In this document: in pieces, positions 1-64,000 of the stretch
How positions within the stretch are numbered: position 1 is the first letter of the stretch
Layout: each line of letters opens with the position of its first letter
Virus record (IMG/VR): IMGVR_UViG_3300005805_000076
Coordinates: 7,929 to 71,928 of that record
Length of the DNA: 64,000 nt
Strand: one strand, 5' to 3'
Origin: a virus
Lineage: Duplodnaviria; Caudoviricetes
Made by a program: the position numbers and the translations under genes
Notes under the pieces: model-generated
Seen by the model: only the letters and a program-made list of their open reading frames with translations
What the model was told of the DNA's origin: nothing
The model's database searches: none

Positions 1-282
1 CCTTTATTGTTAACCAGTGCTATTGGAATGGCAGCAGAATGTGGTGAATTCTGCGAATTACCGAAAAAAATCTTTTTCCAAGGAAAACCTTTAAACGATG
101 AATCAGTTTTCCATATGAAGCGTGAACTAGGCGATATATTGTTTTACTGGATGAATGCATGTAGCGCCTTGCGAATTACCCCCGAAGATGTTATAAATGA
201 GAATATGTCTAAGTTAATGAAACGATATCCAAATGGATTCAGCGTAGAGCGCAGCGAAAATAGAGCACATAACGATATTTGA
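1..282 (+). CDS. MazG-like nucleotide pyrophosphohydrolase (5' partial)
   Basis: AAECGEFCE...KRELGDILFYW acidic helical motifs; frame open to the window edge. Confidence 0.8.
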   Translation, partial: PLLLTSAIGMAAECGEFCELPKKIFFQGKPLNDESVFHMKRELGDILFYWMNACSALRITPEDVINENMSKLMKRYPNGFSVERSENRAHNDI

Positions 283-283
283 T

Positions 284-523
284 ATGCATCCACTGGCTCC
301 TGATCTTTCCCAACTTAAAGACGAAGATCTGCGAAAAAAACAAGCAGAACTTATGCAACGTCTAAATCAAGCATATAGATTTGGCAATTACTCTTTGGTT
401 GCGCAGGTTCAAATGCTATTGGAAGATTATACCAGTGAATTAAATCGTAGAAGCCAAAAGCAACTAGAAGAATTATTGGAAAAGAACAGTAAATTTAAAG
501 ATATAATTGACGTTAAAAAATGA
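284..523 (+). CDS. hypothetical helical protein
   Basis: 79-aa ORF tightly packed between neighbours. Confidence 0.7.
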   Translation: MHPLAPDLSQLKDEDLRKKQAELMQRLNQAYRFGNYSLVAQVQMLLEDYTSELNRRSQKQLEELLEKNSKFKDIIDVKK

Positions 524-1038
524 ATTACGATCAATATGGCAGAGCTTATACTTCTCAAGAAGAACTCTGCGACTTACTATACAAAAATCCTGAACTGGAC
601 ATTTCCAACTTCTATCTAACAGATGCAGACAAATATAATACTTCAGTCAGCGAACTTTTTGCTGATTTGCCTAAAATTCAGCAATATATTCAGATAGATA
701 AAAATTTAGATGAATTTGATCTTACAAATCAAAATAATTGGTATATGCCACAAGAATATAAACAACTAGATATTGCACAGTGGATATTTGATCAATGCAA
801 GAATCAGCAGGAATTGCAGAGGGTGGCACAGGAATTACTACTATTCAATGAACGTGAATTGTTTGATCTTTTAAGATTCCTTAAATATCTTGTTGACACT
901 TTGAGAGCCAACAATGTAGTTTGGGGAGTGGGTAGGGGTAGTAGTGTTGCAAGTTATGTTCTGTATCTCATAGGAGTACATAAAATTGATTCCATATTCT
1001 ATGATTTACCGATAGAAGAATTTTTAAAACAAGGATAA
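520..1038 (+). CDS. stand-alone DNA polymerase III alpha (DnaE)-like fragment
   Basis: WGVGRGSSVASYVLYLIGVHKIDSIFYDLPIEEFL matches DnaE GxGRGSxxGSLVxYxLGITxxDPxxYxLxFERFL. Confidence 0.75.
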   Translation: MNYDQYGRAYTSQEELCDLLYKNPELDISNFYLTDADKYNTSVSELFADLPKIQQYIQIDKNLDEFDLTNQNNWYMPQEYKQLDIAQWIFDQCKNQQELQRVAQELLLFNERELFDLLRFLKYLVDTLRANNVVWGVGRGSSVASYVLYLIGVHKIDSIFYDLPIEEFLKQG

Positions 1039-1042
1039 TAAT

Positions 1043-1267
1043 ATGGCAAAGAATTTATATAGAACAGCGCAGGGGCAATTAATTGACGTTGACCATTTGC
1101 GTTTGGCAAACGAGCGTACCAAAGCTGTAGGCAATATGCAGGTCAATGCTAGAGGTGATCAAATAGCTAGCGATGGTACAATTTTGAAAACAAAACAAGA
1201 ACAACTTAAAGAACGTAATAAATCTATTAAAAATATGGTAACATATAAGCCAAAACGAAGGGGGTAA
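1043..1267 (+). CDS. hypothetical basic protein
   Basis: 74-aa ORF with AAGGA RBS. Confidence 0.7.
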   Translation: MAKNLYRTAQGQLIDVDHLRLANERTKAVGNMQVNARGDQIASDGTILKTKQEQLKERNKSIKNMVTYKPKRRG

Positions 1268-1268
1268 G

Positions 1269-1649
1269 ATGTTAGCTAAAAAAATTAACGCAATTAAACC
1301 TATCAAAGATCATATCATAGTTAAAGATATGAACTTTGGACAACGCAAACTTAGCAGCGGTATTATCATGTTGGGCGATGATGCTAAAACTGATGGCATA
1401 CGACCTAGATGGGCACAGGTATATGCAATTGGTCCAAAACAGCAGGATGTTATCGTAGGTCAATGGGTACTAATTGAACATGGACGCTGGACTCGAGGCA
1501 GCAAGGTTGAAATTGCTGGTGAAGAAATTACTATTCGAAGAGTAGATGCAAAATCAATACTACTCATCAGCGATGAAGGGCCAGGCACGGACGACAACAT
1601 TAGTACATCAGTACATGCCGAAGCTAAACAAAGGGCGGTATATGAATAA
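1269..1649 (+). CDS. groES: co-chaperonin GroES (Cpn10)-like
   Basis: IKPIKDHIIVK, SSGII mobile loop, VYAIGP, VIVGQWVL pattern. Confidence 0.8.
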   Translation: MLAKKINAIKPIKDHIIVKDMNFGQRKLSSGIIMLGDDAKTDGIRPRWAQVYAIGPKQQDVIVGQWVLIEHGRWTRGSKVEIAGEEITIRRVDAKSILLISDEGPGTDDNISTSVHAEAKQRAVYE

Positions 1650-1812
1650 ATGGACTTTGGAAGTTTGTGAAGATCCAGATGATGCAGATTCTTTGGTTCT
1701 GCAATTTCCTGACGATTTATTGGCAGCAACTGGTTGGAAACCTGGAGACACTATCTCTTGGCAGCAACAGGATAACGGTGACTGGATTTTAAAACGGGTG
1801 AACAATGAATAA
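1642..1812 (+). CDS. AbrB/MazE-like small DNA-binding protein
   Basis: LVLQFPDDLLAATGWKPGDTISW swapped-hairpin pattern; ATG 1642 overlaps the groES stop. Confidence 0.6.
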   Translation: MNKWTLEVCEDPDDADSLVLQFPDDLLAATGWKPGDTISWQQQDNGDWILKRVNNE

Positions 1813-1984
1813 TACTGAAAAATTGGAAAAATTGATGCAACCAATTGATCAACAAATTATGATGTGTGATGATAGAAACGATGTATTGTTACTAGCATGT
1901 GGCATGTTGACTACGGTTAAAGCTATTTTTGATGAACAACTGGGTGTTGAAGGTCGCAAAACTATGTTTAAGGAATATACATAA
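1805..1984 (+). CDS. hypothetical protein (59 aa, absent from ORF track)
   Basis: MNNTEKLEKLMQPIDQQ...KEYT; fills the gap, TAA overlaps the next ATG. Confidence 0.65.
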   Translation: MNNTEKLEKLMQPIDQQIMMCDDRNDVLLLACGMLTTVKAIFDEQLGVEGRKTMFKEYT

Positions 1985-2196
1985 TGGCAACAATCTATCG
2001 TGAAGTAGAGGTTGAAATTGATCTATCTGACATTGATACTGAAGATTTAGTAGCTGAGTTAGAGGAACGTCAAGAAAATGGAGCAATGACTGGTAACTTA
2101 AATGATCTTATGCAGATATATGAGCTTCGCAAGTTAGGTAAAGATTATGAACACGAATTGGATGAGTTTATTTACAAACACACTGGGAGGTTTTAA
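1984..2196 (+). CDS. hypothetical acidic protein
   Basis: 70-aa ORF coupled to both neighbours. Confidence 0.7.
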   Translation: MATIYREVEVEIDLSDIDTEDLVAELEERQENGAMTGNLNDLMQIYELRKLGKDYEHELDEFIYKHTGRF

Positions 2197-2660
2197 TGAT
2201 CTTTAATAAGGTCAAAGATCTCAAAAAACAGGGTTTAAAGATTGGCATCACATTTAGTACCTTTGATCTTTTACATGCGGGCCATATCGCCATGTTGGCC
2301 GAAGCAAAAAACCACTGTGATTATCTCATAGCTGGATTGCAAACTGATCCAACCATAGACAGACCGGACACAAAGAATAAACCAGTACAAAGTATAGTGG
2401 AACGGCAAATTCAATTATCTGCAACTAGGTTAGTTGATGAAATAGTGGTATATCAGACTGAAAAAGATTTGGAAGATATCTTGCTAACATTGCCTATAGA
2501 TGTTAGAATACTAGGTGTAGAATACGCTGATAAAAACTTTACTGGTAAAGATATTTGTCAAAAACGAAATATACAAATTGTGTTCAATGGTAGAGATCAT
2601 AGCTTTAGCAGCAGTAGTCTACGTAAACGAGTAGCAGAAGCAGAAATGAAAAAACAATGA
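2196..2660 (+). CDS. TagD-like cytidylyltransferase
   Basis: STFDLLHAGH (HIGH) motif, C-terminal RDHSFSSSSLR. Confidence 0.85.
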   Translation: MIFNKVKDLKKQGLKIGITFSTFDLLHAGHIAMLAEAKNHCDYLIAGLQTDPTIDRPDTKNKPVQSIVERQIQLSATRLVDEIVVYQTEKDLEDILLTLPIDVRILGVEYADKNFTGKDICQKRNIQIVFNGRDHSFSSSSLRKRVAEAEMKKQ

Positions 2661-2854
2661 ATGCAGATACGGGCTGTTGGTGTTATACTTGCAACAAGGG
2701 TAAGCCAGGTCCATATGGAGACATTCTTCCATATGAACTAACGGTGTTTATTGCTTGCCCAACATGTGGTAACAAGCGATGCCCACATGCCACAGATCAC
2801 AATTTAGAATGTACAAACAGTAATGATCCAGGTCAACCTGGCAGTAGATATTAA
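2657..2854 (+). CDS. Cys-rich putative zinc-binding protein
   Basis: CWCYTC, CPTCGNKRCPHA. Confidence 0.6.
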   Translation: MNADTGCWCYTCNKGKPGPYGDILPYELTVFIACPTCGNKRCPHATDHNLECTNSNDPGQPGSRY

Positions 2855-2866
2855 TAAGGATAAAAA

Positions 2867-3790
2867 GTGAAAGAACTTTGGACTGAAAAATTTCGACCAA
2901 AAACTGTGAATGAATATGTATTCACAGATATCAATGCAAGAGATCAAATTGAAGCTTTTATTAATGAAGGTGCGATTCCCCATCTTCTATTTCATGGGCC
3001 AGCAGGTACTGGCAAAACAACTCTAGCTAAAATTTTGGTCAATGAACTTAAAATTGATGAATATGACTTTTTGCAGGTTAACGCCAGTAGGGATAATGGT
3101 GTTGATTATCTTAGACAAAAAATTGAAGGATTTGTAAGCACATTGCCTTTTGGACATTTAAAGATTGTGCTGTTGGATGAAGCAGACTATCTCAGTCCTC
3201 CAGCACAGGGCATATTGCGTGGTTTAATGGAAACATATCAATCACAAGCAAGGTTTATTCTAACCTGTAATTTTGTACACAAAATCATTACTCCATTGCG
3301 TTCACGTTGTCAAGAACTACATATTGACAAGACTGATGTCACAGAATTTACAGCTAGAGTAGCCAAAATTCTATTAGACGAAGGTGTGCAATTTGATTTA
3401 GATATATTAGATAGTTATGTAAAAGCAACATATCCAGATCTACGTAAATGTCTCAATATTTTACAACCAAACAGCGCCAGTGGAGTATTGCAGACAGTGA
3501 AAGAAAGCAGCGGAAGTAGTACAGATTATAGATTCGCCGTTGTTGATTTACTGAAACAAAGACGTATTAAAGAAGCTAGACAATTGCTATGCAGTCAAGC
3601 TAGGCCTGAAGAAATGGATGAGATTTTCCGTTGGGCGTATAACAATTTAGATCTTTGGAGTAGTACAGATCAAGGGCAGGATCAAGCAATTATGATTATT
3701 CGAAAGTCCATTGTAAATCATGCTATGATGTCAGAACCTGAAATTAACTTATCAGCCATGTTGGTTGAATTAACTGGGATAGACAAATGA
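2867..3790 (+). CDS. clamp loader AAA+ subunit (RFC small subunit / T4 gp44-like)
   Basis: WTEKFRPK, GPAGTGKT, NAS, LLDEAD, LRSRC (SRC) motifs. Confidence 0.92.
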   Translation: MKELWTEKFRPKTVNEYVFTDINARDQIEAFINEGAIPHLLFHGPAGTGKTTLAKILVNELKIDEYDFLQVNASRDNGVDYLRQKIEGFVSTLPFGHLKIVLLDEADYLSPPAQGILRGLMETYQSQARFILTCNFVHKIITPLRSRCQELHIDKTDVTEFTARVAKILLDEGVQFDLDILDSYVKATYPDLRKCLNILQPNSASGVLQTVKESSGSSTDYRFAVVDLLKQRRIKEARQLLCSQARPEEMDEIFRWAYNNLDLWSSTDQGQDQAIMIIRKSIVNHAMMSEPEINLSAMLVELTGIDK

Positions 3791-4185
3791 AAAACAAAGA
3801 TATACATGTATTAGGTTACTATAAGGCAGCACCTAAGAATCCTCGCTTAACCACTAAACCAGGATATATGAAAGACCCTGACAATATATCTTGGGTAGAA
3901 TCCATAAATATTACCAGAGGGTTAAAGGATAAGGATTTAACAAAAGCTCAAGTAATTTTGAACTTAAATACAAAAACGGTGGTAAGAAATGTTTGGAATG
4001 AAAATCGTGATTTTCCAACTCTGTTAGCTTATTATCAAGAAAATTATGCCAAATATATCAATCCAATCATTGCCACTCTTTACAAGGACGAATTAAATGA
4101 AACCACTGGGAATGTACGGGTTGAAGAAGAAAAAGAAAGCAGTGGATCCCAACGCACCACCGAGACCAACCCTATTGGGTCATGA
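3787..4185 (+). CDS. hypothetical protein
   Basis: 132-aa ORF, ATGA overlap with upstream gene. Confidence 0.65.
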   Translation: MKNKDIHVLGYYKAAPKNPRLTTKPGYMKDPDNISWVESINITRGLKDKDLTKAQVILNLNTKTVVRNVWNENRDFPTLLAYYQENYAKYINPIIATLYKDELNETTGNVRVEEEKESSGSQRTTETNPIGS

Positions 4186-4345
4186 GAAAGAAATGAAAGT
4201 TTGGCGCGGACAATTTGGAAAGTTTGCGCAAGATAATATTAGTCTAAACATAACCGTGCGTATGCTAGAGCGTAAAGTTAACCGCCTCGAAGGTCAACTC
4301 GAGGCGGCTATCAGTGTTATCAATAGATTAAATCGTAATAGATAA
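4097..4345 (+). CDS. hypothetical coiled-coil protein
   Basis: 82-aa ORF, AAGGA RBS upstream. Confidence 0.55.
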   Translation: MKPLGMYGLKKKKKAVDPNAPPRPTLLGHEKEMKVWRGQFGKFAQDNISLNITVRMLERKVNRLEGQLEAAISVINRLNRNR

Positions 4346-4346
4346 C

Positions 4347-5078
4347 TTAAACTTCACCGTACAGACTTAGTACTTCCTGTACAATTGGGTGCCTTTGTAT
4401 ATCCTTACCGGTCAGATGGGCATGACCAATTCTATTAGATTGTGCTGTTTTAATTCTTTCTATGAAGTCTAATAAACCATTATTAGTTCTAAAGGCCTTG
4501 TCGGTTTGATTTAAATCTCCTGTAACTATAAGTCTAGAATTTTCTGCAATGCGGGTTAACACCATCTTCATTTGATTAACCGTAGCATTTTGCATTTCGT
4601 CGCAGATTATAAATGCATTTTTTAAGTTTCTTCCACGCATAAAGGCCAGTGGGCTGATTTCAATAATTTCCTCCTCCAGCATTTTTGCCACTTCCCTTTT
4701 ATCATAGTATTCTAAGATAACATCAAACAATGGTTTAGTCCATGGTTCCATTTTTTGATTTAATGTACCAGGCAAAAATCCATGTTTTTCATCATCCACA
4801 CCCACAGCAGGTCTAGTAAGAATTATCTTGTTTACAGAACCTTGGCGCAGTGATTGAATACCTGCCAGCATGGCCAGCATGGTTTTGCCAGTGCCCGCCG
4901 GCCCTGTGGCAAATACTATTACTTTACTGGGATCTGTTAAGAAATTTATATAGTTTTCTTGATTTAGACTTTTGGGAATTAAATGAATTTGTCTTTTTTT
5001 GTTGTAAAACGTGTTTAAACTTACTACATTTGAATCTACTACTTGTTGCTGTAAAAACCTATTCTTTCTTTTTGACAA
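4347..5078 (-). CDS. phoH: PhoH family ATPase
   Basis: GPAGTGKT, TRPAV, GFLPG, PLAFMRGR, DEMQN, TGDLNQTD; TTG start after AGGAGG. Confidence 0.95.
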   Translation of the reverse strand: MSKRKNRFLQQQVVDSNVVSLNTFYNKKRQIHLIPKSLNQENYINFLTDPSKVIVFATGPAGTGKTMLAMLAGIQSLRQGSVNKIILTRPAVGVDDEKHGFLPGTLNQKMEPWTKPLFDVILEYYDKREVAKMLEEEIIEISPLAFMRGRNLKNAFIICDEMQNATVNQMKMVLTRIAENSRLIVTGDLNQTDKAFRTNNGLLDFIERIKTAQSNRIGHAHLTGKDIQRHPIVQEVLSLYGEV

Positions 5079-5244
5079 GTTGAATCCTCCTATTAGGGCG
5101 CAGGCTTTACGCTGGCCTCAATAATATTTAAATCACTGTAAAACATTGAATCAGCAAAGTTATTCTTTTTCCGCAAGGCATAAGTATTAAGCTAACCTTG
5201 TAAAAATTGAGAATTTTATCGTCTAAATTGACCGCATCCTAGAC

Positions 5245-5250
5245 TAAATA
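5245..5250 (+). promoter_or_regulatory. T4 late-type promoter core TAAATA, 5 nt before ATG 5256
   Basis: actTAAATA-like ACTAAATAatattATG; same core recurs at 6368, 7884, 13211, 14454, 48009, 53446. Confidence 0.5.
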
Positions 5251-5255
5251 ATATT

Positions 5256-5810
5256 ATGGCAGCAAACTTAGAAAACATTATTAATAACGTCAAACAGATT
5301 TACCTTACTGACAGCAGTTTGGTGACTTTGTTGGATTACGAACGAGTCATTGATGAGCTTGATCTTTACAGTTTTAAGCACTGGAAGATAGGCGAACTTA
5401 TTGAAGGACCAATCTACGAAAAATATTTCGTAACCTGTAAGTGGATGTATCCTTACAGGAAAATGCCTGATCCTTCAGGGGCAGAACGTTTATTAAATTA
5501 TGGCTGTGAGGTTACATATCAGGAAGATGAATTCAAATATCCTATAGATGTAAAAACCCCAGATGATTTCAAACCTGGCACAAGGGTACCCCGTATGGTC
5601 AGCAAGCCAATTTGGGTTGTTACAATTACAATGCCTAAAAAATTAATGGGTGACATACAGCGTGGTAGTATTGAGCTTGAAAATGAAAGTTTAGATGCTG
5701 AGGATATTGAATCAGCATATGAGCAGGGTATGGATGACGAAACCAGTGATCAAACGCAGGACCAAGAAAATGAACAACAGCAATCTCAACAAGCAATACC
5801 AACTATCTGA
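5256..5810 (+). CDS. hypothetical protein with acidic/Gln tail
   Basis: 184-aa ORF after a late-type promoter. Confidence 0.75.
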   Translation: MAANLENIINNVKQIYLTDSSLVTLLDYERVIDELDLYSFKHWKIGELIEGPIYEKYFVTCKWMYPYRKMPDPSGAERLLNYGCEVTYQEDEFKYPIDVKTPDDFKPGTRVPRMVSKPIWVVTITMPKKLMGDIQRGSIELENESLDAEDIESAYEQGMDDETSDQTQDQENEQQQSQQAIPTI

Positions 5811-6354
5811 AGGACTTGAATACGGCGATTTACGCAGAGTAGTTCACCCAGAACTGCATGTTGATGAATTCAAAAGCAAAATGGGTGACGATGCTGATGT
5901 AATCGTTCTTAGCTTTAAAGTCAAGGAAAAACAACCTGCTGAAGATTTGTCAGCATTTGTTGAACGTGGGTATGACTGGGTCTTAGATGCTGACTCTGGT
6001 TCAGGCGATTTTGAGGATGGTGAGTTCTTAGTATTTGTAGAATTAGATCGTGATGCGCATGCAGCTAAGAACATAATGAAACTTTTAAAAGATATTATGA
6101 ATCTTACTGAACAAAAGTTAGAAGATTGGAAGTTTCGCTATGCCAAAAACGATAAAGAGTATGATTTAACTGAAGAAAATCTAAGGCATATAGTTCCAAT
6201 GAATGCTGAGATATATCTCAGCAAATACGGCGACGAGGAAGAAATAGCATCAAAACTTGAGGCCATGCAGGAAGCTGCAAGAGTTAATATTAAGAAACAG
6301 GCCCCTAAAAATCCATATACTGAAAGCCTACGAATAGCAGCTGGTCTAAAATAA
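5770..6354 (+). CDS. hypothetical protein (probable start ATG 5770)
   Basis: long ORF; upstream ATGs lie deep inside the previous gene. Confidence 0.7.
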   Translation: MNNSNLNKQYQLSEGLEYGDLRRVVHPELHVDEFKSKMGDDADVIVLSFKVKEKQPAEDLSAFVERGYDWVLDADSGSGDFEDGEFLVFVELDRDAHAAKNIMKLLKDIMNLTEQKLEDWKFRYAKNDKEYDLTEENLRHIVPMNAEIYLSKYGDEEEIASKLEAMQEAARVNIKKQAPKNPYTESLRIAAGLK

Positions 6355-6396
6355 TATAAGATTTGGATAAATACCTTGAGTAATACTCAAGGAGCA

Positions 6397-7035
6397 ATGA
6401 TGTCCAATTCTTTTACTTTTGACTTCACGCAAGATCATCTAAGACAAATGTTACCAGGCAATCCATATATTGCCGAATGGTATCATGCATTATGTACCAT
6501 TTTACCAGAATATGAAATTAATACACCGGCCCGTGTAGCAGCATTTATAGCTCAATGTGCTCACGAAAGTGGTAACTTTAGACTACTTAAAGAAAATCTT
6601 AACTATAAAGCAGCAAGCTTACGTAAAGTTTTCCCAAAGTACTTTCCTGATGATGCCATCGCTGCTGCATATGCTAACAAACCAGAGAAAATTGCTAACC
6701 GTGTATATGGTAATCGCATGGGTAATGGTCCAGAAGAATCTGGTGACGGATTCCGTTATTGCGGTCGTGGCCTAATACAATTAACCGGCAAAGATAATTA
6801 TACTTGGTTTGCTGAAAGCATTGAAACACCTTTGGAGGAAATACCAGAATATTTAGGTACTTTTGAAGGTGCTGTACAAAGTGCATGCTGGTTCTGGGAA
6901 ACCAACAACCTAAACAGGGAAGCAGATGCTGGCGATATTAAAACTATGACTCGCAAAATTAATGGTGGATTTATTGGGCTTGAGGACCGCATTAAGCACT
7001 ATAACCATGCATTACATGTTTTTGGAGTACATTAA
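6397..7035 (+). CDS. GH19 family endolysin
   Basis: AAFIAQCAHES, DGFRYCGRGLIQLTGKDNY, TRKINGG; GGAG RBS before ATG 6397/6400. Confidence 0.9.
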   Translation: MMSNSFTFDFTQDHLRQMLPGNPYIAEWYHALCTILPEYEINTPARVAAFIAQCAHESGNFRLLKENLNYKAASLRKVFPKYFPDDAIAAAYANKPEKIANRVYGNRMGNGPEESGDGFRYCGRGLIQLTGKDNYTWFAESIETPLEEIPEYLGTFEGAVQSACWFWETNNLNREADAGDIKTMTRKINGGFIGLEDRIKHYNHALHVFGVH

Positions 7036-7538
7036 TGTTTGGAGGCACATCCGCTGCTGTTAGAGCCGTTGCTCTCTTAATTATTGTTTTGATAGTAGCA
7101 GGCGGGATCTACTATGTCAGCAATCTACAGGCTGATCTAGCTGTTAGCAGAGAAAATGTTAAAAAATTAGATGAAGCTATTAAACAACAAAAAGAAGCTA
7201 TTGAGTCTTTACAGCGTGATCAACAACAAATAAAAGATATCAATGCTGAATTACGTCTGCAAAATAAATTGCAAGACAAGGATATGGAAAATCTTAAAGA
7301 AAGATTCTCCAAAGATGCTGCCGGTAATAAGCGTGATATCGGTAAAATAGCACAGCAAAAACCTTTAAGTATAGAACGTGCAGTAAACCGTGCCACAGCA
7401 GCAGTACAACGCTGTTTGGAAATTGCCAGTGGTGCACCTTTAACGGAAGCAGAAAAGAATGCAACTAAACCCAGTGAGATAAACCGTGAATGCCCATCAA
7501 TTGCAAACCCTGGCTATAAGCCTACTGTTGGTAACTAG
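7035..7538 (+). CDS. i-spanin (Rz-like)
   Basis: N-terminal TM helix then coiled coil, directly after the endolysin. Confidence 0.7.
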   Translation: MFGGTSAAVRAVALLIIVLIVAGGIYYVSNLQADLAVSRENVKKLDEAIKQQKEAIESLQRDQQQIKDINAELRLQNKLQDKDMENLKERFSKDAAGNKRDIGKIAQQKPLSIERAVNRATAAVQRCLEIASGAPLTEAEKNATKPSEINRECPSIANPGYKPTVGN

Positions 7539-7890
7539 CCTTAGCGGCTGTGCTAACTTTAAAAATTTATTTGGTACTACTGAAAAACCACTCGAAGTAG
7601 TTACTAAACCACTTGAGCGTACCCCTTTAGATTTGGCAATGCCAGATCCAATCAAAAGTAGAAATATAGCATGGATCGTTGTTACTCCAGAAAATGTAGA
7701 TGAAATCTTCAAACAAATGGAGAGCAAAGGACAAAATCTTGTATTATTTGCACTGACAGATGACGGTTACCAAGAACTAGCTATTAATATGGTCGATATA
7801 CGTAATTTCATTAATAGCCAACGTAATATAATAATACGTTATAAAGACTATTATGAGCCTAAAAAAGATTCACCAAAAACCAATAAATAA
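7486..7890 (+). CDS. o-spanin lipoprotein (Rz1-like)
   Basis: hydrophobic signal and LSGC lipobox; overlaps the i-spanin 3' end. Confidence 0.7.
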   Translation: MNAHQLQTLAISLLLVTSLSGCANFKNLFGTTEKPLEVVTKPLERTPLDLAMPDPIKSRNIAWIVVTPENVDEIFKQMESKGQNLVLFALTDDGYQELAINMVDIRNFINSQRNIIIRYKDYYEPKKDSPKTNK

Positions 7891-7908
7891 AAATATTAGG
7901 AGCCAACA

Positions 7909-8655
7909 ATGTCAGATCAAACAGAAAGCGAAAAGAAAAAAGAAGATTGGATTCCTTACACTTATCTGTTAATACACGATGAGACTGGGCTCTGTTATTA
8001 CGGCGTGAGGTATCAAAAAAACTGTAACCCTTCAGAATTTTGGAAAACTTACAAAACCAGCTCTAGACATGTTAAGAAATTGGTAGAAGAATACGGTGAG
8101 CAAAGCTTTTCCTTTCAAATTAGAAAGACATTTACTAACCCAACGGCAGCTAGGATGTGGGAGCATAAGGTATTACGAAGAATGCAGGTTATTCGCAGAA
8201 AAGATTTCTTAAATAAAACAGATAATATATCTATAGCACCTATGCATGGTGGCAAAAATCCAGCGTCAAGACAAGAAGTTAAAGAAAAAATAAGTAATTC
8301 TTTAAAAGAATGGCATAAAATTAACCCAAATCCTAATTTAGGAAGAGTCACTTCATCAGAAATTAAAAATAAACAAAGCCTTAAGAAACTGGGAAATAAA
8401 AATCCATTTTTTGGAAAGAAACATAGTGAAGAGAGCAAATTATTATTTTCTAATAGACAGCAAGGCGAAAAAAATTCCTTCTTTGGTTGCAAGCATAGCG
8501 AAGAAACCAAAAAAAGAATGAGCGTGTCACAGCGTGGCCGAAAGAAACCAAAAATACAATGTCCACATTGTCACCAAGCAGGGGCGCCAAATGTAATATA
8601 CAGATGGCACTATAATCATTGTAAATTAAAGAAAGATACTTATGCAGACAAATAA
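7909..8655 (+). mobile_element. free-standing GIY-YIG homing endonuclease with NUMOD3-type repeats, fused to a holin-like N-terminal peptide
   Basis: PYTYLL...CYYGVR...YKTSS; NPFFGKKHSEE and NSFFGCKHSEETK repeats. Confidence 0.8.
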
Positions 8656-9118
8656 TTCCGACAATAATAACGAAAGCTGGATGAATAAAAGATGGCGCCC
8701 ATTAATGGGATATATGTATATGGCTGTATGTGTGTTTGATTTTATCATCTTCCCAATTCTATGGGCAGTGATACAATTTTGGGAAAGCAGCGTAGCCAAT
8801 GATGCATTCCGTCAATGGAATCCCTTAACTCTGCAAGGAGCAGGACTATTCCATATGGCAATGGGTGCGGTATTAGGTATTGCAGCATTTGGTAGAACCA
8901 AAGAAAAAATTGAAGGCGTATCAGGCGGATTACCAACTCCTTCAATACCGCTCAGCGTAAGCGCACCTGCTCCCGTAGCTCCGGCGCCAGTACAAAGTTT
9001 TGCGCCGGCCCCGGCACCAGTGGCTCCGGTTAGTAACAGTTTTAGCGCAGCACCAGCAAACCAATTTACTGCTAGCGGTAAAAAGATAGTACCGCAGGAT
9101 CCAGATCCAGAAATTTAA
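8642..9118 (+). CDS. holin-like membrane protein with Pro/Ala-rich tail
   Basis: WMNKRWRPLMGYMY, two hydrophobic segments, GAVLGIAAFGRTKEK; lysis-cassette position. Confidence 0.6.
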   Translation: MQTNNSDNNNESWMNKRWRPLMGYMYMAVCVFDFIIFPILWAVIQFWESSVANDAFRQWNPLTLQGAGLFHMAMGAVLGIAAFGRTKEKIEGVSGGLPTPSIPLSVSAPAPVAPAPVQSFAPAPAPVAPVSNSFSAAPANQFTASGKKIVPQDPDPEI

Positions 9119-9128
9119 AGGAGAAATT

Positions 9129-9344
9129 ATGAAGTCATTTATCACAGCATTAGCAATTACATTTGGTTTGGTGTTTAGCGCACAGGCTACAGAAGCACCA
9201 AAAATTGATGCGCCAAAAATTAAACGTGTTTGCAAAGACAGCAAAGACAAAAAAGGCAAAGATGTAAAAGTTTGTAAGGATGTGAAAATCCACAAAAAGC
9301 ATGAAGGCACAAAAGTACCAGAAAAAGCACCTGCAAAAAAGTAA
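9129..9344 (+). CDS. small secreted Lys-rich protein
   Basis: signal peptide (AQA cleavage), two Cys; AGGAG RBS. Confidence 0.65.
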   Translation: MKSFITALAITFGLVFSAQATEAPKIDAPKIKRVCKDSKDKKGKDVKVCKDVKIHKKHEGTKVPEKAPAKK

Positions 9345-9362
9345 AATTTATCAATAACAATT

Positions 9363-9395
9363 AAAGGTAGATTTGACATCTACCTTTTTTTGTTT
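9363..9395 (+). terminator. intrinsic terminator overlapping the dnaJ promoter
   Basis: AAAGGTAGAT-ttgac-ATCTACCTTT 10-bp stem plus T tract. Confidence 0.75.
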
Positions 9396-9401
9396 TATTA
9401 T
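9373..9401 (+). promoter_or_regulatory. sigma70-type promoter for dnaJ
   Basis: TTGACA-17 nt-TATTAT, 5 nt before ATG 9407. Confidence 0.65.
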
Positions 9402-9406
9402 ACATT

Positions 9407-10240
9407 ATGGATTATTATCAAGCATTGAACGTTGACAAAACTGCTAGTCAAGAAGATATCAAAAAAGCATATAGACGCCTAGCATCTAAACATCATCCAG
9501 ATAAAGGTGGTGATACTAAAAAATTTCAAGAAATCCAAACAGCTTATGATGTGTTAAGCGATCCGGCCAAACGTCAACAATACGATAACGGTGGGGCACA
9601 ACAATTTAACTTTAATCCAGGTAATTTTGGTGGACATGATATTAACGATATTTTTAGACAGTTTGGATTTCATTTTGGTGGGGGACCTGACCCATTTGCG
9701 GGATTTCGAAATCAAAGGAAAAATAAGGATCTGAGAATAGAAATTACGTTGAATTTAGCTGAAACATTAAATGATCAAACTAAAATACTAAACATCAAAA
9801 CTACGACAGGCACAAACGAAAATGTCAATTTAACTATTCCGCGTGGTGTTACTCAGGGCGCTAGTATCAAATATAGCGGTTTGGGAGATAACATGTTTAC
9901 CAACCTGCCTCGCGGTGATCTTTACATACATTTTAATATTAGGAACGACCCAAACTTTATTGTACAAGGTTTGGATTTAATTAAACAGTTGACTATAGAC
10001 TGCTTTGACGCTATATTAGGTTGTAGACAGGAAATAACTGGATTAGATGGCAAGGTGTTTGCGGTGCAGGTTCCGGCTGGTTGCCAACAAGGTATGAAGC
10101 TTAAAATTCCAGGCGAAGGACTATATGGATTTCAGAAAGATATTAAAGGTAATCTGTATATTTTAATGAATATATCTATTCCCACAAATTTAAACACAGA
10201 AGATTTAGAATTAGTTAGGACTTTGGCTAATAAAGGTTAA
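9407..10240 (+). CDS. dnaJ: DnaJ/CbpA-type chaperone without zinc finger
   Basis: DYYQAL, HPDKGG J-domain, G/F-rich linker, PRGDLY C-terminal domain. Confidence 0.92.
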
Positions 10241-10248
10241 ATATTTTT

Positions 10249-12540
10249 ATGCTACATACAAACCCAGACATTGAAACAATTATTGAAGCAGCTACCGACT
10301 TAGCGGTTGCTAAGAATCATGAATACGTGACATTGGAACATCTATTGTTGGCCATGGCTAAACATGTTCCGTTCTACAAGATCCTAGTAGAATTTGGTGG
10401 CGATGTGGATCAACTAATTGAAGACGTTGATAATTATTTAAATCAACAAACATATCTCAAAACCAATAGTAATGATTCTACCCCTAAAAAAACACATAGC
10501 TTAGAGCGAGTATTTAATAGGGCTTATACACAGGTTCTTTTCAGTGGCCGACAAAGCATGCAAATCATTGACCTCTATCTCAGCATTATGAGTGAGGATA
10601 AGAGTCATGCTTGTTATTTCCTTAACAAATACGGGTATGATCGTGCCAAATTAATTAACTACTGGAACGATGCTCACAGTAATGCTAAAGGTAAGAAAAA
10701 GTCACGTAATGCTGTAGATGCTATATTAGATGAATACTGCACTAACCTCAGTGACCTAGCAGCTAATGGCAAGATTGATCCTGTAATAGGTCGTGAATTA
10801 GAACTTGAAGAAATCGCGCATATCCTAGCTAAACGCAATAAAAGTAATGTATTAATGGTGGGTGATCCCGGTGTAGGTAAAACTGCTATAGCTGAAGGGT
10901 TAGCGTTAAACATCACTAATAAAGATGTGCCTGAATACTTACTGGATTATACTGTTTATAGCCTAGATATAGGAAGCCTATTGGCCGGCAGCAAATACCG
11001 TGGAGAATTTGAGGAAAAACTCAAAGATGTAATCAAAGCTCTTGGACTAAAAGGTAAAACAATCTTATTCATTGATGAGGCGCACCAAATGCGCGGCGCT
11101 GGCTCAGGCAGTAACAGCAGCGTGGATTTCAGCAATATGATTAAACCTGCCTTAAGCAAGGGCAATATTAAGGTTGTGGCCAGCACCACTTGGGAAGAGT
11201 TCACACAAAGTTTTGAAAAAGATCGTGCATTGATGCGCAGATTTTATAGACTCACGGTTGAAGAACCCAGCCCCGAAACTGCTAAAAACATCCTGCGCGG
11301 TTTGAAAGAACATTTTGAAGAATTCCACGGCGGTGAGATCAGCGATGAGGCTATTGAAGCAGCCGTAGATCTAAGTGTACGTTATCAAACTGATAAAAAA
11401 TTACCTGATAAGGCCATTGACCTTATTGATACTGCCAGTGCAAAACTGAAGATATCAAGCAAAAACTTTATAGTAAGACGTAGCCACATTATTGATACAT
11501 TAAGCAAATTTACTAAAATACCAGTGGAAACTTTGGACAGTGATAAGACTAAGAGTCTTACTACTTTGGATACTGATATCAAAGCAAGATTGTTTGGTCA
11601 GGATCAAGCAGTGGATAAGGTACTTGAAAAAATATATGTAAGTAGAGCTGGACTTAAAAGCCTCAACAAACCAGTGGGTAATTTCTTATTCTTAGGACCA
11701 ACTGGCACAGGAAAAACTGAACTGGCTAAATTACTTGCTGAACATTTAGGTATGAAATTATTACGCTATGATATGAGTGAGTATCAAGAAAAACATGCCA
11801 TAGCTAAACTAATAGGTGCTCCACCAGGATATGTTGGCTATGATGATAGCAATATACGCGGTGGTATGCTTATCAGTGATATTGAGAAAAACCCAAACTG
11901 TGTATTATTGTTTGATGAGATTGAAAAGGCGCATCCAGACGTTAGCAATATCTTACTCAGTATCATGGATGAAGGTGTTGTGACCAGTAGCAGCGGCAAA
12001 AAAGCAGATTGCCGTAATAGCATAGTTATTCTTACCAGTAACTTAGGTGCTGCTGAAAATGAAAAGAATACTATTGGGTTCAATGTAAATCTACAAAAAA
12101 CTGGTGAGGATGACAAAGCTGTACAAGAATTCTTCAAACCAGAATTTAGAAATCGTTTGGATGGTATTGTTAAATTCAACAGTTTAGAAGAACAACATAT
12201 CAAACTAATCGTTGGTAAGTTTATTGCTGAAATAAATGATTTGTTAAGTGATAAAAATATCAAAATTTATCTAACTGATACAGCAATAGATTATATTATT
12301 AGCAAGGGATATGATAAAAAACTAGGTGCACGGCCCTTATATAGGAAAATTGACGAATTAGTCAAAATCCCTTTAAGTAAAAAGATACTGTTTGAAAACA
12401 TTGCAAATTGTACAATAGATATTGATTACAGAGACGAATTAACTTTCGATATAGTAACCAGCAAATTTATGTACAACAAACCTAATATGGTGGACGAAAA
12501 TGGATACATCGTTGTGGAAAAACTTAAATCCAACTGTTAA
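10249..12540 (+). CDS. clpA: ClpA-like AAA+ unfoldase
   Basis: Clp N domain (HEYVTLEHLL), GDPGVGKT, GPTGTGKT, YDMSEY, TIGF loop, GARPL. Confidence 0.9.
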   Translation: MLHTNPDIETIIEAATDLAVAKNHEYVTLEHLLLAMAKHVPFYKILVEFGGDVDQLIEDVDNYLNQQTYLKTNSNDSTPKKTHSLERVFNRAYTQVLFSGRQSMQIIDLYLSIMSEDKSHACYFLNKYGYDRAKLINYWNDAHSNAKGKKKSRNAVDAILDEYCTNLSDLAANGKIDPVIGRELELEEIAHILAKRNKSNVLMVGDPGVGKTAIAEGLALNITNKDVPEYLLDYTVYSLDIGSLLAGSKYRGEFEEKLKDVIKALGLKGKTILFIDEAHQMRGAGSGSNSSVDFSNMIKPALSKGNIKVVASTTWEEFTQSFEKDRALMRRFYRLTVEEPSPETAKNILRGLKEHFEEFHGGEISDEAIEAAVDLSVRYQTDKKLPDKAIDLIDTASAKLKISSKNFIVRRSHIIDTLSKFTKIPVETLDSDKTKSLTTLDTDIKARLFGQDQAVDKVLEKIYVSRAGLKSLNKPVGNFLFLGPTGTGKTELAKLLAEHLGMKLLRYDMSEYQEKHAIAKLIGAPPGYVGYDDSNIRGGMLISDIEKNPNCVLLFDEIEKAHPDVSNILLSIMDEGVVTSSSGKKADCRNSIVILTSNLGAAENEKNTIGFNVNLQKTGEDDKAVQEFFKPEFRNRLDGIVKFNSLEEQHIKLIVGKFIAEINDLLSDKNIKIYLTDTAIDYIISKGYDKKLGARPLYRKIDELVKIPLSKKILFENIANCTIDIDYRDELTFDIVTSKFMYNKPNMVDENGYIVVEKLKSNC

Positions 12541-13213
12541 TTTTAAGTTAACTAAGAAGTTATTCTTTAATAAATTTCTTTTTAAAGTAACACTATTTTG
12601 TCCTGGGTCTAGAGCTGTGGTTAGTGTTGGTCCTGATGTAGAGTCAGTAAAAAATTATATATTACATAGAACCTATATTTATAATAACTATACATACAGA
12701 CCAATAACAGAAGATCGATTAAAACTAGCAGATACAAATCAATTAGACTATTTGTTACAAGTTAAAAGACAAAAGGGTGATAAAGTTAAGATACGTTGTG
12801 AAGAACCATATATAGATCTATATTGTCTACACGAACAGGATTTGTACGATATTCTTAAAGATTGTCCAGGTATAAATGAAAGACTACTGCATGTATGGAC
12901 TCCAAAAAATGACAAGTTTCAAAATGTGTTATTAGGTGGTAATATCATAATGGCCAAAGATTTTGAGTTTAAATATAAAATTATTTTAAAAAACAAATGT
13001 GATTTTTCCACACGTCAAGCACTATACAAATATCTTTTGAACTGGGGTGATCAAGTTAAAATACCTCCAGGTGTAGTAAGGAATCTAACTAGTTCATATA
13101 GTTACGGTGAAAAATATTTTTATGCTATGGATAAGGATGTTGTGTTGGCCATTGGTCTAATAGATCCAAACCTCATAACACAAATATTTCCTATACATGC
13201 AGCCGATCAATAA
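12500..13213 (+). CDS. hypothetical protein
   Basis: 237-aa ORF. Confidence 0.65.
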   Translation: MDTSLWKNLNPTVNFKLTKKLFFNKFLFKVTLFCPGSRAVVSVGPDVESVKNYILHRTYIYNNYTYRPITEDRLKLADTNQLDYLLQVKRQKGDKVKIRCEEPYIDLYCLHEQDLYDILKDCPGINERLLHVWTPKNDKFQNVLLGGNIIMAKDFEFKYKIILKNKCDFSTRQALYKYLLNWGDQVKIPPGVVRNLTSSYSYGEKYFYAMDKDVVLAIGLIDPNLITQIFPIHAADQ

Positions 13214-13238
13214 ATAATAGACAAAGTAAGGAATTTAT

Positions 13239-13400
13239 ATGGCAAAAATTCAAGAACAGTCTGTGGTTATTACATTTAGTAAGTTAGCTAAAGACAGTGC
13301 AAAAGATCAAAAACTAGTAAGCGATGAACTAATTACTCAACTATGTCAAATAGCTGAAGAATTAGCACCAGATCTTGTGGTAGAAGTAAAAACCAAATAA
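13239..13400 (+). CDS. hypothetical protein (53 aa, absent from ORF track)
   Basis: MAKIQEQSVVITFSKL...; TAAATA and AAGGA upstream. Confidence 0.65.
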   Translation: MAKIQEQSVVITFSKLAKDSAKDQKLVSDELITQLCQIAEELAPDLVVEVKTK

Positions 13401-13419
13401 TATTTCGAAAGAATCAATA

Positions 13420-14397
13420 ATGAGTGATAAAAAAGTCAAAGCCAAAGAAGTAACCGCTAAACCCAGCAACAAACCTATTCCAAAACTAACCAAACCAATT
13501 ATGCCAGTTCCTGGTGCCGTAAAAGCACCTGAGAATCAACGTAAACAGTTTGACTTCAGTAAGGTACATGTGCATTTCGCAGTGCCTTGTTATGGTGGAA
13601 TGGTCAGTGAACCAACCATGACCAGCTTTCTACGTTTTACATTGATGGCTGCAAAGATTGGTATGAACTGGAGTTTGGATACTATGGTCAATGAAAGTCT
13701 AGTTACTAGAGCTAGAAATAACCTCTGTGCTAAGATGATGACCAATGCAGCGGCCACACATTTTATGTTTATTGACGCTGACATACGTTTTGAACCTGAT
13801 GCTATATTTGGTATGGTGGCTGCTGATAAGGATGTGATTGGTGGTTTGTATCCTAAAAAGAGTTTACCTATTGACTATGTTATTAATTTAAAGAATGGCG
13901 GTCGTATTGAAGGACCATTGTTCCAAGTTGATACACAGGGCACTGGATTCTTGTTATTTAAGAAACATGTATATCAAAAACTAATTGACTCACACCCAGA
14001 GTGCAAATATGTAGATGATATCGGTTTAGGCAAACAATTTGAACCATTCATGTACAGTATTTTTGATACTGTCATTGATGAACGTGGACATTATCTGTCA
14101 GAAGACTGGACCTTCTGTCGTCGCTGGCAAGCATTGGGTGGGGATATTTGGGCCGATAGTCGTGTATTGCTGAACCACATTGGACACTATGAGTTCAAAG
14201 GTGATCTAGCTGCTCTTGAACGCAAAGGGTTGAAGCGTATTGATACCAGTACTCCAGAGGGCAAAGCAGCATTAGATGCACATCTTAAAGCACAAAAAGA
14301 AGCGGCTGCAAAAAAGTTAGCTGAGATGGAAAATAAACCTGCTGAGGATACCGCAGCAAAAACAACCACAGAAGCAGTAGTACAACCAGCAGAATAA
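13420..14397 (+). CDS. GT-A fold glycosyltransferase-like protein
   Basis: AVPCYGG, FMFIDADI (DxD), SEDWTFCRRW. Confidence 0.75.
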   Translation: MSDKKVKAKEVTAKPSNKPIPKLTKPIMPVPGAVKAPENQRKQFDFSKVHVHFAVPCYGGMVSEPTMTSFLRFTLMAAKIGMNWSLDTMVNESLVTRARNNLCAKMMTNAAATHFMFIDADIRFEPDAIFGMVAADKDVIGGLYPKKSLPIDYVINLKNGGRIEGPLFQVDTQGTGFLLFKKHVYQKLIDSHPECKYVDDIGLGKQFEPFMYSIFDTVIDERGHYLSEDWTFCRRWQALGGDIWADSRVLLNHIGHYEFKGDLAALERKGLKRIDTSTPEGKAALDAHLKAQKEAAAKKLAEMENKPAEDTAAKTTTEAVVQPAE

Positions 14398-14418
14398 GCT
14401 ACAATCGTGTTAAATAGC

Positions 14419-14451
14419 AAGCCAGAAACAAGTGTTTCTGGCTTCTTTTTT
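14419..14451 (+). terminator. intrinsic terminator
   Basis: AAGCCAGAAAC-aagt-GTTTCTGGCTT perfect 11-bp stem plus T tract. Confidence 0.85.
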
Positions 14452-14483
14452 ACTAAATACATTATTAAAAAGCGGATTTAATT

Positions 14484-16214
14484 ATGTATGCCAACGAACT
14501 TTTTGAAGCACCAAGACGCACTATTGTATTGTATGCTGGTAGGTTTCAACCTTTTCACAAAGGACATAAAAAAGCCTACGAACATTTAGTAAAAAAGTTC
14601 GGCAGAGATAATGTTTATATCAGTACCAGCAATAAAGTAGAGCTTCCCAAAAGTCCATTTAGTTTTAGCGATAAAAGCTATTTCATGCAGATGCAGGGCA
14701 TACCAATGGATATGGTCGTTGAAAGTGCCAGCCCATATCGCAGTTTAGAATTAGTTTCTAAATTTGATCCTAACAATACCAACCTTGTAGTAGCGGTTAG
14801 CGAAAAAGACAGTGCAAGGTTTGGTAATATTGGTATGAAGAAAGGAGGCGATCTCACCTATTTTCAAAATATACCAGACAAACTCAATAAAATGGAAAGC
14901 CTAGCAAATCACGGTTATGTGTATCTTGTACCTACATTCAATTTTACAGTGTTAGGCAAACCAATGCGCAGTGCTACTGAAGTAAGGGCACAATATATTG
15001 CAGCAGACCAAGAAACACGTAAAAACATAATCAAAGATTTGTTTGGTACATATACCGCAGAAGCACAACAGATTATGGACAACAAGTTACATGAGGATGT
15101 TGAGGTAGCATCAAATGACAGTACCAGTCCAATTTCTACTGGGCAATTTGAAAGCCGTGGACATAAAATTGTTGCTCGTAAGTTAGCAGATATTGAAGCA
15201 CGTAAGAAACGTAAACGTGAAGCTGCCGAGCGTGCGGAGCAAGAACGTAAAGCCAAAGAAAAAGATCAGGATCAAAATTTAGATAAAGTAAATGAGATGG
15301 GTGGGGTTGGTGTTATTGCCAATAAGAAGCAAGCAAAAGATCCTAGATATTCTATGAGTTTAACCAAAGATGTGCGTCCAGATGCTATTGAAAAAAGTCT
15401 AAAAGCATTTAAGTTAGCTGAAGATATTGAAACAAATGTTGAGGTTATTGAGGAAAACTTACGTAAATGGTTTAAAGAAAAGTGGGTAAGATTTGGACCA
15501 GATGGAAAAATCAGAGGTGCATGTGCTAGAGACAAGGATACTGAAGGTAAGCCAAAATGTCTCCCACAATCCAAAGCTCATGCTTTGGGTAAGAAAGGTC
15601 GTGCATCAGCAGCAGCACGTAAACGCAAACAAGATCCTAATCCAGAACGCAGAGGTAAGGCAATCAATGTTAAAACGAAAGAAAATGCTATTTTTGAACT
15701 TGATCTTTTAGCACCTCGCACAACATTCTTCAAACTACAAAATGGTCGCTATGTACAGGCAGATTATCGTGCAACTGGCGGCTATGATTCAATCACATCA
15801 GCAATTAAATTCAAATTTGTTGATCCACAAACCGCTAATAATTTAGGATTAGATCAAAGATTAGCAAGTAAAGATAATAAAGCAACTATGGCAGGTGAAC
15901 CAGGAAGACGAGTCATAGCTGATCCTACAGCAATACAGCAGGGTACACCATTTAGTAAAACCAACATAGACGTTGTTGATATAAGTAATCCACCCAAAGA
16001 CTTTCCAAAAGATCTACATTATAGATTAGCAAGATGGCTAATGCAGCAGCAGATAAAATCTAAAAAACCTGTAGCCGAAGCGGGTAAAAAAGATGCGTGT
16101 TACCATAAAGTCCGCAGCCGTTATAAAGTATGGCCCAGTGCATATGCATCAGGTGCGTTAGTTCAATGCCGTAAGAAGGGTGCAAAAAATTGGGGCAAAG
16201 GTTCTAAGAAATAA
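14484..16214 (+). CDS. modular protein: HIGH-type nucleotidyltransferase domain plus basic modules
   Basis: AGRFQPFHKGH; K/R-rich modules WFKEKWVR..KCLP and KKDACYHKV..YASGALVQCRK. Confidence 0.75.
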   Translation: MYANELFEAPRRTIVLYAGRFQPFHKGHKKAYEHLVKKFGRDNVYISTSNKVELPKSPFSFSDKSYFMQMQGIPMDMVVESASPYRSLELVSKFDPNNTNLVVAVSEKDSARFGNIGMKKGGDLTYFQNIPDKLNKMESLANHGYVYLVPTFNFTVLGKPMRSATEVRAQYIAADQETRKNIIKDLFGTYTAEAQQIMDNKLHEDVEVASNDSTSPISTGQFESRGHKIVARKLADIEARKKRKREAAERAEQERKAKEKDQDQNLDKVNEMGGVGVIANKKQAKDPRYSMSLTKDVRPDAIEKSLKAFKLAEDIETNVEVIEENLRKWFKEKWVRFGPDGKIRGACARDKDTEGKPKCLPQSKAHALGKKGRASAAARKRKQDPNPERRGKAINVKTKENAIFELDLLAPRTTFFKLQNGRYVQADYRATGGYDSITSAIKFKFVDPQTANNLGLDQRLASKDNKATMAGEPGRRVIADPTAIQQGTPFSKTNIDVVDISNPPKDFPKDLHYRLARWLMQQQIKSKKPVAEAGKKDACYHKVRSRYKVWPSAYASGALVQCRKKGAKNWGKGSKK

Positions 16215-18434
16215 ATGCATATCTTTGATTTTGATAATCTTGATGAAAAAGTTAATGCTGAGGTATTCCTACCCAGCTTTAATGAACAACACAGAGAAAT
16301 TATTGCTAAAAACGGCAAACCATATGTATTGATAGCTAAACCAGGACCACGTTCTTTACATCAAAAATTTCGTGATCCCAGTCGATTGTTTAGCATAGAA
16401 GCTTATCCAAAGGTAAAAGATCAAGTTTCTAAATATCGTGTAGGTTTAGTAAACTTTGTTAATCACGGCGATCATGTGGAAGCTGAGGATGTACACGTTG
16501 ATCCAAAACATCGTCGCAAAGGTTTAGCAAAGGCCATGTATCAATTTGCTAAAGACGTTGTGGGCGATATTAAGCCTAGTTCAAAACAAACAAGTATGGG
16601 CAAGCAAATGTGGAGTGGATTCAGTGGCGATAAGTCATTAAATGAAGCTTCAGCCAAATCTGTATTAGATTATGTTAAAAGTCAGCATCATGATTTCAGA
16701 TTAGATGATGCAATTTTAGGTCACAAATCATGGCAATTAGTACAGATGCCACTAAGCAAGTTACGCATACCTGATCCTGAATCAGGTGAGGATGAATTAG
16801 ATCCTTATGACCGTGTACAGTGGATGGATATGAGTCATGTGGACGAAATTACCCCGCAGGACATTAAACGTCGTCCTATTGTTGCAGATAATGAAGGCAA
16901 CATAATAGACGGAAATCATCGTGCTCTAGCAGCTAGATTGATGGGTATGCCAACTATACCAACTTGGGTTCCAATAAACATGACAGACAAAGAACAGTCT
17001 TTACAGGAACGAGTGAGCAGTGTCCTATTCCATTACACTAATATCTATGCTGCTATGAAAATATTAGAATCTGGTGAATTTCAACTCAGCAGCTCTTTGG
17101 GCACAGATGTTGAATCTCAATATGCACCGAAAGGATATCCTTATTTTCTTAGTGCTACCCGTACTCGTACTGGTGGATATCACGACATTATAGGTGATAC
17201 TGCGGTGATGTTTGTACTAGATGGCGATTGGTTTAACCAACGTTATCCTGGTAAATCTGTAGATTATTGGGGCAATAGAGATCCGTTACAATCTTATCAC
17301 AGAGCTCATGAAGCTGAGGATCGTATATTCAGCCAAGAACCTTCAATCCCCATTAATGGGGTACGAGCAGTACATGTATTAGTAAAGCGTGATTCAGATG
17401 AAAACCGCAAAGCGTGGGGACGTAAGGTGTTAATCGCTGCTAAAAAGAGAAACATACCAGTATATCTTTACGACGAAAAAGAAACATGGCGGTCATTGGA
17501 TAGCAGCCGTGCCGTGTCCTCAGATTATTTAAAGGGGCAGGATCCGGCTGCTGGCCGTGGTACTAGAGGTCATCGTGGATATCTCATGCCTTGGATGGAA
17601 TTATTGCAGGCTCAGAATAAGAGTCAGTTAAGTAAACGTGCAGATAGCATACGTTACGGTTTAGCCTACACATACGATAAAGCTGAGTCAGTACGCGGGT
17701 TAAGTACTGATCTCAGCAATGCTAGAAAACCTGATGCTGGACCTGACAGGGAACATGCTGTAAAAATAATCAATTTTATGCGTCGTAATGGTTTATCAAC
17801 TATAAAAGATTTGGTGGATTTTCTAGCTAAGAAATGGGAGCCTAAAAAGCAGGCTGTGGGAGAAAACTTTGCGGATGGTAAAAAGCCTGGGCGTAAGGGT
17901 CTAAGTAAAAGAATGGGAGTACCTACAAAGGCCAGTGTAAGTAAACTTAGAAAGATTGCCAAATCCAGCAGTGGAGAAAAACAGAGAATGGCACACTGGT
18001 TAGCCAATATGAAAGCAGGCAAAAAGAAAATGACCAAAGAATCAAAACAGCAACCTGATCTACCTCAATTATTGAAACAATTTTTCCCTATAGCAATGAA
18101 AGTATTAAAGCTGGATCATTTGCCTAAGATTGAGTTAGAAAAGCATATAGAAGCACATGATGGGCAAGCTACGTTTGGCAGGTTTGTAAATGGAGAAAAG
18201 ACCATATATCTAGCAATAATGAACAGGCATCCCATAGACATTTTACGTACTTTAGCACATGAATTAGCACATTATAAGCAGTTAGTGGATAACAGATTAG
18301 ATGCGGATAGTGGTAGAACTGGCAGTCCTGAAGAAAATGAGGCACATGTTAAAGCTGGCATTATAATGCGTTTATTCAACAAGAAGTATCCTGAAACCTT
18401 AAATTTAGCACCGATAACCGCAAAGTCAAAATAG
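16215..18434 (+). CDS. modular protein: GNAT, ParB/Srx-like, ART-like, basic module and HExxH peptidase domains
   Basis: VHVDPKHRRKGLA; IIDGNHRA; FHYT..LSATR..EAEDR; TLAHELAH. Confidence 0.75.
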   Translation: MHIFDFDNLDEKVNAEVFLPSFNEQHREIIAKNGKPYVLIAKPGPRSLHQKFRDPSRLFSIEAYPKVKDQVSKYRVGLVNFVNHGDHVEAEDVHVDPKHRRKGLAKAMYQFAKDVVGDIKPSSKQTSMGKQMWSGFSGDKSLNEASAKSVLDYVKSQHHDFRLDDAILGHKSWQLVQMPLSKLRIPDPESGEDELDPYDRVQWMDMSHVDEITPQDIKRRPIVADNEGNIIDGNHRALAARLMGMPTIPTWVPINMTDKEQSLQERVSSVLFHYTNIYAAMKILESGEFQLSSSLGTDVESQYAPKGYPYFLSATRTRTGGYHDIIGDTAVMFVLDGDWFNQRYPGKSVDYWGNRDPLQSYHRAHEAEDRIFSQEPSIPINGVRAVHVLVKRDSDENRKAWGRKVLIAAKKRNIPVYLYDEKETWRSLDSSRAVSSDYLKGQDPAAGRGTRGHRGYLMPWMELLQAQNKSQLSKRADSIRYGLAYTYDKAESVRGLSTDLSNARKPDAGPDREHAVKIINFMRRNGLSTIKDLVDFLAKKWEPKKQAVGENFADGKKPGRKGLSKRMGVPTKASVSKLRKIAKSSSGEKQRMAHWLANMKAGKKKMTKESKQQPDLPQLLKQFFPIAMKVLKLDHLPKIELEKHIEAHDGQATFGRFVNGEKTIYLAIMNRHPIDILRTLAHELAHYKQLVDNRLDADSGRTGSPEENEAHVKAGIIMRLFNKKYPETLNLAPITAKSK

Positions 18435-18450
18435 TAGATTAATTAAAATC

Positions 18451-18458
18451 TATAAATA
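18451..18458 (+). promoter_or_regulatory. T4 late promoter consensus
   Basis: exact TATAAATA 20 nt before ATG 18479. Confidence 0.65.
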
Positions 18459-18478
18459 CATAAAGCTGAGGATAGAAT

Positions 18479-20167
18479 ATGAAAAGCAAAGATTTTTTAA
18501 ATGAAAATATTGTTATGGATGCACAAGAGATGCATCAAGATCACGAAGTACAAATGGCACGAGAAGAGTTATATCATGCCGCAGAAAATGCCATTGCTCT
18601 GCATAAATTGCTGCGTCATGTCAGTGAAACACAGGGTTTAGAGGGTTGGGTCAGCAGCAAAATCACGCTAGCTGGTGATTATCTCAAAACCGTTCGTGAG
18701 TATTTAGAATATGAATTAATGACCCTAGCAAGTCCTAGTCCTAATGTAGCGGACAATACACAGTTACCTATTGCTGAAAGCCAAAGTGTGGCGGAGGGCA
18801 TCAAAGGAGAAATAGCAGGTGGCACTCTTGGAGCTTTAGTAGGTGGTGCAGCAATGGGTCCAAACCCAATTGGAACTACTATAGGCAGCGCTCTTGGTGG
18901 TGCTGCTGGCTCTGCGATTGGTGGTCGCTGGGAATATGGAAAACCATTGAAGGAAAAACAACAAATAGATGAAATTGCGCCTTTACTTGCAGCGGGTGCT
19001 AGACTATTTATTGCTGCTGCCCCAAAGATTGCACAGGTAGTTGGAAAAGCTGGGCAGGCAGGAGTCCGTGGTGCTGGACAGGCAGCAAAAGCAGGTGCAG
19101 AAATCGCTGCTAAAAATGCAGGGCAAATTGGTGTTGGAGTAGGTGCTTACGAAATTGGGTCAACTGTAGCGGACATTGCCAAAGAAATAACCAGCAAGAT
19201 GGGGAACGCATTAGATCAAAAAACAGTGTTAGAACTTGCAAATGTAGCGTTTAAGTTTGCTATTCCTGCAGGCGTTGTACTTGCGGTATTATATGGTGGC
19301 AAGAAGGCTATAGATTCTTTGTTTGATAAATCAACTACACGACAAGGTGTGGCGGAAGGCTTGACAGAAGCTAGAAATAGTTTATTTGCCTTTGTAAAGC
19401 AACATTTTCCAAGTTGGCCTGATTATGTGTTGAAAGACTTCTTATATCCACAAGCCAAGGGCATCCGTGACCAAGCAGAGTTAGATGATTTTCTAAAAAG
19501 AAATAAACAAGATTTTGGTAATTGTAAATGGACACTGACTAAACTGCCTATAACATTTGATATCTTTACACCAAAAACTCAGCGTATGCTCGCTAGTCGT
19601 GAAGGTGGTAGTTCTAATCCTTTTCAAGTTCCACGAGATGCTGAAAGACACGCACTACAATCACAAATGATTCAGCAAAAGGGTGTGAGTGCAGAACCAA
19701 TTATTGTTGCTAAATTATCAAACGGTTATGATTTGATTGAAGGTTGGCATAGGACTATTCAGCATTTGAAGGCATTCCCGCAAGGATATACTGGCCCTGC
19801 TTGGGTCTGCACTGGAGCTACATACAAAAGTGAAAGCGTAGAGCAAGGTGTGGCGGAAGCAACAGGTGACCCACAGTTTGATAAGATGCTAAAAGCTATT
19901 ACCAATAAAAAAGCAGTAGCAAAACAACAAAAAACGGATGCTAAACAACAAGCACGTGATGCTTTTGGAGGAATGTTTGGTGGTAACAATCCTGCTGATA
20001 AACTTGGCATTAGGAAGAAAGATGTCAAAGAAAATGCCAGCGCAGGTGCAAGTGGAGCAGGATCAGTGGCCACAGTAGTAAAAGGTGGCAAAGGCAAAAC
20101 CAATTTGTTGGGTGGACCAGAATATAAGGGACATAACCCATTTAAGAAACTAGGCAAGAAAAAATGA
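18479..20167 (+). CDS. modular protein with Gly/Ala-rich hydrophobic segments and a ParB-like domain
   Basis: glycine-zipper-like GGTLGALVGGAA; PIIV..LIEGWHR; three VAE linkers. Confidence 0.7.
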   Translation: MKSKDFLNENIVMDAQEMHQDHEVQMAREELYHAAENAIALHKLLRHVSETQGLEGWVSSKITLAGDYLKTVREYLEYELMTLASPSPNVADNTQLPIAESQSVAEGIKGEIAGGTLGALVGGAAMGPNPIGTTIGSALGGAAGSAIGGRWEYGKPLKEKQQIDEIAPLLAAGARLFIAAAPKIAQVVGKAGQAGVRGAGQAAKAGAEIAAKNAGQIGVGVGAYEIGSTVADIAKEITSKMGNALDQKTVLELANVAFKFAIPAGVVLAVLYGGKKAIDSLFDKSTTRQGVAEGLTEARNSLFAFVKQHFPSWPDYVLKDFLYPQAKGIRDQAELDDFLKRNKQDFGNCKWTLTKLPITFDIFTPKTQRMLASREGGSSNPFQVPRDAERHALQSQMIQQKGVSAEPIIVAKLSNGYDLIEGWHRTIQHLKAFPQGYTGPAWVCTGATYKSESVEQGVAEATGDPQFDKMLKAITNKKAVAKQQKTDAKQQARDAFGGMFGGNNPADKLGIRKKDVKENASAGASGAGSVATVVKGGKGKTNLLGGPEYKGHNPFKKLGKKK

Positions 20168-22962
20168 GTGAAATGAAAAAATTGCTGGAAGCGGTGGACA
20201 ATATGAGTAAGGCCGCTGAAAAATCACGTGGACCAAAATTTCCTGGATATTGGAAAGGCACTGATCCCGCCAGTAAAGCTAAATCTAAAATGGTTGGTTC
20301 TGCTGAAAGTAAACATAGCTTGATTAAAGATTTAGATAAGCATCTCAAAGAAACAGCAGTGCAACGTAAATTAAATGAGGACTTTGAAGAATTTAAACAG
20401 GACAACAAAATTAACCCTCAAGATAGTGTAAAATTAGATGTTCCTCTGCTGATTAGATTAATGGAATATGCAAGGGAAGATGCTAAAGACGATATGGATT
20501 TACATAGAGTGGCATCTAATTTAATCAAATTAGCAGCCAACGGCAAAACACTTAATATGCAAGATTATGATCAAGCAGTGGACCAAGCATTGTCTGAATA
20601 TGGTAATAAACAAAACCCTAATACACAAACAACCACACCAGGAGCAAGTGGTGCGGCACAAGCCGATGCTGAAAACAGCGCACAGGCTAGAACTACTGAT
20701 GCAGCAGTTCAAAAAAATGTAGCTGCATTGAAGACCATTGAACCAGAATTAAACGTTACTCAAACTAAAACAGCCATACAGAAAACAGATGTACCTGGTG
20801 AGCAGTTAACCCCAGGTGAGCTAGCCCAAACTAAAAAGTTAAGCAGCGTAATTGAACCAGCATTGAGTGATCCACAATTAGGACCACAAATAACAAGTCT
20901 ATTGCGTAAGGCAGGACAATTAGAAAAAGCACAAACAGCAGCTAATAAAGCAGGAAAGTAAAAATGTTTATATTTGACTTATTTGAAGATAATGGATCAA
21001 AGGATCCGTATAACCGCAGTCCCTATGACAGAGGGGGTGCTGATGCTTGGTATCATAGAGGCAAAAATCCACATAAAATTGTTAATGGAAAAGAAGTTAA
21101 ACTTACAGATCCTGCTGAAATTGCCGAATATCTAAAAGGTTATGAGGCTGAAGGTGTAACAAACAAATATCAAGGTAAAACTTACGAAAGTGATATCAGC
21201 GGACTTATGCATGCCGCAAAGTATCTAAATCGTGTATTTAGAATCACTGCAAAAACAGCAGAGGGTGATACTAAGAAATTTAAGGTACGTGCTCAAAGTG
21301 AACGTGTAGCTCGTGAAAAGTTTCTACAACATTATTCACAGGCTGAAATATTAAATGTAGAAGAAGTCAAAGTTAACGAAGGAGATAATCAAATCTCCGT
21401 AAAAGAATTAGGAAATGTAATTGCTGATCACATCGAAAGTCGTTTACCACAATTGTTTAAAAGGTATGGCTATGAAGTAATGGCAGATGCGATAATGTCA
21501 GTAGCAGAAAAAAATGCTGGTATAGAGGAATTAAAGCCACATCTAGTAAGCAGCATGATGCGTGAAGTGTTAGACAAAGTAAGAAATCGCTTGCAAGAGA
21601 TGGATGCTCATATGTATCCTAGCCTAAAACAACAGGGTATCAATGCTCGTCGTGACGGACACAAGGAAACTGATAATCCATTCAGCGAAGGCAGTCACGA
21701 ATATAAACAATGGCAACAGGGTTGGAGGGAAGCCAACGAAGAAGAACATAAAGTCCGTAATACCAAAAGTTCCAACGATACCGTAATTCGCGCAAGTGGT
21801 TCTAAACAAGAGTACGGTGATTATAAACAATGGAACAATGCTGCTAAACAGCAAGGCTATGATGTTTATGCAAAAGGTGCTGCCGATGGCAAGTATGTAG
21901 CAAAGGTAAAGCTACCAGGTGCAGTATTCACTGAAATCGTAGGTGAATTTGATAAGTCCAGTGGGTCAGGTTACTTATATACTAAATCAAAAATGAATGA
22001 AGTTTTTGCAGATCAGCAACAAGAAAACTTTGGCGATGGTAGAACAGCGGACGAGTTAAACATTGGTGATGATGTCATCATTGCCGGTGCTGTACAATTC
22101 CAAGGTGCCACTGGTATTATTGATAGCTTTGGTCGTGATAAACGTTTTGTGGTTGTGAATCTATACAATCACGGTAAGCATAGTTTCCACAGCAGTGATG
22201 TGGAAGGCAATGAGTATGCTGATAGTGACGAAGAGGAAGCGGAACTAAACCGTTATGGTGAACGTGATCATGGTCTATTTGGTGATGACGATCGTGATGA
22301 CGACGATGACCTGCGAGAAGGTTATACACTCAAGAAGACCGCTGTCTATAAAGAGTTAATCCCTGGTGATCCAGATGAATATCTAGATGATATACTCAGC
22401 AAAGATACCGATTACGACATAATCAATAACAAAACTAGAAAGGTAGTAGGCACTGCTAGTTGGACCACAGACGACTACATGGGTCCAGGTGCGCTAAAAA
22501 TTACCATGAACAATGGTGCCACTAGATATCTAGATATCTGGGATAGTGAAAAGGGTAATCCGCAAACTGCATTCAATCGCTTTGTAAAAGATCCTAGGAC
22601 CGCCAAAAAATATAAGGATCAAGGTGTGGCGGAAGACAACAGATTTGACGAACCACTCACAGGTTACCACATCGTGTACCGTAAAAGTAACAACCCTGTG
22701 GTCAATACTCCCAGTTTTGAAACACGAGATGCAGCACAGAAATACCTCATGACGCGAATGTTCGATAATCACCAAGATTACAGAGTGGTTCATACCGCCA
22801 ATGTAGGAGTCACCGAAACCTCAGATTACTTCCGTCGCAGAGAGCGCGAAGAAGCTATCATCAGCGGCCAGAAACCAGCCCGTAAACGTAAGCCAGCTCA
22901 GACCAGTGATTATGCTCGTCGTAGAGAGCAAGAAAAAAATAAAGAGCAAGGTGTGGCGGAAG
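19343..22962 (+). repeat. dispersed perfect 16-nt repeat CAAGGTGTGGCGGAAG (QGVAE) x4
   Basis: copies at 19343, 19844, 22620, 22947; partial copy GTGTGGCGGA at 18786. Confidence 0.9.
20164..20961 (+). CDS. modular hypothetical protein
   Basis: 265-aa ORF with LLE/LKE/LNE/LSE-delimited segments. Confidence 0.7.
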   Translation: MSEMKKLLEAVDNMSKAAEKSRGPKFPGYWKGTDPASKAKSKMVGSAESKHSLIKDLDKHLKETAVQRKLNEDFEEFKQDNKINPQDSVKLDVPLLIRLMEYAREDAKDDMDLHRVASNLIKLAANGKTLNMQDYDQAVDQALSEYGNKQNPNTQTTTPGASGAAQADAENSAQARTTDAAVQKNVAALKTIEPELNVTQTKTAIQKTDVPGEQLTPGELAQTKKLSSVIEPALSDPQLGPQITSLLRKAGQLEKAQTAANKAGK

Positions 22963-23696
22963 GCATGTTTGACATGTTCAAATCTCAACCCTTGCCAACC
23001 AAACCAGAAACTGTCACTTTAGGTAAATTTGAGGTCAACGTGATACCAAGGCAAGACCGAGGCTACATTGGTTTTGCCTGGCACGATTCACAAGGCAAGG
23101 AAAATTATACAGAAACTGGTACTAGGGATTTAAAGACTAGAAAAGAATTGATGTCTATTATAAAAGACGAAATTCTCTATGTAGAAAAACAAATAAAACT
23201 GATCAAAAATCAAAATGTGTCTGAGGATGCAAGCAAAAAGAATGCAGTTCGTAGACTTCAGAAAATGTTGAACAGAAAATATGACGCTAATCTTGATGTT
23301 GATGGAATTCTTGGACCACTAACACTTAAATCAATTAACAAGTTTATGCCTGATGCTAAAATAGAACCTGCAGATCAACCCAATAAGACTCCTGCTGTGC
23401 AAGGCAAAAAAATTAAAAAGACAACGGGCGAAACTAAGTTAGACGAAAAATGTTGGGATACTCACAAACAAGTAGGCATGAAAAAGAAGGGCAGCAAAAT
23501 GGTGCCAAATTGTGTACCAAAAGAATCAATTGACGAATCTAAACAATACTATAATGTAATAGGTACGGCAGAAAAAGAATTGAAATCTAACTTTGGAATG
23601 GAAAAAGATCAGCAGGGTTGGCACTTGACAGAATCTGCTACTCCACAACAACGGTTAGATGCTTTGCGAGCTTTTGGCTCCCCACTGAACGGATAA
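20964..23696 (+). CDS. large modular protein including a peptidoglycan-binding-like domain
   Basis: 910 aa; VRRLQKML..VDGILGPLT; CWDTHKQVGMKKKG..VPNCVP module; two QGVAE linkers. Confidence 0.75.
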   Translation: MFIFDLFEDNGSKDPYNRSPYDRGGADAWYHRGKNPHKIVNGKEVKLTDPAEIAEYLKGYEAEGVTNKYQGKTYESDISGLMHAAKYLNRVFRITAKTAEGDTKKFKVRAQSERVAREKFLQHYSQAEILNVEEVKVNEGDNQISVKELGNVIADHIESRLPQLFKRYGYEVMADAIMSVAEKNAGIEELKPHLVSSMMREVLDKVRNRLQEMDAHMYPSLKQQGINARRDGHKETDNPFSEGSHEYKQWQQGWREANEEEHKVRNTKSSNDTVIRASGSKQEYGDYKQWNNAAKQQGYDVYAKGAADGKYVAKVKLPGAVFTEIVGEFDKSSGSGYLYTKSKMNEVFADQQQENFGDGRTADELNIGDDVIIAGAVQFQGATGIIDSFGRDKRFVVVNLYNHGKHSFHSSDVEGNEYADSDEEEAELNRYGERDHGLFGDDDRDDDDDLREGYTLKKTAVYKELIPGDPDEYLDDILSKDTDYDIINNKTRKVVGTASWTTDDYMGPGALKITMNNGATRYLDIWDSEKGNPQTAFNRFVKDPRTAKKYKDQGVAEDNRFDEPLTGYHIVYRKSNNPVVNTPSFETRDAAQKYLMTRMFDNHQDYRVVHTANVGVTETSDYFRRREREEAIISGQKPARKRKPAQTSDYARRREQEKNKEQGVAEGMFDMFKSQPLPTKPETVTLGKFEVNVIPRQDRGYIGFAWHDSQGKENYTETGTRDLKTRKELMSIIKDEILYVEKQIKLIKNQNVSEDASKKNAVRRLQKMLNRKYDANLDVDGILGPLTLKSINKFMPDAKIEPADQPNKTPAVQGKKIKKTTGETKLDEKCWDTHKQVGMKKKGSKMVPNCVPKESIDESKQYYNVIGTAEKELKSNFGMEKDQQGWHLTESATPQQRLDALRAFGSPLNG

Positions 23697-23701
23697 CTAA
23701 C

Positions 23702-24532
23702 GTGAGGGTTAAGGAATTCATCAACGAAGCACCACTGGCAGATTATATGCCATTGGGTGACTTTGAAAAAGGTAAAGGTGGCTTCCGTCACGATGTTGAT
23801 AAGAAGTTAGTTACCAATCCTGTTGCTATTGGCAAGGTCTATAAATTCTTTAGCCGTACACCTTACGATATACGTATATTTCCAGTTCAAATCAAAGGCG
23901 GTGGTCGTTATTTAGAAACGGGCGAGGTGAATGTAGACGAATTGGTAAAAATTGTGGGACAAGGTAATGCTCAACGTATTTTAGGTGGGCACAGCCCTGA
24001 TACCATAACCATAGTGTTTACCAACAACACAGGTGCAGAACGCATACCTCTCACTGCTTGGATGATGGCACATAGAATTGGACATGCTATACGTCGCGGT
24101 GGAGCATCCCGAGCATGGGATAATGCAGTCAAACACTTTTGGAATGGTATTGACGAAATCATGCGAGATGTTTATCGTTTGCCGATAGAAAGAAGTAGCT
24201 TGTACACCATGTCAAATCCTGCTTGGTATAAGGCACTGATAGATGCTATTGGAACCATGCGCAGTGCAAGACAGAAAACCATTGCTCGTCCCAGTGAATT
24301 TGTCTACGAAATGTTTGCGCAGTATCTCAACACTGGCGAAGTAAAATTTAATCCTGCACCAAAAAATTTAATGTCAAGACAACAAGCATGGGGACGTAAT
24401 CAACCAATAAGTGCCATCAATGATGCTACACAGCGTGAAGCCACTCAAATGTTGGAAACATTAAGCTATGATATGGAATTAATGTTTAATGATGTTATGA
24501 GTGCGGCTATGGGCAAGATATACGTGATGTAA
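23702..24532 (+). CDS. zincin-like protein with HRxxH variant motif (GTG start)
   Basis: MRVKEFINE start; WMMAHRIGHAI and downstream YEMFAQY. Confidence 0.6.
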   Translation: MRVKEFINEAPLADYMPLGDFEKGKGGFRHDVDKKLVTNPVAIGKVYKFFSRTPYDIRIFPVQIKGGGRYLETGEVNVDELVKIVGQGNAQRILGGHSPDTITIVFTNNTGAERIPLTAWMMAHRIGHAIRRGGASRAWDNAVKHFWNGIDEIMRDVYRLPIERSSLYTMSNPAWYKALIDAIGTMRSARQKTIARPSEFVYEMFAQYLNTGEVKFNPAPKNLMSRQQAWGRNQPISAINDATQREATQMLETLSYDMELMFNDVMSAAMGKIYVM

Positions 24533-24534
24533 CT

Positions 24535-25425
24535 ATGAGAGCCCAAGAACTATTACAAGAACGTGCAAGTCCGGTATTATATCACTATACCCATGCTGAG
24601 GCCGCATTAGATATACTTACAAATAATCGTTTCCAATTATCCATCAGCACCGGAAACAAAAGCGAACAAGAATATGCTCCGGCTGGCTACGATTATTTCC
24701 TCAGTTTAACAAGATCAAAAGTGGGCGATTACCATCGCTGGGCCAGTAATGGTGCTGTTATGTTTGTGCTGAATGGAACTTGGTTTAACGGCAGATATCC
24801 CGTGAAGCCAATAGATTATTGGGCACGAGCATGGAATTATCCTGGCAGTGCCAGAACTCGAGAAAGCGAAGACAGGTTATTCAGCAAAACTCCTGAGATA
24901 GCAGCAGATGCCATAACACAGGTTCATGTATTGATCAAAGAGCAGCAGCAATTTCGCAGTCCCACCATACGCAAGGTATTGATAGCTGCCAAATCTCGAG
25001 GATTACCAGTGTATCTTTACACTGATGAATCTGCTTGGAGACTGCAAGATACTAGACGCAGTGTCAGCATCAAACAAGCAGCCGCATTACTTAAAGGTAT
25101 AGAACCCAGCAGACATCGTGGTGTTGGTAGAAATTATTTAGAAGCTTGGATAGAATTGTTGCACAAAAAATCATCACAAGAACTCAGCGAACCAGCAAAA
25201 AAACTACGTTATAACTTATTCTACTATGCATCACCTAGGGAAGATCAAAATTTATCCATAGACATCAGTAATGCTCGCAAACCTGGTGAGGGTAAAACTA
25301 GAGCTGCTGCCATTGAGATATTGAAATTTATGCGTCAAAATCGCATGCAATCAACTGTAGACTTTAAGAATTATATCAAAGAAAAATGGCAAGAAATTGT
25401 TAATCGAGAGAAGAAATCCTCATGA
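24535..25425 (+). CDS. ART-like domain protein, paralogue of the internal domain of 16215..18434
   Basis: LYHYT..FLSLTRS..VMFVLNGTWF..IDYW..ESEDR. Confidence 0.6.
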   Translation: MRAQELLQERASPVLYHYTHAEAALDILTNNRFQLSISTGNKSEQEYAPAGYDYFLSLTRSKVGDYHRWASNGAVMFVLNGTWFNGRYPVKPIDYWARAWNYPGSARTRESEDRLFSKTPEIAADAITQVHVLIKEQQQFRSPTIRKVLIAAKSRGLPVYLYTDESAWRLQDTRRSVSIKQAAALLKGIEPSRHRGVGRNYLEAWIELLHKKSSQELSEPAKKLRYNLFYYASPREDQNLSIDISNARKPGEGKTRAAAIEILKFMRQNRMQSTVDFKNYIKEKWQEIVNREKKSS

Positions 25426-26126
25426 GAGCCTCAGAATTTACACCAACCAACCAATTAGTAATATTTGATATAGATGACACACTATTTCATACCACAGCTA
25501 AGATATTGGTGCGCGATAAAGAAACTGGTGAAACTATTCGCAGTCTCACAAATCAAGAATTTAACGACTACAAACTAAAACCCAACGAAGTCTACGATTT
25601 TGGTGAATTTCGCAATGCTGAAAAGTTTGAAGAAGAAAGCATACCAATTGGCCCAATGCTGGATCAATTGCGGCAAGATCTTAGAGCAGGACACAGAGTA
25701 GTGATGTTAACTGCTAGAGAAGATTTTGATAACCAAAAAACTATTTGGCGGACATTTAAACGTCATGGCATTGATATAAACCGCGATGTACATTTATATA
25801 GAGCAGGTAACTTGCCTGGCAGCGAATCTCCAGCAGAAAAGAAAGCTAAATTCGTTAGACTGTGGCTGAATAAACATTTGTATGATAGCGTTACATTATA
25901 TGATGACAGCACCACTAACCTCAGAGTTTTTAAAGCTCTGCAGAAAGAATACCCAACTGTTAAATTTGTTGCACATCATGTAACACAAGGTGGTAAAACT
26001 AAAAAGATTGAAGGCGTAGACTTTACGGCACCACGTGGTGTAGCTAACCCAATTGGATCAGACAATGTGATTAGTCCTGTAGGATCAGTTCCAACTAATC
26101 AACGTATAAATAAAAAGAAGGCATAG
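25422..26126 (+). CDS. HAD-superfamily phosphatase
   Basis: IFDIDDTL motif I, LTAR motif II, YDDS motif IV. Confidence 0.8.
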   Translation: MRASEFTPTNQLVIFDIDDTLFHTTAKILVRDKETGETIRSLTNQEFNDYKLKPNEVYDFGEFRNAEKFEEESIPIGPMLDQLRQDLRAGHRVVMLTAREDFDNQKTIWRTFKRHGIDINRDVHLYRAGNLPGSESPAEKKAKFVRLWLNKHLYDSVTLYDDSTTNLRVFKALQKEYPTVKFVAHHVTQGGKTKKIEGVDFTAPRGVANPIGSDNVISPVGSVPTNQRINKKKA

Positions 26127-26130
26127 AACT

Positions 26131-26565
26131 ATGTACGAACTTATTAAAGCAATGAAAATTGCATTTGCTACTGAATATACTTTTTATTTAAAAGCTCACT
26201 TCTATCATTGGAATGTAGAAGGTGCAGACTTCTTCCAATATCATGAACTGTTTGGAAAAATCTACGAAGAAGTGTTTGATAGCATTGACGACTTTGCAGA
26301 AAATATACGCAAGTTAGGTAGCTATACACCAGGTAGCTATACTAGATTCAGCGCATTGTCAAAGGTAGATGAAGAACTTCAAGTCGCCCCTGCTGAAGCT
26401 ATGATAAAAGAACTATTGGCTGATAGTGATAAATGCGTAGAACTATTCAAAATGGTGTTTGCCATCAGCGAACGCGAGAAGGAACATGGTCTCAGCGATT
26501 TCCTAGCTGGACGCATGGATGCACATAGAAAACATAGCTGGATGCTACGTGCATTACTGAAATAA
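26131..26565 (+). CDS. dps: Dps / DNA-binding ferritin-like protein
   Basis: HFYHWNVEG..F...HELF..IYEE..D.FAE.IR.LG; HRKHSWML. Confidence 0.9.
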   Translation: MYELIKAMKIAFATEYTFYLKAHFYHWNVEGADFFQYHELFGKIYEEVFDSIDDFAENIRKLGSYTPGSYTRFSALSKVDEELQVAPAEAMIKELLADSDKCVELFKMVFAISEREKEHGLSDFLAGRMDAHRKHSWMLRALLK

Positions 26566-27149
26566 TGCCTATTCAAAGTTTGGTTAAAGAATCTAGCCCT
26601 AATACATATAGTGGCAGCTTTACTCCTGACCTTATCTTTAGTAAACTTTGGTTGGCCAGTAAATTAAACCTCTTAGGTCTAAACAAATTTAAAAGCATTT
26701 ATATTTTAGGCAGCTGGTTTGGTAACAGTGCCGTTTTTCTAAATTTTAGTGGTATTCAAGCCAACACTGTAATCAATGTTGATATAAACAAGGATTGGTT
26801 AATCAAAAGTAAAAAGCTACATGATAAACTGGATCTAAATTATGATCTTCAATATATGAACAAGGATGCAAACAGTTTAGATTATAGACAACTGAAAAAA
26901 CCCAGTCTGGTAATAAACACCAGTATCAATGATATGAAGAATAACGGATGGTTCAACAATATTCCAAAAAATACTTTGGTAGCATTACAAGGTAGAAATA
27001 ATGTTGACTCTGAGGCTGAAAATAACTATAATAGTATAGGTGATGTAGTTCAAGCTTATCCTCTTACCAAAGTTTATTTCGCAGATGAGATTACTCTTAA
27101 AGATCCAGAAACAAGTTATACCAGATATATGGTTATTGGTTCAAAGTAA
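26565..27149 (+). CDS. class I SAM-dependent methyltransferase-like protein
   Basis: ILGSWFG, NVDIN, INTS. Confidence 0.6.
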   Translation: MPIQSLVKESSPNTYSGSFTPDLIFSKLWLASKLNLLGLNKFKSIYILGSWFGNSAVFLNFSGIQANTVINVDINKDWLIKSKKLHDKLDLNYDLQYMNKDANSLDYRQLKKPSLVINTSINDMKNNGWFNNIPKNTLVALQGRNNVDSEAENNYNSIGDVVQAYPLTKVYFADEITLKDPETSYTRYMVIGSK

Positions 27150-27185
27150 TTTTTATCAAAGTCAACAAAGGTAAGTTCTGCATCG

Positions 27186-27214
27186 TTGACAATACATCAC
27201 AAATTCAGTATTAT
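27186..27214 (+). promoter_or_regulatory. sigma70-type promoter
   Basis: TTGACA-17 nt-TATTAT; AAGGAG RBS follows. Confidence 0.7.
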
Positions 27215-27234
27215 TAACTCTTTAAGGAGACATA

Positions 27235-27495
27235 ATGTCAAACCGTACGTTTACATCTGAACAAAAAGCCAAATTGACTCAACTTTTCAATGAAGGCACT
27301 AAAGTATTGCGTGAAGTTGAAGACCTCAATGCCGGGCTCAGCGATACCGTCAAAGCCATTGCAGAGGAACTGGAAATTAAACCAGGTATTTTGAAAAAAG
27401 CAATCAAGATTGCACATAAAGCCAACCTTGGTGAAGAAAACAAAAATCACGACGAATTGAATACCATTCTTGCCACGGTTGGGCGGACTCTATAA
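27235..27495 (+). CDS. T4 DsbA/GapR-like dsDNA-binding protein
   Basis: 86-aa helical protein, KAIAEELEIKPGILKKAIKIAHK. Confidence 0.55.
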   Translation: MSNRTFTSEQKAKLTQLFNEGTKVLREVEDLNAGLSDTVKAIAEELEIKPGILKKAIKIAHKANLGEENKNHDELNTILATVGRTL

Positions 27496-29652
27496 ATGAG
27501 TTATGTGGATGCATTGTTGGATCGTCAACGTGATAGAATTCACGTTGTGGAAAGAATTAATGGGCAGAGAGTCTATCAAGAGTTTGCTGCTGATTATATC
27601 TTTTATTATGACGATCCCAAAGGCAAACATCGCACAATTTATGGGACTCCGGTATCTAGATTTTCCACACACAGCAGTAAAGAATTCCAAAAAGAAATCC
27701 GCATGCATGGTAAAAAACGCCTTTGGGAAAGTGACTTTAAACCAGTATTCCGTTGTCTAGCAGAGAATTACTTGGGCAAAGAACCTCCCAAACTTCATGT
27801 GGCATTTTTCGATATTGAGGTTGACTTTGATCCGGTGCGTGGGTTTAGTAGGCCTGAAGATCCATTTAACCCCATTAATGCTATTAGTGTTTATTTGGAT
27901 TGGTTGGATAAGCTTATAACACTGGCTATACCACCCAAGTCAATGAGCTGGGATACAGCACAGGAGATTGCTAATAAGTTTCCTGACTGCTATATCTTTG
28001 AGCGTGAAGAAGACCTATTAGATACATTCCTTAATCTAATAGATGATGCGGATATATTAAGTGGTTGGAACTCAGAAGGTTATGATATCCCCTATACCAT
28101 TGGTAGAATCACTAGGGTACTTAGCAAGGATGATACACGCAGATTATGTCTGTGGGATCAGTTTCCTAAACAAAGAGAATTTGAAAGGTTTGGTGCAAGT
28201 CAATTAACATTTGACCTAATTGGTAGAGTACATATGGACTATATGCAACTCTATCGCAAATATAACTATGAGGAACGACATAGTTATAGTTTGGATGCTA
28301 TCGGTGAATATGAAGAATGTGGCAGTAAAGTAGCCTATGAAGGCACGTTGGATCAGCTCTACAACAAAGACTTTGAAAAGTTCATAGACTATAATAGACA
28401 GGATACAAGACTGCTGGCTAAGATTGATAAGAAACTACGTTTTATTGATCTAGCTAACACCATCGCTCACGATAACACAGTGTTATTGCCGACCGTTATG
28501 GGAGCAGTCGCAACCACGGAGCAAGCGATTATAAATGAAGCACACAGTCAAGGATTGGTCGTTCCTAACCGCAAAGGCAGAGAAGAGGATGGAGATTCTA
28601 CCCAAGCAGCAGGTGCCTATGTTGCTTATCCCAAAAAAGGTATGCATGACTGGATTGGGGCTATCGACATCAACAGCCTATACCCCAGTGCCATTAGAGC
28701 ACTTAATATGGGACCAGAAACAATCATAGGACAATTACGTCCTATTATGACAGAAAAATATATTTCTGATAAAATAGCCCAAGGATCTAGTTTTGCAGGT
28801 GCGTGGGAAGGACTTTTTGGTAGTTTGGAATATGAAGCAGTGATGCGAGGTGATGCAGGCACTGAAATTACTATTGACTGGGAGGTTGATGGTTCCAGCG
28901 ATGTACTCAGTGCTGCTGATGTCTGGCGTTTGATATTTGATAGCAATAAACCCTGGACATTGAGCGCTAATGGCACTATCTTTACCTATGAACGCAAAGG
29001 TATTGTTCCAGGACTACTAGAACGTTGGTATTCCGAACGTAAGGAAATGCAAAAAAAACTGAAGGAGTCTGAAAATCCTGAGGATCAATCATATTGGGAT
29101 AAACGTCAATTGGTTAAGAAGATTAATCTTAACAGTCTCTATGGCGCTATTCTTAATCCTGGTTGCAGATTCTTTGATAATCGCATTGGACAATCAACAA
29201 CTTTGACTGGCAGAACTATTGCGAAACATATGGATGCATTCGTAAATGAATGTATCACAGGCAAATATGATCACGTTGGTGATGCTATCATATACGGTGA
29301 CAGTGTAACGGGAGACACGTTAATTAAAACTGACTCTGGAGAAATTACCATAGAAACGCTATTTAATCAATGCTTAGACCATTCAATAAATGGAGAGAGA
29401 GAATATGGTACTCAATCATTTGCGAAGGTAATTGGTTTTAACGCATTTGAAGATTCGCCAGTTATGAGTGAAATTTCGTATGTTATGCGACACAAAACCA
29501 AAAAGAAAATATATGAAATTGAACTAGAAAATAACAAGAAAGTCAAAGTAACCGAAGATCACAGTATTATGGTTGATAGAGACGGATTCCTAATAGAGGT
29601 TAAACCAACAGACTTACTAGATACAGACTTAATTATTTGCTTAAACGTATAA
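27496..29652 (+). CDS. family B DNA polymerase N-terminal half fused to split intein N-part
   Basis: FFDIEV, GWNSEGYD, YNRQD exonuclease motifs; DINSLYPS; KKINLNSLYG; YGD then intein. Confidence 0.93.
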   Translation: MSYVDALLDRQRDRIHVVERINGQRVYQEFAADYIFYYDDPKGKHRTIYGTPVSRFSTHSSKEFQKEIRMHGKKRLWESDFKPVFRCLAENYLGKEPPKLHVAFFDIEVDFDPVRGFSRPEDPFNPINAISVYLDWLDKLITLAIPPKSMSWDTAQEIANKFPDCYIFEREEDLLDTFLNLIDDADILSGWNSEGYDIPYTIGRITRVLSKDDTRRLCLWDQFPKQREFERFGASQLTFDLIGRVHMDYMQLYRKYNYEERHSYSLDAIGEYEECGSKVAYEGTLDQLYNKDFEKFIDYNRQDTRLLAKIDKKLRFIDLANTIAHDNTVLLPTVMGAVATTEQAIINEAHSQGLVVPNRKGREEDGDSTQAAGAYVAYPKKGMHDWIGAIDINSLYPSAIRALNMGPETIIGQLRPIMTEKYISDKIAQGSSFAGAWEGLFGSLEYEAVMRGDAGTEITIDWEVDGSSDVLSAADVWRLIFDSNKPWTLSANGTIFTYERKGIVPGLLERWYSERKEMQKKLKESENPEDQSYWDKRQLVKKINLNSLYGAILNPGCRFFDNRIGQSTTLTGRTIAKHMDAFVNECITGKYDHVGDAIIYGDSVTGDTLIKTDSGEITIETLFNQCLDHSINGEREYGTQSFAKVIGFNAFEDSPVMSEISYVMRHKTKKKIYEIELENNKKVKVTEDHSIMVDRDGFLIEVKPTDLLDTDLIICLNV
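29302..29649 (+). mobile_element. split intein N-fragment (116 aa)
   Basis: SVTGDTLI block A; VKVTEDHSIMV block B (TxxH); ends at a stop. Confidence 0.88.
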
Positions 29653-29681
29653 ATATTATATGGTGACAGGAGTATCAGCAT

Positions 29682-30632
29682 ATGATAAAATGTTTAGAAT
29701 GTGGATTTGAAACACATAGGTTACAGTGGACTCATTTTAAATTTAATTGCACCGGGAAATTTTCAAATGGAAAAGAGTATCGAAAAGCCTATCCTAATGC
29801 AAAATTAGTTTCAGATGAGCTAGCTAAAGAGACTGCGGTTACATTAGCAAATTTTATTAAGAAGTATGGAGAAATTGAAGGGAACGATCGGTGGGGGAAA
29901 TACAGAGGCAAGCAAGCATATTCCAATTCATACGAATATAAAAAAGAAAAATTAGGTTGGACTAAGGAACAATATGATAGCTATAATCAATCAAGATCGC
30001 AAACTCTCGAAAAGATGGTAAAAAGGCACGGTGAAGAAGAAGGAGTACGACGTTGGCAGGTATATTGCAATAGGCAAGCATTTACAAATACAAAAGCATA
30101 TTTTATTAACAAATACGGCATTGAAAAAGGGACTGCTAAATATCTCGACGTTAACAAAAGAAAGGCAGTAGGAAATCCTGTATATTTGGCTGAAAAATTA
30201 TCAATAACTGTAGATCAAGCGACTGATATAATTCTATCTAGATATAAAAACAGATATACTAGCAATTTAGAAAAGGAATTTGTGTCACTACTTGAAGAAC
30301 AAATTGGAACTTTGGACCACACTAGTAATAGAAACCCATTTGGCAAATGGAGTCATTATCTAAACACTTATGTTGTTTATGATATAAAACATAACGATTT
30401 TATTATTGAGTTCAACGGTGATTATTGGCACGCTAATCCAAAAATCTACAAAGATGATACGTATATTCGAGGAACTATGGCTATTGATATTCAACAACGA
30501 GATATGTTAAAATTAAAAACTGTTAAAGACTTAGGATTTAGAGTTTTAACCGTTTGGGAGTCTGACTTTAAGTCAAATAAAATAGGAACTATAAAGGACG
30601 TTATACAGTGGATACAATCCGAACAAAAGTAA
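29682..30632 (+). mobile_element. Vsr-like endonuclease gene between the split-intein halves
   Basis: IIEFNGDYWHANP..RD..K...LGFRVLTVWESD; N-terminal CLEC; TATAAATA at 29648 and AGGAG RBS. Confidence 0.8.
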
Positions 30633-30733
30633 AATCAATTAAATGTCTTGGAGAAGTTAATGATTATGTTTATGATATAAGCATAGATAAACAGGATCCA
30701 TTCTTTTTTGCAAATGACATATTAGTTCACAAC
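30608..30733 (+). mobile_element. split intein C-fragment (42 aa)
   Basis: block F YVYDI, block G HN, Thr+1. Confidence 0.9.
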
Positions 30734-31594
30734 ACAGACTCTGTTTATTTTACTGCTTGGCCTTTGATAAAACAGGATGTTGAATCAGGCAAAATGGAGT
30801 GGAACAAGGATGTTGCGGTGCAGGTCTATGATGACATAGCTGAACAAGTTAACAATAGTTTTCCAGCATTTATGGAAAAAGCTTGTCATTGCCCAAGACA
30901 AAACGGTGCCATTATCCGTGGTGGTCGAGAATTGGTAGCTAGCAAAGGTATCTTTATTACTAAAAAACGCTATGCTGTTCTAATCTATGACAAAGAAGGT
31001 AAACGTCTAGATACTAAAGGCAGCAAAGGTAAAATGAAGGCCATGGGGTTGGATTTGAAACGTAGTGATACCCCAAAAGTAGTACAGGACTTTTTGTCTG
31101 AGATTCTGCATGATGTTTTGACTGGTGTTGCTAAAGAAGAAATCATTGACAAAGTTCGTGAATTTAAAATTGCATTCCAAAAACGTCCAGCATGGGAAAA
31201 AGGTACTCCCAAACGTGTAAATAATCTCACACGCTATAGTGATGAAGAAAAACGTTTGGGTAAGGCCAATATGCCTGGGCATGTTCGTGCAGCTATGAAC
31301 TGGAATAATCTTAAACGTATGCATAGCGACAATTACAGTATGTCAATTGTTGATGGTATGAAAACCATTGTATGCAAACTAAAAGATAATCCCCTAGGAT
31401 ATAGTAGTGTGGGCTATCCAGTTGATGAAAGTCATATCCCGCAGTGGTTTAAGGAACTGCCATTTGATGACGACAAAATGGAAACAACCATTGTTGATCA
31501 AAAGGTAGAAAACCTTTTAGGTGTATTGGAATGGCGTATAGCTGAAAGCACTGATATTAAAACTACATTTGACTCGCTGTTTAGCTTTGATTAA
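30608..31594 (+). CDS. split intein C-part fused to the PolB C-terminal half (GTG start)
   Basis: VYDISI..FFANDILVHN then TDSVYF; KKRYA; MGLDLKRSD. Confidence 0.93.
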   Translation: MDTIRTKVKSIKCLGEVNDYVYDISIDKQDPFFFANDILVHNTDSVYFTAWPLIKQDVESGKMEWNKDVAVQVYDDIAEQVNNSFPAFMEKACHCPRQNGAIIRGGRELVASKGIFITKKRYAVLIYDKEGKRLDTKGSKGKMKAMGLDLKRSDTPKVVQDFLSEILHDVLTGVAKEEIIDKVREFKIAFQKRPAWEKGTPKRVNNLTRYSDEEKRLGKANMPGHVRAAMNWNNLKRMHSDNYSMSIVDGMKTIVCKLKDNPLGYSSVGYPVDESHIPQWFKELPFDDDKMETTIVDQKVENLLGVLEWRIAESTDIKTTFDSLFSFD

Positions 31595-31657
31595 TTTTAC
31601 CGCAAGTCTTGCATTTTCTAAATAAACATTATAATATTAACTATTACTGGAGATTTT

Positions 31658-32386
31658 ATGAAAGATTATCTATTAGATATTGTTACCCATACTCAAAGTT
31701 TAGGTATGGATTTGGTCAAAATTACTGGCAACGATAAAGAAACTTTATTGGATGCTATCGCTGAAGACCGCAGCGTGATTGTACAAGCAAAGTTTACAGG
31801 TATTGTGCCTGAATTTATTGGTACGTTTGGCATGCCAAATTTGGGCAAGCTCAACACTATTCTTAATATTCCAGAATATCAAGAAGATGCAGATATCACT
31901 ATCATTAAGCAGGATCGCAATGGTGAATCAGTGCCTGTAGGCATACACTTTGAAAACAAAAGCGGTGACTTTAAAAATGACTATCGCTTTATGAGTTCTG
32001 AAATTGTTAATGACAAACTTAAAACAGTTAAGTTCAAAGGTGTAAAGTGGAACATTGATATTGTTCCTTCTGTGGCCAGTATCCAAAAACTTAAATTTCA
32101 ACAAAGCGCAAACAGTGAAGAAACTAAGTTTGTAGCTAAAACTGAAAATGGCGACCTTAAGTTTTACTTTGGCGATCACAGCAGCCACGCAGGTAACTTT
32201 GTGTTCGAAAGCAAGGTCAGTGGAAAACTTAGCAAAGCTTGGGCATGGCCCGTTGATGCAGTTATTAGTATTCTTGGTCTTGTTGGTGATAAAACACTGA
32301 AGATTTCAGATGAAGGTGCTGCAATGATAACCGTAGACAGTGGAATTGCACAGTATAACTATATCCTGCCAGCACAAACAAAATAA
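31658..32386 (+). CDS. probable sliding clamp (gp45/PCNA-like)
   Basis: 242 aa, beta-rich two-domain pattern, follows polB, YNYILPA C-terminus; clamp loader in the same window. Confidence 0.55.
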   Translation: MKDYLLDIVTHTQSLGMDLVKITGNDKETLLDAIAEDRSVIVQAKFTGIVPEFIGTFGMPNLGKLNTILNIPEYQEDADITIIKQDRNGESVPVGIHFENKSGDFKNDYRFMSSEIVNDKLKTVKFKGVKWNIDIVPSVASIQKLKFQQSANSEETKFVAKTENGDLKFYFGDHSSHAGNFVFESKVSGKLSKAWAWPVDAVISILGLVGDKTLKISDEGAAMITVDSGIAQYNYILPAQTK

Positions 32387-33969
32387 TGGAAAAAACAAAA
32401 ACCATAGATAATCTAACTGCAAAACAGAAAGATTATGCCATATTTTTGCCGGCATTAAGCAGTTTCTACTCCACAGTTATATCTAAACAACAATTAGATC
32501 CAAACTATGTTGCTCCAACACGCATACCTCAAGGTTTTGAAAATGGCGTTGAAGGTATGAACTGGTTTAATGCCAAACAAGGGTATTTTACTTATAAATG
32601 GAGTTTGTATTCCGCAGGACATGCAGAGATTGATGTAAACAAGGGTCCGGGCCGCGATGAAATGATGCGAGCTAGAGATAGAAAGAATACCTTTGTGTTG
32701 GGCGATAGCGGCGGATTCCAAATTGGTAAAGGTGTTTGGGAAGGACAATGGACTAACCCTAACTGCCCCAAAGCAGCTAAAAAACGTAAACAAGTTTTAA
32801 CTTGGATGGATACCTATATGGATCGAGGTATGATCCTAGATATTCCAGGATGGACACATAGAATTCCTTCTGGTAGAAAAAATACAGGTATTACTTGTTA
32901 TGAAGATGCTGTAAAAGCCACAGAAATTAACAACGACTACTTTATGAAACATAGGAATGGCAATTGTAAATTCCTCAATGTTTTGCAGGGCGAAAATCAT
33001 ACAGAAGCTGATGGCTGGTATGACCGTATGAAGAAATACTGCGACCCAAAACAATACAGTCAACCATTTAATGGTTGGGGTATGGGTGGACAAAACATGT
33101 GCGATGTTCATCTATTATTGCGTAGATTGGTAGCTCTACGTTTTGATGGATTATTAGAACCTGGGTTACATGATTGGATGCATTTCCTCGGTACCAGCAA
33201 GTTAGAGTGGGCTATGTTGTTGACTGATGTACAACGTGCTGTACGTAAATATCACAACGAAAACTTTACTATTAGCTTTGACTGTGCAAGTCCGTTCTTA
33301 GCCACAGCCAATGGACAGATATATTATGATGTCAGTATAGTTGATAGAGATCGTTGGAGTTATTGTATGCGCGGCAGTGTAGACGATAAAAAATATGCCA
33401 AAGACACACGTAGTTTCCGTGATGCGGTGTTACAGGACAATGTATTTGACAAGTTCATTGAAAGTCCTATCAGTGAGAGGTTACAGATCAAAGATATTTG
33501 TACCTATGCACCAGGTGACCTAAATAAAATTGGCAAAGAAGGTAGAACTAGTTGGGATAGTTTCAGCTATACTTTGCAGATGTCACATAACGTTTGGACA
33601 CATATCTATGCAGTACAGGAAGCAAATAGACAATATGATGGTGGTATTATGCCTAACATGTTGGATACTATTACAGCAGATAAGAAAAAACCTAGATTCT
33701 ATGACCAACGTTATTTCCGTGACATTGTTAATGAAATCTTTGCTACCAGTGACAGAGGCAAAGCTGAAGCATTGATTGAACACTATAACGAGTATTGGAA
33801 AAACATTCCTGGTACTAGAGGTGCAATAGGTAAGAAAACCGTCAATAGTGGTACTATGTTTAATGCATTGTTTGAACAGGTTGATACAGATGATGTTAAA
33901 ACCACTGACGAAAACGATTTGGATGAATCTAAATTGGAGGAGTTAGAAACAGATGAATTACAAGGATAG
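32386..33969 (+). CDS. TGT/DpdA-like guanine transglycosylase
   Basis: LGDSGGFQ, MILD, NVLQG, HFLG, SFDCAS motifs; next to fol/que genes. Confidence 0.75.
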   Translation: MEKTKTIDNLTAKQKDYAIFLPALSSFYSTVISKQQLDPNYVAPTRIPQGFENGVEGMNWFNAKQGYFTYKWSLYSAGHAEIDVNKGPGRDEMMRARDRKNTFVLGDSGGFQIGKGVWEGQWTNPNCPKAAKKRKQVLTWMDTYMDRGMILDIPGWTHRIPSGRKNTGITCYEDAVKATEINNDYFMKHRNGNCKFLNVLQGENHTEADGWYDRMKKYCDPKQYSQPFNGWGMGGQNMCDVHLLLRRLVALRFDGLLEPGLHDWMHFLGTSKLEWAMLLTDVQRAVRKYHNENFTISFDCASPFLATANGQIYYDVSIVDRDRWSYCMRGSVDDKKYAKDTRSFRDAVLQDNVFDKFIESPISERLQIKDICTYAPGDLNKIGKEGRTSWDSFSYTLQMSHNVWTHIYAVQEANRQYDGGIMPNMLDTITADKKKPRFYDQRYFRDIVNEIFATSDRGKAEALIEHYNEYWKNIPGTRGAIGKKTVNSGTMFNALFEQVDTDDVKTTDENDLDESKLEELETDELQG

Positions 33970-34165
33970 AATTGCTCATTTAACAGAGATGCATAAGGTT
34001 TTAAATAAAAGAATTGACACAGCAGAACAATCAGCGAATCCAGACCATCTTAATCTGCATGAAATGAAGAAAAAACGTCTAGCGTTAAAGGACGAGATTT
34101 CTAGACTCAGCAGATTGCAATGGGAAGAAGATCACGAACGTGTGAATATTGATGACGATAGATGA
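33953..34165 (+). CDS. YdcH/DUF465-like coiled-coil protein
   Basis: HKVLNKRI...MKKKRLALKDEI. Confidence 0.6.
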   Translation: MNYKDRIAHLTEMHKVLNKRIDTAEQSANPDHLNLHEMKKKRLALKDEISRLSRLQWEEDHERVNIDDDR

Positions 34166-35031
34166 AAAGTTTAGTAATTGGTTTAGGCATAGGTAGTTTA
34201 TATAAATCAGTATTAGAGTCTTTTGGTGCTCAGGTTTTTACCGTAGACTCTAATCCTCAGAGATCTGCTGACTTTCTAGATGTTGATCAGGCTATTGCTG
34301 CACATCAATATTTTGATACTGCACATATCTGTACTCCAAACTTTACACATGCTGAACTAGCTAATAAAGTAGCATCACATGCTAGACTTGTTTTTGTTGA
34401 AAAGCCAGGTGTAAAAAATTCCAAAGAGTGGCGCAGTATTCTTAAACTGCATCCTAACACACGATTCATGATGGTTAAAAATAACCAATGGCGAGACAAC
34501 ATAGATGAACTGGCTGATCTAGCAAATTCATCCAAAAACATCAAACTATGTTGGATCAATAAAAACCGCATACCTTATCCTGGCAGTTGGTTTACTAATA
34601 AAGAGTTAGCGTTTGGTGGTGTATCTAGAGATTTATTGCCACATTTACTGAGTTACTTTATAGCTTTTGAACCTAACTATGAACAAGCGGTTTGGCTAAA
34701 GAGTCATTGTTGGCAGCAGTGGCGGTTACAGGATCTTACACATAGTGATTATGGTATTGTGGATCACAAAGGTGTCTATAATGTAGATGATAGAGTAGAA
34801 TTATCCTGTAATATAGAACATCGACATTACGAAATCATAGCTGATTGGCGTAGTAATAACGAAGATGATATTGCTATATATTTTGATGATAAAAGAATTC
34901 AATTGGATCTATGTCCAGAATCAGCCTATGCTAGGATGATTGAAACAGCAGTTCGTAATCTAAACAATGATGCTTTCTGGCTAAATCAAACTAGACAAGA
35001 TATGTGGATTCATACTAAAATAAAGCTATGA
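34162..35031 (+). CDS. Gfo/Idh/MocA-family oxidoreductase
   Basis: VIGLGIG, ICTPNFTH, VFVEKP, GGVSRDLLPH. Confidence 0.85.
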   Translation: MKSLVIGLGIGSLYKSVLESFGAQVFTVDSNPQRSADFLDVDQAIAAHQYFDTAHICTPNFTHAELANKVASHARLVFVEKPGVKNSKEWRSILKLHPNTRFMMVKNNQWRDNIDELADLANSSKNIKLCWINKNRIPYPGSWFTNKELAFGGVSRDLLPHLLSYFIAFEPNYEQAVWLKSHCWQQWRLQDLTHSDYGIVDHKGVYNVDDRVELSCNIEHRHYEIIADWRSNNEDDIAIYFDDKRIQLDLCPESAYARMIETAVRNLNNDAFWLNQTRQDMWIHTKIKL

Positions 35032-35924
35032 AAGTAAATGTATTGCAGACCTTTGGCAAGGGTGAATTTGTAGAGACAGTCTACGACAAACCAGACCCTG
35101 CTCAAGATGAAATTGAAGTTCAAGCGGTAATGACTGGGGTATGTCGCAGCGACATAGATATGATGTTGGGCGACTTTCAAACTCTACCCATACACATGCA
35201 AGGGCATGAAGGATTGGGTATAGTTACCAAAGTTGGCAACAATATTCAAGATGTAAAACTAGGTGACTATGTTGCTACACGTGGTGAACCAGCTTATGCA
35301 GATTTTTACAATGCTAAGATGTTTTCTTATGTAAAAGTACCTGAACTGCATCAACGTTACATTATTGAACCAGTAGCTTGTGGTGTAAACATTGTAATGG
35401 CTTGTATTAGAGAAATAGCAGAACGCAGTGGTAGAAACAAAAGATTGTTGATTGTGGGCAGTGGCTTTCTAGCTTATGTAGCTTATAAGACTCTTAAGTT
35501 AAATCATTTAGATTTTGATATTGATGTTTTGGGCAGTCACAATTTAGATATTTGGGGCGATAAGTTATTGTTTGGAACCTCAGATGTTTATGATGTAGTG
35601 ATTGATCTCAGCAGTGGTGAGGTTTATGATAACATTAGCGATAATGCTTTGTTAATTTTAGCTGCTGGTAAGGATAAAAATGTAGGGTTGGATATCAATT
35701 CATTGTTATGGAAATCCGCCAATATCATGTTGCCCAGTCCTAGGAATCTTAATTTCCATATGTGTATGCGTGATGCTGCACGATGGATAGAAAATGGTGA
35801 CATTGTTGTTGACAAGTTCTGGAGTAAGGGTTATAATAGATATACAGAATGGCAGCAAGCATTTGCTGATGGCGTAAACCGGCCTGCCAATTATAGCCGG
35901 GGTTATTTGTATTGGCAGCATTGA
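35028..35924 (+). CDS. zinc-dependent medium-chain dehydrogenase
   Basis: GVCRSD, GHEGLG, IVGSG. Confidence 0.85.
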   Translation: MKVNVLQTFGKGEFVETVYDKPDPAQDEIEVQAVMTGVCRSDIDMMLGDFQTLPIHMQGHEGLGIVTKVGNNIQDVKLGDYVATRGEPAYADFYNAKMFSYVKVPELHQRYIIEPVACGVNIVMACIREIAERSGRNKRLLIVGSGFLAYVAYKTLKLNHLDFDIDVLGSHNLDIWGDKLLFGTSDVYDVVIDLSSGEVYDNISDNALLILAAGKDKNVGLDINSLLWKSANIMLPSPRNLNFHMCMRDAARWIENGDIVVDKFWSKGYNRYTEWQQAFADGVNRPANYSRGYLYWQH

Positions 35925-36463
35925 TGTCTTTAGACACTGAAGCACGTAAACAAGTAGATTATTTTATTGGCACAGAAGTAGAACATACAGCAATGAAGGG
36001 TGAGAAAACTCTTTTCGTTGTAGGTATAAAGCCGCTTGATGAAATCGTAGCCACAGCAAGACGTTATAAAATAAATCACATCTATTTTGGCACCAGTCAA
36101 AGTTTTACCCCAAATTCAGTTGATGAATGGCAACAATGGGACCACATGATTAGACCCTTGTTGTCCTTGGGTTATTGGGTTACATTGGACTTTGACATTA
36201 AACATATCGAGTTCATTCATGAATCCTGTTGGAACGAGTACAATACCTTTATTCCAATGATCAGTGCTAAAATTCCAGCTATTAAATTACTAAATTATAA
36301 CGCAGTATTAAAAATTGATGATGTCACTTGGGGTAAAACTAATCCAGGGGTATGGTGTCACAGTGTTCATGAATTAATGAATAAATCTGCCTTTACTGGT
36401 TGGAAAGACTATGTGGGTGACAAAACAGTCAAACCAGTTAAAGTGCCAAAAAATAAATCTTAA
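35924..36463 (+). CDS. hypothetical protein of the deazaguanine cluster
   Basis: ATG overlaps the upstream TGA; YFIGTEVEHT, HIYFG. Confidence 0.7.
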   Translation: MSLDTEARKQVDYFIGTEVEHTAMKGEKTLFVVGIKPLDEIVATARRYKINHIYFGTSQSFTPNSVDEWQQWDHMIRPLLSLGYWVTLDFDIKHIEFIHESCWNEYNTFIPMISAKIPAIKLLNYNAVLKIDDVTWGKTNPGVWCHSVHELMNKSAFTGWKDYVGDKTVKPVKVPKNKS

Positions 36464-36477
36464 TTATTGGGAATAAT

Positions 36478-36909
36478 ATGGAAGACCATTCACCACAACG
36501 AGAACTAGCACTATACGAAAATCGGCAACGTATCAAACGTGATGCTGATAGGAAGATCTGGGTTACATTTCGTAAAGAAGGTATCCACTGTTATCCAGCT
36601 GCGGCCACTGCACCTGCATTACAGGATGTAAGTTTTTTGGGTTATCCGCATAGACATATCTTCCATTTCAAAGTTTGGATTGATGTTCTGCATAATGACC
36701 GTGACATAGAATTTATCCAATTCAAACGTTGGTGTGAATCTCTATATACTAGTCAAACTTTGGATCTAAATAACAAAAGCTGTGAAATGATTGCAGACGA
36801 TTTGTTTGATCAAATCGCTCAAAAGTATCCTGACCGTAGGGTCTGGATTGAGGTCTCCGAAGACGGTGAGAACGGAGCTCTTATTAAATATGAACTCTCA
36901 CCTAAATAA
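36478..36909 (+). CDS. QueD-like T-fold protein
   Basis: EGIHCYP, HRHIFH (HxH), SCEMIA, IEVSEDGENG. Confidence 0.65.
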   Translation: MEDHSPQRELALYENRQRIKRDADRKIWVTFRKEGIHCYPAAATAPALQDVSFLGYPHRHIFHFKVWIDVLHNDRDIEFIQFKRWCESLYTSQTLDLNNKSCEMIADDLFDQIAQKYPDRRVWIEVSEDGENGALIKYELSPK

Positions 36910-36932
36910 ACAAAGTAACAAGAGGAAATAAA

Positions 36933-37124
36933 ATGTCTCAACCTGTTTGGCTTAAAAAATATCTCCGTATGAAACCAGAAGTTACCAAGATCTATGATGA
37001 TCTTGAAGAATGGTTGAATCACTGTCGTTGGGAGATGATTAAGTTTGATCCTAAGGATCTATATAGGAGCAAAGAATATAAAGAGTTTGTGAAAGCCAAA
37101 AAGACAGTAGCTAAAAATGGCTAA
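36933..37124 (+). CDS. hypothetical protein
   Basis: 63-aa ORF with GAGG RBS. Confidence 0.65.
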   Translation: MSQPVWLKKYLRMKPEVTKIYDDLEEWLNHCRWEMIKFDPKDLYRSKEYKEFVKAKKTVAKNG

Positions 37125-37152
37125 TGTATTTGTCATTATTTTTGAAAATCTG

Positions 37153-38100
37153 TTAATTTGACTGTAACTTTTTATAGTCTTTGACTTTACAAATTTTTTT
37201 AAATTCCCAAAAGCCTCTTAAATGAGGCTTTTTTGGATCTAATGATGACCCAATTTCTTGTTTTTTACAAAAATCTAATCTATTTCCCATAAGTATAAAG
37301 GTTTCACCAGAAGGAGAAATTGCTTCCCAAACGTAAGCATTATAATTTTGATCACCATAAGAATTTCTTTTAGGACGAGATCGATTTGATTGTGCTGATT
37401 TAATTTTTCCTGCTGTTAGTCCTTCTTTTCTAATCTCTTCTAACCATTTTTTGCCAAAATTATTAATGAGTAAATGTCTTATGGTGTATTGAGCGTGTCC
37501 AGTTTTTTCAGAGGTGGTCTTGATAGTTTTATATTTTTCAAATTCAGATTTAATCGTATTTAAATACTCTAAGTAATTATTATATCCATATTTTCGTGCT
37601 ATTGCCTCTAAATGTTTTTCTTTAACTTCTGGTTGATTCATAGGATTATTAAGTTTAGAATATATTTTATTGAATTCTCTCATAGAGTTTAACCCCTTTT
37701 CTGAATGATATTGACCAAATTTTTCTTGTCTATATTTTTTATGATTGGCTATTCTTTCTCCAACCCTATGACACACATTATTTGAACAATTTAAAAATCG
37801 TTCTTCAAAAACCATATTCATACGACGAATAACTTTGCTTTCATGTGCTATAGCAGCTTCTTGAGCATTATGGATAGACCCGTATATTTTAGGATCAAAT
37901 ATTTTTCTAATTTCTATTAATTTTGGATCGCCGTATTTTTTTCTATATGTTTTAACCAATTCTGATGAAGTAAAATATGTTTTCCAAAAAGTGCTAGGAT
38001 TTGAATCATACCCAAATTTTACTCCATAATAAAATTTGTTTGATTCAGGCCACCCTATAAAATAACAATAGGGTATAGTTTTAAGGTTGTTATGACTCAT
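37153..38100 (-). mobile_element. free-standing GIY-YIG-like homing endonuclease, antisense to the operon
   Basis: PYCYFIGW..KFYYGVKF..YFTSS..E..E motifs; same N-terminal family as 7909..8655. Confidence 0.75.
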
Positions 38101-38131
38101 ATGATTATTTATTCATTTTCAGTGAAAATTA

Positions 38132-38160
38132 TTGATTTTATAAAAATAATGCTGTATAAT
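38132..38160 (+). promoter_or_regulatory. sigma70-type promoter for the glycosyltransferase
   Basis: TTGATT-17 nt-TATAAT. Confidence 0.55.
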
Positions 38161-38181
38161 CTTTTTTAATTAGGAAATAAA

Positions 38182-39258
38182 ATGATGAAACCCACAATTT
38201 GGATTTTTAGTATTGAACCTTTAGAAAATCGCTATACTAAGCAATGGCACGAGCATTTTCCTGCTTTACTTAAAAAAAGGGTAGGTAGTCAATTTAACAT
38301 CGTTCAAATTGACGGAATACAAAAAAATACCAAAACTACTCCTGGAGCTTTTTTAAATTTTTCTGATACGAACTATTGGAAAAGTTCTCAGTTATGTAAA
38401 TTTTTAGACTGCCACAATAACGGCGAAACCTCAGCTAATGATCATTTTATTTTCACTGACGCTTGGAATCCCACAGTAATTCAATTGCGGTACATATCTG
38501 ATTTATTGGGTTTTAATTGGAAATTACATGGTCTTTTTCATGCAGGAAGTTGGGATCCTCAGGATTTCCTAGGTAGATTAATTGGATCAGCACCTTGGGT
38601 TAGACATGCTGAAAAGAGTTTCTTTCACGCAATCGATTATAACTACTTTGCCACAGACTTTCATATCAAATTGTTTTGTAAAAATTTGTTAGGTATTGGT
38701 GCAACTGATCATTGGGAAGGTAGTAACATTATACGCACAGGCTGGCCCATGGAATATATGGAGCAGACTCTTGCTCCATACAAAGGTATGAAGAAACGTG
38801 ACCTAATCCTGTTTCCACACAGACTGGCTCCAGAAAAACAACTAGATATCTTTAAGGATCTACAACAGCAATTACCACAATACGAGTTTGTGGTATGCCA
38901 GGAACAACAGTTAACCAAAGATGAGTATCATAATCTTTTGGGAGCAGCTAAGATTGTGTTCAGTGCTAATCTACAGGAAACACTGGGTATTAGCTGTTAT
39001 GAAGGTGCATTAGTGGATGCAGTCCCGATGGTTCCAGATAGACTTAGTTATAGTGAAATGTATTATGACACATTCAAATATCCCAGTGAATGGACTGAAG
39101 ATTGGTCAAGCTATATGAACTATAGGCAGCATTTGTGCTATCATATTTCCACAGTTATGACTCATTATGAAACACGATTACCACAACTGCAAAAGCAGGC
39201 ATCGGATCTAACCAAATACTTTTTTAGTGCAGATGTATTGTTACAGCAAATTAATTAG
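38182..39258 (+). CDS. GT-B (GT4-like) glycosyltransferase
   Basis: FPHRLAPEKQ, ANLQETLGIS..EGA, PDRLSY.E. Confidence 0.75.
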   Translation: MMKPTIWIFSIEPLENRYTKQWHEHFPALLKKRVGSQFNIVQIDGIQKNTKTTPGAFLNFSDTNYWKSSQLCKFLDCHNNGETSANDHFIFTDAWNPTVIQLRYISDLLGFNWKLHGLFHAGSWDPQDFLGRLIGSAPWVRHAEKSFFHAIDYNYFATDFHIKLFCKNLLGIGATDHWEGSNIIRTGWPMEYMEQTLAPYKGMKKRDLILFPHRLAPEKQLDIFKDLQQQLPQYEFVVCQEQQLTKDEYHNLLGAAKIVFSANLQETLGISCYEGALVDAVPMVPDRLSYSEMYYDTFKYPSEWTEDWSSYMNYRQHLCYHISTVMTHYETRLPQLQKQASDLTKYFFSADVLLQQIN

Positions 39259-39278
39259 TCCATTTGACTGGAAATTAA

Positions 39279-39307
39279 TTGACTAATGTGTCCGGCCTAA
39301 ATATAAT
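39279..39307 (+). promoter_or_regulatory. composite sigma70 / late-type promoter
   Basis: TTGACT-17 nt-TATAAT overlapping TAAATA (39298-39303). Confidence 0.65.
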
Positions 39308-39403
39308 ATGAAGATGCAAAGAAAATTTATTCCTACAGCAATCTACAATCATAAGATGCCTTTTGTATCTTCATCGTCAAATAACAAGGATCAGAATATA
39401 ATT

Positions 39404-40084
39404 ATGCACAAACCAATCAGTGAACAAATTAGAGAAAGAATTTTAGCAGCAGGGGTAAAATTCCACAGTAATGATAACATTGCTGATTTTATCAAAGAAG
39501 GTGAAATTGATGCTTTGGTTGACGAAGTAGCCGAGCAATTTCAAGGTGTATTAAACAGTTTAGTTATTGACACTGACAATGATCATAACACACAGGAAAC
39601 TGCAAGACGTGTGGCTAAGATGTTTGTATTAGAAACATTCAATGGCAGATATCGTCCAGAGCCAAGAATCACTGCTTTCCCTAACATGGGGTATAAAAGC
39701 CTTTATACAACTGGACCTATCAGTATTCGCAGTACCTGCGCACATCACTTTCAAAATATTGTTGGACGTTGTTGGGTTGGCATTGTGCCGGAAGATGAAG
39801 TAATTGGACTCAGCAAGTTTAATCGCATTGTACATCACATCTGCGAACGTCCACAAATCCAAGAAGAAATGACCACACAGATTGCAGAAGCATTGAAAAA
39901 GTATGCTAAAACTGACAATATTGCTGTGGTAGTCAAAGCAGAACATCATTGTATGACCATGCGTGGTGTAAGGGAGCATGAAAGTGATATGACCACTGCA
40001 ATTATGTTAGGTGCTTTTGATAATCATCCTCCACTTAAACAAGAGTTTTATGATATTTGTTTAAGCATGAAGGGTCACAAATAA
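39404..40084 (+). CDS. folE: GTP cyclohydrolase I (start 39404 or 39308)
   Basis: ETARRVAK, STCAHH, GLSKFNR, RPQIQEEMT, HHCMTMRG. Confidence 0.93.
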   Translation: MHKPISEQIRERILAAGVKFHSNDNIADFIKEGEIDALVDEVAEQFQGVLNSLVIDTDNDHNTQETARRVAKMFVLETFNGRYRPEPRITAFPNMGYKSLYTTGPISIRSTCAHHFQNIVGRCWVGIVPEDEVIGLSKFNRIVHHICERPQIQEEMTTQIAEALKKYAKTDNIAVVVKAEHHCMTMRGVREHESDMTTAIMLGAFDNHPPLKQEFYDICLSMKGHK

Positions 40085-40408
40085 ATGAGAGGTCGGTTGA
40101 ACCCAACGTTGACTGGTTCAACCGCTGTGGACATTTATGACTATGATTGTGATGTTCACAATTATCTTATTAAAAAAGGTGCTATACCTTACGAAGAAAG
40201 ATTACCAGTTAGTAGTTTGAATGAAGTATTTACAAACCTAGCTTTTCAAAACACTAAGCCTGTAAAGTTTTATAGTCTCAGAGAAAGTCCTTCCGCTAGG
40301 ATTTTCTTCCCAAGCAATGACGATGCTTTGGTGTTCAGTATAGCGTTTGGGCACAAAATTTTTAATACAACCTGTAAAGAAATAAGAAAAATGTTGGAGG
40401 AACAATGA
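40085..40408 (+). CDS. hypothetical protein
   Basis: 107-aa ORF in operon. Confidence 0.6.
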   Translation: MRGRLNPTLTGSTAVDIYDYDCDVHNYLIKKGAIPYEERLPVSSLNEVFTNLAFQNTKPVKFYSLRESPSARIFFPSNDDALVFSIAFGHKIFNTTCKEIRKMLEEQ

Positions 40409-40959
40409 GTAAAAGATATGTTGATTGGAAAGAGTTTACTGGTCTAGTTAATGAAATCTGCAGACAAATAGCCAACGACAAATGGCGTCCAGATTATGTA
40501 GTAGGTATTACTAGAGGTGGACTCTTACCTGCTACCATGATCAGTCATTATTTTGATGTACCATGTCAAACCCTTAAAATAAGTTTGCGATATCATAATA
40601 GTTATGATTGCGAAAGTAATCTTTGGATGGCGGAGGATGCTTTTGGTAGTGTACCACCTGAGGAACAGACTACTAGTCGATGGGACCCTGCTTACAGAAA
40701 AAACATTCTCATTGTAGATGATATTAACGATAGTGGTGCAACTATGAACTATCTTATTGATGATTGGAGCAGCGGATGTTATCCTAACGAAACTCAAATT
40801 TGGAATTCTGTTTGGGGTAAGAATGTTAGATTCGCTGTTCTTTTTGATAATTTGGGTAGTAAAAGTAAACTATCAATGAACTATGTTAGTGAAGAACTAG
40901 ATCCAGAAAATAAACCTTGGATAGTTTTTCCTTATGAGAATTGGTGGCAAAATGGCTAA
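40405..40959 (+). CDS. type I phosphoribosyltransferase (Gpt-like)
   Basis: VGITRGGL, ILIVDDINDSGAT, WIVFPYE. Confidence 0.88.
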   Translation: MSKRYVDWKEFTGLVNEICRQIANDKWRPDYVVGITRGGLLPATMISHYFDVPCQTLKISLRYHNSYDCESNLWMAEDAFGSVPPEEQTTSRWDPAYRKNILIVDDINDSGATMNYLIDDWSSGCYPNETQIWNSVWGKNVRFAVLFDNLGSKSKLSMNYVSEELDPENKPWIVFPYENWWQNG

Positions 40960-41332
40960 AGATATCAAACAAGCAAAAGCTAGTGGTTGTTTTCCTTGGC
41001 CAATAGAACAGGAATTCAAACATTATGTTCTTTGTGAGGACAAGTATGCAGTTACACAAGGGCACACTCTTTTTATGCCAAAAATTAACAACACAGAATA
41101 TCTTGTAATAACCTTTCAAGCAGCATTACAGTACGGCAATTGGTTAGTACTTAACGGTACCTGCGATGCGTTTAACATTGGTATGAACTGCGGTGAGGCG
41201 GCAGGTCAAACTGTGATGTATCCACACATTCACGTCATTCCCCGTAGATTTGGAGATTGTGAAGATCCAATCGGTGGTGTGCATGGTGTTATAGCTGGCA
41301 AAGCAAACTATAAGAAATCTAGTTATAAATAG
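40952..41332 (+). CDS. HIT-family hydrolase
   Basis: GHTLFMPK, FNIGMN.G.AAGQTVMYPHIHVIPR. Confidence 0.85.
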   Translation: MAKDIKQAKASGCFPWPIEQEFKHYVLCEDKYAVTQGHTLFMPKINNTEYLVITFQAALQYGNWLVLNGTCDAFNIGMNCGEAAGQTVMYPHIHVIPRRFGDCEDPIGGVHGVIAGKANYKKSSYK

Positions 41333-41336
41333 TAAT

Positions 41337-41377
41337 ATCGGTCTTGGCGTCATCCCGATTAAAAAATTCTGCCGCCA
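41337..41377 (+). ncRNA. candidate cis-regulatory H-type pseudoknot (preQ1-I-like topology)
   Basis: ATCGG/CCGAT stem; loop TGGCG pairs with CGCCA; A6 linker; TATAAATA 5 nt upstream. Confidence 0.45.
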
Positions 41378-41400
41378 TTGCTAACTTTTAGGAGATAACA

Positions 41401-41739
41401 ATGGCAAATATTATTCTAAACAACAACGACATAGGTGGTGAAGTCATTAAAGACAACGAAACCTATCGTTTAATAGACAACAAAACACTTAATAATCTTA
41501 TTCTAAGCCAAACTCAGCTACATGCTGGGCAAAGCACACGAGGTCATAGTCACGCAGGACAAGAGGAGGTTTATTTCTTTGTGTCAGGCTCTGGTGAGAT
41601 GGAGGTTGACAATCAGCGATTTGAAGTGTATTCTGGTAAGATTGTGTTAATACCTGATGGTGCATTCCATCGTGTTCATAACACTGGCACAATTGATTTG
41701 ATCTTCAATTGTGTGTTTGACGGAAAAAGGAATCACTAA
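41401..41739 (+). CDS. cupin domain protein
   Basis: GHSH..QEEVYF..SGSG, IP.G..H.V.NTG. Confidence 0.85.
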   Translation: MANIILNNNDIGGEVIKDNETYRLIDNKTLNNLILSQTQLHAGQSTRGHSHAGQEEVYFFVSGSGEMEVDNQRFEVYSGKIVLIPDGAFHRVHNTGTIDLIFNCVFDGKRNH

Positions 41740-41740
41740 A

Positions 41741-41977
41741 ATGGCAAAAACAAACAATAAATTTACAATACAAGTCTATCTAGACAATGGCGTGATATTT
41801 GAATACACCGTAAATAGCGCAGCTAAAGCTAGAGAGCACAGTCATGCAATAATACAGACTGGTTATCGACATGTGGAAGCTGGAGTACTTGAACATTACC
41901 CACCACATAGAATATCCAAAGTAAAAGTACTGGGAGATATTGATTCTGTCTATCCTGACCAAACAAGGGGTACATGA
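41741..41977 (+). CDS. hypothetical protein
   Basis: 78-aa ORF from ATG 41741. Confidence 0.6.
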   Translation: MAKTNNKFTIQVYLDNGVIFEYTVNSAAKAREHSHAIIQTGYRHVEAGVLEHYPPHRISKVKVLGDIDSVYPDQTRGT

Positions 41978-41978
41978 T

Positions 41979-42494
41979 ATGACACTTCAATCAGTAGCAT
42001 ACAAATTTACATCAACCAAAGAGTATGTAGATGAGTTTCCCTGTGCTTATAAACAGTGGAAAGCCGACACACATTGCAACCTCAATCATGGTTACAGCTT
42101 CTCAATCAAATTCTATTTTGGTGCCAATCAATTAGACAAACGTGGTTGGGTGATTGATTATGGTGGGTTACGTGAACTAAAAGAAATTCTAAAAGCGCAG
42201 TTTGATCACAAAACTATTATTGCTAGGGACGATCCGGATCTTGAGAAATACCTTCAGCTGGAACGTGATGGCATACTTGAGTTAACTGTATTACCAGGTA
42301 TGGGCTGTGAACGTTTAGCTGACATGTTATATAAGTATGTCAACGGAGTTTTTATTCCTGATTATTTTGGCAAAGGTGAAGCTGAACGTGTTTGGTGTTA
42401 TCGTGTTGAAGTTCGTGAAACGCAGAGTAACATGGCGTTTCGTGAAGGCCATAGAGAATGGATGGAAGATCTATTTGATGAAGAATCTAAGTGA
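41979..42494 (+). CDS. queD: 6-carboxytetrahydropterin synthase
   Basis: HCNLNHGYS, IDYGGL, FDHK, GCERLA, VEVRET. Confidence 0.82.
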   Translation: MTLQSVAYKFTSTKEYVDEFPCAYKQWKADTHCNLNHGYSFSIKFYFGANQLDKRGWVIDYGGLRELKEILKAQFDHKTIIARDDPDLEKYLQLERDGILELTVLPGMGCERLADMLYKYVNGVFIPDYFGKGEAERVWCYRVEVRETQSNMAFREGHREWMEDLFDEESK

Positions 42495-42781
42495 ATACTG
42501 AGAAAATCAAAGAAATATTAGTAATTACACAGGAAGAAGCTGCTGAAGTTATTCAAGTAATATCAAAGATGCAGCGATTTGGTATTGGTGCTGTTTATCT
42601 CCGCGAGGGCGAAAACACCACCAATATCGATGCCTTACACAAAGAAGTAGGTGATTTACTTTGTATGATAGATCTGTTACAATCACATGGGTTGTTAAAC
42701 AAGGACATATTAGATGTGGCCAAAGCAGCAAAGACTGAAAAGTTAAAGCGTTGGTCCACTATATTTGATAAGGATGATTAA
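42491..42781 (+). CDS. MazG-like pyrophosphohydrolase
   Basis: QEEAAEV..EVGDL. Confidence 0.75.
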   Translation: MNTEKIKEILVITQEEAAEVIQVISKMQRFGIGAVYLREGENTTNIDALHKEVGDLLCMIDLLQSHGLLNKDILDVAKAAKTEKLKRWSTIFDKDD

Positions 42782-42782
42782 T

Positions 42783-43064
42783 ATGAATTGGTTTTTTCGA
42801 TGGTTAGAAAAACGCTGTAGATATGCTAGAGATGACGAGAAAGTGCAACTTTCTTCAGAACCAGTAGGGCGCCGTAGGTTTAATGACAACGGTATGCATT
42901 TTACATTATACAAGGCTACAGGCGGTTATGTTATTGAATACACAAAGTATGACAACAAGACTGATAGGAATTATACTGATCTACATGTTGTGCCAGATTT
43001 AGAAGATTTAGGGGAAGCAATTGGCAGCACCATTACATTGGAAGCATTAAGGAATCTTCGATGA
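42783..43064 (+). CDS. hypothetical protein
   Basis: ORF in operon; its stop overlaps ATG 43061. Confidence 0.65.
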   Translation: MNWFFRWLEKRCRYARDDEKVQLSSEPVGRRRFNDNGMHFTLYKATGGYVIEYTKYDNKTDRNYTDLHVVPDLEDLGEAIGSTITLEALRNLR

Positions 43065-43084
43065 GTAAGATTAAAGTATCCTAA
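43061..43084 (+). pseudogene. orphaned original 5' end of queE (MSKIKVS*)
   Basis: ATGA-coupled mini-ORF resembling the queE start at 44470 (MNSKLKVSE). Confidence 0.6.
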
Positions 43085-43085
43085 C

Positions 43086-43131
43086 TTTTTCCTTCACCTT
43101 GTATAAATAAATATACAGGAAGAAGGAAAAA
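43086..43131 (+). promoter_or_regulatory. RBS-sequestering hairpin containing late promoter TATAAATA
   Basis: TTTTCCTTC (43087-95) pairs GAAGGAAAA (43122-30); inner TGTATA/TATACA; TATAAATA at 43102-09. Confidence 0.75.
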
Positions 43132-44444
43132 TGCTTAACAAACACTACAAAAATCGATATGACAAATTTATAGAAAAAATAAAATCGTTAGGACAAAGAA
43201 CTTTCACCGGATATACTGAAGTGCATCACATACAGCCAAAATGTCTCAAAGGAACAGATAGCAAAAAAAATTTAATAAGACTAACACTACGAGAACATTT
43301 TCTGGCTCATTGGTTATTGTGGAAGTCATATCCAAATTATTTGCCCATTGCCAGTGCGTTTCTACAGATGAACCATAAAAATTCAAAGGGTAATAAAGGA
43401 TTCCAAGGTAGAATTACCAGCAGGACCTACGAAACACTACGATCACAAACGTACAAGATGATAAGTGAAGTTAATCGAGACAAGGTAAACGTTAGAGACG
43501 AAAACGACAATTTATTACGTATATCCAAAGAAGAATATAAGAATAGCGATTATAAATTTCACACTGCTGGAAAGATATACGTGTTTAACACAGAAACTAA
43601 TGAATGGGTATATATTTCCGCTGAGGAATATCACCAAAATAAATCAAAATATATCACTCGGCTGCACAATTCTTACAGTGGGTACGGTAACGGCACGTCT
43701 AATCCGTTAACGTGTTCCTATAATTTTATAGACACCGACACACAAAATATAGTTAAGCTAAAAAAAGCCGACGCTAGAGCGATTAATGAATCCACCGGCT
43801 ATAAAAGATTTAAACAAGTAGTTAATCATCAAATAGCATGCATAGACCAATCCGGTCGACGGGTGTTAGTGTCGCGCGAGGAATATCAAAACATTCACCA
43901 CACGCTATCACATGTGAATCAAAATAAATTGACCGTTTTCGATACTGAGACGAAAGGAACTATGCAGATTACGATCGAAGAGTATCAATCTAACCCCAAC
44001 AGGTATCTAACATCTACAAAAGGAAAGATATTAGCGAAAGACGATACAGGAAAAACGGTTTTGGTAACCAAAGAGGAGTTTAAATTGAGGGGGCTCGTCG
44101 GGCAAACTAAAGGACTAAGGACCTGCTTAGATCAAGAGACCGGACAATATGTACAAATTACGCAGGACGAATACATAAAAAACAAAACCAGATTCGTAGG
44201 ACCAAACAAAGGCAAAGTAAATGCCATTAACAAATTAACCGGTGAACGAACACAAATACCACGAGATCAATTTGACAAAAATATCTATGCAGGGTTAGGT
44301 AACAAATCGCTGCTTTTTCTCTGCCGGAACAAGTTGACAAACAAAGAAAAAAACATTAATATATACGAATGGCGTTTAATAAAAGACCAATACGAAATTA
44401 TTGATACTGACAAGTATGAAAAAATTAAAAATTTAATCAAATAG
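43131..44444 (+). mobile_element. free-standing HNH homing endonuclease with C-terminal repeats
   Basis: EVHHIQPKC..NLIRLTLREHFLAHWLL; repeated ISxEEY units. Confidence 0.82.
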
Positions 44445-44469
44445 ACAATTTATTAAAAGGAACCAATCT

Positions 44470-45320
44470 ATGAATTCTAAACTTAAAGTTTCGGAAATTT
44501 TTTTTTTTTTTCCATCCAGGGCGAAGGACGATATATGGGAGTCCCCAGTATCTTCCTAAGAACTTTTGGCTGTAATTTTAAATGTCGAGGCTTTGGTAGA
44601 GACTATGTACCTACAGATGAGACTCATAATCCTGAAGTAGTTGAAGTAATCAAGCAGATTGACAAATACAAAAATTATAGAGATCTGCCATTGGTTGAAA
44701 CTGGCTGTGACAGTTATGCAGCAGTTTACCCAGAGTTTAAGAAACTGTCACCCACCATGGATGTGAAGGAACTGGCAGAAAAAATTGTTAGCTTGCTGCC
44801 CAACAAACGCTGGCAGGATGAACATCTCGTTATCACTGGTGGCGAACCCTTGTTGGGTTGGCAACGTGCATACCCAGATCTGTTAGAACAACCTGTAATG
44901 CGAAAGCTAAAAGAAATTACTTTTGAGACCAACGGCACTCAACCTTTGAGCAAAGAATTTGTTGATTATTTGCATGCATGGGGAAATGTTACCTTCAGCG
45001 TCAGTGCCAAACTCAGCTGCTCGGGAGAATCACGTGCTGAAGCAATACAGCCGCAGATTATATGCAGCTATGAAGATGTTGGATACACATATCTAAAATT
45101 TGTTGTGGCCACTGAGCAGGATGTGGAAGAAGCCATCGAAACGGTGGATGTTTATCGTGCAGAAGGATTCCTAGGTCCGGTATATTTGATGCCGGTGGGC
45201 GGAGTTGAAAGTGTTTACAAGCTCAACAATCGCAAGGTAGCAGAACTGGCTATGAAATATGGATTACGTTACAGTGATAGATTGCAAGTTCCGCTCTGGA
45301 AGAACGCTTGGGGTACATAA
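44470..45320 (+). CDS. queE: 7-carboxy-7-deazaguanine synthase (radical SAM), frame broken by a T14 run
   Basis: KVSEIF..SIQGEGRYMGVPSVFLRTFGC-type N-terminus after a frame shift; ITGGEP, FETNG, SVSAKL, YSDRLQVPLW. Confidence 0.85.
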
Positions 45321-45586
45321 TGGTTGCCGGTGGCTTTGGTAGCATATTCCCAACTAAAGAGGAATTGGAAAAGGCAGAACAAATATGGAACTGGCGCTGG
45401 CAACAGTACAGCACCTGGGAGAAATCCTTTGCTCTGCTACCACACCGATGTCACTTATCTAAAAAATGGATTTGGATGCAAATGGGATATCGAGGTACTC
45501 TATTAAGTCCTGACATAGGCAACCGCCTCACTCTTTCACGTTGGCATCATTATGATGAACATATTATTTGGGAATTAAAAAGGTAG
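45308..45586 (+). CDS. hypothetical Trp-rich protein
   Basis: 92-aa ORF. Confidence 0.5.
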   Translation: MGYIMVAGGFGSIFPTKEELEKAEQIWNWRWQQYSTWEKSFALLPHRCHLSKKWIWMQMGYRGTLLSPDIGNRLTLSRWHHYDEHIIWELKR

Positions 45587-45590
45587 AAAT

Positions 45591-45824
45591 ATGGAGCGAA
45601 TTGCAATACCAGAACAAATAACGGTATATGCGTTAGTTAAGCAGACTGGCATGATGTTGTCTTATACAGGTATGTCAAATCCTAATATTGGTTTCGGATT
45701 TTTTCTATCTCAACTTGACGCAGAATATGCTAGAACCGTTGAGATACTTAAAGATCAAACATCGATATTTCATATATTTCCACTTACTATACCCAATCCA
45801 GCATTTTTAGTTTCAGGTAAGTAA
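45591..45824 (+). CDS. hypothetical protein
   Basis: 77-aa ORF with AAGG RBS. Confidence 0.55.
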   Translation: MERIAIPEQITVYALVKQTGMMLSYTGMSNPNIGFGFFLSQLDAEYARTVEILKDQTSIFHIFPLTIPNPAFLVSGK

Positions 45825-45842
45825 CTATCCTAAGGAGTAATT

Positions 45843-46202
45843 ATGGCAGCAAAAAAAACCACAACAAAGACTAAACAAACACCGAAGACATCAAAAAAGA
45901 CACCCAAAGAGCTAGCAACTGAACGCGGAGAACCTTGGGTCACTGTAGTTAGTATGGATCTAGATCCTGAGAATGTTGGCAATGGAGCCATTGAATTGGA
46001 TTGGAACGAATTCTTCATTGCTAAATTGATTAGAGCAGGATATAAAGGCAAGGATGATGCTCAAATTGTAGATCAATGGTTTACGGATCTATGCCGCAAT
46101 GTGGTGCTTGAAACCTACGAACAATTTGAGGCGAATAACCCACGCCCAGTAACTGGCGTCCAAAAGAAGAACTTGGGTGACGGCAGAACCGAAGTCAGCT
46201 GA
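45843..46202 (+). CDS. hypothetical protein
   Basis: 119 aa, AAGGAG RBS. Confidence 0.75.
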   Translation: MAAKKTTTKTKQTPKTSKKTPKELATERGEPWVTVVSMDLDPENVGNGAIELDWNEFFIAKLIRAGYKGKDDAQIVDQWFTDLCRNVVLETYEQFEANNPRPVTGVQKKNLGDGRTEVS

Positions 46203-46212
46203 TCAAATATAT

Positions 46213-46241
46213 TTGACAATAAAGGCATAATCTGCTACTAT
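46213..46241 (+). promoter_or_regulatory. sigma70-type promoter
   Basis: TTGACA-17 nt-TACTAT with TGn extension. Confidence 0.65.
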
Positions 46242-46270
46242 AATATGTCTGTCTTTTATATTGGAATATC

Positions 46271-47278
46271 ATGCGCTATTTGATTGTTGATTTAACTAAT
46301 TCATATTTTAGGGCACGCCATGCTGCACATCGTGGCACGTCAACCGAAGAAAAGGTTGCCTTTGCAATTCACGTCACGCTAAGTAGCATCAACAAAGCAT
46401 GGCGAGATCAAAAAGGTGATCATGTAGTTATTTGTCTTGAAGGACGCAGTTGGCGTAAGGATTACTACAAACCTTATAAGGCTAACCGTGCTGAGGCTAG
46501 AGCTGCTTTAAATGTTAAAGAAGCTGAAGAAGATCGCATGTTTTGGCAGGGGTTAGATGATCTTAAGGTATTTCTGCAGGAAAAATCTAACTGCACAGTA
46601 TTGCAACATCCTGAATTAGAAGCTGATGATTTAATTGCTGGGTGGATACAATATCATACCAAAGATCATCATACTATTATCAGCAGTGACAGTGATTTCC
46701 ATCAACTGTTAGCAGAGAATGTTAATCAATATAATGGAGTAGCGGACGAGCTGCATACCATTAATGGCATTTACGATGGCAAGGGTAAACCTGTTATCGA
46801 CAAGAAAACAAAAGAACCCAAAAAGATTCCGGACCCCGCTTGGATTTTGTTTGAAAAGATTGTGCGCGGCGATCCCACCGATAACGTGTTCAGTGCATTT
46901 CCTGGTGCGCGGGTCAAAAGCAGCAGAAGTAAAGTTGGATTGACAGAAGCTTTTGCGGATCGAGACAAGCAAGGTTATGCATGGAATAATTTTATGTTAC
47001 AGCGTTGGACCGATCATCTTGACGTGGAGCATAAAGTATTAGATGATTATAACCGTAATAAGGTATTGATTGACCTTAGTGCTCAACCTGACCATATACG
47101 GGCTAAGATCAACGAGACTATAAAGAACTCCAGTGTGCCTAAAACTCAGCAACAAATTGGCATACATTTCCTGCGATTCTGCGGAAAATATGACCTTAAG
47201 AGGTTGGGTGATAGTGCAGATAAGTTTGCACAGTGGTTGCAATCTTCTTATCAAGAAAAAGAAATGAAAGCAGCATAA
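46271..47278 (+). CDS. 5'-3' exonuclease / T4 RNase H-like
   Basis: LIVDLTN, LEADD, ISSDSDFHQL, GDPTDNV. Confidence 0.88.
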   Translation: MRYLIVDLTNSYFRARHAAHRGTSTEEKVAFAIHVTLSSINKAWRDQKGDHVVICLEGRSWRKDYYKPYKANRAEARAALNVKEAEEDRMFWQGLDDLKVFLQEKSNCTVLQHPELEADDLIAGWIQYHTKDHHTIISSDSDFHQLLAENVNQYNGVADELHTINGIYDGKGKPVIDKKTKEPKKIPDPAWILFEKIVRGDPTDNVFSAFPGARVKSSRSKVGLTEAFADRDKQGYAWNNFMLQRWTDHLDVEHKVLDDYNRNKVLIDLSAQPDHIRAKINETIKNSSVPKTQQQIGIHFLRFCGKYDLKRLGDSADKFAQWLQSSYQEKEMKAA

Positions 47279-47299
47279 CATGAAAGTAACCTATCGCCT

Positions 47300-47752
47300 A
47301 TGATATTAACAGCAAAGCCAGTGGTAAAGAACAAGTTCTGGATTGTTGAGCAGGAAGGACAAAAGATCGCCACCATACAAGCAGTGGACAATGGTGGCTT
47401 TGTTTATGTCAACGACCAAGAACGCAAAGTGTATCCCAGCATCAAAATCCTAAGTAGAATTCATAATGTAGTTTTTGATCCAGCACTAACAGAAGACCAA
47501 ACGTCTACAGCAAAAACTTCAGCGTATGGATATCCTGTTGAGAAAAAGGCGTACAATATACTTTGGAATGTAAAGCATCAATTTCCTGTATTCACTAAAA
47601 GCAAAAAAAGCAAAAGTTTCCATTGTGCTGGTTGGTATAAAGTAAAGCTAAACGGGCAATGGGTTGAAACTTTTTGTCCTAAACTTATTACCTTAAATAG
47701 ATATGAATTTGTTGGTCCGTTTAAAGATCGACAAGAGCTTACTGGGATATAA
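47300..47752 (+). CDS. hypothetical protein
   Basis: 150-aa ORF. Confidence 0.65.
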   Translation: MILTAKPVVKNKFWIVEQEGQKIATIQAVDNGGFVYVNDQERKVYPSIKILSRIHNVVFDPALTEDQTSTAKTSAYGYPVEKKAYNILWNVKHQFPVFTKSKKSKSFHCAGWYKVKLNGQWVETFCPKLITLNRYEFVGPFKDRQELTGI

Positions 47753-47753
47753 T

Positions 47754-47984
47754 ATGGCCAAAGATTTATCTATACATCTTAAAATGTTTAACGATAAAGT
47801 TAAATTAATGAATCAAACTCATAGTAGAGATCTTACTCTTAGTGCACAAGAAGCTAGGAATCTGCATGCAGATTTGTTTGATTTGTTAAATCATTGTGCT
47901 ACATTAAGCAAGGAAACACAAAAAACCCCCAAAGACTCAATTGACGGGATCAATATAGCTATGGATGGCGGTAATTGGGACTAA
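47754..47984 (+). CDS. hypothetical protein
   Basis: ATG 47754 follows the upstream stop. Confidence 0.65.
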   Translation: MAKDLSIHLKMFNDKVKLMNQTHSRDLTLSAQEARNLHADLFDLLNHCATLSKETQKTPKDSIDGINIAMDGGNWD

Positions 47985-48032
47985 TCATAGCCTGTGGGTT
48001 ACAGTAGATAAATACTTGATATAGAGAAAATT

Positions 48033-48320
48033 ATGAGTAGGCCAAAACCTAATATATTGATTGAACACGTCAACAAAAGCAATTACCGTAGTGAGCAGAT
48101 TCTCAGCAGTGATGGCATCTGGGCGGTATTTTATCAAAATCAACCTATCAACTTAAAAAGTCAAAACATTTTGGTTAGTTACCCTGGACCAAAATATAAA
48201 AAGACATCCTTTGCAAATAAAGGTCATGCGGTTAATTTGGCTAAGAAACTAAATGCTCTATTCAAGACAGACCAATTCAGTGTGGTACTGTTAAAGAGCG
48301 GTGACAAAATCTATCCATAA
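48033..48320 (+). CDS. hypothetical protein
   Basis: 95 aa after TAAATA (48009). Confidence 0.7.
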   Translation: MSRPKPNILIEHVNKSNYRSEQILSSDGIWAVFYQNQPINLKSQNILVSYPGPKYKKTSFANKGHAVNLAKKLNALFKTDQFSVVLLKSGDKIYP

Positions 48321-48672
48321 AAAGTATAAGCAGAGTCAGCTTGTCAAAATCTTTGCTGCTCAACTTGGTAGCCACATAGATCAAAACCTACGCTACAGAA
48401 TTTGGTATAACCCTACAGATGATAATAGCCTAAGATTAAGCTTAGAAGGCCTTAGGTTTGTTACACAAAATCTCAATCTAGAATTATTTGAATTTGAATT
48501 AGAACAACCACTTAAAAATAAAAATCTAATTCAATTGGAAAGATATTTTTCCGGTATGTATTATATCATGCCTAAAAAAATTATTGTGTTTGATGAGGAT
48601 GAAGCGACCATGTTATCCTTGCATAGCAATAACTTACCTGTATATTTGGATAGTCTCGAAAAAAACCTTTGA
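48301..48672 (+). CDS. hypothetical protein
   Basis: 123-aa ORF; start uncertain. Confidence 0.55.
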   Translation: MTKSIHKKYKQSQLVKIFAAQLGSHIDQNLRYRIWYNPTDDNSLRLSLEGLRFVTQNLNLELFEFELEQPLKNKNLIQLERYFSGMYYIMPKKIIVFDEDEATMLSLHSNNLPVYLDSLEKNL

Positions 48673-48697
48673 CTTATATTCCAAAATAAACTATAAT
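48669..48697 (+). promoter_or_regulatory. sigma70-type promoter
   Basis: TTGACT-17 nt-TATAAT. Confidence 0.7.
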
Positions 48698-48727
48698 TTC
48701 TATACTTTAACTTATAAAGAAAATATT

Positions 48728-49252
48728 ATGGCAAAAAAAGTAACCTATGTTATGGTGGATGTTGAAGCAGATGGCCCAGCACCTGGGCTTTACAGTATGA
48801 TTGAACTGGGTGCTGTTATAGTAGAACCCACGCTCAATAGAACCTTTTATACTAATCTTAAACCCATCAGTGACGAATATGTCTATGATGCGCTGGCAGT
48901 AACAGGACACAGCCGCGAAGAAACTATGAAGTTTAAGGATCCCTGCGATGCCATGTTGGAATTTGACCAATGGCTTAGCGAACAAATACCGAATGGTAAA
49001 ATTATCTTTGTTAGTGATAACAACGGTTTTGATTGGCAATTTGTGAATTATTATTTTCATAAATTTCTACTCAAAAATCCCTTTGGGCATAGCAGTATGA
49101 ATTTAGGTAGTCTATATAAGGGTATGCAAAAAAGTATGTTTGAAAATTTCAAACACCTACGTAAAACCAAACATACTCATAATCCTGTGGATGATGCAAA
49201 GGGCAATGCAGAAGCAATGTTAACCATTCTAGAAAACTTTAAAGGACAGTAA
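48728..49252 (+). CDS. DEDDh 3'-5' exonuclease
   Basis: VDVEADG, SDNNGFDW, HNPVDDA. Confidence 0.85.
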   Translation: MAKKVTYVMVDVEADGPAPGLYSMIELGAVIVEPTLNRTFYTNLKPISDEYVYDALAVTGHSREETMKFKDPCDAMLEFDQWLSEQIPNGKIIFVSDNNGFDWQFVNYYFHKFLLKNPFGHSSMNLGSLYKGMQKSMFENFKHLRKTKHTHNPVDDAKGNAEAMLTILENFKGQ

Positions 49253-49254
49253 AA

Positions 49255-49419
49255 ATGAAAAACGGATTTACACTTATTGAACTTCTCATTGTTCTCGCAA
49301 TTATTGGTATTTTGGGTAGTATTGTGTATGATGGTTATCAAAATCACATAAACGGTGGGGTCAACAGCGATCCTTCTCCCACAGATTCCAAAGTAGTACA
49401 GGATAAACCTGCCAAATAA
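49255..49419 (+). CDS. 54-aa type IV prepilin-like protein (absent from ORF track)
   Basis: MKNG|FTLIELLIVLAIIGILGSIV class III signal with Glu+5. Confidence 0.8.
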   Translation: MKNGFTLIELLIVLAIIGILGSIVYDGYQNHINGGVNSDPSPTDSKVVQDKPAK

Positions 49420-49427
49420 TCATTAAT

Positions 49428-49909
49428 AATCAATGACTTACAATGCCTAAATTTGGTTGACAAATAACACCAAAATCCGTATAATAGCTATATAGTTAAT
49501 AACAAGGAGCCTAAGATGCGATACGTGATTTTCAATAAGTCCACCACCCAACTGGTTCGTATCATGCGCAGCGGTCTCTGGCAGAACGCCGAGTATCAAA
49601 CTGAGGCAGCGGCTCGCGCAGGCTTCACTCGCTTGTGTAAGCTGGGCAAGATCAACCGCAAGAACTTTGCCATCCTGCCCTATGATGAATTTTGGAAGAT
49701 TGAAAAAACTGAGACCTGCATCAACTTGATGACGGGCAAATCCTTTACTCAACGGGTAAATACCCCGCGATGCTGTGATCCTTCCAGTGAACTTTACTGG
49801 AGCATGTGATTCCTCTAGTAGAATCAATGACTTACAACGCCTAAATTTTGGTTGACTTTTATTACCAAAACCTGTATAATAGCTGTATAGTTAATAACAA
49901 GGAGCCTAA
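49428..49909 (+). repeat. two copies of an ~87-nt early promoter/RBS cassette
   Basis: 49428-49514 and 49822-49909: AATCAATGACTTACAA..TTGAC(A/T)-17-TATAAT..AACAAGGAGCCTAA. Confidence 0.9.
49516..49809 (+). CDS. hypothetical early protein
   Basis: follows cassette copy 1. Confidence 0.75.
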   Translation: MRYVIFNKSTTQLVRIMRSGLWQNAEYQTEAAARAGFTRLCKLGKINRKNFAILPYDEFWKIEKTETCINLMTGKSFTQRVNTPRCCDPSSELYWSM

Positions 49910-49910
49910 A

Positions 49911-50189
49911 TTGAAAACTGTTCAAGAAATCAATACCGCAATTCTTAGCAGCAATCTTAGCAACGAAGATTTGAATTCCGTGCTGGATGCCGTGCGGTTT
50001 GTTCGCAGTCAGCTTGTTCGCAAAAACACCGGAAGCTTGGTTGTTGGTACCCGTGTTAAATGGAACAGCGTTCGTTTAGGTAAACCAATGACAGGCACTG
50101 TGGTCAAGGTTGGCCGCAAAAACATCAAGGTCGATGTTGGTCAGGGCAATGTGTGGCGTGTGGATGCCAGCATGCTGGAGCGTGTATAA
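49911..50189 (+). CDS. hypothetical early protein with SH3/KOW-like C-terminus (TTG start)
   Basis: follows cassette copy 2; VGTRVKW..TGTVVKVGRK. Confidence 0.7.
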   Translation: MKTVQEINTAILSSNLSNEDLNSVLDAVRFVRSQLVRKNTGSLVVGTRVKWNSVRLGKPMTGTVVKVGRKNIKVDVGQGNVWRVDASMLERV

Positions 50190-50368
50190 TGCAAAAATTG
50201 AACAATGCTCAAAATTTGGTGCTTAAGGATCTGCGCCGCATGAGCCAAAAAAAAGGTTTTGTGTATGCCGCAGACTGTCAACACTTTGACGGCCGCACCC
50301 TGCGCAGTCTACGAGACCGCGGACTGATTGAGTATCAAGACGCTCGCTATATTATGAAAGGCATCTAA
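50189..50368 (+). CDS. small winged-HTH-like protein
   Basis: TAATG coupling; RTLRSLRDRGLIEY. Confidence 0.5.
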   Translation: MQKLNNAQNLVLKDLRRMSQKKGFVYAADCQHFDGRTLRSLRDRGLIEYQDARYIMKGI

Positions 50369-50369
50369 C

Positions 50370-50537
50370 ATGGACGAATTCGATCAAGAAGATTCCGCTC
50401 AGCTGGATTGGGCACAATTGCTGAGAGAGATGCTGGCAATATCACAAGTTGGTTACGAACTGTCCGAGCAGGACACAAAAATGTATCTTGAAATGGACCA
50501 ACGTGCCACGCATGCTGCACCTGCAACCCTGCAATAA
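50370..50537 (+). CDS. hypothetical acidic protein (55 aa, absent from ORF track)
   Basis: MDEFDQEDSAQLDW...; fills the gap. Confidence 0.55.
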   Translation: MDEFDQEDSAQLDWAQLLREMLAISQVGYELSEQDTKMYLEMDQRATHAAPATLQ

Positions 50538-50541
50538 TTTG

Positions 50542-50570
50542 TTGACAATAAATCCAACCTGTTTTATAGT
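50542..50570 (+). promoter_or_regulatory. sigma70-type promoter
   Basis: TTGACA-17 nt-TATAGT; AGGAG RBS. Confidence 0.7.
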
Positions 50571-50609
50571 TATATCGTAGTTTAATTTTTATTTAGGAGA
50601 GAAAGAGAG

Positions 50610-51713
50610 ATGTCTAAAGTAACTGAAACTCGCACTATTACTTCCAAAACTGCGCACCGCACTATCATGAAATGCTTCAAGAAGAAGCGTCCGGTGTTTC
50701 TTTGGGGTCCGCCTGGCATTGGCAAGTCTGACCTCGTTGCAAGTATTGCCAAAGAAATGAATGGTTTGATGATTGACCTTCGTCTTGCGCAGATGGAGCC
50801 CACCGATCTTCGTGGTATTCCTTTCTATAATAAGGATATCAACAAGATGGACTGGGCCGCCCCTGTTGATCTTCCGGATGCTGAAACTGCAAAACAGTAT
50901 CCCGTGATTGTATTGTTTTTGGATGAGATGAACAGTGCACCTTCTTCCATCCAAGCCAGTGCATATCAACTTATTTTGAATCGCCGTATTGGCAAATACG
51001 TGCTGCCTGACAATGTAGTGATTGTGGCGGCAGGTAATCGCGAAAGCGATAAGGGTGTAACTTACCGCATGCCGGCTCCCTTGGCGAATCGTTTCATCCA
51101 TTTGGAAATGCGGGTGGATCACGAGTCGTGGGAAGATTGGGCAGTGCGCAATAGTGTCCATAAGGACGTGATTGGTTATATTGGTTTTGCTAAACAAGAC
51201 CTTTATGATTATGATCCGCGCAGCTCTAGCCGCAGTTTTGCGACCCCGCGTAGCTGGGTGTTCGTTTCCGAACTGCTGCAAGAAAATGATACCAGCGAAG
51301 AAGATTTGATTGAGCTGATTACTGGTGCAATTGGTGAAGGGCCTACTCTTAAGTTTATGGCTCATCGCAAGATTTCCAGTGACTTGCCTGATCCCCAAGA
51401 TATCCTTAGTGGCAAGGTCAAAGAGATTAAGATTAAAGAAATCTCTGCCATGTATTCGCTTTGCGTGAGCTTGTGCTACGAGCTCAAGGAAGAATTGGAG
51501 AAGCTGAACAATAAGGCCAATGAAGAATTCTTCAATAAGTTGAATAACTTTATTGAGTTCATCATGGGTAATATGACCACAGAGTTGATTGTTATGGGTG
51601 CTCGTATTGCAATTGTTACTTATGAACTGCCGGTTATCCCTGCTAAACTGCCTAAGTTTAAAGAGTTCCATCAACGGTTTGGCAAATATATCGTGGCTGC
51701 ATCCAAACGATAA
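50610..51713 (+). CDS. MoxR-type AAA+ ATPase
   Basis: WGPPGIGKS, FLDEMN, AAGNR, LANRF, TPRSW. Confidence 0.88.
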   Translation: MSKVTETRTITSKTAHRTIMKCFKKKRPVFLWGPPGIGKSDLVASIAKEMNGLMIDLRLAQMEPTDLRGIPFYNKDINKMDWAAPVDLPDAETAKQYPVIVLFLDEMNSAPSSIQASAYQLILNRRIGKYVLPDNVVIVAAGNRESDKGVTYRMPAPLANRFIHLEMRVDHESWEDWAVRNSVHKDVIGYIGFAKQDLYDYDPRSSSRSFATPRSWVFVSELLQENDTSEEDLIELITGAIGEGPTLKFMAHRKISSDLPDPQDILSGKVKEIKIKEISAMYSLCVSLCYELKEELEKLNNKANEEFFNKLNNFIEFIMGNMTTELIVMGARIAIVTYELPVIPAKLPKFKEFHQRFGKYIVAASKR

Positions 51714-51816
51714 TGGTTTTGGGGCATGACGCTTAATCTCTTTCTCGTCATTAAGTCCCCACCCCCTTGCACTAAATTCAGATATATAATATAATAGTGT
51801 TTTAATAAGGATTGTT

Positions 51817-53127
51817 ATGGTCGCTAAAACTACTTCTACTAAAGGCAAAGGCCCCAAACTTGGTGGTCGATTGACCGACAAAATTGATGTTACCCTGGAC
51901 AATGCTATTAGGGAGAAGTTGATAAGTGCGCGAATCGCCCTGTTGCTTCGCGCTCCTTTCTTTGGCAATCTTGCGGTGCGTCTCAAACTGGTTAATGCAG
52001 ACGAATGGTGCACCACTGCTGCTACAGATGGACGCAATTTCTATTATAATACCGAATTTTTAAGCAAACTCAACGACAAAGAAGTTGAGTTCTTGTTTGG
52101 GCATGAAGTTCTGCACAATGTCTATGCTCACTTGTATAGGGTAGGTGAATTCCGAGACCCGCGCCTGTTTAACTGTGCGGCAGATTATTGTGTCAATGCT
52201 GATTTGGTTGAATCTAAAATTGGTTCAAAAATCAATCCTTGCCTTTACGATACGAAATACAATGGTCTTAGCGCAGAAGAAGTTTACGATATTCTCTATG
52301 CTAATGCTGAGAAAATTAATATCGAAGACCTTCTTGACATGCTATGTGACGAACATCTTGACGGTGAAGATGAAGGTGAAAGTGACGATGATGGCGATGG
52401 CGAGAGCGACAAGAATAAAGATGGTGTAAGCAAAAAACGTCCTAAACTCAGCAAGGAAGATCGCGAAGCTATCAAAAATGATATTCGGCAGGCTGTATTG
52501 CAGGCTGCTCAGGCTGCGGGTGCAGGCAATTTGCCTAGCGGTGTCCAACGTTTAATTAAGGCGCTGACTAAGCCTGTAGTAAATTGGCGCGAACTGTTGG
52601 AACAACAGATCCTCAGTGTTATCAAAAACGATTACAGCTGGATGAAACCTTCCCGCCGTAGTTGGCATATGGATGCTGTTTTGCCTGGTATGATTCCGGG
52701 TCAACAGATTGACATCTGCATTGCCATTGATACCTCAGGCAGTATTGGTGAAGATGATATCAAAGCTTTCCTCAGTGAAGTTAAAGGTATCATGGAAGCC
52801 TATGATGAATACAAGATTCAAATTTGGTGCTTTGATACTGAGATTTATAATCACCAAGTGTTTACGTCTGAGAACGTCAAGGATATTGCCGAATATCAAC
52901 CCCAGGGTGGTGGTGGCACTGACTTCATGGAGAACTGGAAATACATGAAGGAAAATGAAATTGAGCCTAAAAAGTTCATCATGTTCACTGACGGTTACCC
53001 GTATAGCAGTTGGGGTGATCCTGATTATTGTGATACGGTGTTTATCATCAAAGGTAACACCAAAGCAGAACCGCCCTTTGGTGTTTGGGCCATTTACGAG
53101 AAAGAGGCTGAGCTTGCTGCTGCATAA
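51817..53127 (+). CDS. HExxH metallopeptidase (DUF2201-like) plus VWA domain protein
   Basis: AATDG, GHEVLH, acidic linker, IDTSGS MIDAS, GGGGTDF, FTDG; TTGCAC-17-TATAAT at 51767-95. Confidence 0.85.
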   Translation: MVAKTTSTKGKGPKLGGRLTDKIDVTLDNAIREKLISARIALLLRAPFFGNLAVRLKLVNADEWCTTAATDGRNFYYNTEFLSKLNDKEVEFLFGHEVLHNVYAHLYRVGEFRDPRLFNCAADYCVNADLVESKIGSKINPCLYDTKYNGLSAEEVYDILYANAEKINIEDLLDMLCDEHLDGEDEGESDDDGDGESDKNKDGVSKKRPKLSKEDREAIKNDIRQAVLQAAQAAGAGNLPSGVQRLIKALTKPVVNWRELLEQQILSVIKNDYSWMKPSRRSWHMDAVLPGMIPGQQIDICIAIDTSGSIGEDDIKAFLSEVKGIMEAYDEYKIQIWCFDTEIYNHQVFTSENVKDIAEYQPQGGGGTDFMENWKYMKENEIEPKKFIMFTDGYPYSSWGDPDYCDTVFIIKGNTKAEPPFGVWAIYEKEAELAAA

Positions 53128-53139
53128 GTCCTTCTCTAC

Positions 53140-53418
53140 ATGTTAAAATATGGCCAAGTTAATCCACTCAATGTGTGGGGGTTACGCAGGGTTAATCACT
53201 GCCCCCCACATTTTGAGAGGGTTGAATTCACACTCAATACCACTGAGAAAAAACTCTTAGATTGGATCTATGAGAATTTAGAAGGTAGATTCTATTTTTT
53301 CAGTGATGCTACATATCCTAGACAGTGTATTGTTGGATTTGAAATAGTTGGTGAAGCCAGCTATTTCTTATTAATGTTAGATCAATTCAACGACTCCTTA
53401 AATATCTTAGGTTTTTAA
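53140..53418 (+). CDS. hypothetical protein
   Basis: 92-aa ORF. Confidence 0.6.
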   Translation: MLKYGQVNPLNVWGLRRVNHCPPHFERVEFTLNTTEKKLLDWIYENLEGRFYFFSDATYPRQCIVGFEIVGEASYFLLMLDQFNDSLNILGF

Positions 53419-53546
53419 AAAAATTATTCCATAAAAGGTATGGATTAAATATCTATACACTTTATGGAGTTTAAAACCAAATTGGCAATCCAGCCAATTT
53501 TATCTCCTAAAGTGAACTGACAATAGTTCAGTATTAAGGAGATTTT

Positions 53547-54236
53547 ATGATAAAACATGTCGGCAAACATAACAACAAGCGGGTTGTTATATTGTTCAAA
53601 ACCGTACCAGGTGAAGACCATATGTGCCTGGTTGCTTATCCAGATACATTACCTCGTCATATTCACGACGATGTGATGAAAGCATTGGAAAGTGATGTTG
53701 GTCAACAAAGTAAAGAGTTTGCAGAATATCTATTCCGCTATACCACGTCCTCAGGCGAGAACTGCCTAGATACATTGCATCGCGAAGGGATGATTAAAAA
53801 AGTACCAACTAATCAAGTTATCGTAACCCCTGATGCGAAAAGTACTATCCGTTTGGACGAACTAAATGCTATTCTTGCAAAAATGGCCATGGGTGAAGAA
53901 GCTATTAAGGAATTAGCTGAGTTAGATAAAGGTTTGGGTATGTCAGGCAAAAAGCGTAGACCACCAGAACTCAAAGATCTTGGCGAACTTAATGCTCCTG
54001 CTGCTAGCCGCAGTAAACCTGCTGATGTTGAAACAAACATAAGTATTAATGAAGTACTCACAGATGACCAACTTGCTGCTCAACGTGTTGCTCAAGCTCA
54101 ACGCATGATAATGGAAGCTAATCAATTATTGGCTGAGGCAAAAAGGTTAGAAGGTGAAGCGGCACAGCTATCAGGAGCAACAGAAAACCATGGCAAAAAA
54201 ACAAGGTCCAAGAAAAGCAAAGCCAAAGAAGCTTAA
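53547..54236 (+). CDS. hypothetical protein with C-terminal coiled coil
   Basis: 229 aa, AAGGAG RBS. Confidence 0.75.
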   Translation: MIKHVGKHNNKRVVILFKTVPGEDHMCLVAYPDTLPRHIHDDVMKALESDVGQQSKEFAEYLFRYTTSSGENCLDTLHREGMIKKVPTNQVIVTPDAKSTIRLDELNAILAKMAMGEEAIKELAELDKGLGMSGKKRRPPELKDLGELNAPAASRSKPADVETNISINEVLTDDQLAAQRVAQAQRMIMEANQLLAEAKRLEGEAAQLSGATENHGKKTRSKKSKAKEA

Positions 54237-54528
54237 TTTAAATAGTAAAATTGTATGGCGTAACATAGTAAAAGATGTCGACAAAAAAGAAGTTCCAATT
54301 CATGTACTACAAAAATTAATTGTAAATCTAAAAGATGGCACCGTTGTTGAAATTGATATTAAAGAAATTTTAACAAATGGTGCTGATCCTGATGATATTG
54401 AAGAACATGTGAATCAACGTTTACATGACCTTCAACAATACATCGAAAATGTGGACTTCTTCGTTGACATAGAAAAAGTTGAAAATACTATTCAACCTAT
54501 CACAGATAAAATTCTAGCAAACTTATGA
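54190..54528 (+). CDS. hypothetical protein
   Basis: ATG 54190 with AGGAG upstream. Confidence 0.65.
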   Translation: MAKKQGPRKAKPKKLNLNSKIVWRNIVKDVDKKEVPIHVLQKLIVNLKDGTVVEIDIKEILTNGADPDDIEEHVNQRLHDLQQYIENVDFFVDIEKVENTIQPITDKILANL

Positions 54529-55022
54529 TCAAATCAATCTTCGCTGTGGATCCTTGGGGCGGCATGGGATACAAGGGATCGTTACCTTGGCCACATTGCA
54601 CTGAAGACCTACAGCATTTCAAAAACCTGACAGATGGACAAATAGTTATAATGGGTCGTAAAACTTATGATGACCCAAAAATGCCTAAACCTTTACCAAA
54701 TAGAACTACCTATGTAATTACACATCGCCCAATTAAGGGCGTTTTTACAATTCAAGGTGATATTGAGCAACGTGTTAGAGAGATAGCACTTACTAACCGT
54801 CGCAGAACTATTTGGGTTATTGGTGGTCCAGATATATTAATGACTCTTAAAAATATTACCTCAGAAGCCTATATTACACATTTTAGAGGACAATATCGAA
54901 CAGATGTCCAGATTGATCTTCGTAAATATCTAAACGTGTTCCAAGCTAGAAGCGCCAAATCACATCCAGATTATGTCTGTAACTGGATGACATATAAAAA
55001 TATAGACATTTTTAAATCTTAA
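54525..55022 (+). CDS. folA: dihydrofolate reductase
   Basis: LPWPH..EDL.HFK, IMGRKTY, KPLPNR, VIGG. Confidence 0.92.
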   Translation: MIKSIFAVDPWGGMGYKGSLPWPHCTEDLQHFKNLTDGQIVIMGRKTYDDPKMPKPLPNRTTYVITHRPIKGVFTIQGDIEQRVREIALTNRRRTIWVIGGPDILMTLKNITSEAYITHFRGQYRTDVQIDLRKYLNVFQARSAKSHPDYVCNWMTYKNIDIFKS

Positions 55023-55031
55023 CTATATAAT
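55003..55031 (+). promoter_or_regulatory. sigma70-type promoter, 6 nt before the thyA ATG
   Basis: TAGACA-17 nt-TATAAT. Confidence 0.55.
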
Positions 55032-55037
55032 TACCAT

Positions 55038-55949
55038 ATGGAAAAAGCTTATTTAGACGCATTAAAATTTGTGTTGGATAACGGTGTAAGGCGCGATGAT
55101 AGAACAGGCGTTGGTACCATTTCTGTATTTGGTATGCAACAACGCTATGATTTGAGATTAGGATTTCCCGCGATTACAACCAAAAAACTAGCATGGCGTG
55201 CCTGTGTGGGAGAATTGCTATGGTTTATTGAAGGTAGTAGCGATGAACGTAGACTAGCAGAAATAACTCATGGCACACGCGAAGGAGTCTCTACTATTTG
55301 GACCCCAAATGCTGAAGCGGGATATTGGAAATCAAAAGCTAAATTTACTGGTGATTTGGGTAGAGTGTATGGCGTACAGTGGCGTTACTGGAAAAAATAT
55401 ATAAAAGAACCAGTCTATAACTGGATAGACTTCTATCAAAGCTTGTGGACTGATACCGATAAAATTAAAGAAACAGAAATAGATCAATTGCAAGAGTTGA
55501 TCGCAGGAATTAAAAAAGATCCATACGGCAGAAGGCATATACTTAGTAGTTGGAATGTTGCTGAACTGGATATGATGGCTTTACCTCCCTGTCATTGTTT
55601 TGCACAATTTTATGTGGCCAATGGCAAACTAAGCTGTCAAATGTATCAAAGAAGCTGCGATATGTTTTTAGGAGTACCGTTTAATATTGCTAGTTATAGC
55701 CTATTAACCCACATGATTGCGCAAGTGTGCGATCTTGGTGTAGGTGAGTTTGTTCATACATTGGGTGATGCTCACATTTATCTTAATCACATTGACCAAG
55801 TGAAACAACAATTAAAACGTAAACCATATGCTAGCCCACAATTGAAGCTTAATCCTGATATCAAAGATATTACCGCCTTTACTATGCAGGACATTGAACT
55901 GATAGATTATAAATGTCACCCAGCATTAAAGGCTGAGATGGCCGTATAA
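55038..55949 (+). CDS. thyA: thymidylate synthase
   Basis: DRTGVGT, GRVYGVQWR, MALPPCH, QRSCDMFLGVPFNIASY. Confidence 0.96.
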   Translation: MEKAYLDALKFVLDNGVRRDDRTGVGTISVFGMQQRYDLRLGFPAITTKKLAWRACVGELLWFIEGSSDERRLAEITHGTREGVSTIWTPNAEAGYWKSKAKFTGDLGRVYGVQWRYWKKYIKEPVYNWIDFYQSLWTDTDKIKETEIDQLQELIAGIKKDPYGRRHILSSWNVAELDMMALPPCHCFAQFYVANGKLSCQMYQRSCDMFLGVPFNIASYSLLTHMIAQVCDLGVGEFVHTLGDAHIYLNHIDQVKQQLKRKPYASPQLKLNPDIKDITAFTMQDIELIDYKCHPALKAEMAV

Positions 55950-56185
55950 TGATTGTTGAGAGAGTATCCATAGGCGACAGTGATGATCCGTATGTTATTG
56001 CGGGGTTTGCTTTGTCTAATTGGAAGGATACTCCCAAAGGCAAATGGGTCTTTGAACATGCTATTGAACAACCAGTATTCCACTGCACTCCAAATGTTTT
56101 CACATATGGATATGATGCTGTGATTGGCGCAAAATTTACTGAAGAAGATAAAACAGTTTTTTTATTAAAATGGGGAATTAAATGA
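55949..56185 (+). CDS. hypothetical protein
   Basis: 78-aa coupled ORF. Confidence 0.65.
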   Translation: MIVERVSIGDSDDPYVIAGFALSNWKDTPKGKWVFEHAIEQPVFHCTPNVFTYGYDAVIGAKFTEEDKTVFLLKWGIK

Positions 56186-57153
56186 ATGTAATGGTAACCG
56201 GTGGTCTTGGTTTTATTGGACACAATGTTGTTAAATTTTTAGAACAAGAAAATCATCATGTCAGTATTATAGATAATAAAACAAACTACGGGTTTATCTC
56301 AAAAGAAGAATTAGATTATCTTATTAGCGAACGTAGGAAGAAAATAAAAACTGGCGTATTTGGTATAGATATTAGACAAACTGACGCTGTTGATTACGCA
56401 TTTAGAACCACTAAACCTGAAGTAGTGATTCACTGTGCTAGTTTTCCTAGACAGAAGATTGTAAGTATAAATCCATCGCTAGGTAGTGAGGTAATGTGTA
56501 CGGGATTAATAAATCTATTAGAAGCAGCCGTTAAACATGGCGTAAGACGTTTCCTTTATGTAAGCAGTAGTATGGTTTATGGAGATTTTGATAACGATGT
56601 TGCTGAATATGCACCATGTAAACCTATAGGCCAATACGGTATAATGAAATATATGGGAGAAAAATTAGTAGAGGATTATCATCGTAGAACTGGATTAGAA
56701 TTTGTGATAATTAGACCCAGTGCTGTGTATGGTGAATTAGATGTTGAAGATCGTGTTGTCAGTAAATTTATGATGGCAGCTATGCGAGGCGAAACTTTAA
56801 CTGTTAAAGGTTCTAATGAAATATTAGACTTTACTTACGTAGAAGATGCTGCTATGGGAATAACTCTAGCTGCTCTGCATGAAAAAAGCAAAAATAATAT
56901 CTATAATATAACAAGAAGTGATAGGAAATTATATACTTTGAAAGATGCTGCTGAACTAGCAATATCTATAGCTGGCAAAGGTAGTTATGAAATACAGGAC
57001 AAAGATGCTAGCTTTCCATCCAGAGGTAGATTGTGTATTGATAAAGCGGTGCATGATTTTAGTTATATGCCTCAAGTGTCGGTTGAAGAAGGATTCCGGC
57101 GCTATCATACTTGGTTCCGTCACAGTGCTTATTGGTCAGAAAAATTGAAATGA
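56182..57153 (+). CDS. NAD-dependent sugar epimerase/dehydratase
   Basis: TGGLGFIG, SSSMVYG, YGIMK (YxxxK). Confidence 0.92.
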   Translation: MNVMVTGGLGFIGHNVVKFLEQENHHVSIIDNKTNYGFISKEELDYLISERRKKIKTGVFGIDIRQTDAVDYAFRTTKPEVVIHCASFPRQKIVSINPSLGSEVMCTGLINLLEAAVKHGVRRFLYVSSSMVYGDFDNDVAEYAPCKPIGQYGIMKYMGEKLVEDYHRRTGLEFVIIRPSAVYGELDVEDRVVSKFMMAAMRGETLTVKGSNEILDFTYVEDAAMGITLAALHEKSKNNIYNITRSDRKLYTLKDAAELAISIAGKGSYEIQDKDASFPSRGRLCIDKAVHDFSYMPQVSVEEGFRRYHTWFRHSAYWSEKLK

Positions 57154-58274
57154 TTCCTTTTTTTGGATTAGATAGACAGTATGCTGAGCTAAGAGAGGAA
57201 ATACTGGATGTCACAGATCAAGTATTAAAAAGCGGCAAGGTGTTGCAAGGACTACACGTAGATATATTTGAAAAAGCTATAGCCGCACGTTGTAAAAGAA
57301 AGTTTGCTGTAGCTGTAAACAGTGGCACACAAGCATTAATCTTTGCACAAACATTTCTAAATCAGGGTGCTGACCATAAAATTCTTATCCCAAATGTAAG
57401 TTACATAGCAACCCTAAACAGTGTTTTATTAAGTAATAATACTCCAGTGTTCTGCGATGTTGATTACCAAGGTCAAATTGATTTAGAAAGCTTACCCTAT
57501 AAATTCAACGAGTACGATATCAAAGGAATTATGTATGTGAATTTATTTGGTAATATGGTAGATTATGAAAAGCTTACTGTTATAAGTAAATTTTTTAATG
57601 ATGTTGATTATATAATTGAGGATGCTGCACAAAGTTTTGGTGCCAGCTATAAAAATCAACCCAGCGGTAGTTTTGGCGACATCAGTATTCTAAGTTTTGA
57701 CCCAACAAAGAACTTACCTAATTACGGCAGTGGCGGTATGCTGTTGACTGATAACTTTCAAGCCTATGAATTCTTCTTAGACATGAGACACAACGGTGTT
57801 TATAGTGGAAATGCTATATCAGGAACTAACAGCAAAATGAGCGAAACTGATTGTGCTCAAATGTTGATAAAATTAAGACATTTTGATAAGTGGCAACAAC
57901 GCCGCAGCAAAATTGCCGCATACTATATGCAGGAATTGTATTCACTTATAGATTTTGAAACAATATGCATACAAACCGTAGAACCTAACTTAGATGTTAA
58001 ACATGCTTGGCATAAATTTGTAATAAGATCAACCAACAGGAATTTGCTGCAATCATTCTTAACTAGTAAAAATATTGAAACTAAATGTCACTATTATATG
58101 CCGCTAAGTGATCATGAAGTCGCTAACAGTTATTATCAACATGATCTCCCATATTCATCTCAATTTTGTAATCAGTGTCTAAGTCTGCCAATTTATCCTG
58201 AACTAACTGACAGTGAAGTTCAACATATAGTAGATGCTATGAAATTATTTCATCGACGACGTAAGAACTTTTAA
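57150..58274 (+). CDS. DegT/DnrJ/EryC1/StrS PLP aminotransferase
   Basis: NSGTQAL, IEDAAQSFG, SFDPTKNL..GGM. Confidence 0.92.
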   Translation: MIPFFGLDRQYAELREEILDVTDQVLKSGKVLQGLHVDIFEKAIAARCKRKFAVAVNSGTQALIFAQTFLNQGADHKILIPNVSYIATLNSVLLSNNTPVFCDVDYQGQIDLESLPYKFNEYDIKGIMYVNLFGNMVDYEKLTVISKFFNDVDYIIEDAAQSFGASYKNQPSGSFGDISILSFDPTKNLPNYGSGGMLLTDNFQAYEFFLDMRHNGVYSGNAISGTNSKMSETDCAQMLIKLRHFDKWQQRRSKIAAYYMQELYSLIDFETICIQTVEPNLDVKHAWHKFVIRSTNRNLLQSFLTSKNIETKCHYYMPLSDHEVANSYYQHDLPYSSQFCNQCLSLPIYPELTDSEVQHIVDAMKLFHRRRKNF

Positions 58275-59923
58275 AACTGTCTTCCTAATTGTTTAGCATA
58301 TTGACGCAGCCAATCCCATTCAAAACTACACATAAGTTTTTCTAATTCACCATCTACCTTATCATAGTATTCAACTGCATCAGCAGCACCTTGAAGGCAC
58401 CAATTTGCATTTGCTCCGTTGGCTCGTGTAGTCCAAACTTTTAATCTATAAGCAGTATCCACACTGGGAGCAATATTATTGAAATGCTTTAATTTTAATA
58501 CTTCTCTAAAAGTAGTACGCCAAGTCATCCACGGATCGCTGTTAAAATGAGCCGTAGCACTAAGCACAGGAATTACAGTGTGATCCTTACTTAAAGTAAA
58601 ATCTAATCCATAAATGTCTGTTTCTAGTACCAGCCTTTTATTATAAGCAATCACTCCCATATGTCCGTACTCTAAACCATTTAATATATTTTTAGCGTGG
58701 AATATATAGTGTTTTGGTTGTTGCAGATAGTCTGGTTGCCAGTTCCAATCAAAGTTACTATCTACTTCCAATTTTGCAAATACTGCAAAGAACCAATCTG
58801 ATTCACTGGCCTTTGCGGCAGCTTTGTAGGCTGCGGCTCTTCCATTTACATTTCTAATCCATCTTACTGGGCGTTGAGATCGTTGACAGAGTATTTCATG
58901 CCACTTTTCCTCATTAGGTTCCCCATTGCTTATATAGACAATATCCATAGCAGAATCTGCAATATATTGCTTAGTTTGTGTGGTTTCTTCGCGGTTTATG
59001 TAAGGATAATCATACAATTGTGTACGTATATGACTCTTAGCGTCTCTAGGCACAAGGGCAGTGCTGTTACTGCGATTAAATGTTTCTATACTTCTATCTT
59101 TTTCACTCCAAACGCAAGGATCATAAAATAAATCATTGACCCAAAAGTCTTTGGTGAAAACAGCATAAGGGTGTTCAAATTTATAATTTTGTACTGCCTT
59201 TACTAAATTGTCACCATCATATTTCTTTAGGGGGATAGGTAATCTTGGTACGGACGGTACTTCGATATAGTTTATTACTCTAAACCAATCTAAAATTTCA
59301 AGTTCTGCATTTTGAAGGAACCAAGATTTTGGTCTGAAATAAAAAGTATCACCGCGAGATTGTCTGCCGCTAGCGAAACAATGAATCATATCTTCCTGCC
59401 ACTGCGCATGGTGCCAATTAAAAGGAAAGGTATTATAATCACATATACTGCTTATAATCCAAACATATTCATCTTTAGCTAGATTAGCTATCCTATTAAA
59501 AACATTAAGATGACTGTCTACATATCTTGTATTAGTGAACTTTACATTTGGCCACAATGTTTTTAAATGTTTAAGTTGATCTTGACTCCCAGGATTCATG
59601 AAATCTAAATAGAAAACTTCAACTGACCCGCTTCTATATACCGTTGGCCCATCATCATGCCAATGCCATTTGTGGTCTTTAGTGCCTTTGGGTATTAGAT
59701 AAGTTCCGCCGTTACGTTGCCATTGGCTGGGCCACACATGGGTATGGTCCGCTTCCCATGGCGGCGGTTCATATTCAAAATCAAATTTGTTATAATCATT
59801 GTCACCATGCAAATACCAAAAGTATTTTGTTTTACACTGTTGATCCGCAGATTCAATTGAATCTGCATACTTTTCAAATGCAAAAATATTAGGTTTTGGC
59901 CCAGTATAAAAAACATCAAACAT
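58271..59923 (-). CDS. glycosyltransferase-like protein
   Basis: DIVYISNGE..GRAAAYKAAA..FFAVFAK GT-A-like C-terminal domain; start 59923 or 59941. Confidence 0.55.
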   Translation of the reverse strand: MFDVFYTGPKPNIFAFEKYADSIESADQQCKTKYFWYLHGDNDYNKFDFEYEPPPWEADHTHVWPSQWQRNGGTYLIPKGTKDHKWHWHDDGPTVYRSGSVEVFYLDFMNPGSQDQLKHLKTLWPNVKFTNTRYVDSHLNVFNRIANLAKDEYVWIISSICDYNTFPFNWHHAQWQEDMIHCFASGRQSRGDTFYFRPKSWFLQNAELEILDWFRVINYIEVPSVPRLPIPLKKYDGDNLVKAVQNYKFEHPYAVFTKDFWVNDLFYDPCVWSEKDRSIETFNRSNSTALVPRDAKSHIRTQLYDYPYINREETTQTKQYIADSAMDIVYISNGEPNEEKWHEILCQRSQRPVRWIRNVNGRAAAYKAAAKASESDWFFAVFAKLEVDSNFDWNWQPDYLQQPKHYIFHAKNILNGLEYGHMGVIAYNKRLVLETDIYGLDFTLSKDHTVIPVLSATAHFNSDPWMTWRTTFREVLKLKHFNNIAPSVDTAYRLKVWTTRANGANANWCLQGAADAVEYYDKVDGELEKLMCSFEWDWLRQYAKQLGRQF

Positions 59924-59924
59924 T

Positions 59925-60851
59925 TTAAGGTATATTTTCACTTACAAAAAAAGTAACTAGATTAGGATATTTCAATGTTACATTCTTATGATAGTATTCA
60001 TAATTTAAAAAATTATCATTGATTGGGCTACCTAATACTATGTCTCCTACTGTATATATGGGGTTCTCAAGATCATAATTCGAAAACTTTTCTTTATATC
60101 TTGTTAGAATAGATTGATATTTTTTAATCATATATGTTGGCGAAACTGAATTAGGTCGATGCCTTATTGCTACAGCACAGCTAATACTTTGTTGTTGATT
60201 GGTTAATTTGTTTTCAATTAATTCCCAATCATTATCTAAAGCAGCACGAAACAAAGATTTGCCTAAAATGTTTTCATCTAACAACAGATGCCCAAATTCT
60301 GATGGCTCTTTATAAGAAAAGTCTTCGTCAGTTAGCGGTAATTGTAAGTTATTGTTACTATCAGCTTTGATTATTTCTAATGAAAAGTGCATTGAATTGG
60401 CATCAACTTCTAATAAATGTACATACCTATTAATATTTTGAAATTCTTCATTAAGTTTTGCTGCTTGAGCTAATTTTAACTTTGATTCAAAGATAAAATG
60501 TATATTGTGCAGTTTGTTAAAATCATTACTAGTATTGTCAGTCAACAGTAACGACTCGTTAAATAATTGAATTTTACTATTCACCTTTGTTATTTCAAAA
60601 TTAAGTTTTTCTTTTATTTTGTTTCTCTCAACATTGTTATAATCACCATAATAATTATATATGAGATTTTTGGTAGTTTGATTTAAGAAATGATAATAGG
60701 TCCGTAAAAATTTATCTACGATAGGATTATCACGCAATTTATAGGTTATAGTTATGGAATTATCTAAGTCATAGCTATCATGTACAAAAGATCTTTTCTG
60801 TACTTCAAAACGATCAATGTTTTGAGAATCGTAGACTATGTTAAAGAACAT
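59925..60851 (-). CDS. hypothetical protein
   Basis: 308-aa very AT-rich ORF. Confidence 0.6.
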   Translation of the reverse strand: MFFNIVYDSQNIDRFEVQKRSFVHDSYDLDNSITITYKLRDNPIVDKFLRTYYHFLNQTTKNLIYNYYGDYNNVERNKIKEKLNFEITKVNSKIQLFNESLLLTDNTSNDFNKLHNIHFIFESKLKLAQAAKLNEEFQNINRYVHLLEVDANSMHFSLEIIKADSNNNLQLPLTDEDFSYKEPSEFGHLLLDENILGKSLFRAALDNDWELIENKLTNQQQSISCAVAIRHRPNSVSPTYMIKKYQSILTRYKEKFSNYDLENPIYTVGDIVLGSPINDNFLNYEYYHKNVTLKYPNLVTFFVSENIP

Positions 60852-62145
60852 TAATATTGTTCCACCAATCTAATATCTCAGCTCTAGGTTGAAGTATATC
60901 CCGCATAGTAAATTTATCATTGCGTATTTGTTCTAATTGCAGGATTCTTTTCTTACCTTGTATCAGCCCTTGTTTATACCTGTCAGGCCATTGTTCTTCA
61001 AATGTTTTTCTGTTCTTTAACTGTAATAAAATATCGCGCATTGCGCCCTGTATCTTAACGTTACTGCAAATATCATCAATCCATGTATGTAACAAAGGTT
61101 TGGGCAATGCTAAGGGAGATAGAATTATATTGGGATCAAAACTAAAAACTACCTTTGCCAATATATCTACATCCATTTCTTTGGCTAAATCTATAATGTT
61201 TTCTATCTCAAACATACCGGGCAAAGTTAGGGTAAAATCTATCCTCATTTGTCTACGATGTGTTTGAATATCAACACCTTGTTGAAAGTTAGTTTTCCAT
61301 TGACTATAATTTAACCCGCTTCTAATATATTCTCCTAGGGCGCCAGTACCATCTAAACTAGCACACATTTGCCAATCACGCAATTTAGACAATATATCAT
61401 TATACAAATTTAAACCTTTGTAATTAACTCTACTTAGATTACTGTTATATCTAGCATAGACTTTAGGCCCGTCACCTAGTTCAATTATTCTAGGCATGTA
61501 TTTCCAATGCTGTTCGTACATCAAAGGTTCACCACCAACCCAATATATTTCCTCTACTCTATGTTCTTCTACTGCACAAGCGAACTCTTGTTCCACTTGT
61601 GTACTTTGAAAATCTTCAATTTCCTTACGTATATTGGGCAACATCCAAGCATTATTTGACTTTGTCAAATCTACCATATTATGCTGTTTCTGTTCAACTT
61701 CCCAACTACTGCTTAACATATCTCCACACATTCTACATTTAAAATTGCAAAGGTTACTGAATCTATAATCCCAGCTAACGGGTTGCATAGTAGTAGTTCC
61801 ATCTGGCAAGGTATTGGCCATTGCAAAATCATATCTATGTTTAAATAGATTATTGAAATAGGATCTATAAACGTCAGTGTTAAGAATTTTAGTGTTACAA
61901 ACTTCACATTCTGGTAATGTCTCACCAGCCATCATTCTTCGCCTAACACTTTTCATGTGTTCGCTGTTCCAGTGATCATGTAGGGTAATAGGACTATAAA
62001 TGCCTGATCCAGACTCTGTATCAATGTATTGTTTGAATGATTGTGCAGGTTCTCTGCTAGCGCAACATATTCTGCGTTCAGTCTGTGGACTAAGGTAAGT
62101 ATGTGTCCATGGTGCCATACAGAAGTTAGGATTACGTAATATCAT
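60841..62145 (-). CDS. radical SAM protein with N-terminal SPASM/twitch-like domain
   Basis: FCMAPW..RRICC..CEVC; NLCNFKCRMC; WVGGEPL. Confidence 0.85.
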   Translation of the reverse strand: MILRNPNFCMAPWTHTYLSPQTERRICCASREPAQSFKQYIDTESGSGIYSPITLHDHWNSEHMKSVRRRMMAGETLPECEVCNTKILNTDVYRSYFNNLFKHRYDFAMANTLPDGTTTMQPVSWDYRFSNLCNFKCRMCGDMLSSSWEVEQKQHNMVDLTKSNNAWMLPNIRKEIEDFQSTQVEQEFACAVEEHRVEEIYWVGGEPLMYEQHWKYMPRIIELGDGPKVYARYNSNLSRVNYKGLNLYNDILSKLRDWQMCASLDGTGALGEYIRSGLNYSQWKTNFQQGVDIQTHRRQMRIDFTLTLPGMFEIENIIDLAKEMDVDILAKVVFSFDPNIILSPLALPKPLLHTWIDDICSNVKIQGAMRDILLQLKNRKTFEEQWPDRYKQGLIQGKKRILQLEQIRNDKFTMRDILQPRAEILDWWNNINVL

Positions 62146-63244
62146 ATTTCTTTGCCAATTCTGGAAAGGTATTAGCAAAATTTAGATTTCTAATCTTATC
62201 AGTGGCAGCAATAAACTCTCTAAACTTTGTTATTTGATCTCCAGCTATATCCTTACTTAAATAATCTGGTGAAAAGAGATAATTATGATAGACACCAAAT
62301 TTTGGCCATCTGTCATTGATATAATTAGAAAACTCCTGTAACCTATGTGCGTTAAAAACGCTGACCGTTTGGGTAATACCAACTGAAAGATTAGGTTCGT
62401 TCAGTGAGTCTAACTTATTCATAGTAGATTCAACATCAGTCCATTGGGTAGGATATCTAATATAATAGTTACGACCTAGAATCTCATCTATGCTACAGGA
62501 AACATTTACATGTTGAAATCTTTTCCAATATTCAACAAGTTCATGAGGTAGCCTAGTAGCATTGATACTATAATGTAGTTTTATGTTTTTTGCATTTTGA
62601 TTTGAGATAAGTTTTTCTAACAATGAATAGTGCTGTGGAATAAGAGTAGGTTCTCCACCATTGATATAGATCTCCTTAAGGTCCTTGCTATAATTCGCTA
62701 TTTCTTCAAATGCACTAGTTGAGTCACACCAATTATTATATTCTTTGTGTTTATCCTTATACCACGGTAATACTTTCATTAACTTTTCGCTGTCCGGTAT
62801 CCATCTGCTGCTACTTATTGGATTGCAGGTAATACAGGCGCTGTTACAGGTATTAGCCAATCTTAATTCAATAAAAGAAAAGTTAATTTCTTTTAAACTG
62901 CCATCAGCATTTGTTCTTTCAATCAATTTTTCTTTAGGAATAAAAGGTAAGTATTTCTTATTTTCTCTTTGTCTTTTGCTGGTTTGTCCTGCAAGTTCTT
63001 TGTTTTTACAAGTTATGCAAGGTTCTGGCCAACGATTGTTTATTATATCTAACCTATAGCTATTAAAGTTTTCACTGTTTACAATTTCTTCAATGGTGTT
63101 GTTGTTTAGGGATTTTCTAGTTTCACGTTTTCCACCGCTTAGTGCATAGCCGTTGAGAGTATCTGCCTCGCAACACAAGCCTACTCTACCATTAGGATGT
63201 GTAGCTAGATGCATGAATGGCAAGCAACAGAAATTATCAGACAT
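62132..63244 (-). CDS. radical SAM protein with N-terminal SPASM/twitch-like domain
   Basis: FCCLPF..LCC..CITC; NTCNSACITC; INGGEP. Confidence 0.85.
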   Translation of the reverse strand: MSDNFCCLPFMHLATHPNGRVGLCCEADTLNGYALSGGKRETRKSLNNNTIEEIVNSENFNSYRLDIINNRWPEPCITCKNKELAGQTSKRQRENKKYLPFIPKEKLIERTNADGSLKEINFSFIELRLANTCNSACITCNPISSSRWIPDSEKLMKVLPWYKDKHKEYNNWCDSTSAFEEIANYSKDLKEIYINGGEPTLIPQHYSLLEKLISNQNAKNIKLHYSINATRLPHELVEYWKRFQHVNVSCSIDEILGRNYYIRYPTQWTDVESTMNKLDSLNEPNLSVGITQTVSVFNAHRLQEFSNYINDRWPKFGVYHNYLFSPDYLSKDIAGDQITKFREFIAATDKIRNLNFANTFPELAKKYDIT

Positions 63245-64000
63245 TATAATCCTTTAATGAAGCTAATTCAGGAAATACCTGCCAAAAATCTTCCCCTCTT
63301 ACATTATCTATTAATTTTATTTGAGCTATAAATTCATTCCAATGTGCGGTATTATCTGTTTTTAAAATATAGGTTAAAGCACTACGAAATCCACTTATAC
63401 TACGTTTGTACTCAGAATCTATAGGTTCTAACCATTTTATATGTTGTTCGTACGCTGGTTTAATAACTTCTTCTTTAAACGATTTTGGAAATATATCTGG
63501 TCTATAATGCAAGGGGAAAGTAACTGGATTTACATTAAAGTCCTGCGGTTCAATTAATCCTAAATCACACCATTCTTTATGGAAATCAAGTATATGTAAG
63601 ATGTTCATTGCACTCAGAGTGCAATTTATAAAAAAGTTGACATGTGGCAGTTCAGCTTGTAAGAATTTTCTATTGGATACGATCTTTTGCCATTCTGTTC
63701 CTTTTCTAATTAGTTCCCCCTTTGCGTGGCTACCATCTAAACTTGCTCCAACACTTATATTTTTAAACTTTTTCCAATAATCACAAATTTTCTTATCTTT
63801 ATACCTCAGTTCACTAAAATTTGTATTATATAATATTTTTACATCAGTTTTATTCAACTCTACTAACCTATCTAAGATATAATAATGTTCTTTCATTATT
63901 AATGGTTCACCACCAGCAAAGTAAATACGCTCTACATAAGGTAAATGTTCTTCCAATTGCTGAATAATAGATTCTTCATCGCCAGAGGTATATTCTATAC
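63237..64000 (-). CDS. radical SAM protein (5' partial)
   Basis: YFAGGEPL, YNTN, SLDG..ELIRKG; paralogue of the two adjacent genes. Confidence 0.8.
   Translation of the reverse strand, partial: IEYTSGDEESIIQQLEEHLPYVERIYFAGGEPLIMKEHYYILDRLVELNKTDVKILYNTNFSELRYKDKKICDYWKKFKNISVGASLDGSHAKGELIRKGTEWQKIVSNRKFLQAELPHVNFFINCTLSAMNILHILDFHKEWCDLGLIEPQDFNVNPVTFPLHYRPDIFPKSFKEEVIKPAYEQHIKWLEPIDSEYKRSISGFRSALTYILKTDNTAHWNEFIAQIKLIDNVRGEDFWQVFPELASLKDYNV

Follow-up and report, generated by a model that had tools for sequence, protein, structure and literature searches.

Putative capsid-targeted polyproteins with prohead-protease-type sites between their modules in an uncultured giant phage related to T4

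The window analysed here, a stretch of 64,000 nucleotides (nt) of viral DNA, comes on our reading from an uncultured giant (jumbo) T4-related phage, and an ORF check of the stretch places eight contiguous plus-strand ORFs, o1 to o8, between positions 14484 and 26126 (all features located below are on the plus strand). They encode proteins of 576 aa (o1, 14484..16214), 739 aa (o2, 16215..18434), 562 aa (o3, 18479..20167), 265 aa (o4, 20164..20961), 910 aa (o5, 20964..23696), 276 aa from a GTG start (o6, 23702..24532), 296 aa (o7, 24535..25425) and 234 aa (o8, 25422..26126). Genes o3 to o8 are tightly coupled, the stop codon of o3 being overlapped by the start of o4 (ATGA). A terminator-like hairpin read from the sequence (AGCCAGAAAC / GTTTCTGGCT, followed by a T run; 14420..14451) ends the upstream gene and sets it apart from the locus. 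The surroundings are replication- and chaperone-like, with a DnaJ-like gene, a Clp-type ATPase, a Dps-like gene and PolB as neighbours; no head, portal or MuF gene was found fused to the genes of the locus or next to them, and a megablast of the locus against cultured phages gave no match.

Two late promoters had been proposed, at 14454 and 18451, and these fared differently. The second is an exact copy of the T4-type late promoter word, TATAAATA (18451..18458), lying 20 nt 5' of where o3 starts, in the one further gap between genes at this locus. The first, ACTAAATA (14452..14459, 24 nt 5' of the o1 start), is weakly late-promoter-like, with two mismatches to TATAAATA, and taken alone has no significance. 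The exact word is not enriched above chance in the window (6 copies, 7.9 expected); all of its plus-strand copies (5/5) sit 18–69 nt upstream of a start codon. In a relative discussed below, contig G003, no TATAAATA precedes the capsid gene or the leader-bearing genes.

The sequence-only reading had pointed to similar N-terminal peptides ending in Glu on consecutive genes, and the peptides that it quoted are correct, with the provisos that o6 needs its GTG start and that o8 has no hydrophobic-x-Glu after MRASEF. In seven of the eight genes an N-terminal peptide of 8–11 residues ends in hydrophobic-x-Glu, the leader/cargo junctions (marked by a slash) being MYANELFE/A in o1, MHIFDFDNLDE/K in o2, MKSKDFLNE/N in o3, MSEMKKLLE/A in o4, MFIFDLFE/D in o5, MRVKEFINE/A in o6 and MRAQELLQE/R in o7. 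The o6 leader is readable only from the GTG at 23702, a start supported by the homologue in contig L057, since this begins MRATEFITE/APLQDY. The eighth gene begins MRASEF: in o8 and its homologues, which begin MRAHEFEP and MRATEISP, the MRAxEF stretch is present and the subsequent hydrophobic-x-Glu is absent, so that o8 appears from its sequence to carry the targeting half of the leader, with no cut site. A strict form of the leader pattern occurs in 5/8 genes of the locus versus 0/87 other ORFs of the 72-kb contig (Fisher p about 1e-6). Two leader classes, MRAxEF(L/I)xE and MxxxxLFE, are interchangeable, both being found on unrelated cargo (ART, o6, HAD, GNAT and other modules), and in the AF2 models the leaders are disordered and lie outside the fold (residues 1-7 of o7, residues 1-10 of o6). 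In the capsid targeting sequence of T4 IPIII, residues 4 and 7 target the protein and residues 8 and 10 direct its processing (PMC9026906); compared at the level of sequence, the leader of the locus appears to mirror it position by position.

Behind the leaders lie unrelated domains, and four of the proteins (o1, o2, o3 and o5) each join at least two effector-type domains in one polypeptide. Profile matches bear out the assignments made earlier of an NMNAT-like nucleotidyltransferase, GNAT, ParB-like, zincin and HAD domains. Protein o1 opens with an NMNAT/cytidylyltransferase-like module (about residues 9-204; Pfam CTP_transf_like E 8e-5, phrog_727 E 4e-44, phrog_395, PDB NMNAT 2qjt E 3.5e-4), continues with a basic coiled region and with small modules after VNE271, LAE313 and about TKE400, and ends in a Cys-containing basic module of 44 aa after PVAE532; its C-terminal half shares 35% identity with a cyanophage protein that carries the annotation T4-GC0119 structural protein. 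Protein o2 begins with a GNAT domain (to LNE144; Pfam Acetyltransf_1 23.9 bits, over its cut-off) and a ParB-like domain (145 to LQE265; phrog_620 E 6.5e-6). An ART-fold module then spans 266 to about VGE550 and is followed by a basic module that runs from 551 to about 603; the C-terminal part, about 604-739, is an HExxH zincin (motif HELAH; phrog_87 metalloprotease E 2.6e-5). Residues 260-542 of o2 are a paralogue of o7 (45% identity), and its basic module occurs in G003 as a stand-alone, leader-tagged gene of 68 aa.

In o3, a helical module reaching to IAE100 / SVAE106 is followed by a glycine-zipper and hydrophobic region (107-293; Pfam Gly-zipper_Omp E 7e-4) and by a ParB-like cassette (294-460) with a QGVAE linker on either side; a small module then runs from 461 to VKE518, and the protein ends in a basic tail. 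A search of PDB sequences with the zincin and ParB-like modules found nothing. The shorter o4 holds two small modules with no assigned function and a Q/A/T-rich tail; it has no Pfam or PHROG family match, and its blocks 1-82 and 80-160 have homologues in other contigs. The longest protein, o5, is built of at least 8 modules, with blocks bounded by LRE452, GVAE557, VTE618, GVAE666 and VSE754 and PHROG matches to phrog_9737 and phrog_727. An RMF-like stretch occupies residues 223-260 (Pfam RMF E 7.6e-6, under cut-off); towards the end of the protein a PG_binding_3-like block (755-828) gives way to a Cys-basic block, which extends from 829 to IDE858, and a C-terminal block follows. The claim of PG-binding and basic DNA-binding units was borne out in part: the blocks are there, the PG_binding_3 match (E 0.003) is under the Pfam cut-off, and DNA binding is read from composition.

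The three proteins at the end of the locus are simpler. Protein o6 is a single compact domain (AF2 pLDDT 93) with invariant W120, H124, R125, H128 and E199, an HRxxH...E motif, and belongs to a very large viral family of 1009 representative clusters at 50% identity. Searches of PDB with the o6 model returned no significant match (Foldseek best E 0.23; VIA-align wide search best Z 4.7); weak fold matches to lethal factor, thermolysin and PPEP zincins recur, as a hint below significance. Protein o7, whose family counts 294 clusters at 90% identity, combines an ART-fold domain (about residues 10-173) with a helical C-terminal domain (AF2 pLDDT 87), and H17, Y54, S57, R60, E110, E112 and R114 are invariant in the family. 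A profile search with this family gave chance matches only; the model, however, matches DarT in Foldseek (7omw, E 1e-4), and in the VIA-align wide search it aligns with Tpt1 (7yw4) at Z 10.0 and rmsd 2.4 over 112 residues and with DarT (7yk3) at Z 8.8, so that at the level of the modelled fold o7 is confirmed as an ART-like protein, nearest to Tpt1 and DarT. In o8, MRASEF is followed directly by a phosphatase fold of the HAD type with DxDxT, resembling PNK phosphatase (Pfam DUF2608 E 7e-7, HAD; phrog_415 E 1.4e-9).

Sites of the (L/I/V)xE type, which the sequence-only reading had described as linkers between unrelated domains, exist inside the proteins of the locus (LNE, LQE, VAE, IDE and VKE), and they coincide with the borders of homology blocks. 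Among 21 well-supported borders, 14 lie within 8 residues of [LIV]xE, versus 5.1 expected, so that the motif is enriched at these borders beyond chance (p about 2e-4); two other well-supported borders, at about residue 400 of o1 and about residue 603 of o2, lie at TKE. The partner phage has the motif at the matching junction in 69/99 cases, versus 16/99 at random positions. The junction in front of the o7 module has Glu at P1 and L/I/V at P3 in 90/90 family members, with P2 variable; that of the o6 module has Glu at P1 in 111/113 and L/I/V at P3 in 106/113, and its pattern is alike in 73 stand-alone and 40 internal copies. Indeed, a given module may sit inside a long protein, preceded by xE, or form a gene of its own with a leader in front, and internal copies keep both residues as strictly as N-terminal ones (39/40 for o6, 6/6 for o7). 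By sequence, the starts of the o6 and o7 modules fit the cutting rule of T4 gp21, hydrophobic-x-Glu.

One linker is conserved beyond its peptide. All four QGVAE copies (4/4) are written with the same 16-nt word, CAAGGTGTGGCGGAAG, a word whose probability given the peptide is 0.005: they lie at 19343..19358 (QGVAE/G) and 19844..19859 (QGVAE/A), the left and right borders of a shared cassette in o3, at 22620..22635 (QGVAE/D), where nucleotide similarity to contigs L010 and L106 stops, and at 22947..22962 (QGVAE/G). A variant word, CAAAGTGTGGCGGAGG, encodes QSVAE/G at 18782..18797. The o3 cassette has 94% nucleotide identity to contigs L007 and L021 and is bounded exactly by the two 16-mers, and the linker occurs in more than 120 viral contigs. 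A role for the word in internal ribosome binding or in marking a start was considered and rejected, since ATG follows only 1/4 copies. Even odds seem right for QGVAE being doubly coded, as a prohead-protease site and as a 16-nt word at which giant phages infecting the same cell would cross over and swap cargo cassettes in frame. The papers found to contain the string QGVAE concern alpha-synuclein, and we found no paper describing the present system.

The protease expected to cut at such sites was sought in relatives. In cultured phages carrying homologues of o7, the leader is present in all three that are positive for Peptidase_S77 (Vibrio K566, Salicola SCTP-2 and Alishewanella Slickus01) and absent, with 0/5 exceptions, in those that are S77-negative (JA29, Sen-NF, HRDY3, Lu11 and RHEph12), a co-variation over 8 complete cultured genomes that are phylogenetically non-independent and in which Pfam may miss divergent proteases. 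Among the relatives, a Peptidase_S77/scaffold head module is present in G001, G003 and G005. In G003, whose PolB is 71% identical to that of the present phage, leader- and GVAE-bearing genes lie directly upstream of PolB, matching the arrangement here and marking a syntenic cargo region; its T4-type head module comprises portal, core protein, S77 protease, scaffold and Gp23 capsid genes, and the N-termini of the scaffold and capsid proteins contain LxE sites. No S77 protease, scaffold or capsid genes were found on the 72-kb fragment, which is uninformative because the synteny with G003 would put them beyond the contig end. The closest large relative, G002 (CheckV 99% complete), has no S77 or Gp23 match, and G002 and G004, both with no S77 protease, may by synteny stop short of the head module. 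Cyanophage relatives of the o1 modules occur in purified virions, in which a cytidylyltransferase has been detected (PMC3037559, PMC10665884).

Taken together, these observations favour, with a probability of about 0.75, a reading in which the locus is where a jumbo phage with a T4-type head keeps its variable set of cargo genes, the cargo being targeted by leaders, cleaved by an S77 protease and injected; capsid-targeting leaders with prohead-protease sites between modules, as proposed earlier, are supported by all the comparative tests run. Weighing against this reading are the setting of the locus among replication- and chaperone-like genes, the missing S77 and Gp23 matches in G002, the single clean promoter of the two, o8 with no cut site and the two borders at TKE. 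By analogy with the capsid targeting sequence of T4, each leader would bind its protein to the scaffolding core when the prohead assembles. Cutting after the Glu of (L/I/V)-x-E would follow, carried out by a serine protease of the gp21 type (Peptidase_S77); it would release the leader and split the four long proteins at internal sites such as QGVAE, LNE, LQE, LDE and IDE. The released pieces would remain beside the DNA inside the head and pass into the cell on infection, so that for o1 to o8 capsid loading, cleavage into parts and delivery along with the genome are probable. Domains delivered in this way would be the NMNAT-like nucleotidyltransferase of o1, the GNAT and zincin of o2, the ParB-like domains of o2 and o3, the Tpt1/DarT-like ART folds of o2 and o7, the HAD phosphatase of o8 and the o6 domain, along with several small basic peptides. 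At the DNA level, the 16-nt QGVAE word marks the borders of whole modules that several phages have in common, in frame. The motifs and their confinement to the locus, their conservation where modules begin, the joint occurrence with S77 proteases, the cassette borders and the folds are observations; that the proteins are targeted, cleaved, kept in the head and ejected, and what they act on, is what we infer from them.

Part of the evidence could also be accommodated by a more modest processing, in which only the leader is removed, the internal xE sites are left uncut and full-length multidomain proteins are packaged. The virion RNA polymerase of phage N4 and some plasmid polyvalent proteins do travel unprocessed (PMC5512222), and T4 cutting itself requires structural accessibility. 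Against this, an o6 or o7 module that lies within a longer protein keeps the P1 Glu and the P3 L/I/V, and a module is found either inside a protein after xE or by itself with a leader; strict internal junctions together with these dual contexts would be puzzling if processing did not yield an identical free N-terminus in each, and we regard an uncut interior as unlikely. Still less probable is that these are polyvalent proteins, packaged and delivered, which are processed by their own zincin (MPTase) and not by the prohead protease. Such autoprocessing has been proposed for polyvalent proteins, whose repertoire of ART, ParB, GNAT and zincin domains is the one seen here (PMC5512222); o2 does end in an HExxH zincin, and zincin modules recur in related polyproteins (13 matches). 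However, a zincin is present in just 1/8 proteins, whereas the junctions follow the S77 rule of Glu at P1 and a hydrophobic residue at P3, the identical motif closes the leader of single-domain proteins, and the leader co-occurs with S77 proteases.

The least probable of the alternatives, in our judgement, is that the proteins are ordinary cytoplasmic enzymes, their leaders and xE motifs being recombination scars or linker preferences with no role in assembly. The QGVAE linker, fixed as DNA, widespread among viral contigs and placed exactly on cassette borders, is what such scars would look like, and the locus does sit amid replication genes. Most junctions, however, are not QGVAE, and in these P2 and the codons vary while P3 and P1 are kept, which points to selection on the protein; moreover, homologues in S77-less phages are devoid of the leader, and homologues of o1 modules have been found in virions.

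[quoted passage not shown] In spite of these similarities, important differences exist: the T4 internal proteins are single small proteins, whereas the cargo here forms strings of up to at least 8 modules with internal sites; the enzymes differ (NMNAT-like, GNAT, ParB-like, Tpt1/DarT-like ART, zincin and HAD); and one linker here is fixed as DNA, in a system known so far from sequence. T4 Alt is an ART of the R-S-E type. None of the eight proteins has a Pfam or PHROG match to the mature parts of IPI, IPII, IPIII or Alt, which has no bearing on the mechanism because the T4 internal proteins are themselves mutually unrelated.

A similar scenario is offered by the polyvalent proteins (Iyer, Burroughs, Anand, de Souza and Aravind 2017, PMC5512222; PMC9503650), which likewise combine unrelated conflict-type domains in one polypeptide, with predicted delivery alongside DNA and proteolytic release. 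In the model proposed for these, release is by their own MPTase and the link to the virion is through MuF/portal fusions or neighbourhood (PMC5512222); here, in contrast, a T4-type leader and S77-type sites unify the set, most members have no zincin, and PolB adjoins. Head cuts after Glu are also known from phiKZ, 201phi2-1 and SPN3US, with gp175/gp245-type proteases, where head proteins bear propeptides with several redundant sites and cargo is ejected into the host (PMC9026906, PMC10052503, PMC5694885). Those phages represent another lineage, however, with inner body proteins and a different P3, and neither shuffled cassettes of polyproteins nor a DNA-fixed linker have been described there. 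The phiKZ-type protease motif is S/A/G-x-E. Finally, the PeSL cassettes that Arbiol, Comeau and Krisch reportedly described in 2010 are said to be mobile regulatory elements which shuffle genes in T4-type genomes. They resemble the present linker in placing short conserved DNA words at the borders of modules exchanged among T4-type phages, but PeSL are intergenic and carry promoters and terminators, whereas the 16-nt word lies inside an ORF and keeps both the frame and the peptide motif.

If the reading of leader-targeted, protease-released cargo is correct, the leader and the hydrophobic-x-Glu rule would identify the proteins that uncultured T4-related giant phages load into the capsid and deliver with their DNA, making the packaged proteome of such phages readable from sequence alone. 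The o6 and o7 families alone comprise about 1000 clusters (50% identity) and about 300 clusters (90% identity), and would represent a large, mostly uncharacterised pool of enzymes for host takeover or anti-defence in the first minute of infection, with NAD-related, nucleic-acid-modifying and acetylating activities among them. The T4 capsid-targeting principle, which is already used to package foreign proteins, would extend from small proteins to protease-released polyproteins. The locus would also be an example, found in nature, of cassettes swapped in frame at a linker with a double coding role: combined with a universal head-loading leader, a doubly coded QGVAE would give these phages a combinatorial and fast-reshuffled library of injected enzymes.

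The interval 14484-26126 of the window is packed with eight plus-strand ORFs with hardly any spacing: o1 (14484-16214), o2 (16215-18434), o3 (18479-20167), o4 (20164-20961), o5 (20964-23696), o6 (23702-24532), o7 (24535-25425) and o8 (25422-26126). The only real gaps precede o1 and o3, all other stop/start pairs overlapping or lying 0-5 nt apart. The sequence-only reading had likened the N-terminal peptides of these genes, which in seven of the eight end in hydrophobic-x-Glu and are here called leaders, to the T4 capsid targeting sequence. On re-reading, the N-termini quoted for o1-o8 were correct, that of o6 requiring a GTG start at 23702, which is backed by a homologue in another contig (L057, MRATEFITE|APLQDY, the bar marking the predicted cut); o8 and its homologues begin with MRAxEF and pass directly into the HAD fold. 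A strict two-class pattern (M[RK]xx[ED][FLI][LIV]xE or Mxxx(x)[LF]FE) matches 5/8 locus genes versus 0/87 of the contig's remaining ORFs (p about 1e-6), and a loose one 6/8 versus 9/87. The leader aligns with the targeting sequence of T4 IPIII, whose residues 4 and 7 serve targeting and whose residues 8 and 10 govern processing (PMC9026906). Of the late-type promoters proposed for the locus, that at 18451 is an exact TATAAATA, 20 nt 5' of o3, and that at 14454 departs from the word by two mismatches. No enrichment of TATAAATA was found in the window; its plus-strand copies there all lie upstream of a start codon (5/5).

When o1-o8 were compared with every ORF from about 120 viral contigs that carry the linker word described below, the similarity fell into blocks. 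Fourteen of the 21 well-supported block borders lie within 8 residues of an [LIV]xE site, versus 5.1 expected (p about 2e-4), rising to 18/21 if A or T is also permitted at P3. Where a block starts at a predicted site, the partner phage has hydrophobic-x-Glu at the equivalent junction in 69 of 99 cases, versus 16 at random positions; 54 of these junctions are internal and 15 stand directly behind the ORF start. One module is seen directly in both states: the basic block following AVGE550 is internal in o2, and in G003, a large uncultured relative, it forms a separate 68-residue gene behind a leader (MRASEFVTE|NFADGK). The o7 protein is paralogous to residues 260-542 of o2, and the block directly follows LQE in both.

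The junctions are also marked in the DNA. Four QGVAE linkers share one coding word, CAAGGTGTGGCGGAAG, from which a fifth copy departs at two bases; for this peptide, the codon usage of the locus would yield the word with a probability of 0.005, GCG being the rarest Ala codon in the locus (8.5%). More than 120 IMG/VR contigs contain the word unchanged, often in several copies each and almost always in frame as QGVAE within long ORFs. Nucleotide similarity to other contigs begins and ends at it: two contigs (L007, L021) match at 94% exactly over 19344-19859, similarity to L010 and L106 ends at 22635 and to L119 at 19360, and that to L110 starts at 19855. Whole cassettes bounded by the word are therefore common to several contigs, and recombination at CAAGGTGTGGCGGAAG is the likely cause of the sharing. 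A 23-nt near-repeat (17861-17883 and 22022-22044), coding E|NF(A/G)DG(K/R) at the start of a basic module, follows VGE in o2 and QQE in o5, and could represent another DNA-level junction, now in decay.

Two families provided junction logos. The o7 family comprises 294 clusters at 90% identity; many of its members stand alone, and in others the domain is joined to a GNAT, NUDIX, ASCH or hydrolase domain. With the fold's first strand as anchor, Glu occupies P1 in 90/90 members and L, I or V occupies P3, likewise in 90/90, whereas P2 is variable; the positions ahead of the site read M-R-A-(Q/N/E)-E-F-L-x-E. In the o6 family, with 1009 representative clusters at the 50% identity level, the module terminates a longer protein in about 40% of best matches. 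Relative to the (A/M)-P at the module start, Glu stands at P1 in 111/113 and L, I or V at P3 in 106/113, the pattern being alike in 73 stand-alone and 40 internal copies, the latter frequently QGVAE|APLADY. At the level of sequence, this pattern is the published rule for gp21. In AF2 models of o7 (pLDDT 87) and o6 (pLDDT 93), the first 7-10 residues are disordered and the fold begins directly after the site.

No Peptidase_S77 (the gp21-type prohead protease family), Gp23 or scaffold gene was found on the 71,928-base fragment. G003 carries genes for portal, acidic core protein, S77 protease, scaffold and Gp23 capsid protein, in that sequence; its scaffold N-terminus is a succession of LxE and IxE sites, and that of its capsid protein (YLKE|NASAG) resembles DVKE|NASAG in o3. 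Its genes with leaders and GVAE lie at 212-248 kb, immediately upstream of PolB at 250 kb, an arrangement like that of the window, and about 215 kb separate the head module from PolB. If this spacing holds, the window contig and two further relatives negative for head genes, G002 and G004, would stop short of the head module, which would account for their negative searches. Complete cultured phage genomes with o7 homologues offered a natural control: a Glu-terminated leader is present in 3/3 S77-positive phages (K566, MKKFNEFANE; SCTP-2, MNLNE; Slickus01, MKIEQLYESILEE, its second paralogue bearing a similar leader) versus 0/5 S77-negative ones (JA29, Sen-NF, HRDY3, Lu11, RHEph12), although these phages are few and the S77-positive ones are interrelated. 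In the S77-negative phages the fold begins a few residues past Met or behind a Glu-free stretch. Packaging, cleavage and ejection of the o1-o8 products are predicted from these patterns and by analogy with T4.

The source record (71,928 bases, IMG/VR), of which the window covers 64 kb, is about 21% complete according to CheckV, and is therefore a jumbo phage fragment. Its family-B DNA polymerase is split; identity is about 50% with the polymerases of Pseudomonas phage PA5oct and its relatives, and 71-72% with those of the large uncultured contigs G002, G003 and G004. It is also akin to those of Salicola phage SCTP-2 and Agrobacterium phage Atu_ph07. Another relative, G001 (524,565 bp), matches PolB twice, at 18719-20563 and 509349-511193, on opposite strands near both contig ends; the arrangement resembles either an artefact of assembly or a long terminal duplication in inverted orientation, so that the record may exceed the unit genome in length. 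G+C is 0.39-0.41 over the locus (14001-26000 of the window) versus 0.33-0.38 in the flanks. Directly upstream (9407-12540) lie a DnaJ-like gene and one for a 763-aa Clp-type ATPase (phrog_4871, E 3e-242), and after the locus, at 26131, a gene for a Dps-like DNA-binding protein preceded by its own TATAAATA.

The nucleotidyltransferase, GNAT, ParB-like, ART-like, zincin and HAD units proposed for the locus were all assigned: an NMNAT/cytidylyltransferase-like domain at the o1 N-terminus; GNAT, ParB-like, ART fold, basic block and HExxH zincin in o2; a helical block, a glycine-zipper and hydrophobic region, a ParB-like cassette and a basic tail in o3; an ART fold nearest Tpt1/KptA and DarT in o7; and a HAD phosphatase of the PNK-phosphatase type in o8. 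The o7 homologues of Vibrio phage K566 (L151), Dickeya phage JA29 (L152) and Salmonella phage Sen-NF (L156) adjoin an RNA or DNA ligase gene, so that Tpt1-like nucleic-acid repair is as plausible a role as DarT-like modification; tandem pairs occur in JA29 and Slickus01. The protein o6 has a single domain and belongs to a very large viral family; its very confident model, with an invariant HRxxH...E motif, has no significant PDB match; its invariant residues (W120, H124, R125, H128, E199) are laid out as in gluzincins, with the catalytic Glu replaced by Arg. Residues 533-576 of o1 (16080-16211; also L004 3722-5311) form a basic two-Cys module of about 40 aa (CYHKV...WPSAYASGALV.CRKKGAKNWG), with 73-93% identity over many jumbo-phage contigs, near-identical in a T4-like cyanophage structural protein and conserved far above neighbouring modules.

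The match of that cyanophage protein, annotated as T4-like structural, is to the C-terminal half of o1; the protein itself consists of successive small basic units that contain Cys and are split by xE. Purified virions of S-SM1 yielded a putative cytidylyltransferase (PMC3037559), and another was found in S-CREM2 virions, in a study whose authors describe such enzymes as frequent in cyanophage virion proteomes (PMC10665884). These published data give indirect support to the head-cargo reading. Multidomain virion-delivered polyvalent proteins and head-packaged ARTs were predicted by the Aravind group (PMC5512222, PMC9503650). Our literature search found no description of a T4-type leader combined with long polyproteins having many internal S77-type sites and a DNA-fixed linker in jumbo T4-related phages.

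In the putative head cargo protein o3, residues 107-293 (18797-19357) form a glycine-zipper, Ala/Gly-rich hydrophobic region, which suggests a membrane-active role in ejection; a similar region occurs in a 536-aa ORF directly upstream of the G001 portal gene (L132 39-1649). The o5 product comprises at least 8 blocks; the PG-binding unit proposed earlier falls here, as a weak match, together with a weak RMF-like one at residues 223-260 (21630-21743; Pfam RMF, E 7.6e-6, 26.3 bits, just below the cut-off of 27.9). A head-packaged ribosome-hibernation-like module of this kind would be unusual.

What the first reader, a model, noticed from the sequence alone, without database searches (positions are those of the whole stretch)
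27496..31594. Family B DNA polymerase fractured at its catalytic YGD|TDS motif by a naturally split intein, with an endonuclease gene between the halves
Seen: the first ORF runs ...IIYGD into SVTGDTLI...VKVTEDHS...ICLNV* (116-aa IntN, 29302-29649). A separate Vsr-like endonuclease gene (EFNGDYWH) follows with its own TATAAATA and AGGAG. A GTG-started ORF then gives a 42-aa IntC ending HN, followed by TDSVYF. Joining the exteins restores YGDTDS, so active polymerase needs protein trans-splicing. Known: phage 'fractured genes' with split inteins flanking Vsr-like endonucleases, and the YGD/TDS intein site of archaeal PolB. Inference: a split PolB with a Ser1/Thr+1 nucleophile pair is unusual and could be an orthogonal trans-splicing tool.
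Basis: partly seen in the sequence, partly recalled or inferred. Interest (0 to 1): 0.88.

Follow-up and report, generated by a model that had tools for sequence, protein, structure and literature searches.

The report
Split-intein fractured phage DNA polymerase
An uncultured giant phage encodes its DNA polymerase as two genes cut inside the catalytic YGD|TDS motif, each carrying half of a self-splicing intein with a selfish nuclease gene between them; the call is correct, but the layout is already described and relatives are already used as protein-ligation tools.

Summary
PolB-N (27496-29301) runs into a 116-aa IntN that starts with Ser1 (29302-29649) and then stops. A 316-aa Vsr-like endonuclease gene follows (29682-30632). 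A GTG-started 42-aa IntC ends in HN and is followed by TDSVYF (extein from 30734).

Of the 80 closest viral-contig relatives, 76 read straight through the junction (YGDTDS in the 8 read), which fixes the insertion point. One has a contiguous 163-aa mini-intein there. Others have the same fractured layout. At least 53 distinct protein clusters carry the same 42-aa IntC ending (H/K)N|TDS.

The intein's best solved relative is the Aes123 PolB1 split intein (PDB 9HTH, E 6e-14). That intein is a characterised trans-splicing element with a VSR endonuclease gene between its halves, and it is the parent of the CL and CLm tools. The endonuclease C-domain folds like Vsr and I-Bth0305I (Z 11.8 and 10.7). 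A start-codon-masking hairpin, TATAAATA, and a 25-nt overlap with the IntC gene match the 2009 "fractured genes" description.

What differs: the site lies two codons upstream of Aes123, CP21, LCGC14 and PA5oct (DTD|S), so +1 is Thr rather than Ser. Ser1/Thr+1 in a split PolB intein is already known from Nanoarchaeum equitans.

This is a new member of a known kind. The scan has found this allele before on other DNA.

The parts
27496..29301 (+). PolB N-extein, 602 aa. It carries the exonuclease motifs (FFDIEV, SGWNSEGYDIPY, YNRQDT), motif A (DINSLYPS), motif B (KKINLNSLYG) and the first half of motif C (IIYGD).
   Evidence: PF03104 at 1.4e-18, PF00136 at 9.5e-28; 50% identity to the PA5oct polymerase; the extein ends exactly where intein-less relatives continue with TDS.
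29302..29652 (+). N-terminal intein half (IntN), 116 aa plus the TAA stop. Features: Ser1 (SVTGDTLI, block A), the NX-motif histidine (YVMRH), block B (VTEDHS), and an end at ...DLIICLNV at the canonical endonuclease-insertion/split loop.
   Evidence: PDB 9HTH (Aes123 PolB1 intein) E 5.8e-14, and PI-PkoII E 2.4e-6. PF14890; alignment with KP13-7, SCTP-2, PA5oct and Aes123; pN 0.16-0.30 against saturated pS.
29648..29655 (+). TATAAATA, a T4-type late-promoter-like octamer. It overlaps the PolB-N stop codon and abuts the hairpin.
   Evidence: ATAAATA is kept in L087, L089 and L091; L007 has CTAAATA. The same element is described in fractured genes (PMC2677866). It is not statistically enriched in the window.
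29654..29687 (+). RNA hairpin. Its 3' arm pairs with the endonuclease start codon (29682-29684). The Shine-Dalgarno AGGAG (29668-29672) sits in the loop. An outer stem extends the structure to 29641-29697.
   Evidence: -14.7 kcal/mol, z -4.3, 0 of 200 shuffles as stable; consensus structure in 5 loci, with 3 pairs kept through changes on both sides.
29682..30632 (+). Free-standing Vsr-like (EDxHD-type) homing endonuclease, 316 aa. It has an N-terminal Cys/His cluster, helical repeats, and a C-terminal nuclease domain (residues 191-316) with IIEFNGDYWH.
   Evidence: 37% identity to the 'putative VSR endonuclease' of Aeromonas phages. PF18741 in 5 of 5 relatives, Vsr in 1 of 5. AF2 pLDDT 89.7; 1CW0 Z 11.8, 3R3P Z 10.7, 1VSR Z 10.5; more than 650 homologues. 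D234, E243 and H250 invariant, D274 nearly so.
30593..30598 (+). AAAGGA ribosome-binding site, 9 nt before the GTG of the IntC gene and inside the 3' end of the endonuclease gene.
   Evidence: sequence read directly.
30608..30733 (+). C-terminal intein half (IntC), 42 aa, starting at GTG and overlapping the endonuclease gene by 25 nt. Block F is YVYDIS. Block G is NDILVHN with the terminal Asn.
   Evidence: same start position with ATG or GTG in L007, L017, L087, L089 and L091; 52 of 53 clusters have a 42-aa IntC, with 51 HN|TDS and 2 KN|TDS.
30734..31594 (+). PolB C-extein, 286 aa plus stop. It starts with Thr+1 (TDSVYF, the second half of motif C) and includes the KKRYA motif and the thumb.
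   Evidence: PF00136; phrog_262 positions 577-852; 65-81% identity to C-terminal parts of relatives.

Best explanation
This is a fractured replicative DNA polymerase gene of an uncultured jumbo phage. The record is an IMG/VR contig of 71.9 kb, estimated to be about 21% complete.

A class 1, cysteine-independent intein sits between Asp and Thr of the catalytic YGD|TDS motif. A free-standing Vsr-like homing endonuclease cassette is inserted in the intein's endonuclease loop, so the intein is encoded as two halves on two polypeptides.

The inferred mechanism is as follows.
1. The 718-aa N-precursor and the 328-aa C-precursor are translated separately.
2. IntN (116 aa) and IntC (42 aa) associate and fold into a HINT domain.
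3. Ser1 makes an N-O acyl shift.
4. Thr+1 attacks the resulting ester.
5. The terminal Asn cyclises.
6. An 888-aa polymerase with an intact YGDTDS motif is released.

The cassette brings its own control elements. A hairpin masks the endonuclease start codon on read-through (early) transcripts. A late-promoter-like TATAAATA would start transcripts inside the hairpin. The 3' end of the cassette supplies the ribosome-binding site and start codon of the IntC gene.

Shown here: the anatomy, the homology to a proven trans-splicing intein, the fold of the endonuclease, purifying selection, and recurrence in many phages. Inferred, not tested here: splicing itself, endonuclease cleavage, and the timing of expression.
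For: - **Anatomy and motifs:**
- **Exact insertion point:** in 76 of the 80 closest loci the two extein matches abut with no gap; the 8 intein-less junctions read out all give (I/V)YGD|TDS.
- **Homology to the Aes123 PolB1 intein:** that intein trans-splices in vitro (PMC11923092). PDB 9HTH scores E 5.8e-14 for IntN. It scores 8.8e-18 over the full length for L008, the contiguous mini-intein at the same site, which is 80% identical to the window's intein.
- **Catalytic positions kept:** Ser1, the NX-motif His, TxxH, the terminal (H/K)N and Thr+1 are kept in the window, L007, L008, L017, L087, L089, L091, KP13-7 and SCTP-2. The junction is kept in 53 of 53 IntC-bearing clusters.
- **Purifying selection:** pN is 0.15-0.30 with pS saturated at 0.69-0.87 in the intein halves and the endonuclease, the same as in the exteins.
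- **Persistence without the endonuclease:** L017 keeps the split intein although its endonuclease gene is 5'-truncated.
- **Endonuclease fold:** 1CW0 Z 11.8, 3R3P Z 10.7.
- **Control elements:** the hairpin and the 25-nt overlap match the published features of fractured genes (PMC2677866).
- **Only copy seen:** this is the only PolB in the record.
Against: - No experiment exists for this allele.
- All characterised mesophilic phage PolB split inteins use Ser+1 at DTD|S, not Thr+1 at D|TDS.
- Naturally split inteins often splice poorly in vitro; wild-type Aes123 reaches about 30% (PMC11923092).
- TATAAATA is not enriched in the window, and no transcription data are available.
- The record is a fragment, so a second polymerase elsewhere in the genome cannot be excluded.
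- The intein and endonuclease are as diverged as the exteins, so this copy gives no sign of recent homing.
Confidence: 0.88

Rival explanations
1. The intein halves no longer splice. They act only as a non-covalent docking module that holds two polymerase subunits together, as in fragmented phage enzymes assembled by interaction domains.
For: Split phage enzymes that work without splicing exist: Aeh1 NrdA (PMC3045599) and gp43A/gp43B in Aeromonas phages. L087 also splits PolB-N into two ORFs with no intein. Two clusters and SCTP-2 have KN instead of HN at the intein's end.
Against: The break lies between the two catalytic aspartates of motif C. Without excision, 158 intein residues would stay inside the active site. 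Every nucleophile and helper residue is conserved across relatives 58-80% identical and in cultured phages. The closest solved relative splices (PMC11923092).
Confidence: 0.07
2. The composite element is now a fixed, vertically inherited resident. Its endonuclease no longer homes, and is either inactive or kept for another role such as excluding co-infecting relatives.
For: Intein and endonuclease divergence between the window and L007, L089 and L091 equals that of the exteins. The nearest endonuclease relative is only 68% identical. L017 carries a truncated copy.
Against: Intein-bearing loci are not one clade on the extein tree; at least 2 gains or losses are needed, and the window's nearest neighbours include intein-less L067 and L040-L043. 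The endonuclease is under purifying selection with its catalytic columns invariant. This rival concerns mobility only, not the trans-splicing reading.
Confidence: 0.3
3. The stop codon and the intervening gene are an assembly or sequencing artefact, or the polymerase gene is a decaying pseudogene.
For: The source is a metagenomic contig and no read data are available here.
Against: The same three-gene layout, with the same 116-aa and 42-aa intein halves, occurs on many independent contigs from different samples and in cultured phage KP13-7. The three ORFs are in three different frames. All segments are under purifying selection.
Confidence: 0.01

Closest known systems
Aes123 PolB1 split intein locus of T4-like Aeromonas salmonicida phages (GenBank JN377899; PDB 9HTH; parent of the CL and CLm inteins; PMC11923092, PMC13014065)
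   Same: The host is a phage family B polymerase, and the break is in motif C. IntN (120 aa) ends one ORF and IntC (39 aa) starts the next. A homologous VSR-type endonuclease gene (37% identity) lies between them and overlaps the IntC gene. Ser1, the NX histidine, block B and the HN terminus are shared. It is the best PDB hit.
   Different: Its insertion point is DTD|S with Ser+1, two codons downstream of the window's D|TDS with Thr+1. Identity is only 35% (IntN) and 45% (IntC). The Aes123 polymerase is additionally split into gp43A and gp43B. The window's intein has three non-catalytic cysteines.
Fractured genes (Dassa, London, Stoddard, Schueler-Furman, Pietrokovski 2009, PMC2677866)
   Same: Every defining feature is present: a split intein, a free-standing Vsr-like endonuclease, a hairpin with TATAAATA upstream of the endonuclease ORF, and overlap of the endonuclease 3' end with the downstream gene's start. 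The setting is phage or metagenomic.
   Different: No family B polymerase locus turned up in my term search of that paper, which names hosts such as gp41, DnaE, NrdA, NrdJ, IMPDH, terminase and DNA ligase; I did not read its locus list in full.
Split PolB intein of Pseudomonas jumbo phages MIJ3 / PA5oct (PMC6892783)
   Same: These are the closest cultured polymerases (50% identity). They have a split intein in motif C of a jumbo-phage PolB, and the intein is homologous (44-46% identity).
   Different: The site is DTD|S with Ser+1. The intervening gene is a 560-aa endonuclease, which PMC6892783 describes as HNH-family and the PA5oct record labels 'Hef-like'. IntC is annotated with a long N-terminal extension.
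[quoted passage not shown]
   Same: The insertion point (YGD|TDS) and the Ser1/Thr+1 pair are the same. KP13-7 also has a homologous Vsr-like endonuclease between the halves. SCTP-2 has the contiguous form.
   Different: Identity is only 32-48%. The KP13-7 genes are annotated as hypothetical proteins, and no paper on them turned up in my searches. SCTP-2 ends in KN rather than HN.
Neq Pol split intein of Nanoarchaeum equitans (Choi et al. 2006; Gordo et al. 2018, cited in PMC11766414 and PMC10189870)
   Same: It is a naturally split intein in a family B polymerase that uses Ser1 and Thr+1.
   Different: It is archaeal and thermophilic (needs 50-70 C or more). Its halves are encoded at unlinked loci with no endonuclease gene. 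The halves are 98 and 30 aa. I did not compare its sequence here.

Membership tests
Fractured gene (split intein + free-standing homing endonuclease; Dassa et al. 2009) | A conserved enzyme gene is broken in two, with IntN at the end of the upstream ORF and IntC at the start of the downstream ORF. | tested here: met
   The extein boundaries are fixed by intein-less relatives.
Fractured gene (split intein + free-standing homing endonuclease; Dassa et al. 2009) | A free-standing endonuclease gene lies between the halves, in its own frame with its own start. | tested here: met
   ORF 29682-30632, in a different frame from both polymerase ORFs, with AGGAG 9 nt before the ATG.
Fractured gene (split intein + free-standing homing endonuclease; Dassa et al. 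2009) | A hairpin, often with TATAAATA, lies upstream of the endonuclease ORF, and the endonuclease 3' end overlaps the downstream gene's start. | tested here: met
   Hairpin z -4.3, conserved in 5 loci. TATAAATA at 29648-29655. A 25-nt overlap. The published description was read.
Class 1 intein (HINT domain) | Nucleophile at position 1, block B TxxH, a terminal Asn preceded by His, and a nucleophile at +1. | tested here: met
   Ser1, VTEDH, VHN and Thr+1. PF14890 hits both halves. Full-length homology of the L008 cis form to 9HTH, E 8.8e-18.
Class 1 intein (HINT domain) | NX-motif histidine preceded by Arg or Lys, the signature of Ser1 (cysteine-independent) inteins (PMC10189870). | tested here: met
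   YVMRH in the window. R/K-H is kept in all 8 aligned inteins.
Class 1 intein (HINT domain) | Protein (trans-)splicing activity. | not testable with these tools
   This needs co-expression or in vitro mixing of the two precursors.
PolB1-type allele (Aes123, CP21; same site also in LCGC14, PA5oct/MIJ3) | Insertion between DTD and S of motif C, with Ser+1. | tested here: not met
   The window, L007, L008, L017, L087, L089, L091, KP13-7 and SCTP-2 are inserted at YGD|TDS with Thr+1. Aes123 and PA5oct are at DTD|S. CP21 and LCGC14 constructs carry a DTD N-extein, with SAY as the LCGC14 C-extein. The intein is homologous, but it is not the same allele.
Vsr-like / EDxHD homing endonuclease family (I-Bth0305I prototype, PMC3239194) | C-terminal nuclease domain with the Vsr fold. 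| tested here: met
   AF2 model pLDDT 89.7. Residues 191-316 align to 1CW0 (Z 11.8, rmsd 2.8, 112 residues), 3R3P (Z 10.7, 96 of 97 residues) and 1VSR (Z 10.5). The next unrelated nucleases score Z 7.2 or less. These are also the top four Foldseek rows.
Vsr-like / EDxHD homing endonuclease family (I-Bth0305I prototype, PMC3239194) | Conserved acidic and histidine catalytic residues (composite EDxHD motif). | tested here: met
   D234, E243 and H250 are invariant and D274 is at least 90% conserved in 38 homologues. E243, H250 and D274 are invariant across Aes123, KP13-7 and L017 relatives. Residue-to-residue equivalence with I-Bth0305I is inferred from motif order, not from a superposition that I inspected.
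Vsr-like / EDxHD homing endonuclease family (I-Bth0305I prototype, PMC3239194) | N-terminal modular DNA-binding region (NUMOD-type repeats). | tested here: inconclusive
   The model shows helical repeats at residues 55-190. There are three sequence repeats of the type YG..EG..W..Y...QA.(S/T)N. A NUMOD3 Pfam hit appears in only one of five relatives, at E 0.012.
Vsr-like / EDxHD homing endonuclease family (I-Bth0305I prototype, PMC3239194) | Site-specific double-strand cleavage of the cassette-free allele. | not testable with these tools
   This needs a cleavage assay on L008-type and L067-type targets.

The most novel reading that the evidence does not exclude
The D|TDS, Ser1/Thr+1 allele is an uncharacterised mesophilic lineage of naturally split, cysteine-independent PolB inteins. 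It is abundant in uncultured jumbo phages. It is homologous to the Aes123/CLm and LCGC14 tool inteins but sits two codons away from them. It could therefore prove active at ambient temperature and orthogonal to those tools. Within one phage clade it also preserves every stage of the proposed gene-breaking pathway: intein-less, contiguous mini-intein, fractured with an intact endonuclease, and fractured with a decayed endonuclease.
Probability: 0.4. Interest if true: 0.4.

Novelty: new member of a known kind. Interest (0 to 1): 0.25.

Why it matters
The biology is not new. Fractured genes, phage PolB split inteins and Vsr-like homing endonucleases are all described, and close relatives are commercial-grade protein-ligation tools.

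This locus adds two modest things.

1. It is a well-populated, mesophilic Ser1/Thr+1 allele. [quoted passage not shown] A Thr+1 member with different extein context could be tested as an orthogonal partner.
2. It offers a natural series within one phage clade: intein-less alleles, a contiguous mini-intein, fractured alleles and an endonuclease-decayed allele. This illustrates the gene-breaking model of Dassa et al. with real intermediates.

Tried and rejected
- **Megablast against phage records:** the whole locus found nothing. Only protein-level searches found relatives.
- **phmmer of the endonuclease against PDB:** no hit.
- **Five-sequence profile against PDB:** Vsr came up only at E 1.6-2.1, which is not significant. 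The family assignment therefore rests on the predicted fold and on Pfam hits among relatives.
- **Foldseek alone:** E-values were above 0.001, because the nuclease domain is one third of the model. VIA-align resolved this.
- **dN/dS:** it could not be computed properly because synonymous sites are saturated. Only pN against pS is quoted.
- **Recent homing:** I looked for signs of it, such as an intein more similar than the exteins, and found none for this copy.
- **Single origin of intein-bearing loci:** I considered and rejected it on the extein tree. That is a FastTree run with 3 labelled rows, so the evidence is weak.
- **Late-promoter reading:** it could not be supported statistically.
- **Literature:** searches found no paper on the KP13-7-type or freshwater D|TDS split allele. 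The library is incomplete, so this absence is not proof.


Full report

Yes. The ORF list and the raw sequence show three consecutive plus-strand ORFs in three different frames.

- ORF 27496-29652 encodes 718 aa. It reads ...AIIYGD, continues with SVTGDTLI...YVMRH...VKVTEDHS...DLIICLNV, and stops at TAA 29650-29652.
- ORF 29682-30632 encodes 316 aa with IIEFNGDYWH. It is preceded by TATAAATA (29648-29655) and AGGAG (29668-29672).
- ORF 30608-31594 starts at GTG. Its first 42 residues end in ANDILVHN, and it continues with TDSVYF.

Pfam sees the exonuclease and polymerase domains of family B polymerases plus Intein_splicing in the first ORF. It sees Intein_splicing plus DNA_pol_B in the third.

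**2. Where exactly is the insertion, and is it an artefact?**

The window is part of a 71.9-kb IMG/VR virus record estimated to be 21% complete, so it comes from a jumbo phage. It holds no other PolB.

A scan of viral contigs with the C half found 309 relatives, of which the best 80 were kept. I mapped the five segments of the locus onto those 80.

- In 76 loci the N-extein match ends on the base before the C-extein match begins; the 8 junctions I read out all give (I/V)YGD|TDS(V/C)YF. This fixes the insertion point between Asp and Thr of motif C.
- L007 has the same three-gene layout, with the endonuclease 68% identical.
- L008 has one 1029-aa polymerase with a contiguous 163-aa mini-intein at the same point.
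- L017 has the split intein with only the last ~77 codons of the endonuclease gene left.

Three endonuclease homologues at 58-64% identity were picked from the large protein collection. All three lie in the same layout on contigs of 80-352 kb, with IntN 116 aa, IntC 42 aa and HN|TDS.

Among the best 120 protein clusters matching the C half, 53 are split C halves. Of those, 52 have a 42-aa IntC, 51 end in HN|TDS and 2 in KN|TDS.

The cultured Klebsiella jumbo phage KP13-7 has the same site, the same nucleophiles and a homologous endonuclease, all annotated as hypothetical proteins. A mis-assembly or pseudogene is therefore excluded for practical purposes.

**3. What are the parts?**

*The intein.*
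- The best solved relative of IntN is the Aes123 PolB1 intein (9HTH, E 5.8e-14). Archaeal Ser1 inteins follow, including PI-PkoII of the Thermococcus polymerase.
- The contiguous L008 form is 80% identical to the window's two halves. It aligns to 9HTH over its whole length (E 8.8e-18).
- The alignment of eight inteins shows block A (SV.GDT), the NX-motif R/K-H, block B (VT.DHS), block F (YVYDI) and block G (N[DN]IL.HN). The NX motif was recently described as specific to cysteine-independent inteins (PMC10189870).
- The endonuclease cassette sits exactly in the loop where L008 has the short linker, which is the canonical split and endonuclease position.
- The intein has three cysteines, at IntN positions 24 and 113 and IntC position 13. 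None is at a catalytic position.

*The endonuclease.*
- Sequence searches alone are weak.
- All five aligned relatives hit the PD-(D/E)xK family PF18741, and one hits Vsr.
- The nearest annotated phage genes are the 'putative VSR endonuclease' genes of Aeromonas phages.
- An AlphaFold2 model built from 38 homologues has mean pLDDT 89.7.
[quoted passage not shown] These stand clearly above other restriction-fold nucleases.
- D234, E243 and H250 are invariant, and D274 is nearly so.
- The N-terminal two thirds are a Cys/His cluster followed by helical repeats, presumably for DNA binding. I could not assign them to NUMOD families with confidence.

*Control elements.*
- The 61 nt around the endonuclease start fold into a hairpin (-14.7 kcal/mol, z -4.3, none of 200 shuffles as stable).
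- The hairpin pairs the ATG and leaves the Shine-Dalgarno sequence in the loop.
- The same structure is predicted for five loci, with three pairs kept through double changes.
- TATAAATA abuts the 5' arm.
- The endonuclease gene overlaps the IntC gene by 25 nt, and an AAAGGA lies 9 nt before the GTG. The start position is the same, as ATG or GTG, in L007, L017, L087, L089 and L091.
- These are the features Dassa et al. listed for fractured genes. They interpreted them, by analogy with phage Aeh1 and T4, as translational masking on early transcripts and late-promoter-driven expression.
- The octamer is not enriched in the window, so this part is inference.

**4. How it most likely works.**

The two precursors are made separately. 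The intein halves associate, and the Ser1 / Thr+1 / terminal Asn chemistry ligates the exteins. The product is an 888-aa polymerase with an intact YGDTDS.

Four points support this.
1. The element is homologous to an intein that does exactly this in vitro (PMC11923092).
2. Every catalytic position is conserved across diverged relatives.
3. Non-synonymous divergence of IntN, IntC and the endonuclease is as low as that of the polymerase itself, while synonymous sites are saturated.
4. An unexcised 158-residue insert between the two catalytic aspartates is hard to reconcile with activity.

L017 shows that the split state persists after the endonuclease decays, so the halves must function in trans there.

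On mobility, intein-bearing loci are not one clade on an extein tree (at least two changes). However, this copy shows no sign of recent transfer.

**5. Comparison with what is known.**

- The arrangement is the 'fractured gene' of Dassa et al. 2009 (PMC2677866) in every feature.
- The closest characterised system is the Aes123 PolB1 locus (JN377899). Its intein was shown to trans-splice, was crystallised (9HTH) and was engineered into the CL and CLm tools (PMC11923092, PMC13014065).
- CP21, LCGC14 and GOM-OPS-1 are further characterised phage PolB split inteins (PMC12707363).
- A split PolB intein in the related jumbo phages MIJ3 / PA5oct was published in 2019 (PMC6892783).

The window differs from all of these in its insertion point. 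Aes123 and PA5oct read DTD|S...HN|S. The CP21 construct carries the N-extein DTD, the LCGC14 constructs carry DTD and SAY, and the paper states Ser at +1 for all three newer inteins. The window, its metagenomic relatives, KP13-7 and SCTP-2 instead read YGD|S...(H/K)N|TDS.

The inteins are clearly homologous (35-46% identity). So one intein lineage occupies two sites two codons apart, using Ser or Thr as the +1 nucleophile.

A naturally split PolB intein with Ser1/Thr+1 is itself not new. Neq Pol of N. equitans has that pair (PMC11766414, PMC10189870), but it is thermophilic and has no linked endonuclease.

**6. Verdict.**

- This is a new member of a known kind and of modest interest.

The scan has already found and followed up the same allele on other DNA (e1-5380869, e1-5380886, e1-5390373; e1-5935758, e1-5322901). 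I reached the same closest-known assignment before reading those notes.

Noticed in passing
L017:1208-5987: A relative's PolB is broken three ways. A free-standing 326-aa Vsr-like endonuclease (2867-3847) separates two pieces with no intein. A group I intron (RF00028, 82 bits, 4014-4233) interrupts motif B between NS and LYG. The YGD|TDS split intein keeps only the last ~77 codons of its endonuclease gene (about 4792-5022), with stops and no start upstream.
   Followed up: partly
L008:4121-4609: A contiguous 163-aa mini-intein sits at the same YGD|TDS site in a 1029-aa PolB. It is 80% identical to the window's two halves. A short linker (CHSKGDKIDVE) occupies the place where the endonuclease cassette sits in the window. 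This is either the pre-invasion state or a re-fused one.
   Followed up: partly
L001, L004 versus window, L002, L003 (motif C junctions): Homologous inteins occupy two insertion points two codons apart in motif C. One is YGD|TDS with Thr+1 (window, KP13-7, SCTP-2). The other is DTD|S with Ser+1 (Aes123, PA5oct). I found no discussion of this offset in the papers read.
   Followed up: partly
L002:4004-8767 (Klebsiella phage KP13-7, OP617745; also LC768491): A cultured jumbo phage has the same fractured PolB: IntN 124 aa, a 325-aa Vsr-like endonuclease, and HN|TDS. All three genes are annotated as hypothetical proteins. The C-half ORF is annotated with an ~80-aa extension upstream of IntC.
   Followed up: no
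L087:1110-3451: In another fractured relative the N half is further divided into 547-aa and 233-aa ORFs that overlap by 4 nt with no insert. This resembles the gp43A/gp43B split of Aeromonas phages.
   Followed up: no
L003:4001-7270 and two protein clusters: The intein ends in KN instead of HN (penultimate His replaced by Lys) in SCTP-2 and in 2 of 53 IntC-bearing clusters.
   Followed up: no
window 29302-29649 and 30608-30733: Two non-catalytic cysteines flank the split site, in IICL at the end of IntN and in (K/E)CLGE near the start of IntC. The IntC one is present in about 90% or more of 52 clusters. Aes123 has hydrophobic residues at those positions.
   Followed up: no
window 27235-27495 and 31658-32386: The polymerase is flanked upstream by an 86-aa gene with a weak Phage_DsbA match (E 0.005). 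Downstream lies a 242-aa gene with no Pfam hit that is conserved next to PolB in relatives (L007, L008, L087).
   Followed up: no

Follow-up and report, generated by a model that had tools for sequence, protein, structure and literature searches.

The closest published route to a 7-deazaguanine-containing phage genome is that of Cellulophaga phage phiST, in which 2'-deoxy-7-deazaguanosine (dDG) fully replaces G (Cui, Hutinet et al., NAR 2023, PMC10516641). This phage encodes FolE, QueD (with a CxxxHGY motif), QueE, DpdL, a MazG-like protein and a TGT-fold enzyme, the 259-aa DpdA3, and neither QueC nor QueF. DpdL, defined by the motif LxxxHRHxF, is the proposed decarboxylase of 7-carboxy-7-deazaguanine (CDG) in this QueC-free pathway and the sole candidate for its missing step (PMC10516641). 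Related gene sets occur in the Acidovorax phage ACP17, a T4-like 156-kb phage, and in the Pseudomonas jumbo phage PA5oct (Wroclawvirus). In ACP17, gp119-gp126 include a conserved protein here called u183 (gp122), a TGT-fold DpdA of 424 aa (gp123), a glycosyltransferase (GT, gp124), DpdL (gp125), QueE, FolE and QueD beside the polymerase. The order of PA5oct gp162-gp168 is polB, clamp-like gene, TGT-fold gene, GT, DpdL, a phosphoribosyltransferase (PRT), QueE and exonuclease, with u183 and QueD elsewhere in the genome. A phage GT-B enzyme is also coupled to a non-canonical base pathway in the T-even phages, presumably for defence evasion, although their alpha- and beta-glucosyltransferases act on the hydroxyl of hmC, a pyrimidine, in DNA.

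We analyzed a corresponding module in an uncultured jumbo phage, known from a 71.9-kb record that is ~21% complete; the window, i.e., the whole stretch of DNA analyzed, comprises 64,000 nt. An earlier note, made from the sequence alone, had described here a 7-deazaguanine cluster of 13 genes with a DpdA-like transglycosylase, and all 13 were located on the + strand at the expected positions, the list having missed a DUF465 gene, a 63-aa ORF and two homing endonucleases (Table 1). The module lies within the replication gene block, right behind the DNA polymerase, and the synteny analysis proposed in that note found its gene order repeated in 92 related viral contigs (80 + 12), an arrangement far beyond chance. 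The gene upstream, which had been called a clamp, is in place and syntenic in 79 loci, but it has no Pfam match, and its only tie to clamps is Phosso gene 221, annotated by the depositors as a sliding clamp, with which it shares 32% identity (E 5e-38). The DUF465 gene was found in 14 loci. Compared with phiST, the window shares FolE, QueD, QueE, DpdL, a MazG-like protein and a TGT-fold enzyme, the last of 527 aa, whereas phiST is without the GT, u183, PRT and dehydrogenases. ACP17 differs in the absence of the Gfo/ADH pair, PRT, HIT and cupin, and PA5oct in the absence of the Gfo/ADH pair.

Table 1. Features of the module and its surroundings (positions in the window; last column, occurrence among the 27 related loci with enough sequence for co-occurrence counts).
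Feature	Positions	Strand	Basis and remarks	Loci of 27
Clamp-like protein	31658..32386	+	phrog_12062, function-unknown family; context only, outside pathway	
TGT-fold, DpdA-like protein, 527 aa	32386..33969	+	Very divergent; structure and motifs	
DUF465 small protein	33953..34165	+	PF04325, E 4.6e-13; variable	
Short Gfo/Idh/MocA oxidoreductase (Gfo)	34162..35031	+	PF01408, 31 bits; predicted accessory tailoring enzyme	13
Short Zn-dependent MDR dehydrogenase (Zn-ADH)	35028..35924	+	PF08240, 40.7 bits; accessory	13
u183	35912..36463	+	Conserved, fold unassigned; core module member	26
DpdL, QueD paralogue	36478..36909	+	Motif and homology; proposed CDG decarboxylase	27
63-aa ORF	36933..37124	+	Conserved, in dpdL-GT interval	24
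NUMOD3-type homing endonuclease	37153..38100	-	tblastn; inserted in module	
GT4-type GT (GT-B, retaining-type)	38182..39258	+	AF2 model and EX7E motif	27
FolE, GTP cyclohydrolase I	39308..40084	+	PF01227, E 1.3e-45	27
Purine-type PRT	40405..40959	+	PF00156, E 8e-16	21
HIT-family protein	40934..41332	+	PF01230, 35.3 bits; variable	5
Small cupin	41401..41739	+	PF07883, E 7e-13; rare	1
PTPS/QueD, CPH4 synthase type	41940..42494	+	PF01242, 61 bits	
Small MazG-like protein	42491..42781	+	Weak: PF03819, 20.6 bits, below cut-off of 22	
HNH homing endonuclease	43131..44444	+	phrog_655, E 8e-34; just 5' of queE	
QueE-like radical SAM, CDG synthase	44470..45320	+	PF04055, 34.7 bits; intact ORF part 44535-45320	

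The gene previously noted as a second T-fold is real and was identified as DpdL by its invariant motif FLGYPHRHIF and by its identity to DpdL of ACP17 (gp125, 58%), PA5oct (54%) and phiST (CGPG_00067, 35%, E 5e-9); the catalytic Cys of QueD/PTPS is missing. QueD shares 47% identity with ACP17 QueD, and its CxxxHGY motif is common to other phage QueDs. The QueE-like protein matches five NCBIfam QueE models, all below their cut-offs. Its gene is present as had been claimed, but in the source record a T14 run (44498-44511) interrupts the frame, with the N-terminus MNSKLKVSEI and SIQGEG in different frames, whereas queE is intact in relatives. Together with the TGT fold described below, DpdL and the FolE, QueD and QueE matches bear out a 7-deazaguanine cluster. 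Neither QueC nor QueF is encoded in the window, as had been observed, or in the rest of the 71.9-kb record. QueC is likewise absent from the five longest relatives, all fragments no more than 45% complete, and from the complete genomes of PA5oct, ACP17, Phosso and phiST, and QueF from those of PA5oct, ACP17 and Phosso. Since DpdL belongs to a published route to dDG (PMC10516641), the absence of QueC is already accounted for and is insufficient, alone, as a sign of novelty.

The 527-aa protein has no match in Pfam, PHROG or NCBIfam, and the CxCxxC...H zinc site of TGT was not found in it. The top Foldseek matches of its AF2 model (pLDDT 89) are nevertheless all TGT (E 2.5e-6), with a VIA Z of 17.7 over 307 residues to T. 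maritima TGT, and D107 in GDSGGFQ, H266 and D299 in SFD are invariant. It belongs to a family of >8000 members, shares 34% identity with the PA5oct TGT-fold protein, and was related by hhalign to ACP17 gp123 (94.6%) and weakly to phiST DpdA3 (60% probability, E 9e-5). Given its modeled fold, we propose that it may exchange guanine for 7-deazaguanine in DNA.

The GT that had been recognized in the module does have a GT4 fold. Its AF2 model (pLDDT 87.7) aligns over ~300 residues with sucrose-phosphate synthase (SPS, VIA Z 24.9), MshA (23.4), BshA (23.1) and BGluT (20.6), and the EX7E motif (E266...E274) is invariant, although sequence identity in these structural alignments is 8-12% and a match to PF00534 is absent. 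The PDB matches listed for the model include no T-even glucosyltransferase. Beyond its constant presence in the related loci, GT and DpdL are encoded no more than 4 kb apart in ACP17, PA5oct, Phosso, BUDD, X1, BCSR5 and BUCT-ZZ01, i.e., in at least seven cultured phage lineages; the GTs adjoining DpdL in ACP17, PA5oct and Phosso share 36-49% identity with it (36% and TM 0.87 for ACP17, 43% for PA5oct). By contrast, six other DpdL-bearing phage lineages had no GT match at E <1e-3; therefore, GT is not required for DpdL-type modification generally. Here it is a core module member outside every described deazaguanine pathway. The other conserved partner, u183, belongs to an orphan family of >7500 members with no match in Pfam, PHROG, NCBIfam, PADLOC or PDB, and its homologue in ACP17 lies directly 5' of dpdA. 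The 63-aa ORF has no family match.

Gfo, of a phage-specific subfamily of ~1900 proteins, has 3e18, inositol 2-dehydrogenase and the C-glycoside 3-oxidase DgpA as its best PDB matches (E 1e-4 to 1e-3), and Zn-ADH matches PDB alcohol dehydrogenases (E 3e-11). Gfo and ADH are always paired, and where present the pair lies between dpdA and dpdL. In one lineage, represented by two independent assemblies (L093 and L094), ADH and DpdL form an in-frame fusion ORF, with no GT found within 8 kb; this fusion suggests that Zn-ADH is functionally tied to DpdL. The dehydrogenase pair thus keeps the place in the module that it had been given, and it is not covered by any described pathway. PRT matches the purine PRT 1vdm (E 1e-7). 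HIT and cupin, also listed in the earlier note as members, seldom co-occur with the module, and the ORF assigned to MazG is in place, although its assignment is weak. The NUMOD3-type endonuclease, whose tblastn matches are NUMOD3 motif proteins from phages of Dickeya and Salmonella, is in none of the related loci and is a selfish element outside the pathway; the HNH endonuclease is likewise missing at the same place in relatives. The window also encodes an unrelated-looking pair of NDP-sugar dehydratase and aminotransferase, so there is phage sugar chemistry elsewhere too.

Overall, we lean, at somewhat better than even confidence, towards a module that replaces guanine with 7-deazaguanine in phage DNA without QueC, the final base being a glycosylated derivative and not plain dDG. 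By established family functions, FolE would convert GTP to dihydroneopterin triphosphate, QueD would then form CPH4 and QueE CDG. As proposed in the literature, DpdL would decarboxylate CDG to 7-deazaguanine and a TGT-fold DpdA, here the divergent 527-aa form, would swap this base into DNA after replication. The GT4 enzyme and u183, which in this lineage are obligate companions of DpdL and DpdA, may place a sugar on the deazapurine or a precursor. The acceptor would most likely be a small molecule in free form, since the closest folds belong to GT4 enzymes whose acceptors are small. Gfo and Zn-ADH might tailor the pathway in roughly every second lineage; a sugar or polyol could, as first suggested from the sequence, be built and attached to the base by the dehydrogenases and GT. 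The purine PRT would salvage guanine freed by base exchange. Against this reading stand the missing zinc site, the weak relation to DpdA3, the queE frameshift, the DpdL lineages without GT, the fusion lineage with no GT nearby, and the absence from plain 7-deazaguanine of a hydroxyl that could be O-glycosylated.

This lack of an obvious acceptor group would be no difficulty if the phage made plain dDG, which we consider rather unlikely. GT, u183 and the dehydrogenases would then serve another target (a different base, a glycan of the virion or host, or some metabolite), linked to the module merely by shared early/middle expression near the replication genes. phiST indeed makes dDG with FolE, QueD, QueE, DpdL and DpdA3 and no GT, and the NDP-sugar dehydratase and aminotransferase are consistent with sugar chemistry elsewhere. 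However, GT and DpdL are neighbours in seven or more widely differing lineages whose gene orders are otherwise reshuffled, GT is present in all 27 close relatives, and the ADH-DpdL fusion also argues for a functional link. Moreover, E. coli with ACP17 DpdA and DpdL alone made no dDG, and the authors suggested that further enzymes were needed (PMC10516641).

A pre-replicative route, in which PRT makes a deazapurine nucleotide, MazG and HIT adjust pools and the polymerase incorporates the analogue, leaving the TGT-like protein a secondary or repair role, appears improbable. In tubercidin and toyocamycin biosynthesis, a phosphoribosyltransferase does turn a free deazapurine into a nucleotide. A purine-type PRT is present in most related loci, PA5oct and the cyanophage BUCT-ZZ01, MazG-like and HIT genes are at hand, the module is embedded among the replication genes, and complete G replacement was reported for DpdA3 phages (PMC10516641). 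Yet conservation of the TGT-fold gene equals that of the polymerase gene (60-83% identity), with both catalytic aspartates kept, no kinase or dedicated reductase was recognized in the module, salvage of released guanine explains PRT equally well, and Cui et al. argued that the base is inserted after replication in every known case (PMC10516641).

Still less probable is a pterin-glycoside branch, in which FolE, the T-fold protein, the two dehydrogenases and GT4 would make a glycosylated pterin in parallel to a QueD/QueE deazaguanine branch. Cyanobacteria make biopterin glucoside, and one member of the T-fold family is PTPS, which yields a keto product that dehydrogenases reduce. The match of the GT model to BGluT, a UDP-glucose:tetrahydrobiopterin glucosyltransferase, and the fusion of ADH to a T-fold protein in L093 fit such a branch, but BGluT is one of numerous GT4 matches, others scoring higher, DpdL is without the catalytic Cys, QueE and the TGT-fold gene always accompany DpdL and GT, and in dDG-bearing phiST the missing step has no candidate other than DpdL (PMC10516641). 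That the TGT-like enzyme acts on host or phage tRNA is very improbable: its structural neighbours are all tRNA enzymes, but in four lineages its gene has the clamp-like gene on one side and the remaining replication genes on the other, it is related to the ACP17 protein treated as DpdA by Cui et al., and PA5oct DNA is reported to resist five restriction enzymes whose recognition sites contain G (PMC12191111).

If the module does lead to a glycosylated 7-deazaguanine, the DNA of this phage may hold a sugar-bearing purine, previously undescribed.

At its core, the module studied here belongs to the known DpdL-type 7-deazaguanine system, from which it is set apart as a variant by a conserved GT4-type glycosyltransferase (GT), a conserved unnamed protein (u183), a phosphoribosyltransferase (PRT), and a dehydrogenase pair linked to DpdL. 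Immediately upstream of it are an intein-split family B polymerase (27496-31594) and a 242-aa clamp-like gene, and all genes listed in the earlier note are present in the window. The IMG/VR source record has 71.9 kb, of which the window covers 64 kb, and its CheckV completeness of about 21% indicates that it is a piece of a phage genome of roughly 300 kb or more. The window has a G+C content of about 37%, with nearly all genes on the plus strand. Megablast of the region against phage records gave no match. An Rfam search of 31000-48000 at E up to 1 returned nothing, and a preQ1-riboswitch-like pseudoknot considered at 41324-41400 thus has no backing from known families. Searches of Pfam, PHROG, NCBIfam, and PDB sequences were empty for the 527-aa transglycosylase, GT, and u183, so structure prediction was needed for these key proteins.

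Genes of the module, homing endonuclease genes of the window, and the fusion gene found in related contigs (positions are those of the window unless a contig is named)
Feature	Position	Strand	Family match
SegE-like GIY-YIG/NUMOD3 homing endonuclease	7909-8655	+	
Transglycosylase, TGT-fold, DpdA-like (527 aa)	32386-33969		
Gfo/Idh/MocA oxidoreductase (Gfo)	34162-35031	+	PF01408, 31 bits (cut-off 24), part of domain only
Zn-dependent dehydrogenase (ADH)	35028-35924	+	GroES-like PF08240, 40.7 bits (cut-off 23.5), residues 1-84 only
u183	35912-36463		
DpdL	36478-36909		PHROG phrog_17812 (function unassigned)
NUMOD3-type homing endonuclease, interrupts module	37153-38100	-	
GT4-type glycosyltransferase (GT)	38182-39258		
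FolE	39308-40084	+	PF01227, 155 bits, E 1.3e-45
Purine-type phosphoribosyltransferase (PRT)	40405-40959	+	PF00156, 58 bits, over cut-off
HIT	40934-41332	+	Pfam/NCBIfam
Cupin	41401-41739	+	Pfam/NCBIfam
PTPS/QueD	41940-42494	+	PF01242, 61 bits (cut-off 22.4)
MazG-like (below cut-off)	42491-42781		PF03819, 20.6 bits (cut-off 22)
HNH homing endonuclease, interrupts module	43131-44444	+	
QueE-like radical SAM	44535-45320	+	PF04055, 34.7 bits (cut-off 29.5)
HNH homing endonuclease	51817-53127	+	
ADH::DpdL fusion, ENA ERZ27263696 (281.8-kb contig)	L093:11112-12491		
ADH::DpdL fusion, Logan SRR9214418 (independent)	L094:7182-8561		

The earlier note had described one gene of the module as a second T-fold protein; the gene stands, and its motif and named homologues now identify it as DpdL, with CDG decarboxylation as its putative activity. 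DpdL is a QueD paralogue proposed to decarboxylate CDG, in which LxxxHRHxF replaces the CxxxHGH of QueD (PMC10516641). The window protein carries FLGYPHRHIF, with L54, H58, R59, H60, and F62 invariant in 25 sequences, and tblastn relates it to the DpdL of phage ACP17 (58%, E 6e-38) and to CGPG_00067 of phiST (35%, E 5e-9). The PHROG family in the table was its sole match in sequence searches, with none in Pfam, NCBIfam, or PDB sequences. As hhalign against the QueD family of the window gave a probability of only 4.5%, the relation between DpdL and QueD is settled by the published motif and by the tblastn matches to named DpdL proteins.

Neither queC nor queF had been recognized in the window, and the same now holds for the whole 71.9-kb record. 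QueC is also missing from the five longest relatives and from PA5oct, ACP17, Phosso, and phiST, whose genomes are complete, and QueF from PA5oct, ACP17, Phosso, and the close relative G001; the close relatives covered for these two genes are fragments at most 45% complete. The missing QueC is a known feature of the DpdL route and no novelty in itself, since phiST, with FolE, QueD, QueE, DpdL, and DpdA3 and without QueC, has all of its G replaced by 2'-deoxy-7-deazaguanosine (dDG) (PMC10516641). In E. coli, DpdA and DpdL of ACP17 did not yield dDG, and further enzymes may be required (PMC10516641). In the ACP17 genome, GT and u183 directly adjoin dpdA and dpdL, the two genes used by Cui et al. 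Their 2023 paper (PMC10516641) is the sole relevant one on DpdL that we found.

QueD and QueE are probable assignments, with Pfam scores over cut-off; the NCBIfam QueD model scored 35 bits, below its cut-off of 89, and the five NCBIfam QueE models that match the radical SAM gene were all below their cut-offs. The QueD of the window has the motif CNLNHGY, and CxxxHGY, not the canonical CxxxHGH, is found in all five phage QueDs (the window, ACP17, phiST, BUCT-ZZ01, and RHph_I1_18). Between the start of queE (ATG at 44470, MNSKLKVSEI) and the conserved SIQGEG segment there is a run of 14 T (44498-44511), and the two are in different frames; the gene would be restored with 12 or 15 T. In all 15 relatives examined, queE is intact, with no long T run at that place. 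The break is probably a homopolymer error, with slippage as the alternative.

The AlphaFold model of the 527-aa protein (pLDDT 89) had only tRNA-guanine transglycosylases as top Foldseek matches (E 2.5e-6), and in the VIA comparison it aligned with 2ash over 307 residues (Z 17.7, rmsd 4.4 Å). On this model, the protein carries the TIM-barrel fold of tRNA-guanine transglycosylases (TGT), and DNA base exchange is its predicted activity. The catalytic aspartates of TGT are D102, in DSGGFQ, and the nucleophile D280 (Z. mobilis numbering). In an alignment of 42 diverse members of the family, GDSGGFQ (D107), H266, and D299 in SFD are all invariant, and from these motifs, rather than from residue-level superposition, we infer that D107 and D299 are equivalent to the two catalytic aspartates. 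The same alignment lacks the CxCxxC...H zinc site of classical TGT; only C372 (31 of 42) and H401 (37 of 42) show partial conservation, and D370 and D391 are close by. Pfam had no match for the protein at E 0.01, and PF01702 had none anywhere in the record at E up to 1. The family is very large and unnamed, with more than 8000 matches and 963 clusters at 50% identity. Its cultured relatives include PA5oct gp168 (34%), gene 468 of Vibrio phage 2.275.O, and Phosso gene 440. By hhalign it matched ACP17 gp123 with 94.6% probability (E 7e-8, 181 columns), while the match to phiST DpdA3 (CGPG_00065) was weak (60%, E 8.6e-5, 82 columns). ACP17 gp123 is a TGT-fold gene directly upstream of ACP17 GT and DpdL, and because of this position we take it as the dpdA expressed by Cui et al.

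The GT model (pLDDT 87.7) shows a GT-B fold with two Rossmann domains. Its VIA matches over 303-316 residues were sucrose-phosphate synthase (6kih, Z 24.9), MshA (23.4), and BshA (23.1), with LmbT and a tetrahydrobiopterin glucosyltransferase (Z 20.6) as further matches, and in predicted structure GT is therefore closest to GT4 members with small-molecule acceptors. The EX7E motif is present as E266-TLGISCY-E274, with both glutamates invariant in 25 sequences. Pfam at E 0.01 had no match for GT, PF00534 included, and PF00534 was found only on 29% of the members of one neighbouring Atlas cluster. Among the structures of the viral library, the model was most similar to the GT of ACP17 (gp124, TM 0.87). 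No more than 4 kb separates GT from DpdL in ACP17, PA5oct, Phosso, the Xanthomonas phages BUDD and X1, Burkholderia phage BCSR5, and cyanophage BUCT-ZZ01, seven phages outside the clade in which gene order is otherwise reshuffled. As six DpdL lineages, phiST included, had no GT match, GT distinguishes one sub-type of the DpdL pathway.

Some 11 kb beyond queE lie genes for an NDP-hexose 4,6-dehydratase/epimerase-type SDR and, after it, a DegT/DnrJ/EryC1 aminotransferase (56182-58274; E 7e-80 for the latter), and the pair constitutes a nucleotide-aminosugar pathway; G001 also has a full DegT gene. As a universal donor route for GT, this pair was rejected, being absent from PA5oct, ACP17, Phosso, BUDD, and BUCT-ZZ01. 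In Xanthomonas phage PhiXhv-15 (L091:4750-7984), a distant GT homologue (26% identity) adjoins a GlmS-type aminotransferase and a BshB/LmbE-type deacetylase, an arrangement hinting at hexosamine decoration in this lineage; PhiXhv-15 also has QueD and a 568-aa TGT-like gene at other places.

Across 80 related IMG/VR loci the gene order is polB, clamp-like gene, transglycosylase, (DUF465, Gfo, ADH), u183, DpdL, and a 63-aa ORF, followed by GT, FolE, PRT, (HIT), (QueD), (MazG), QueE, and an exonuclease. We counted co-occurrence in the 27 loci that have 9.5 kb or more of sequence downstream. DpdL and FolE are present in all of them, u183 in 26, the 63-aa ORF in 24, PRT in 21, QueE in 16, and QueD, which is located elsewhere in some relatives, within range in six. 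The reading of the earlier note depended on the accessory genes accompanying dpdA in relatives; this holds for GT (27/27) but only in part for Gfo and ADH (13/27), and HIT (5/27) and cupin (1/27) were dropped as core members. Gfo and ADH occur together in all 28 cases in which the sequence allows judging, and 12 more distant loci keep the whole order, Gfo and ADH included.

Both dehydrogenases are short, phage-specific forms. The solved structures nearest to Gfo, all of them weak matches, are those of sugar or cyclitol dehydrogenases, among them the C-glycoside 3-oxidase DgpA, and the C-terminal domain PF22725 is found in some Gfo homologues; the PDB matches of ADH are alcohol dehydrogenases (E 3e-11). 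In two independent assemblies, a single 459-aa ORF joins ADH (residues 1-303, 54% identity) to DpdL (residues 323-441, 53%, motif LASRHRHLF). In this fusion lineage, the 8 kb that follow show neither u183 nor GT. The fusion was not found in IMG/VR, where the 12 loci returned have separate genes. As a sequence arrangement, the fusion argues that ADH works with DpdL. It is hard to reconcile with a simple-decarboxylase role of DpdL and would agree with a carbonyl or hydroxyl being made on the intermediate.

A profile search with u183 found more than 7500 unnamed relatives and no Pfam domain. Comparison with phiST CGPG_00066 and with the Phosso "glycosylase" showed no relationship, and the Atlas model of u183 is poor (pLDDT 0.44), which makes its TIM-barrel-like neighbours untrustworthy. 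The nearest PDB entries of PRT are purine PRT, 6-oxopurine PRT, and HGPRT (archaeal and yeast 6-oxopurine PRTs), and by this similarity PRT can be read as an enzyme for salvage of released guanine or for a nucleotide-forming step. The gene previously called MazG is present, but its family call did not survive the Pfam cut-off. PADLOC had no match for the small unnamed ORFs.

The window holds four free-standing homing endonuclease genes, besides the nuclease inside the split polymerase; relatives have none at the equivalents of the two positions within the module. Elsewhere in the window, the minus strand, opposite to most genes, carries at 60841-63956 a pair of neighbouring "twitch domain" radical SAM/SPASM proteins (NCBIfam NF033640; 287 and 304 bits, both above cut-off) and a third radical SAM ORF. 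Adjoining dihydrofolate reductase and thymidylate synthase genes (54525-55949) are ordinary for large phages. At 9407-12540, a ClpB/Hsp104-type double AAA+ protein comes after a DnaJ-like co-chaperone, and a PhoH-like ATPase is encoded at 4347-5078 on the minus strand.

To our knowledge, eight 7-deazaguanine derivatives occur in viral DNA, none of them with a sugar, and the glycosylated DNA bases of phages are pyrimidines only. We found no paper on glycosylated deazaguanine in DNA. The final base made by this module is predicted, and likely, to differ from the eight known derivatives. More tentatively, and with the chances somewhat against it, the DNA of this phage lineage and of PA5oct, ACP17, and Phosso might contain a sugar-bearing 7-deazaguanine, a putative base never described in DNA. 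DpdL and, where present, the Gfo/ADH pair would produce a hydroxyl-bearing or otherwise reactive intermediate. This free small molecule would be glycosylated by GT, and the enlarged 527-aa transglycosylase would then insert the bulky base into DNA, much as eukaryotic TGT inserts queuine into tRNA. The sugar decoration would differ between lineages with and without the dehydrogenase pair.

The proposed scheme offers an explanation for two loose ends, namely ACP17 DpdA and DpdL without a product and the suspected modified G of PA5oct. In the latter phage, the authors suspect a modified G and cite the QueE and PTPS genes, with base, transglycosylase, and GT unnamed (PMC12191111). The cultured phages PA5oct, ACP17, Phosso, BUDD, and BUCT-ZZ01 share this gene set, and the prediction is thus directly testable. 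The families concerned are very large in metagenomes, with over 8000 relatives for the transglycosylase and over 7500 for u183. If the prediction is true, DNA hypermodification would gain a new class, glycosylated deazapurines, which would matter for defences based on restriction, CRISPR, and glycosylases as well as for tools in sequencing and enzymology.

Follow-up and report, generated by a model that had tools for sequence, protein, structure and literature searches.

A 54-aa headless type IVa pilin-like gene in the early region of an uncultured PA5oct-like phage, with a possible role in pilus interference

The Mini-Pilin Gene and Its Prepilin Signal

The 64 kb stretch of viral DNA analyzed here (hereafter the window) corresponds to bases 7929-71928 of a 71.9 kb IMG/VR record, to which CheckV assigns a completeness of 21%. 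At positions 49255..49419 on its plus strand lies an ORF for a 54-aa headless mini-pilin, characterized through the ORF itself, HMM scores, AlphaFold2 (AF2) prediction, conservation, and matches in the PDB. According to the translation of this ORF, the product starts as MKNG|FTLIELLIVLAIIGILGSIVYDGY and ends in the polar tail QNHINGGVNSDPSPTDSKVVQDKPAK. The leader is short and basic (MKN-G), and the residues characteristic of the signal (Gly-1, Phe+1, and Glu+5) are followed by a hydrophobic helix of ~20 residues. Cleavage would be expected between G4 and F5, giving a predicted mature form of 50 aa.

The sequence-only reading had proposed a 54-aa ORF with a G|FTLIE prepilin motif at this position, and profile searches confirmed it, with scores far above the cut-offs for both the Pfam N_methyl model PF07963 (37 bits against a cut-off of 21.2, E 2e-9) and TIGR02532 (40.2 bits against 16.3). 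A six-frame search of the entire 71.9 kb record found the mini-pilin to be the sole prepilin site (38.8 bits, E 7e-11). A Shine-Dalgarno-like AAGGA, read from the sequence at 49242..49246 (plus strand), stands 8 nt ahead of the ATG, which in turn lies 3 nt past the stop codon of an upstream exonuclease gene (TAA, 49250-49252). Because this stop adjoins the mini-pilin start, translation of the mini-pilin is likely coupled to that of the exonuclease gene. The GC content of the ORF is 0.370, compared to 0.374 for the phage. A chance ORF is ruled out by the HMM scores, the ribosome-binding site (RBS), and the conserved homologs described below; 49255..49419 is a real phage gene with a bona fide prepilin (class III) signal. 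The description of the gene as unannotated needs qualification, as a 70%-identical homolog has already been named [quoted passage not shown] by JGI.

Homologs and Predicted Structure

Two 54-aa homologs, with 78% and 70% identity, were found in a search of 5.8 billion proteins, and a third of 55 aa, with 56% identity, was recovered by a profile search of 1.8 billion representatives. All four short members stop at the same point, and their length stays constant down to 56% identity with reading frames intact. They share G-1, F1, E5, Y24-Q25-N26, and the tail pattern GVNxDPSPxxSxVVxDxP. In a broader alignment of 14 mini-pilins, G-1, F+1, and E+5 are invariant. The 54-aa homologs were not among the matches of a metagenome scan, and the ESM Atlas gave weak leads alone, namely short N_methyl clusters at a score of 0.87.

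AF2, run with a three-sequence alignment, predicted one helix at residues 7-35 (pLDDT 83-94 in the core). Neither the sequence nor the AF2 model of the 54-aa product contains a head domain, a cysteine, or a D-region. The proposal of a pilin N-terminus lacking the globular head is thus borne out by the presence of Gly-1, Phe+1, and Glu+5 and by the single predicted helix, while the accompanying term “mimic” is slightly off, as the protein is genuinely homologous to the pilin alpha1 helix and not a look-alike. Truncation of a longer gene by a nonsense stop is ruled out: past 49419 all three frames are closed, nothing left over from a head or Cys loop is present, a promoter follows directly, and the homologs share the same end point.

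In mature numbering, the mini-pilin retains F1, E5, G14, and Y24-Q25-N26, with His at position 27. At position 22, where type IVa pilins typically have a helix-breaking Pro, the mini-pilin has Asp; all four short members (4/4) carry Asp or Ser here, while the longer aligned mini-pilins retain Pro22. Judging from the alignment, this loss may impair normal incorporation into a filament. Beyond the helix, the tail of ~20 aa is polar and contains the conserved motif VV(Q/P)D(K/R)P, the conservation of which hints at a function beyond that of a bare helix. In two longer mini-pilins, P0057 (84 aa) and P0088 (88 aa), VV(Q/P)DxP occurs at the same position and is followed by a Cys hairpin. Because of this positional match, the 54-aa group looks like the P0057/P0088 architecture minus the hairpin.

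Resemblance to Type IVa Major Pilins

A search of all PDB chains returned 13 matches at E<=0.01, every one of them a type IVa major pilin, including Geopilin domain 1 (the best, at 27.9 bits), EHEC PpdD, PAK PilA, and Neisseria PilE. No pseudopilin, minor pilin, or ComGC was among the matches at this threshold. Judged by such comparisons, the N-terminus of the mini-pilin resembles type IVa major pilins only. The resemblance does not extend to the full length of these proteins: full-length pilin equivalog models (NCBIfam) scored far below their cut-offs on the mini-pilin, and the canonical PilA/PilE head with a C-terminal disulfide-bonded D-region is absent from it. The G|xxxxEY motif of Flp (type IVc) pilins is likewise absent, the motif here being G|FTLIE, and no Flp family appeared among the Pfam and NCBIfam matches. 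An attempt to derive the host from the mini-pilin N-terminus failed, with matches spanning Elusimicrobia, CPR, Proteobacteria, Planctomycetes, and others.

Genomic Neighborhood and Early Promoters

The genes neighboring the mini-pilin encode FEN/RNase H, a DEDD exonuclease, a MoxR-type ATPase, a VWA protein, a DNA polymerase, an ATP-dependent protease, ThyA, and DHFR. The 71.9 kb record is rated 21% complete and its neighboring genes fit a jumbo phage, which suggests that the carrier is a jumbo phage of about 340 kb. On the record, which covers ~21% of the genome, we found no integrase, no prepilin peptidase (Peptidase_A24), and no pilus ATPase (T2SSE); phage-encoded pilus partners are possible in the remainder. 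Elsewhere in the window, at 54525-58274, the genes for DHFR and thymidylate synthase precede those for two sugar-nucleotide enzymes, an NAD-dependent sugar epimerase/dehydratase and a DegT/DnrJ-type aminotransferase, which may relate to DNA hypermodification or to surface glycans.

Immediately upstream of the mini-pilin, at 48728..49252 (plus strand), is the gene of a DEDD/RNase T-type 3'-5' exonuclease, 174 aa from the ATG at 48728 (PF00929, 38.9 bits; PF16473, 38 bits; phrog_192), homologs of which occur at 57 loci in large viral contigs. A near-consensus sigma-70-type promoter, TTGACT-17-TATAAT at 48669..48697 (plus strand), precedes the exonuclease and the mini-pilin and is likely the promoter of this two-gene unit. 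Just 3' of the mini-pilin, at 49428..49515 (plus strand), is an early-promoter cassette, an 88-bp repeat that contains a perfect TTGACA-17-TATAAT at 49457-49485 and an RBS. A second copy at about 49822-49909 is 89% identical over 88 bp, with its promoter at 49852. From its position, the cassette at 49428..49515 is read as driving a 97-aa ORF and as marking the 3' boundary of the mini-pilin unit. The promoters at 48669, 49457, and 49852 account for three of the six perfect TTGAC-N18-TATAAT sites in the 64 kb, where 0.06 would be expected. No stem-loop or terminator part was found at the promoter cassettes. With promoters of this type, the mini-pilin is most likely transcribed early by the host RNA polymerase, and their placement around the gene would fit a role in host takeover or exclusion.

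More widely, repeated cassettes consisting of TTGAC(A/T)-17-TATAAT, AGCTATATAGTTAATAACAAGGAGCCTAA, and a start codon are seen at 48640-48730, 49428-49518, 49823-49913, and 50513-50612. They bound one- or two-gene units, as well as an insertion relative to the closest relative (L072, see below). The listed start of a 113-aa ORF at 49848-50189 lies within one such cassette; alignment with L072 suggests that its true start is the TTG at 49911 (MKTVQEINTAIL..., 92 aa). This ORF has a weak ProQ C-terminal-like match (E 0.02-0.04).

Distribution among Relatives of the Phage

The nearest cultured relatives of the window's phage are the Pseudomonas jumbo phages of the PA5oct group, with 49.6% identity in the ATPase. 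Positions 46271-51713 show the same gene order as PA5oct (MK797984.1, 227441-235193; L284), with queE, RNase H/FEN, small ORFs, and the MoxR-type ATPase in succession. By sequence comparison, we place the window's phage as a distant Arenbergviridae-like relative of PA5oct. PA5oct-type relatives are lytic, and the carrier, seen through a record that is ~21% complete, is apparently a virulent jumbo phage.

No prepilin-motif ORF is present in the entire 286.8 kb of PA5oct, and none was found in the flanks of 57 exonuclease-anchored and 52 ATPase-anchored loci (about 109 altogether). In the closest relative, L072 (ATPase identity 73%), homologs of the 95-aa, 123-aa, and 113-aa ORFs directly follow one another, and a ~1.2 kb block at 48673..49910 (plus strand), composed of [promoter-exonuclease-mini-pilin] and [promoter-97-aa ORF], is missing. 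The mini-pilin is best described, from these comparisons, as accessory and as part of a hyperplastic early region. It would be dispensable, because PA5oct and about 109 related loci do without it, and a conserved syntenic core gene of the phage group is ruled out by the same ~109 loci, PA5oct, and L072. A functional link to the downstream 97-aa ORF was also considered, as a weak homolog of this ORF lies near the mini-pilin of another jumbo phage (L003, see below), and was ruled out, as the ORF is common in relatives that have no mini-pilin.

The arrangement of the block recalls the PeSLs of T4-type phages, mobile early-promoter cassettes that flank small novel ORFs inserted into hyperplastic regions (Arbiol et al. 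2010, PMC2839356; Comeau et al. 2014, PMC4122927). Like PeSLs, the 88-bp promoter repeat bounds the mini-pilin block that is missing in L072. Unlike with PeSLs, however, no stem-loop part was seen, and the phage is PA5oct-like rather than T4-type. The likeness concerns the vehicle of the gene, not its function.

Mini-Pilins in Other Phages

A search for similar mini-pilins in phages had been proposed along with the original observation, and when run here, it showed that orphan short ORFs with a pilin signal recur in unrelated phages, with 10 of 11 viral cases <=85 aa. The query patterns matched 11 viral loci, and the ORFs at 10 of these are 63-85 aa long, mostly with a short Cys-bounded hairpin. 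Two of the genomes, of 350 kb and 50 kb, are complete (with terminal repeats), and each contains exactly one orphan N_methyl ORF. Neither of these complete mini-pilin phages has an integrase above the cut-off, a prepilin peptidase, or a pilus ATPase. No homolog of the window's ATPase was found in the other mini-pilin carriers, i.e., they are phages unrelated to the window's.

Short forms are rare outside viruses. At 80 loci in reference genomes, pilin-signal ORFs have a median length of 168 aa; a length of <=90 aa is found for 1 of 135, and a length of <=60 aa for none. Among the ORFs at metagenome loci, about 6 of 154 fall within the <=90 aa limit. The short forms (<=90 aa) are enriched in viruses (Fisher p 1.4e-13 for 10/11 vs. 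1/135; 2.7e-11 vs. the metagenome), in a comparison of lengths that is not fully like for like, as the viral count takes the matched ORF only and the genomic and metagenome counts add neighboring pilin-signal ORFs. In PHROGs, several short families without an assigned function match the mini-pilin, with profile lengths of 59, 67, and 72. A tblastn search of cultured phages (INPHARED) with the mini-pilin, the 63-aa family described below, and P0057 returned nothing even at E 10, for which low-complexity masking is the probable cause.

Among the individual cases, a separate conserved family of 63-aa mini-pilins (MKNGFTLIELLI..AIAGIGCA...C...C, with three Cys) is present in six low-GC viral contigs (L007, L008, and L010-L013). 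In L010, the mini-pilin at 10001-10192 sits between genes for small membrane proteins, with an overlapping stop/start (ATGA). The complete 350 kb jumbo phage (L003; GC 55%) encodes at 9977-10234 a mini-pilin of ~81 aa, counted from MKKHNG|FTLIE. The linker of this protein reads GHDQPQ, a C...C hairpin is present, and the protein is very like P0057; the phage is unrelated to the window's. By its sequence, this case indicates horizontal spread or repeated capture of the mini-pilin architecture.

Comparison with Known Pilin-Like Proteins

Truncated pilins have already been described in phages. Sztanko et al. (Cell Rep 2026, PMC12952977) reported that six virulent Pseudomonas phages carry a PilA truncated to its N-terminal ~60 residues (“P-PilA”). 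They proposed, as a proposal only, that P-PilA is either incorporated into the pilus without phage-binding sites or inhibits assembly (PMC12952977). Both the class and the pilus-interference hypothesis are therefore already in print (PMC12952977), and the mini-pilin is a further member. Compared by description and not by sequence, the two are alike in being phage-encoded, in having ~60 residues or fewer, and in keeping the N-terminal helix of PilA only; they differ in that the mini-pilin belongs to an uncultured PA5oct-like jumbo phage, has a conserved tail rich in Pro and Asp, and lacks P22. The present case contributes a clean and conserved example, characterized by its distinctive tail, the absence of Pro22, and a clear context of early-promoter cassettes.

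A second phage-encoded pilus subunit, P-FimU of F10-like Pseudomonas prophages, excludes other phages once it is incorporated into the pilus (PMC12952977). The mini-pilin is likewise a phage-encoded protein of the pilus-subunit type with a class III signal. P-FimU, however, is a full-length minor pilin with a head that is expressed from a prophage, located at the pilus tip, and functional in twitching (PMC12952977). The mini-pilin, by contrast, is headless, resembles major pilins, and occurs in an apparently virulent jumbo phage.

Short pilins are also encoded by bacteria themselves, as in Geobacter, where PilA-N works with a PilA-C partner that is encoded alongside. PilA-N (Geopilin domain 1; PDB 9egp, 2m7g, 6vk9; 61-aa mature) is, like the mini-pilin, a short type IVa pilin with little beyond alpha1. 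The likeness is one of the helix only, as the mini-pilin, unlike the Geopilin pair, has no adjacent PilA-C: the next gene has its own promoter and encodes a 97-aa product with no signal sequence.

Possible Interference with Host Type IV Pili

Type IV pili (T4P) are major phage receptors, and they drive motility, adhesion, and DNA uptake. The explanation that we favor, with a confidence that falls a little short of even, is that the gene encodes a headless stub of a type IVa major pilin that is transcribed early by the host polymerase and lowers the amount of functional T4P, such that pilus-dependent phages are excluded. The gene would be transcribed early by the host RNA polymerase from the sigma-70-type promoter, together with the exonuclease gene, and the 54-aa product would insert into the inner membrane. 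A PilD-type prepilin peptidase of the host would then cut after Gly4 and methylate the Phe, and the processed stub would enter the membrane pool of pilin subunits. As the record (~21% of the genome) holds neither a peptidase nor a pilus motor, the stub would most likely act via host machinery. At the assembly platform, it could be expected to compete with the major pilin of the host, because the alpha1-N helix (F1, E5, G14) is kept but the head domain is absent, and it would then either be incorporated as a defective or bare subunit or stall assembly. The outcome would be fewer functional T4P on the infected cell, and the benefit would be that pilus-dependent phages, siblings included, are blocked from adsorbing to a cell that is already infected. 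In this scheme, the target would be T4P rather than the type II secretion system (T2SS), and the host is assumed to possess T4P. Because PA5oct requires LPS plus type IV pili (PMC6950013), a link to pili in the PA5oct-like phage group is plausible. Published work in favor of the scheme comprises the exclusion of phages by P-FimU, the occurrence of truncated P-PilA in virulent phages (PMC12952977), and the effect of a Caulobacter pilin-helix peptide on phage susceptibility, described below (PMC7196804). The enrichment of short forms in phages counts in its favor as well. If such stubs do poison or disguise pili, they would amount to inhibitors of type IV filament machines that evolved naturally and are minimal in size, at about 50 residues, and would represent a widespread device for phage-versus-phage exclusion in virulent and jumbo phages.

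The tail raises the question of whether the helix is the active part. The prepilin signal might serve for delivery or anchoring only, with the periplasmic tail (GVNxDPSPxxSxVVxDxP) as the functional element, binding some other envelope target such as the secretin, the peptidoglycan machinery, or another receptor. Conservation of the tail in four members, and the recurrence of VV(Q/P)DxP ahead of the Cys loop in 84-88-aa mini-pilins, are in line with such a role. However, conservation is weaker in the tail than in the helix (about 62% vs. 89% identity to the homolog P0002, counted from the alignment), AF2 predicts it to be disordered (pLDDT ~53), and it has no family match in Pfam, NCBIfam, or PHROGs. 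We regard an independent tail function as unlikely.

Interference might alternatively act on signaling rather than on the filament. The inner-membrane stub could be read by a PilS-PilR- or PleC-type kinase as a full pilin pool, with the result that pilin transcription is turned off or surface sensing and c-di-GMP are rewired, and the stub would not enter a filament at all. The conserved alpha1-N is kept in the mini-pilin, which is consistent with this reading. Kilmury and Burrows reportedly found in 2016 that C-terminally truncated pilins repress pilA through PilS, which counts in its favor. The loss of P22 would also fit a subunit that is not destined for assembly. In Caulobacter, a 17-aa pilin helix binds TM1 of PleC, impairs pilus function, and lowers phage susceptibility (PMC7196804); with this synthetic peptide, the PilA CIP, susceptibility to PhiCbK was down by 77% (Del Medico et al., PNAS 2020, PMC7196804). 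The CIP shares with the mini-pilin a bare pilin helix, which is enough in that organism to disturb pili and to reduce infection by a pilus phage, but it derives from the host's own type IVc (Flp-like) pilin with a different cleavage motif, works via PleC, and is not phage-encoded. A transcriptional route would, moreover, be slow for a lytic phage that is probably shutting down host transcription, and existing pilin pools would persist. We regard a signaling decoy as distinctly unlikely.

The gene could also be a neutral passenger or decaying remnant, a pilin fragment gained by recombination in a hyperplastic region and without a selected function. Its location in a variable insertion between repeated promoter cassettes and its absence from most relatives would be expected in that case. 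Against this, the start and RBS are intact, the four homologs are equal in length with no frame disruption, the GC content equals that of the phage, and orphan mini-pilins have turned up independently in complete genomes of unrelated phages; we consider a passenger to be very unlikely. Least probable of all, and highly so, is that the stub acts as a sink for the prepilin peptidase PilD or poisons the pseudopilus of the T2SS or of DNA uptake (competence) rather than T4P: the class III signal and the peptidase are common to all such systems, and NCBIfam N-terminal matches include GspH, GspG, and ComGC, but these matches are far below the cut-offs and confined to the N-terminus, Y24-Q25-N26 and all PDB matches point to type IVa major pilins, and titration of an enzyme requires very high expression.

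Within the favored view of a stub that lowers functional T4P, a simple “bare subunit” model accounts for neither the loss of Pro22 nor the conserved tail. A more specific, and quite improbable, version would accommodate both: the 54-55-aa proteins may be a specialized offshoot of a wider and hitherto undescribed phage mini-pilin family (alpha1, a VV(Q/P)DxP linker, and an optional Cys hairpin), turned by loss of the hairpin and of Pro22 into a non-extractable or non-assembling plug, the tail of which docks on a periplasmic part of the pilus machine. If this were true, such proteins would constitute a class of phage inhibitors dedicated to type IV filament machines and possessing a defined peptide pharmacophore.

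As a separate observation on the tail, the 1096-aa protein P0007 contains 13 Ig-like repeats, each ending in DSDPAATDSVVVNDKP, which resembles SDPSPTDSKVVQDKP in the tail of the mini-pilin. Homology was rejected at about 8 bits per repeat, the similarity being probably due to chance or composition; the likeness nevertheless hints at a tail that could fold as a short beta-strand with a linker.
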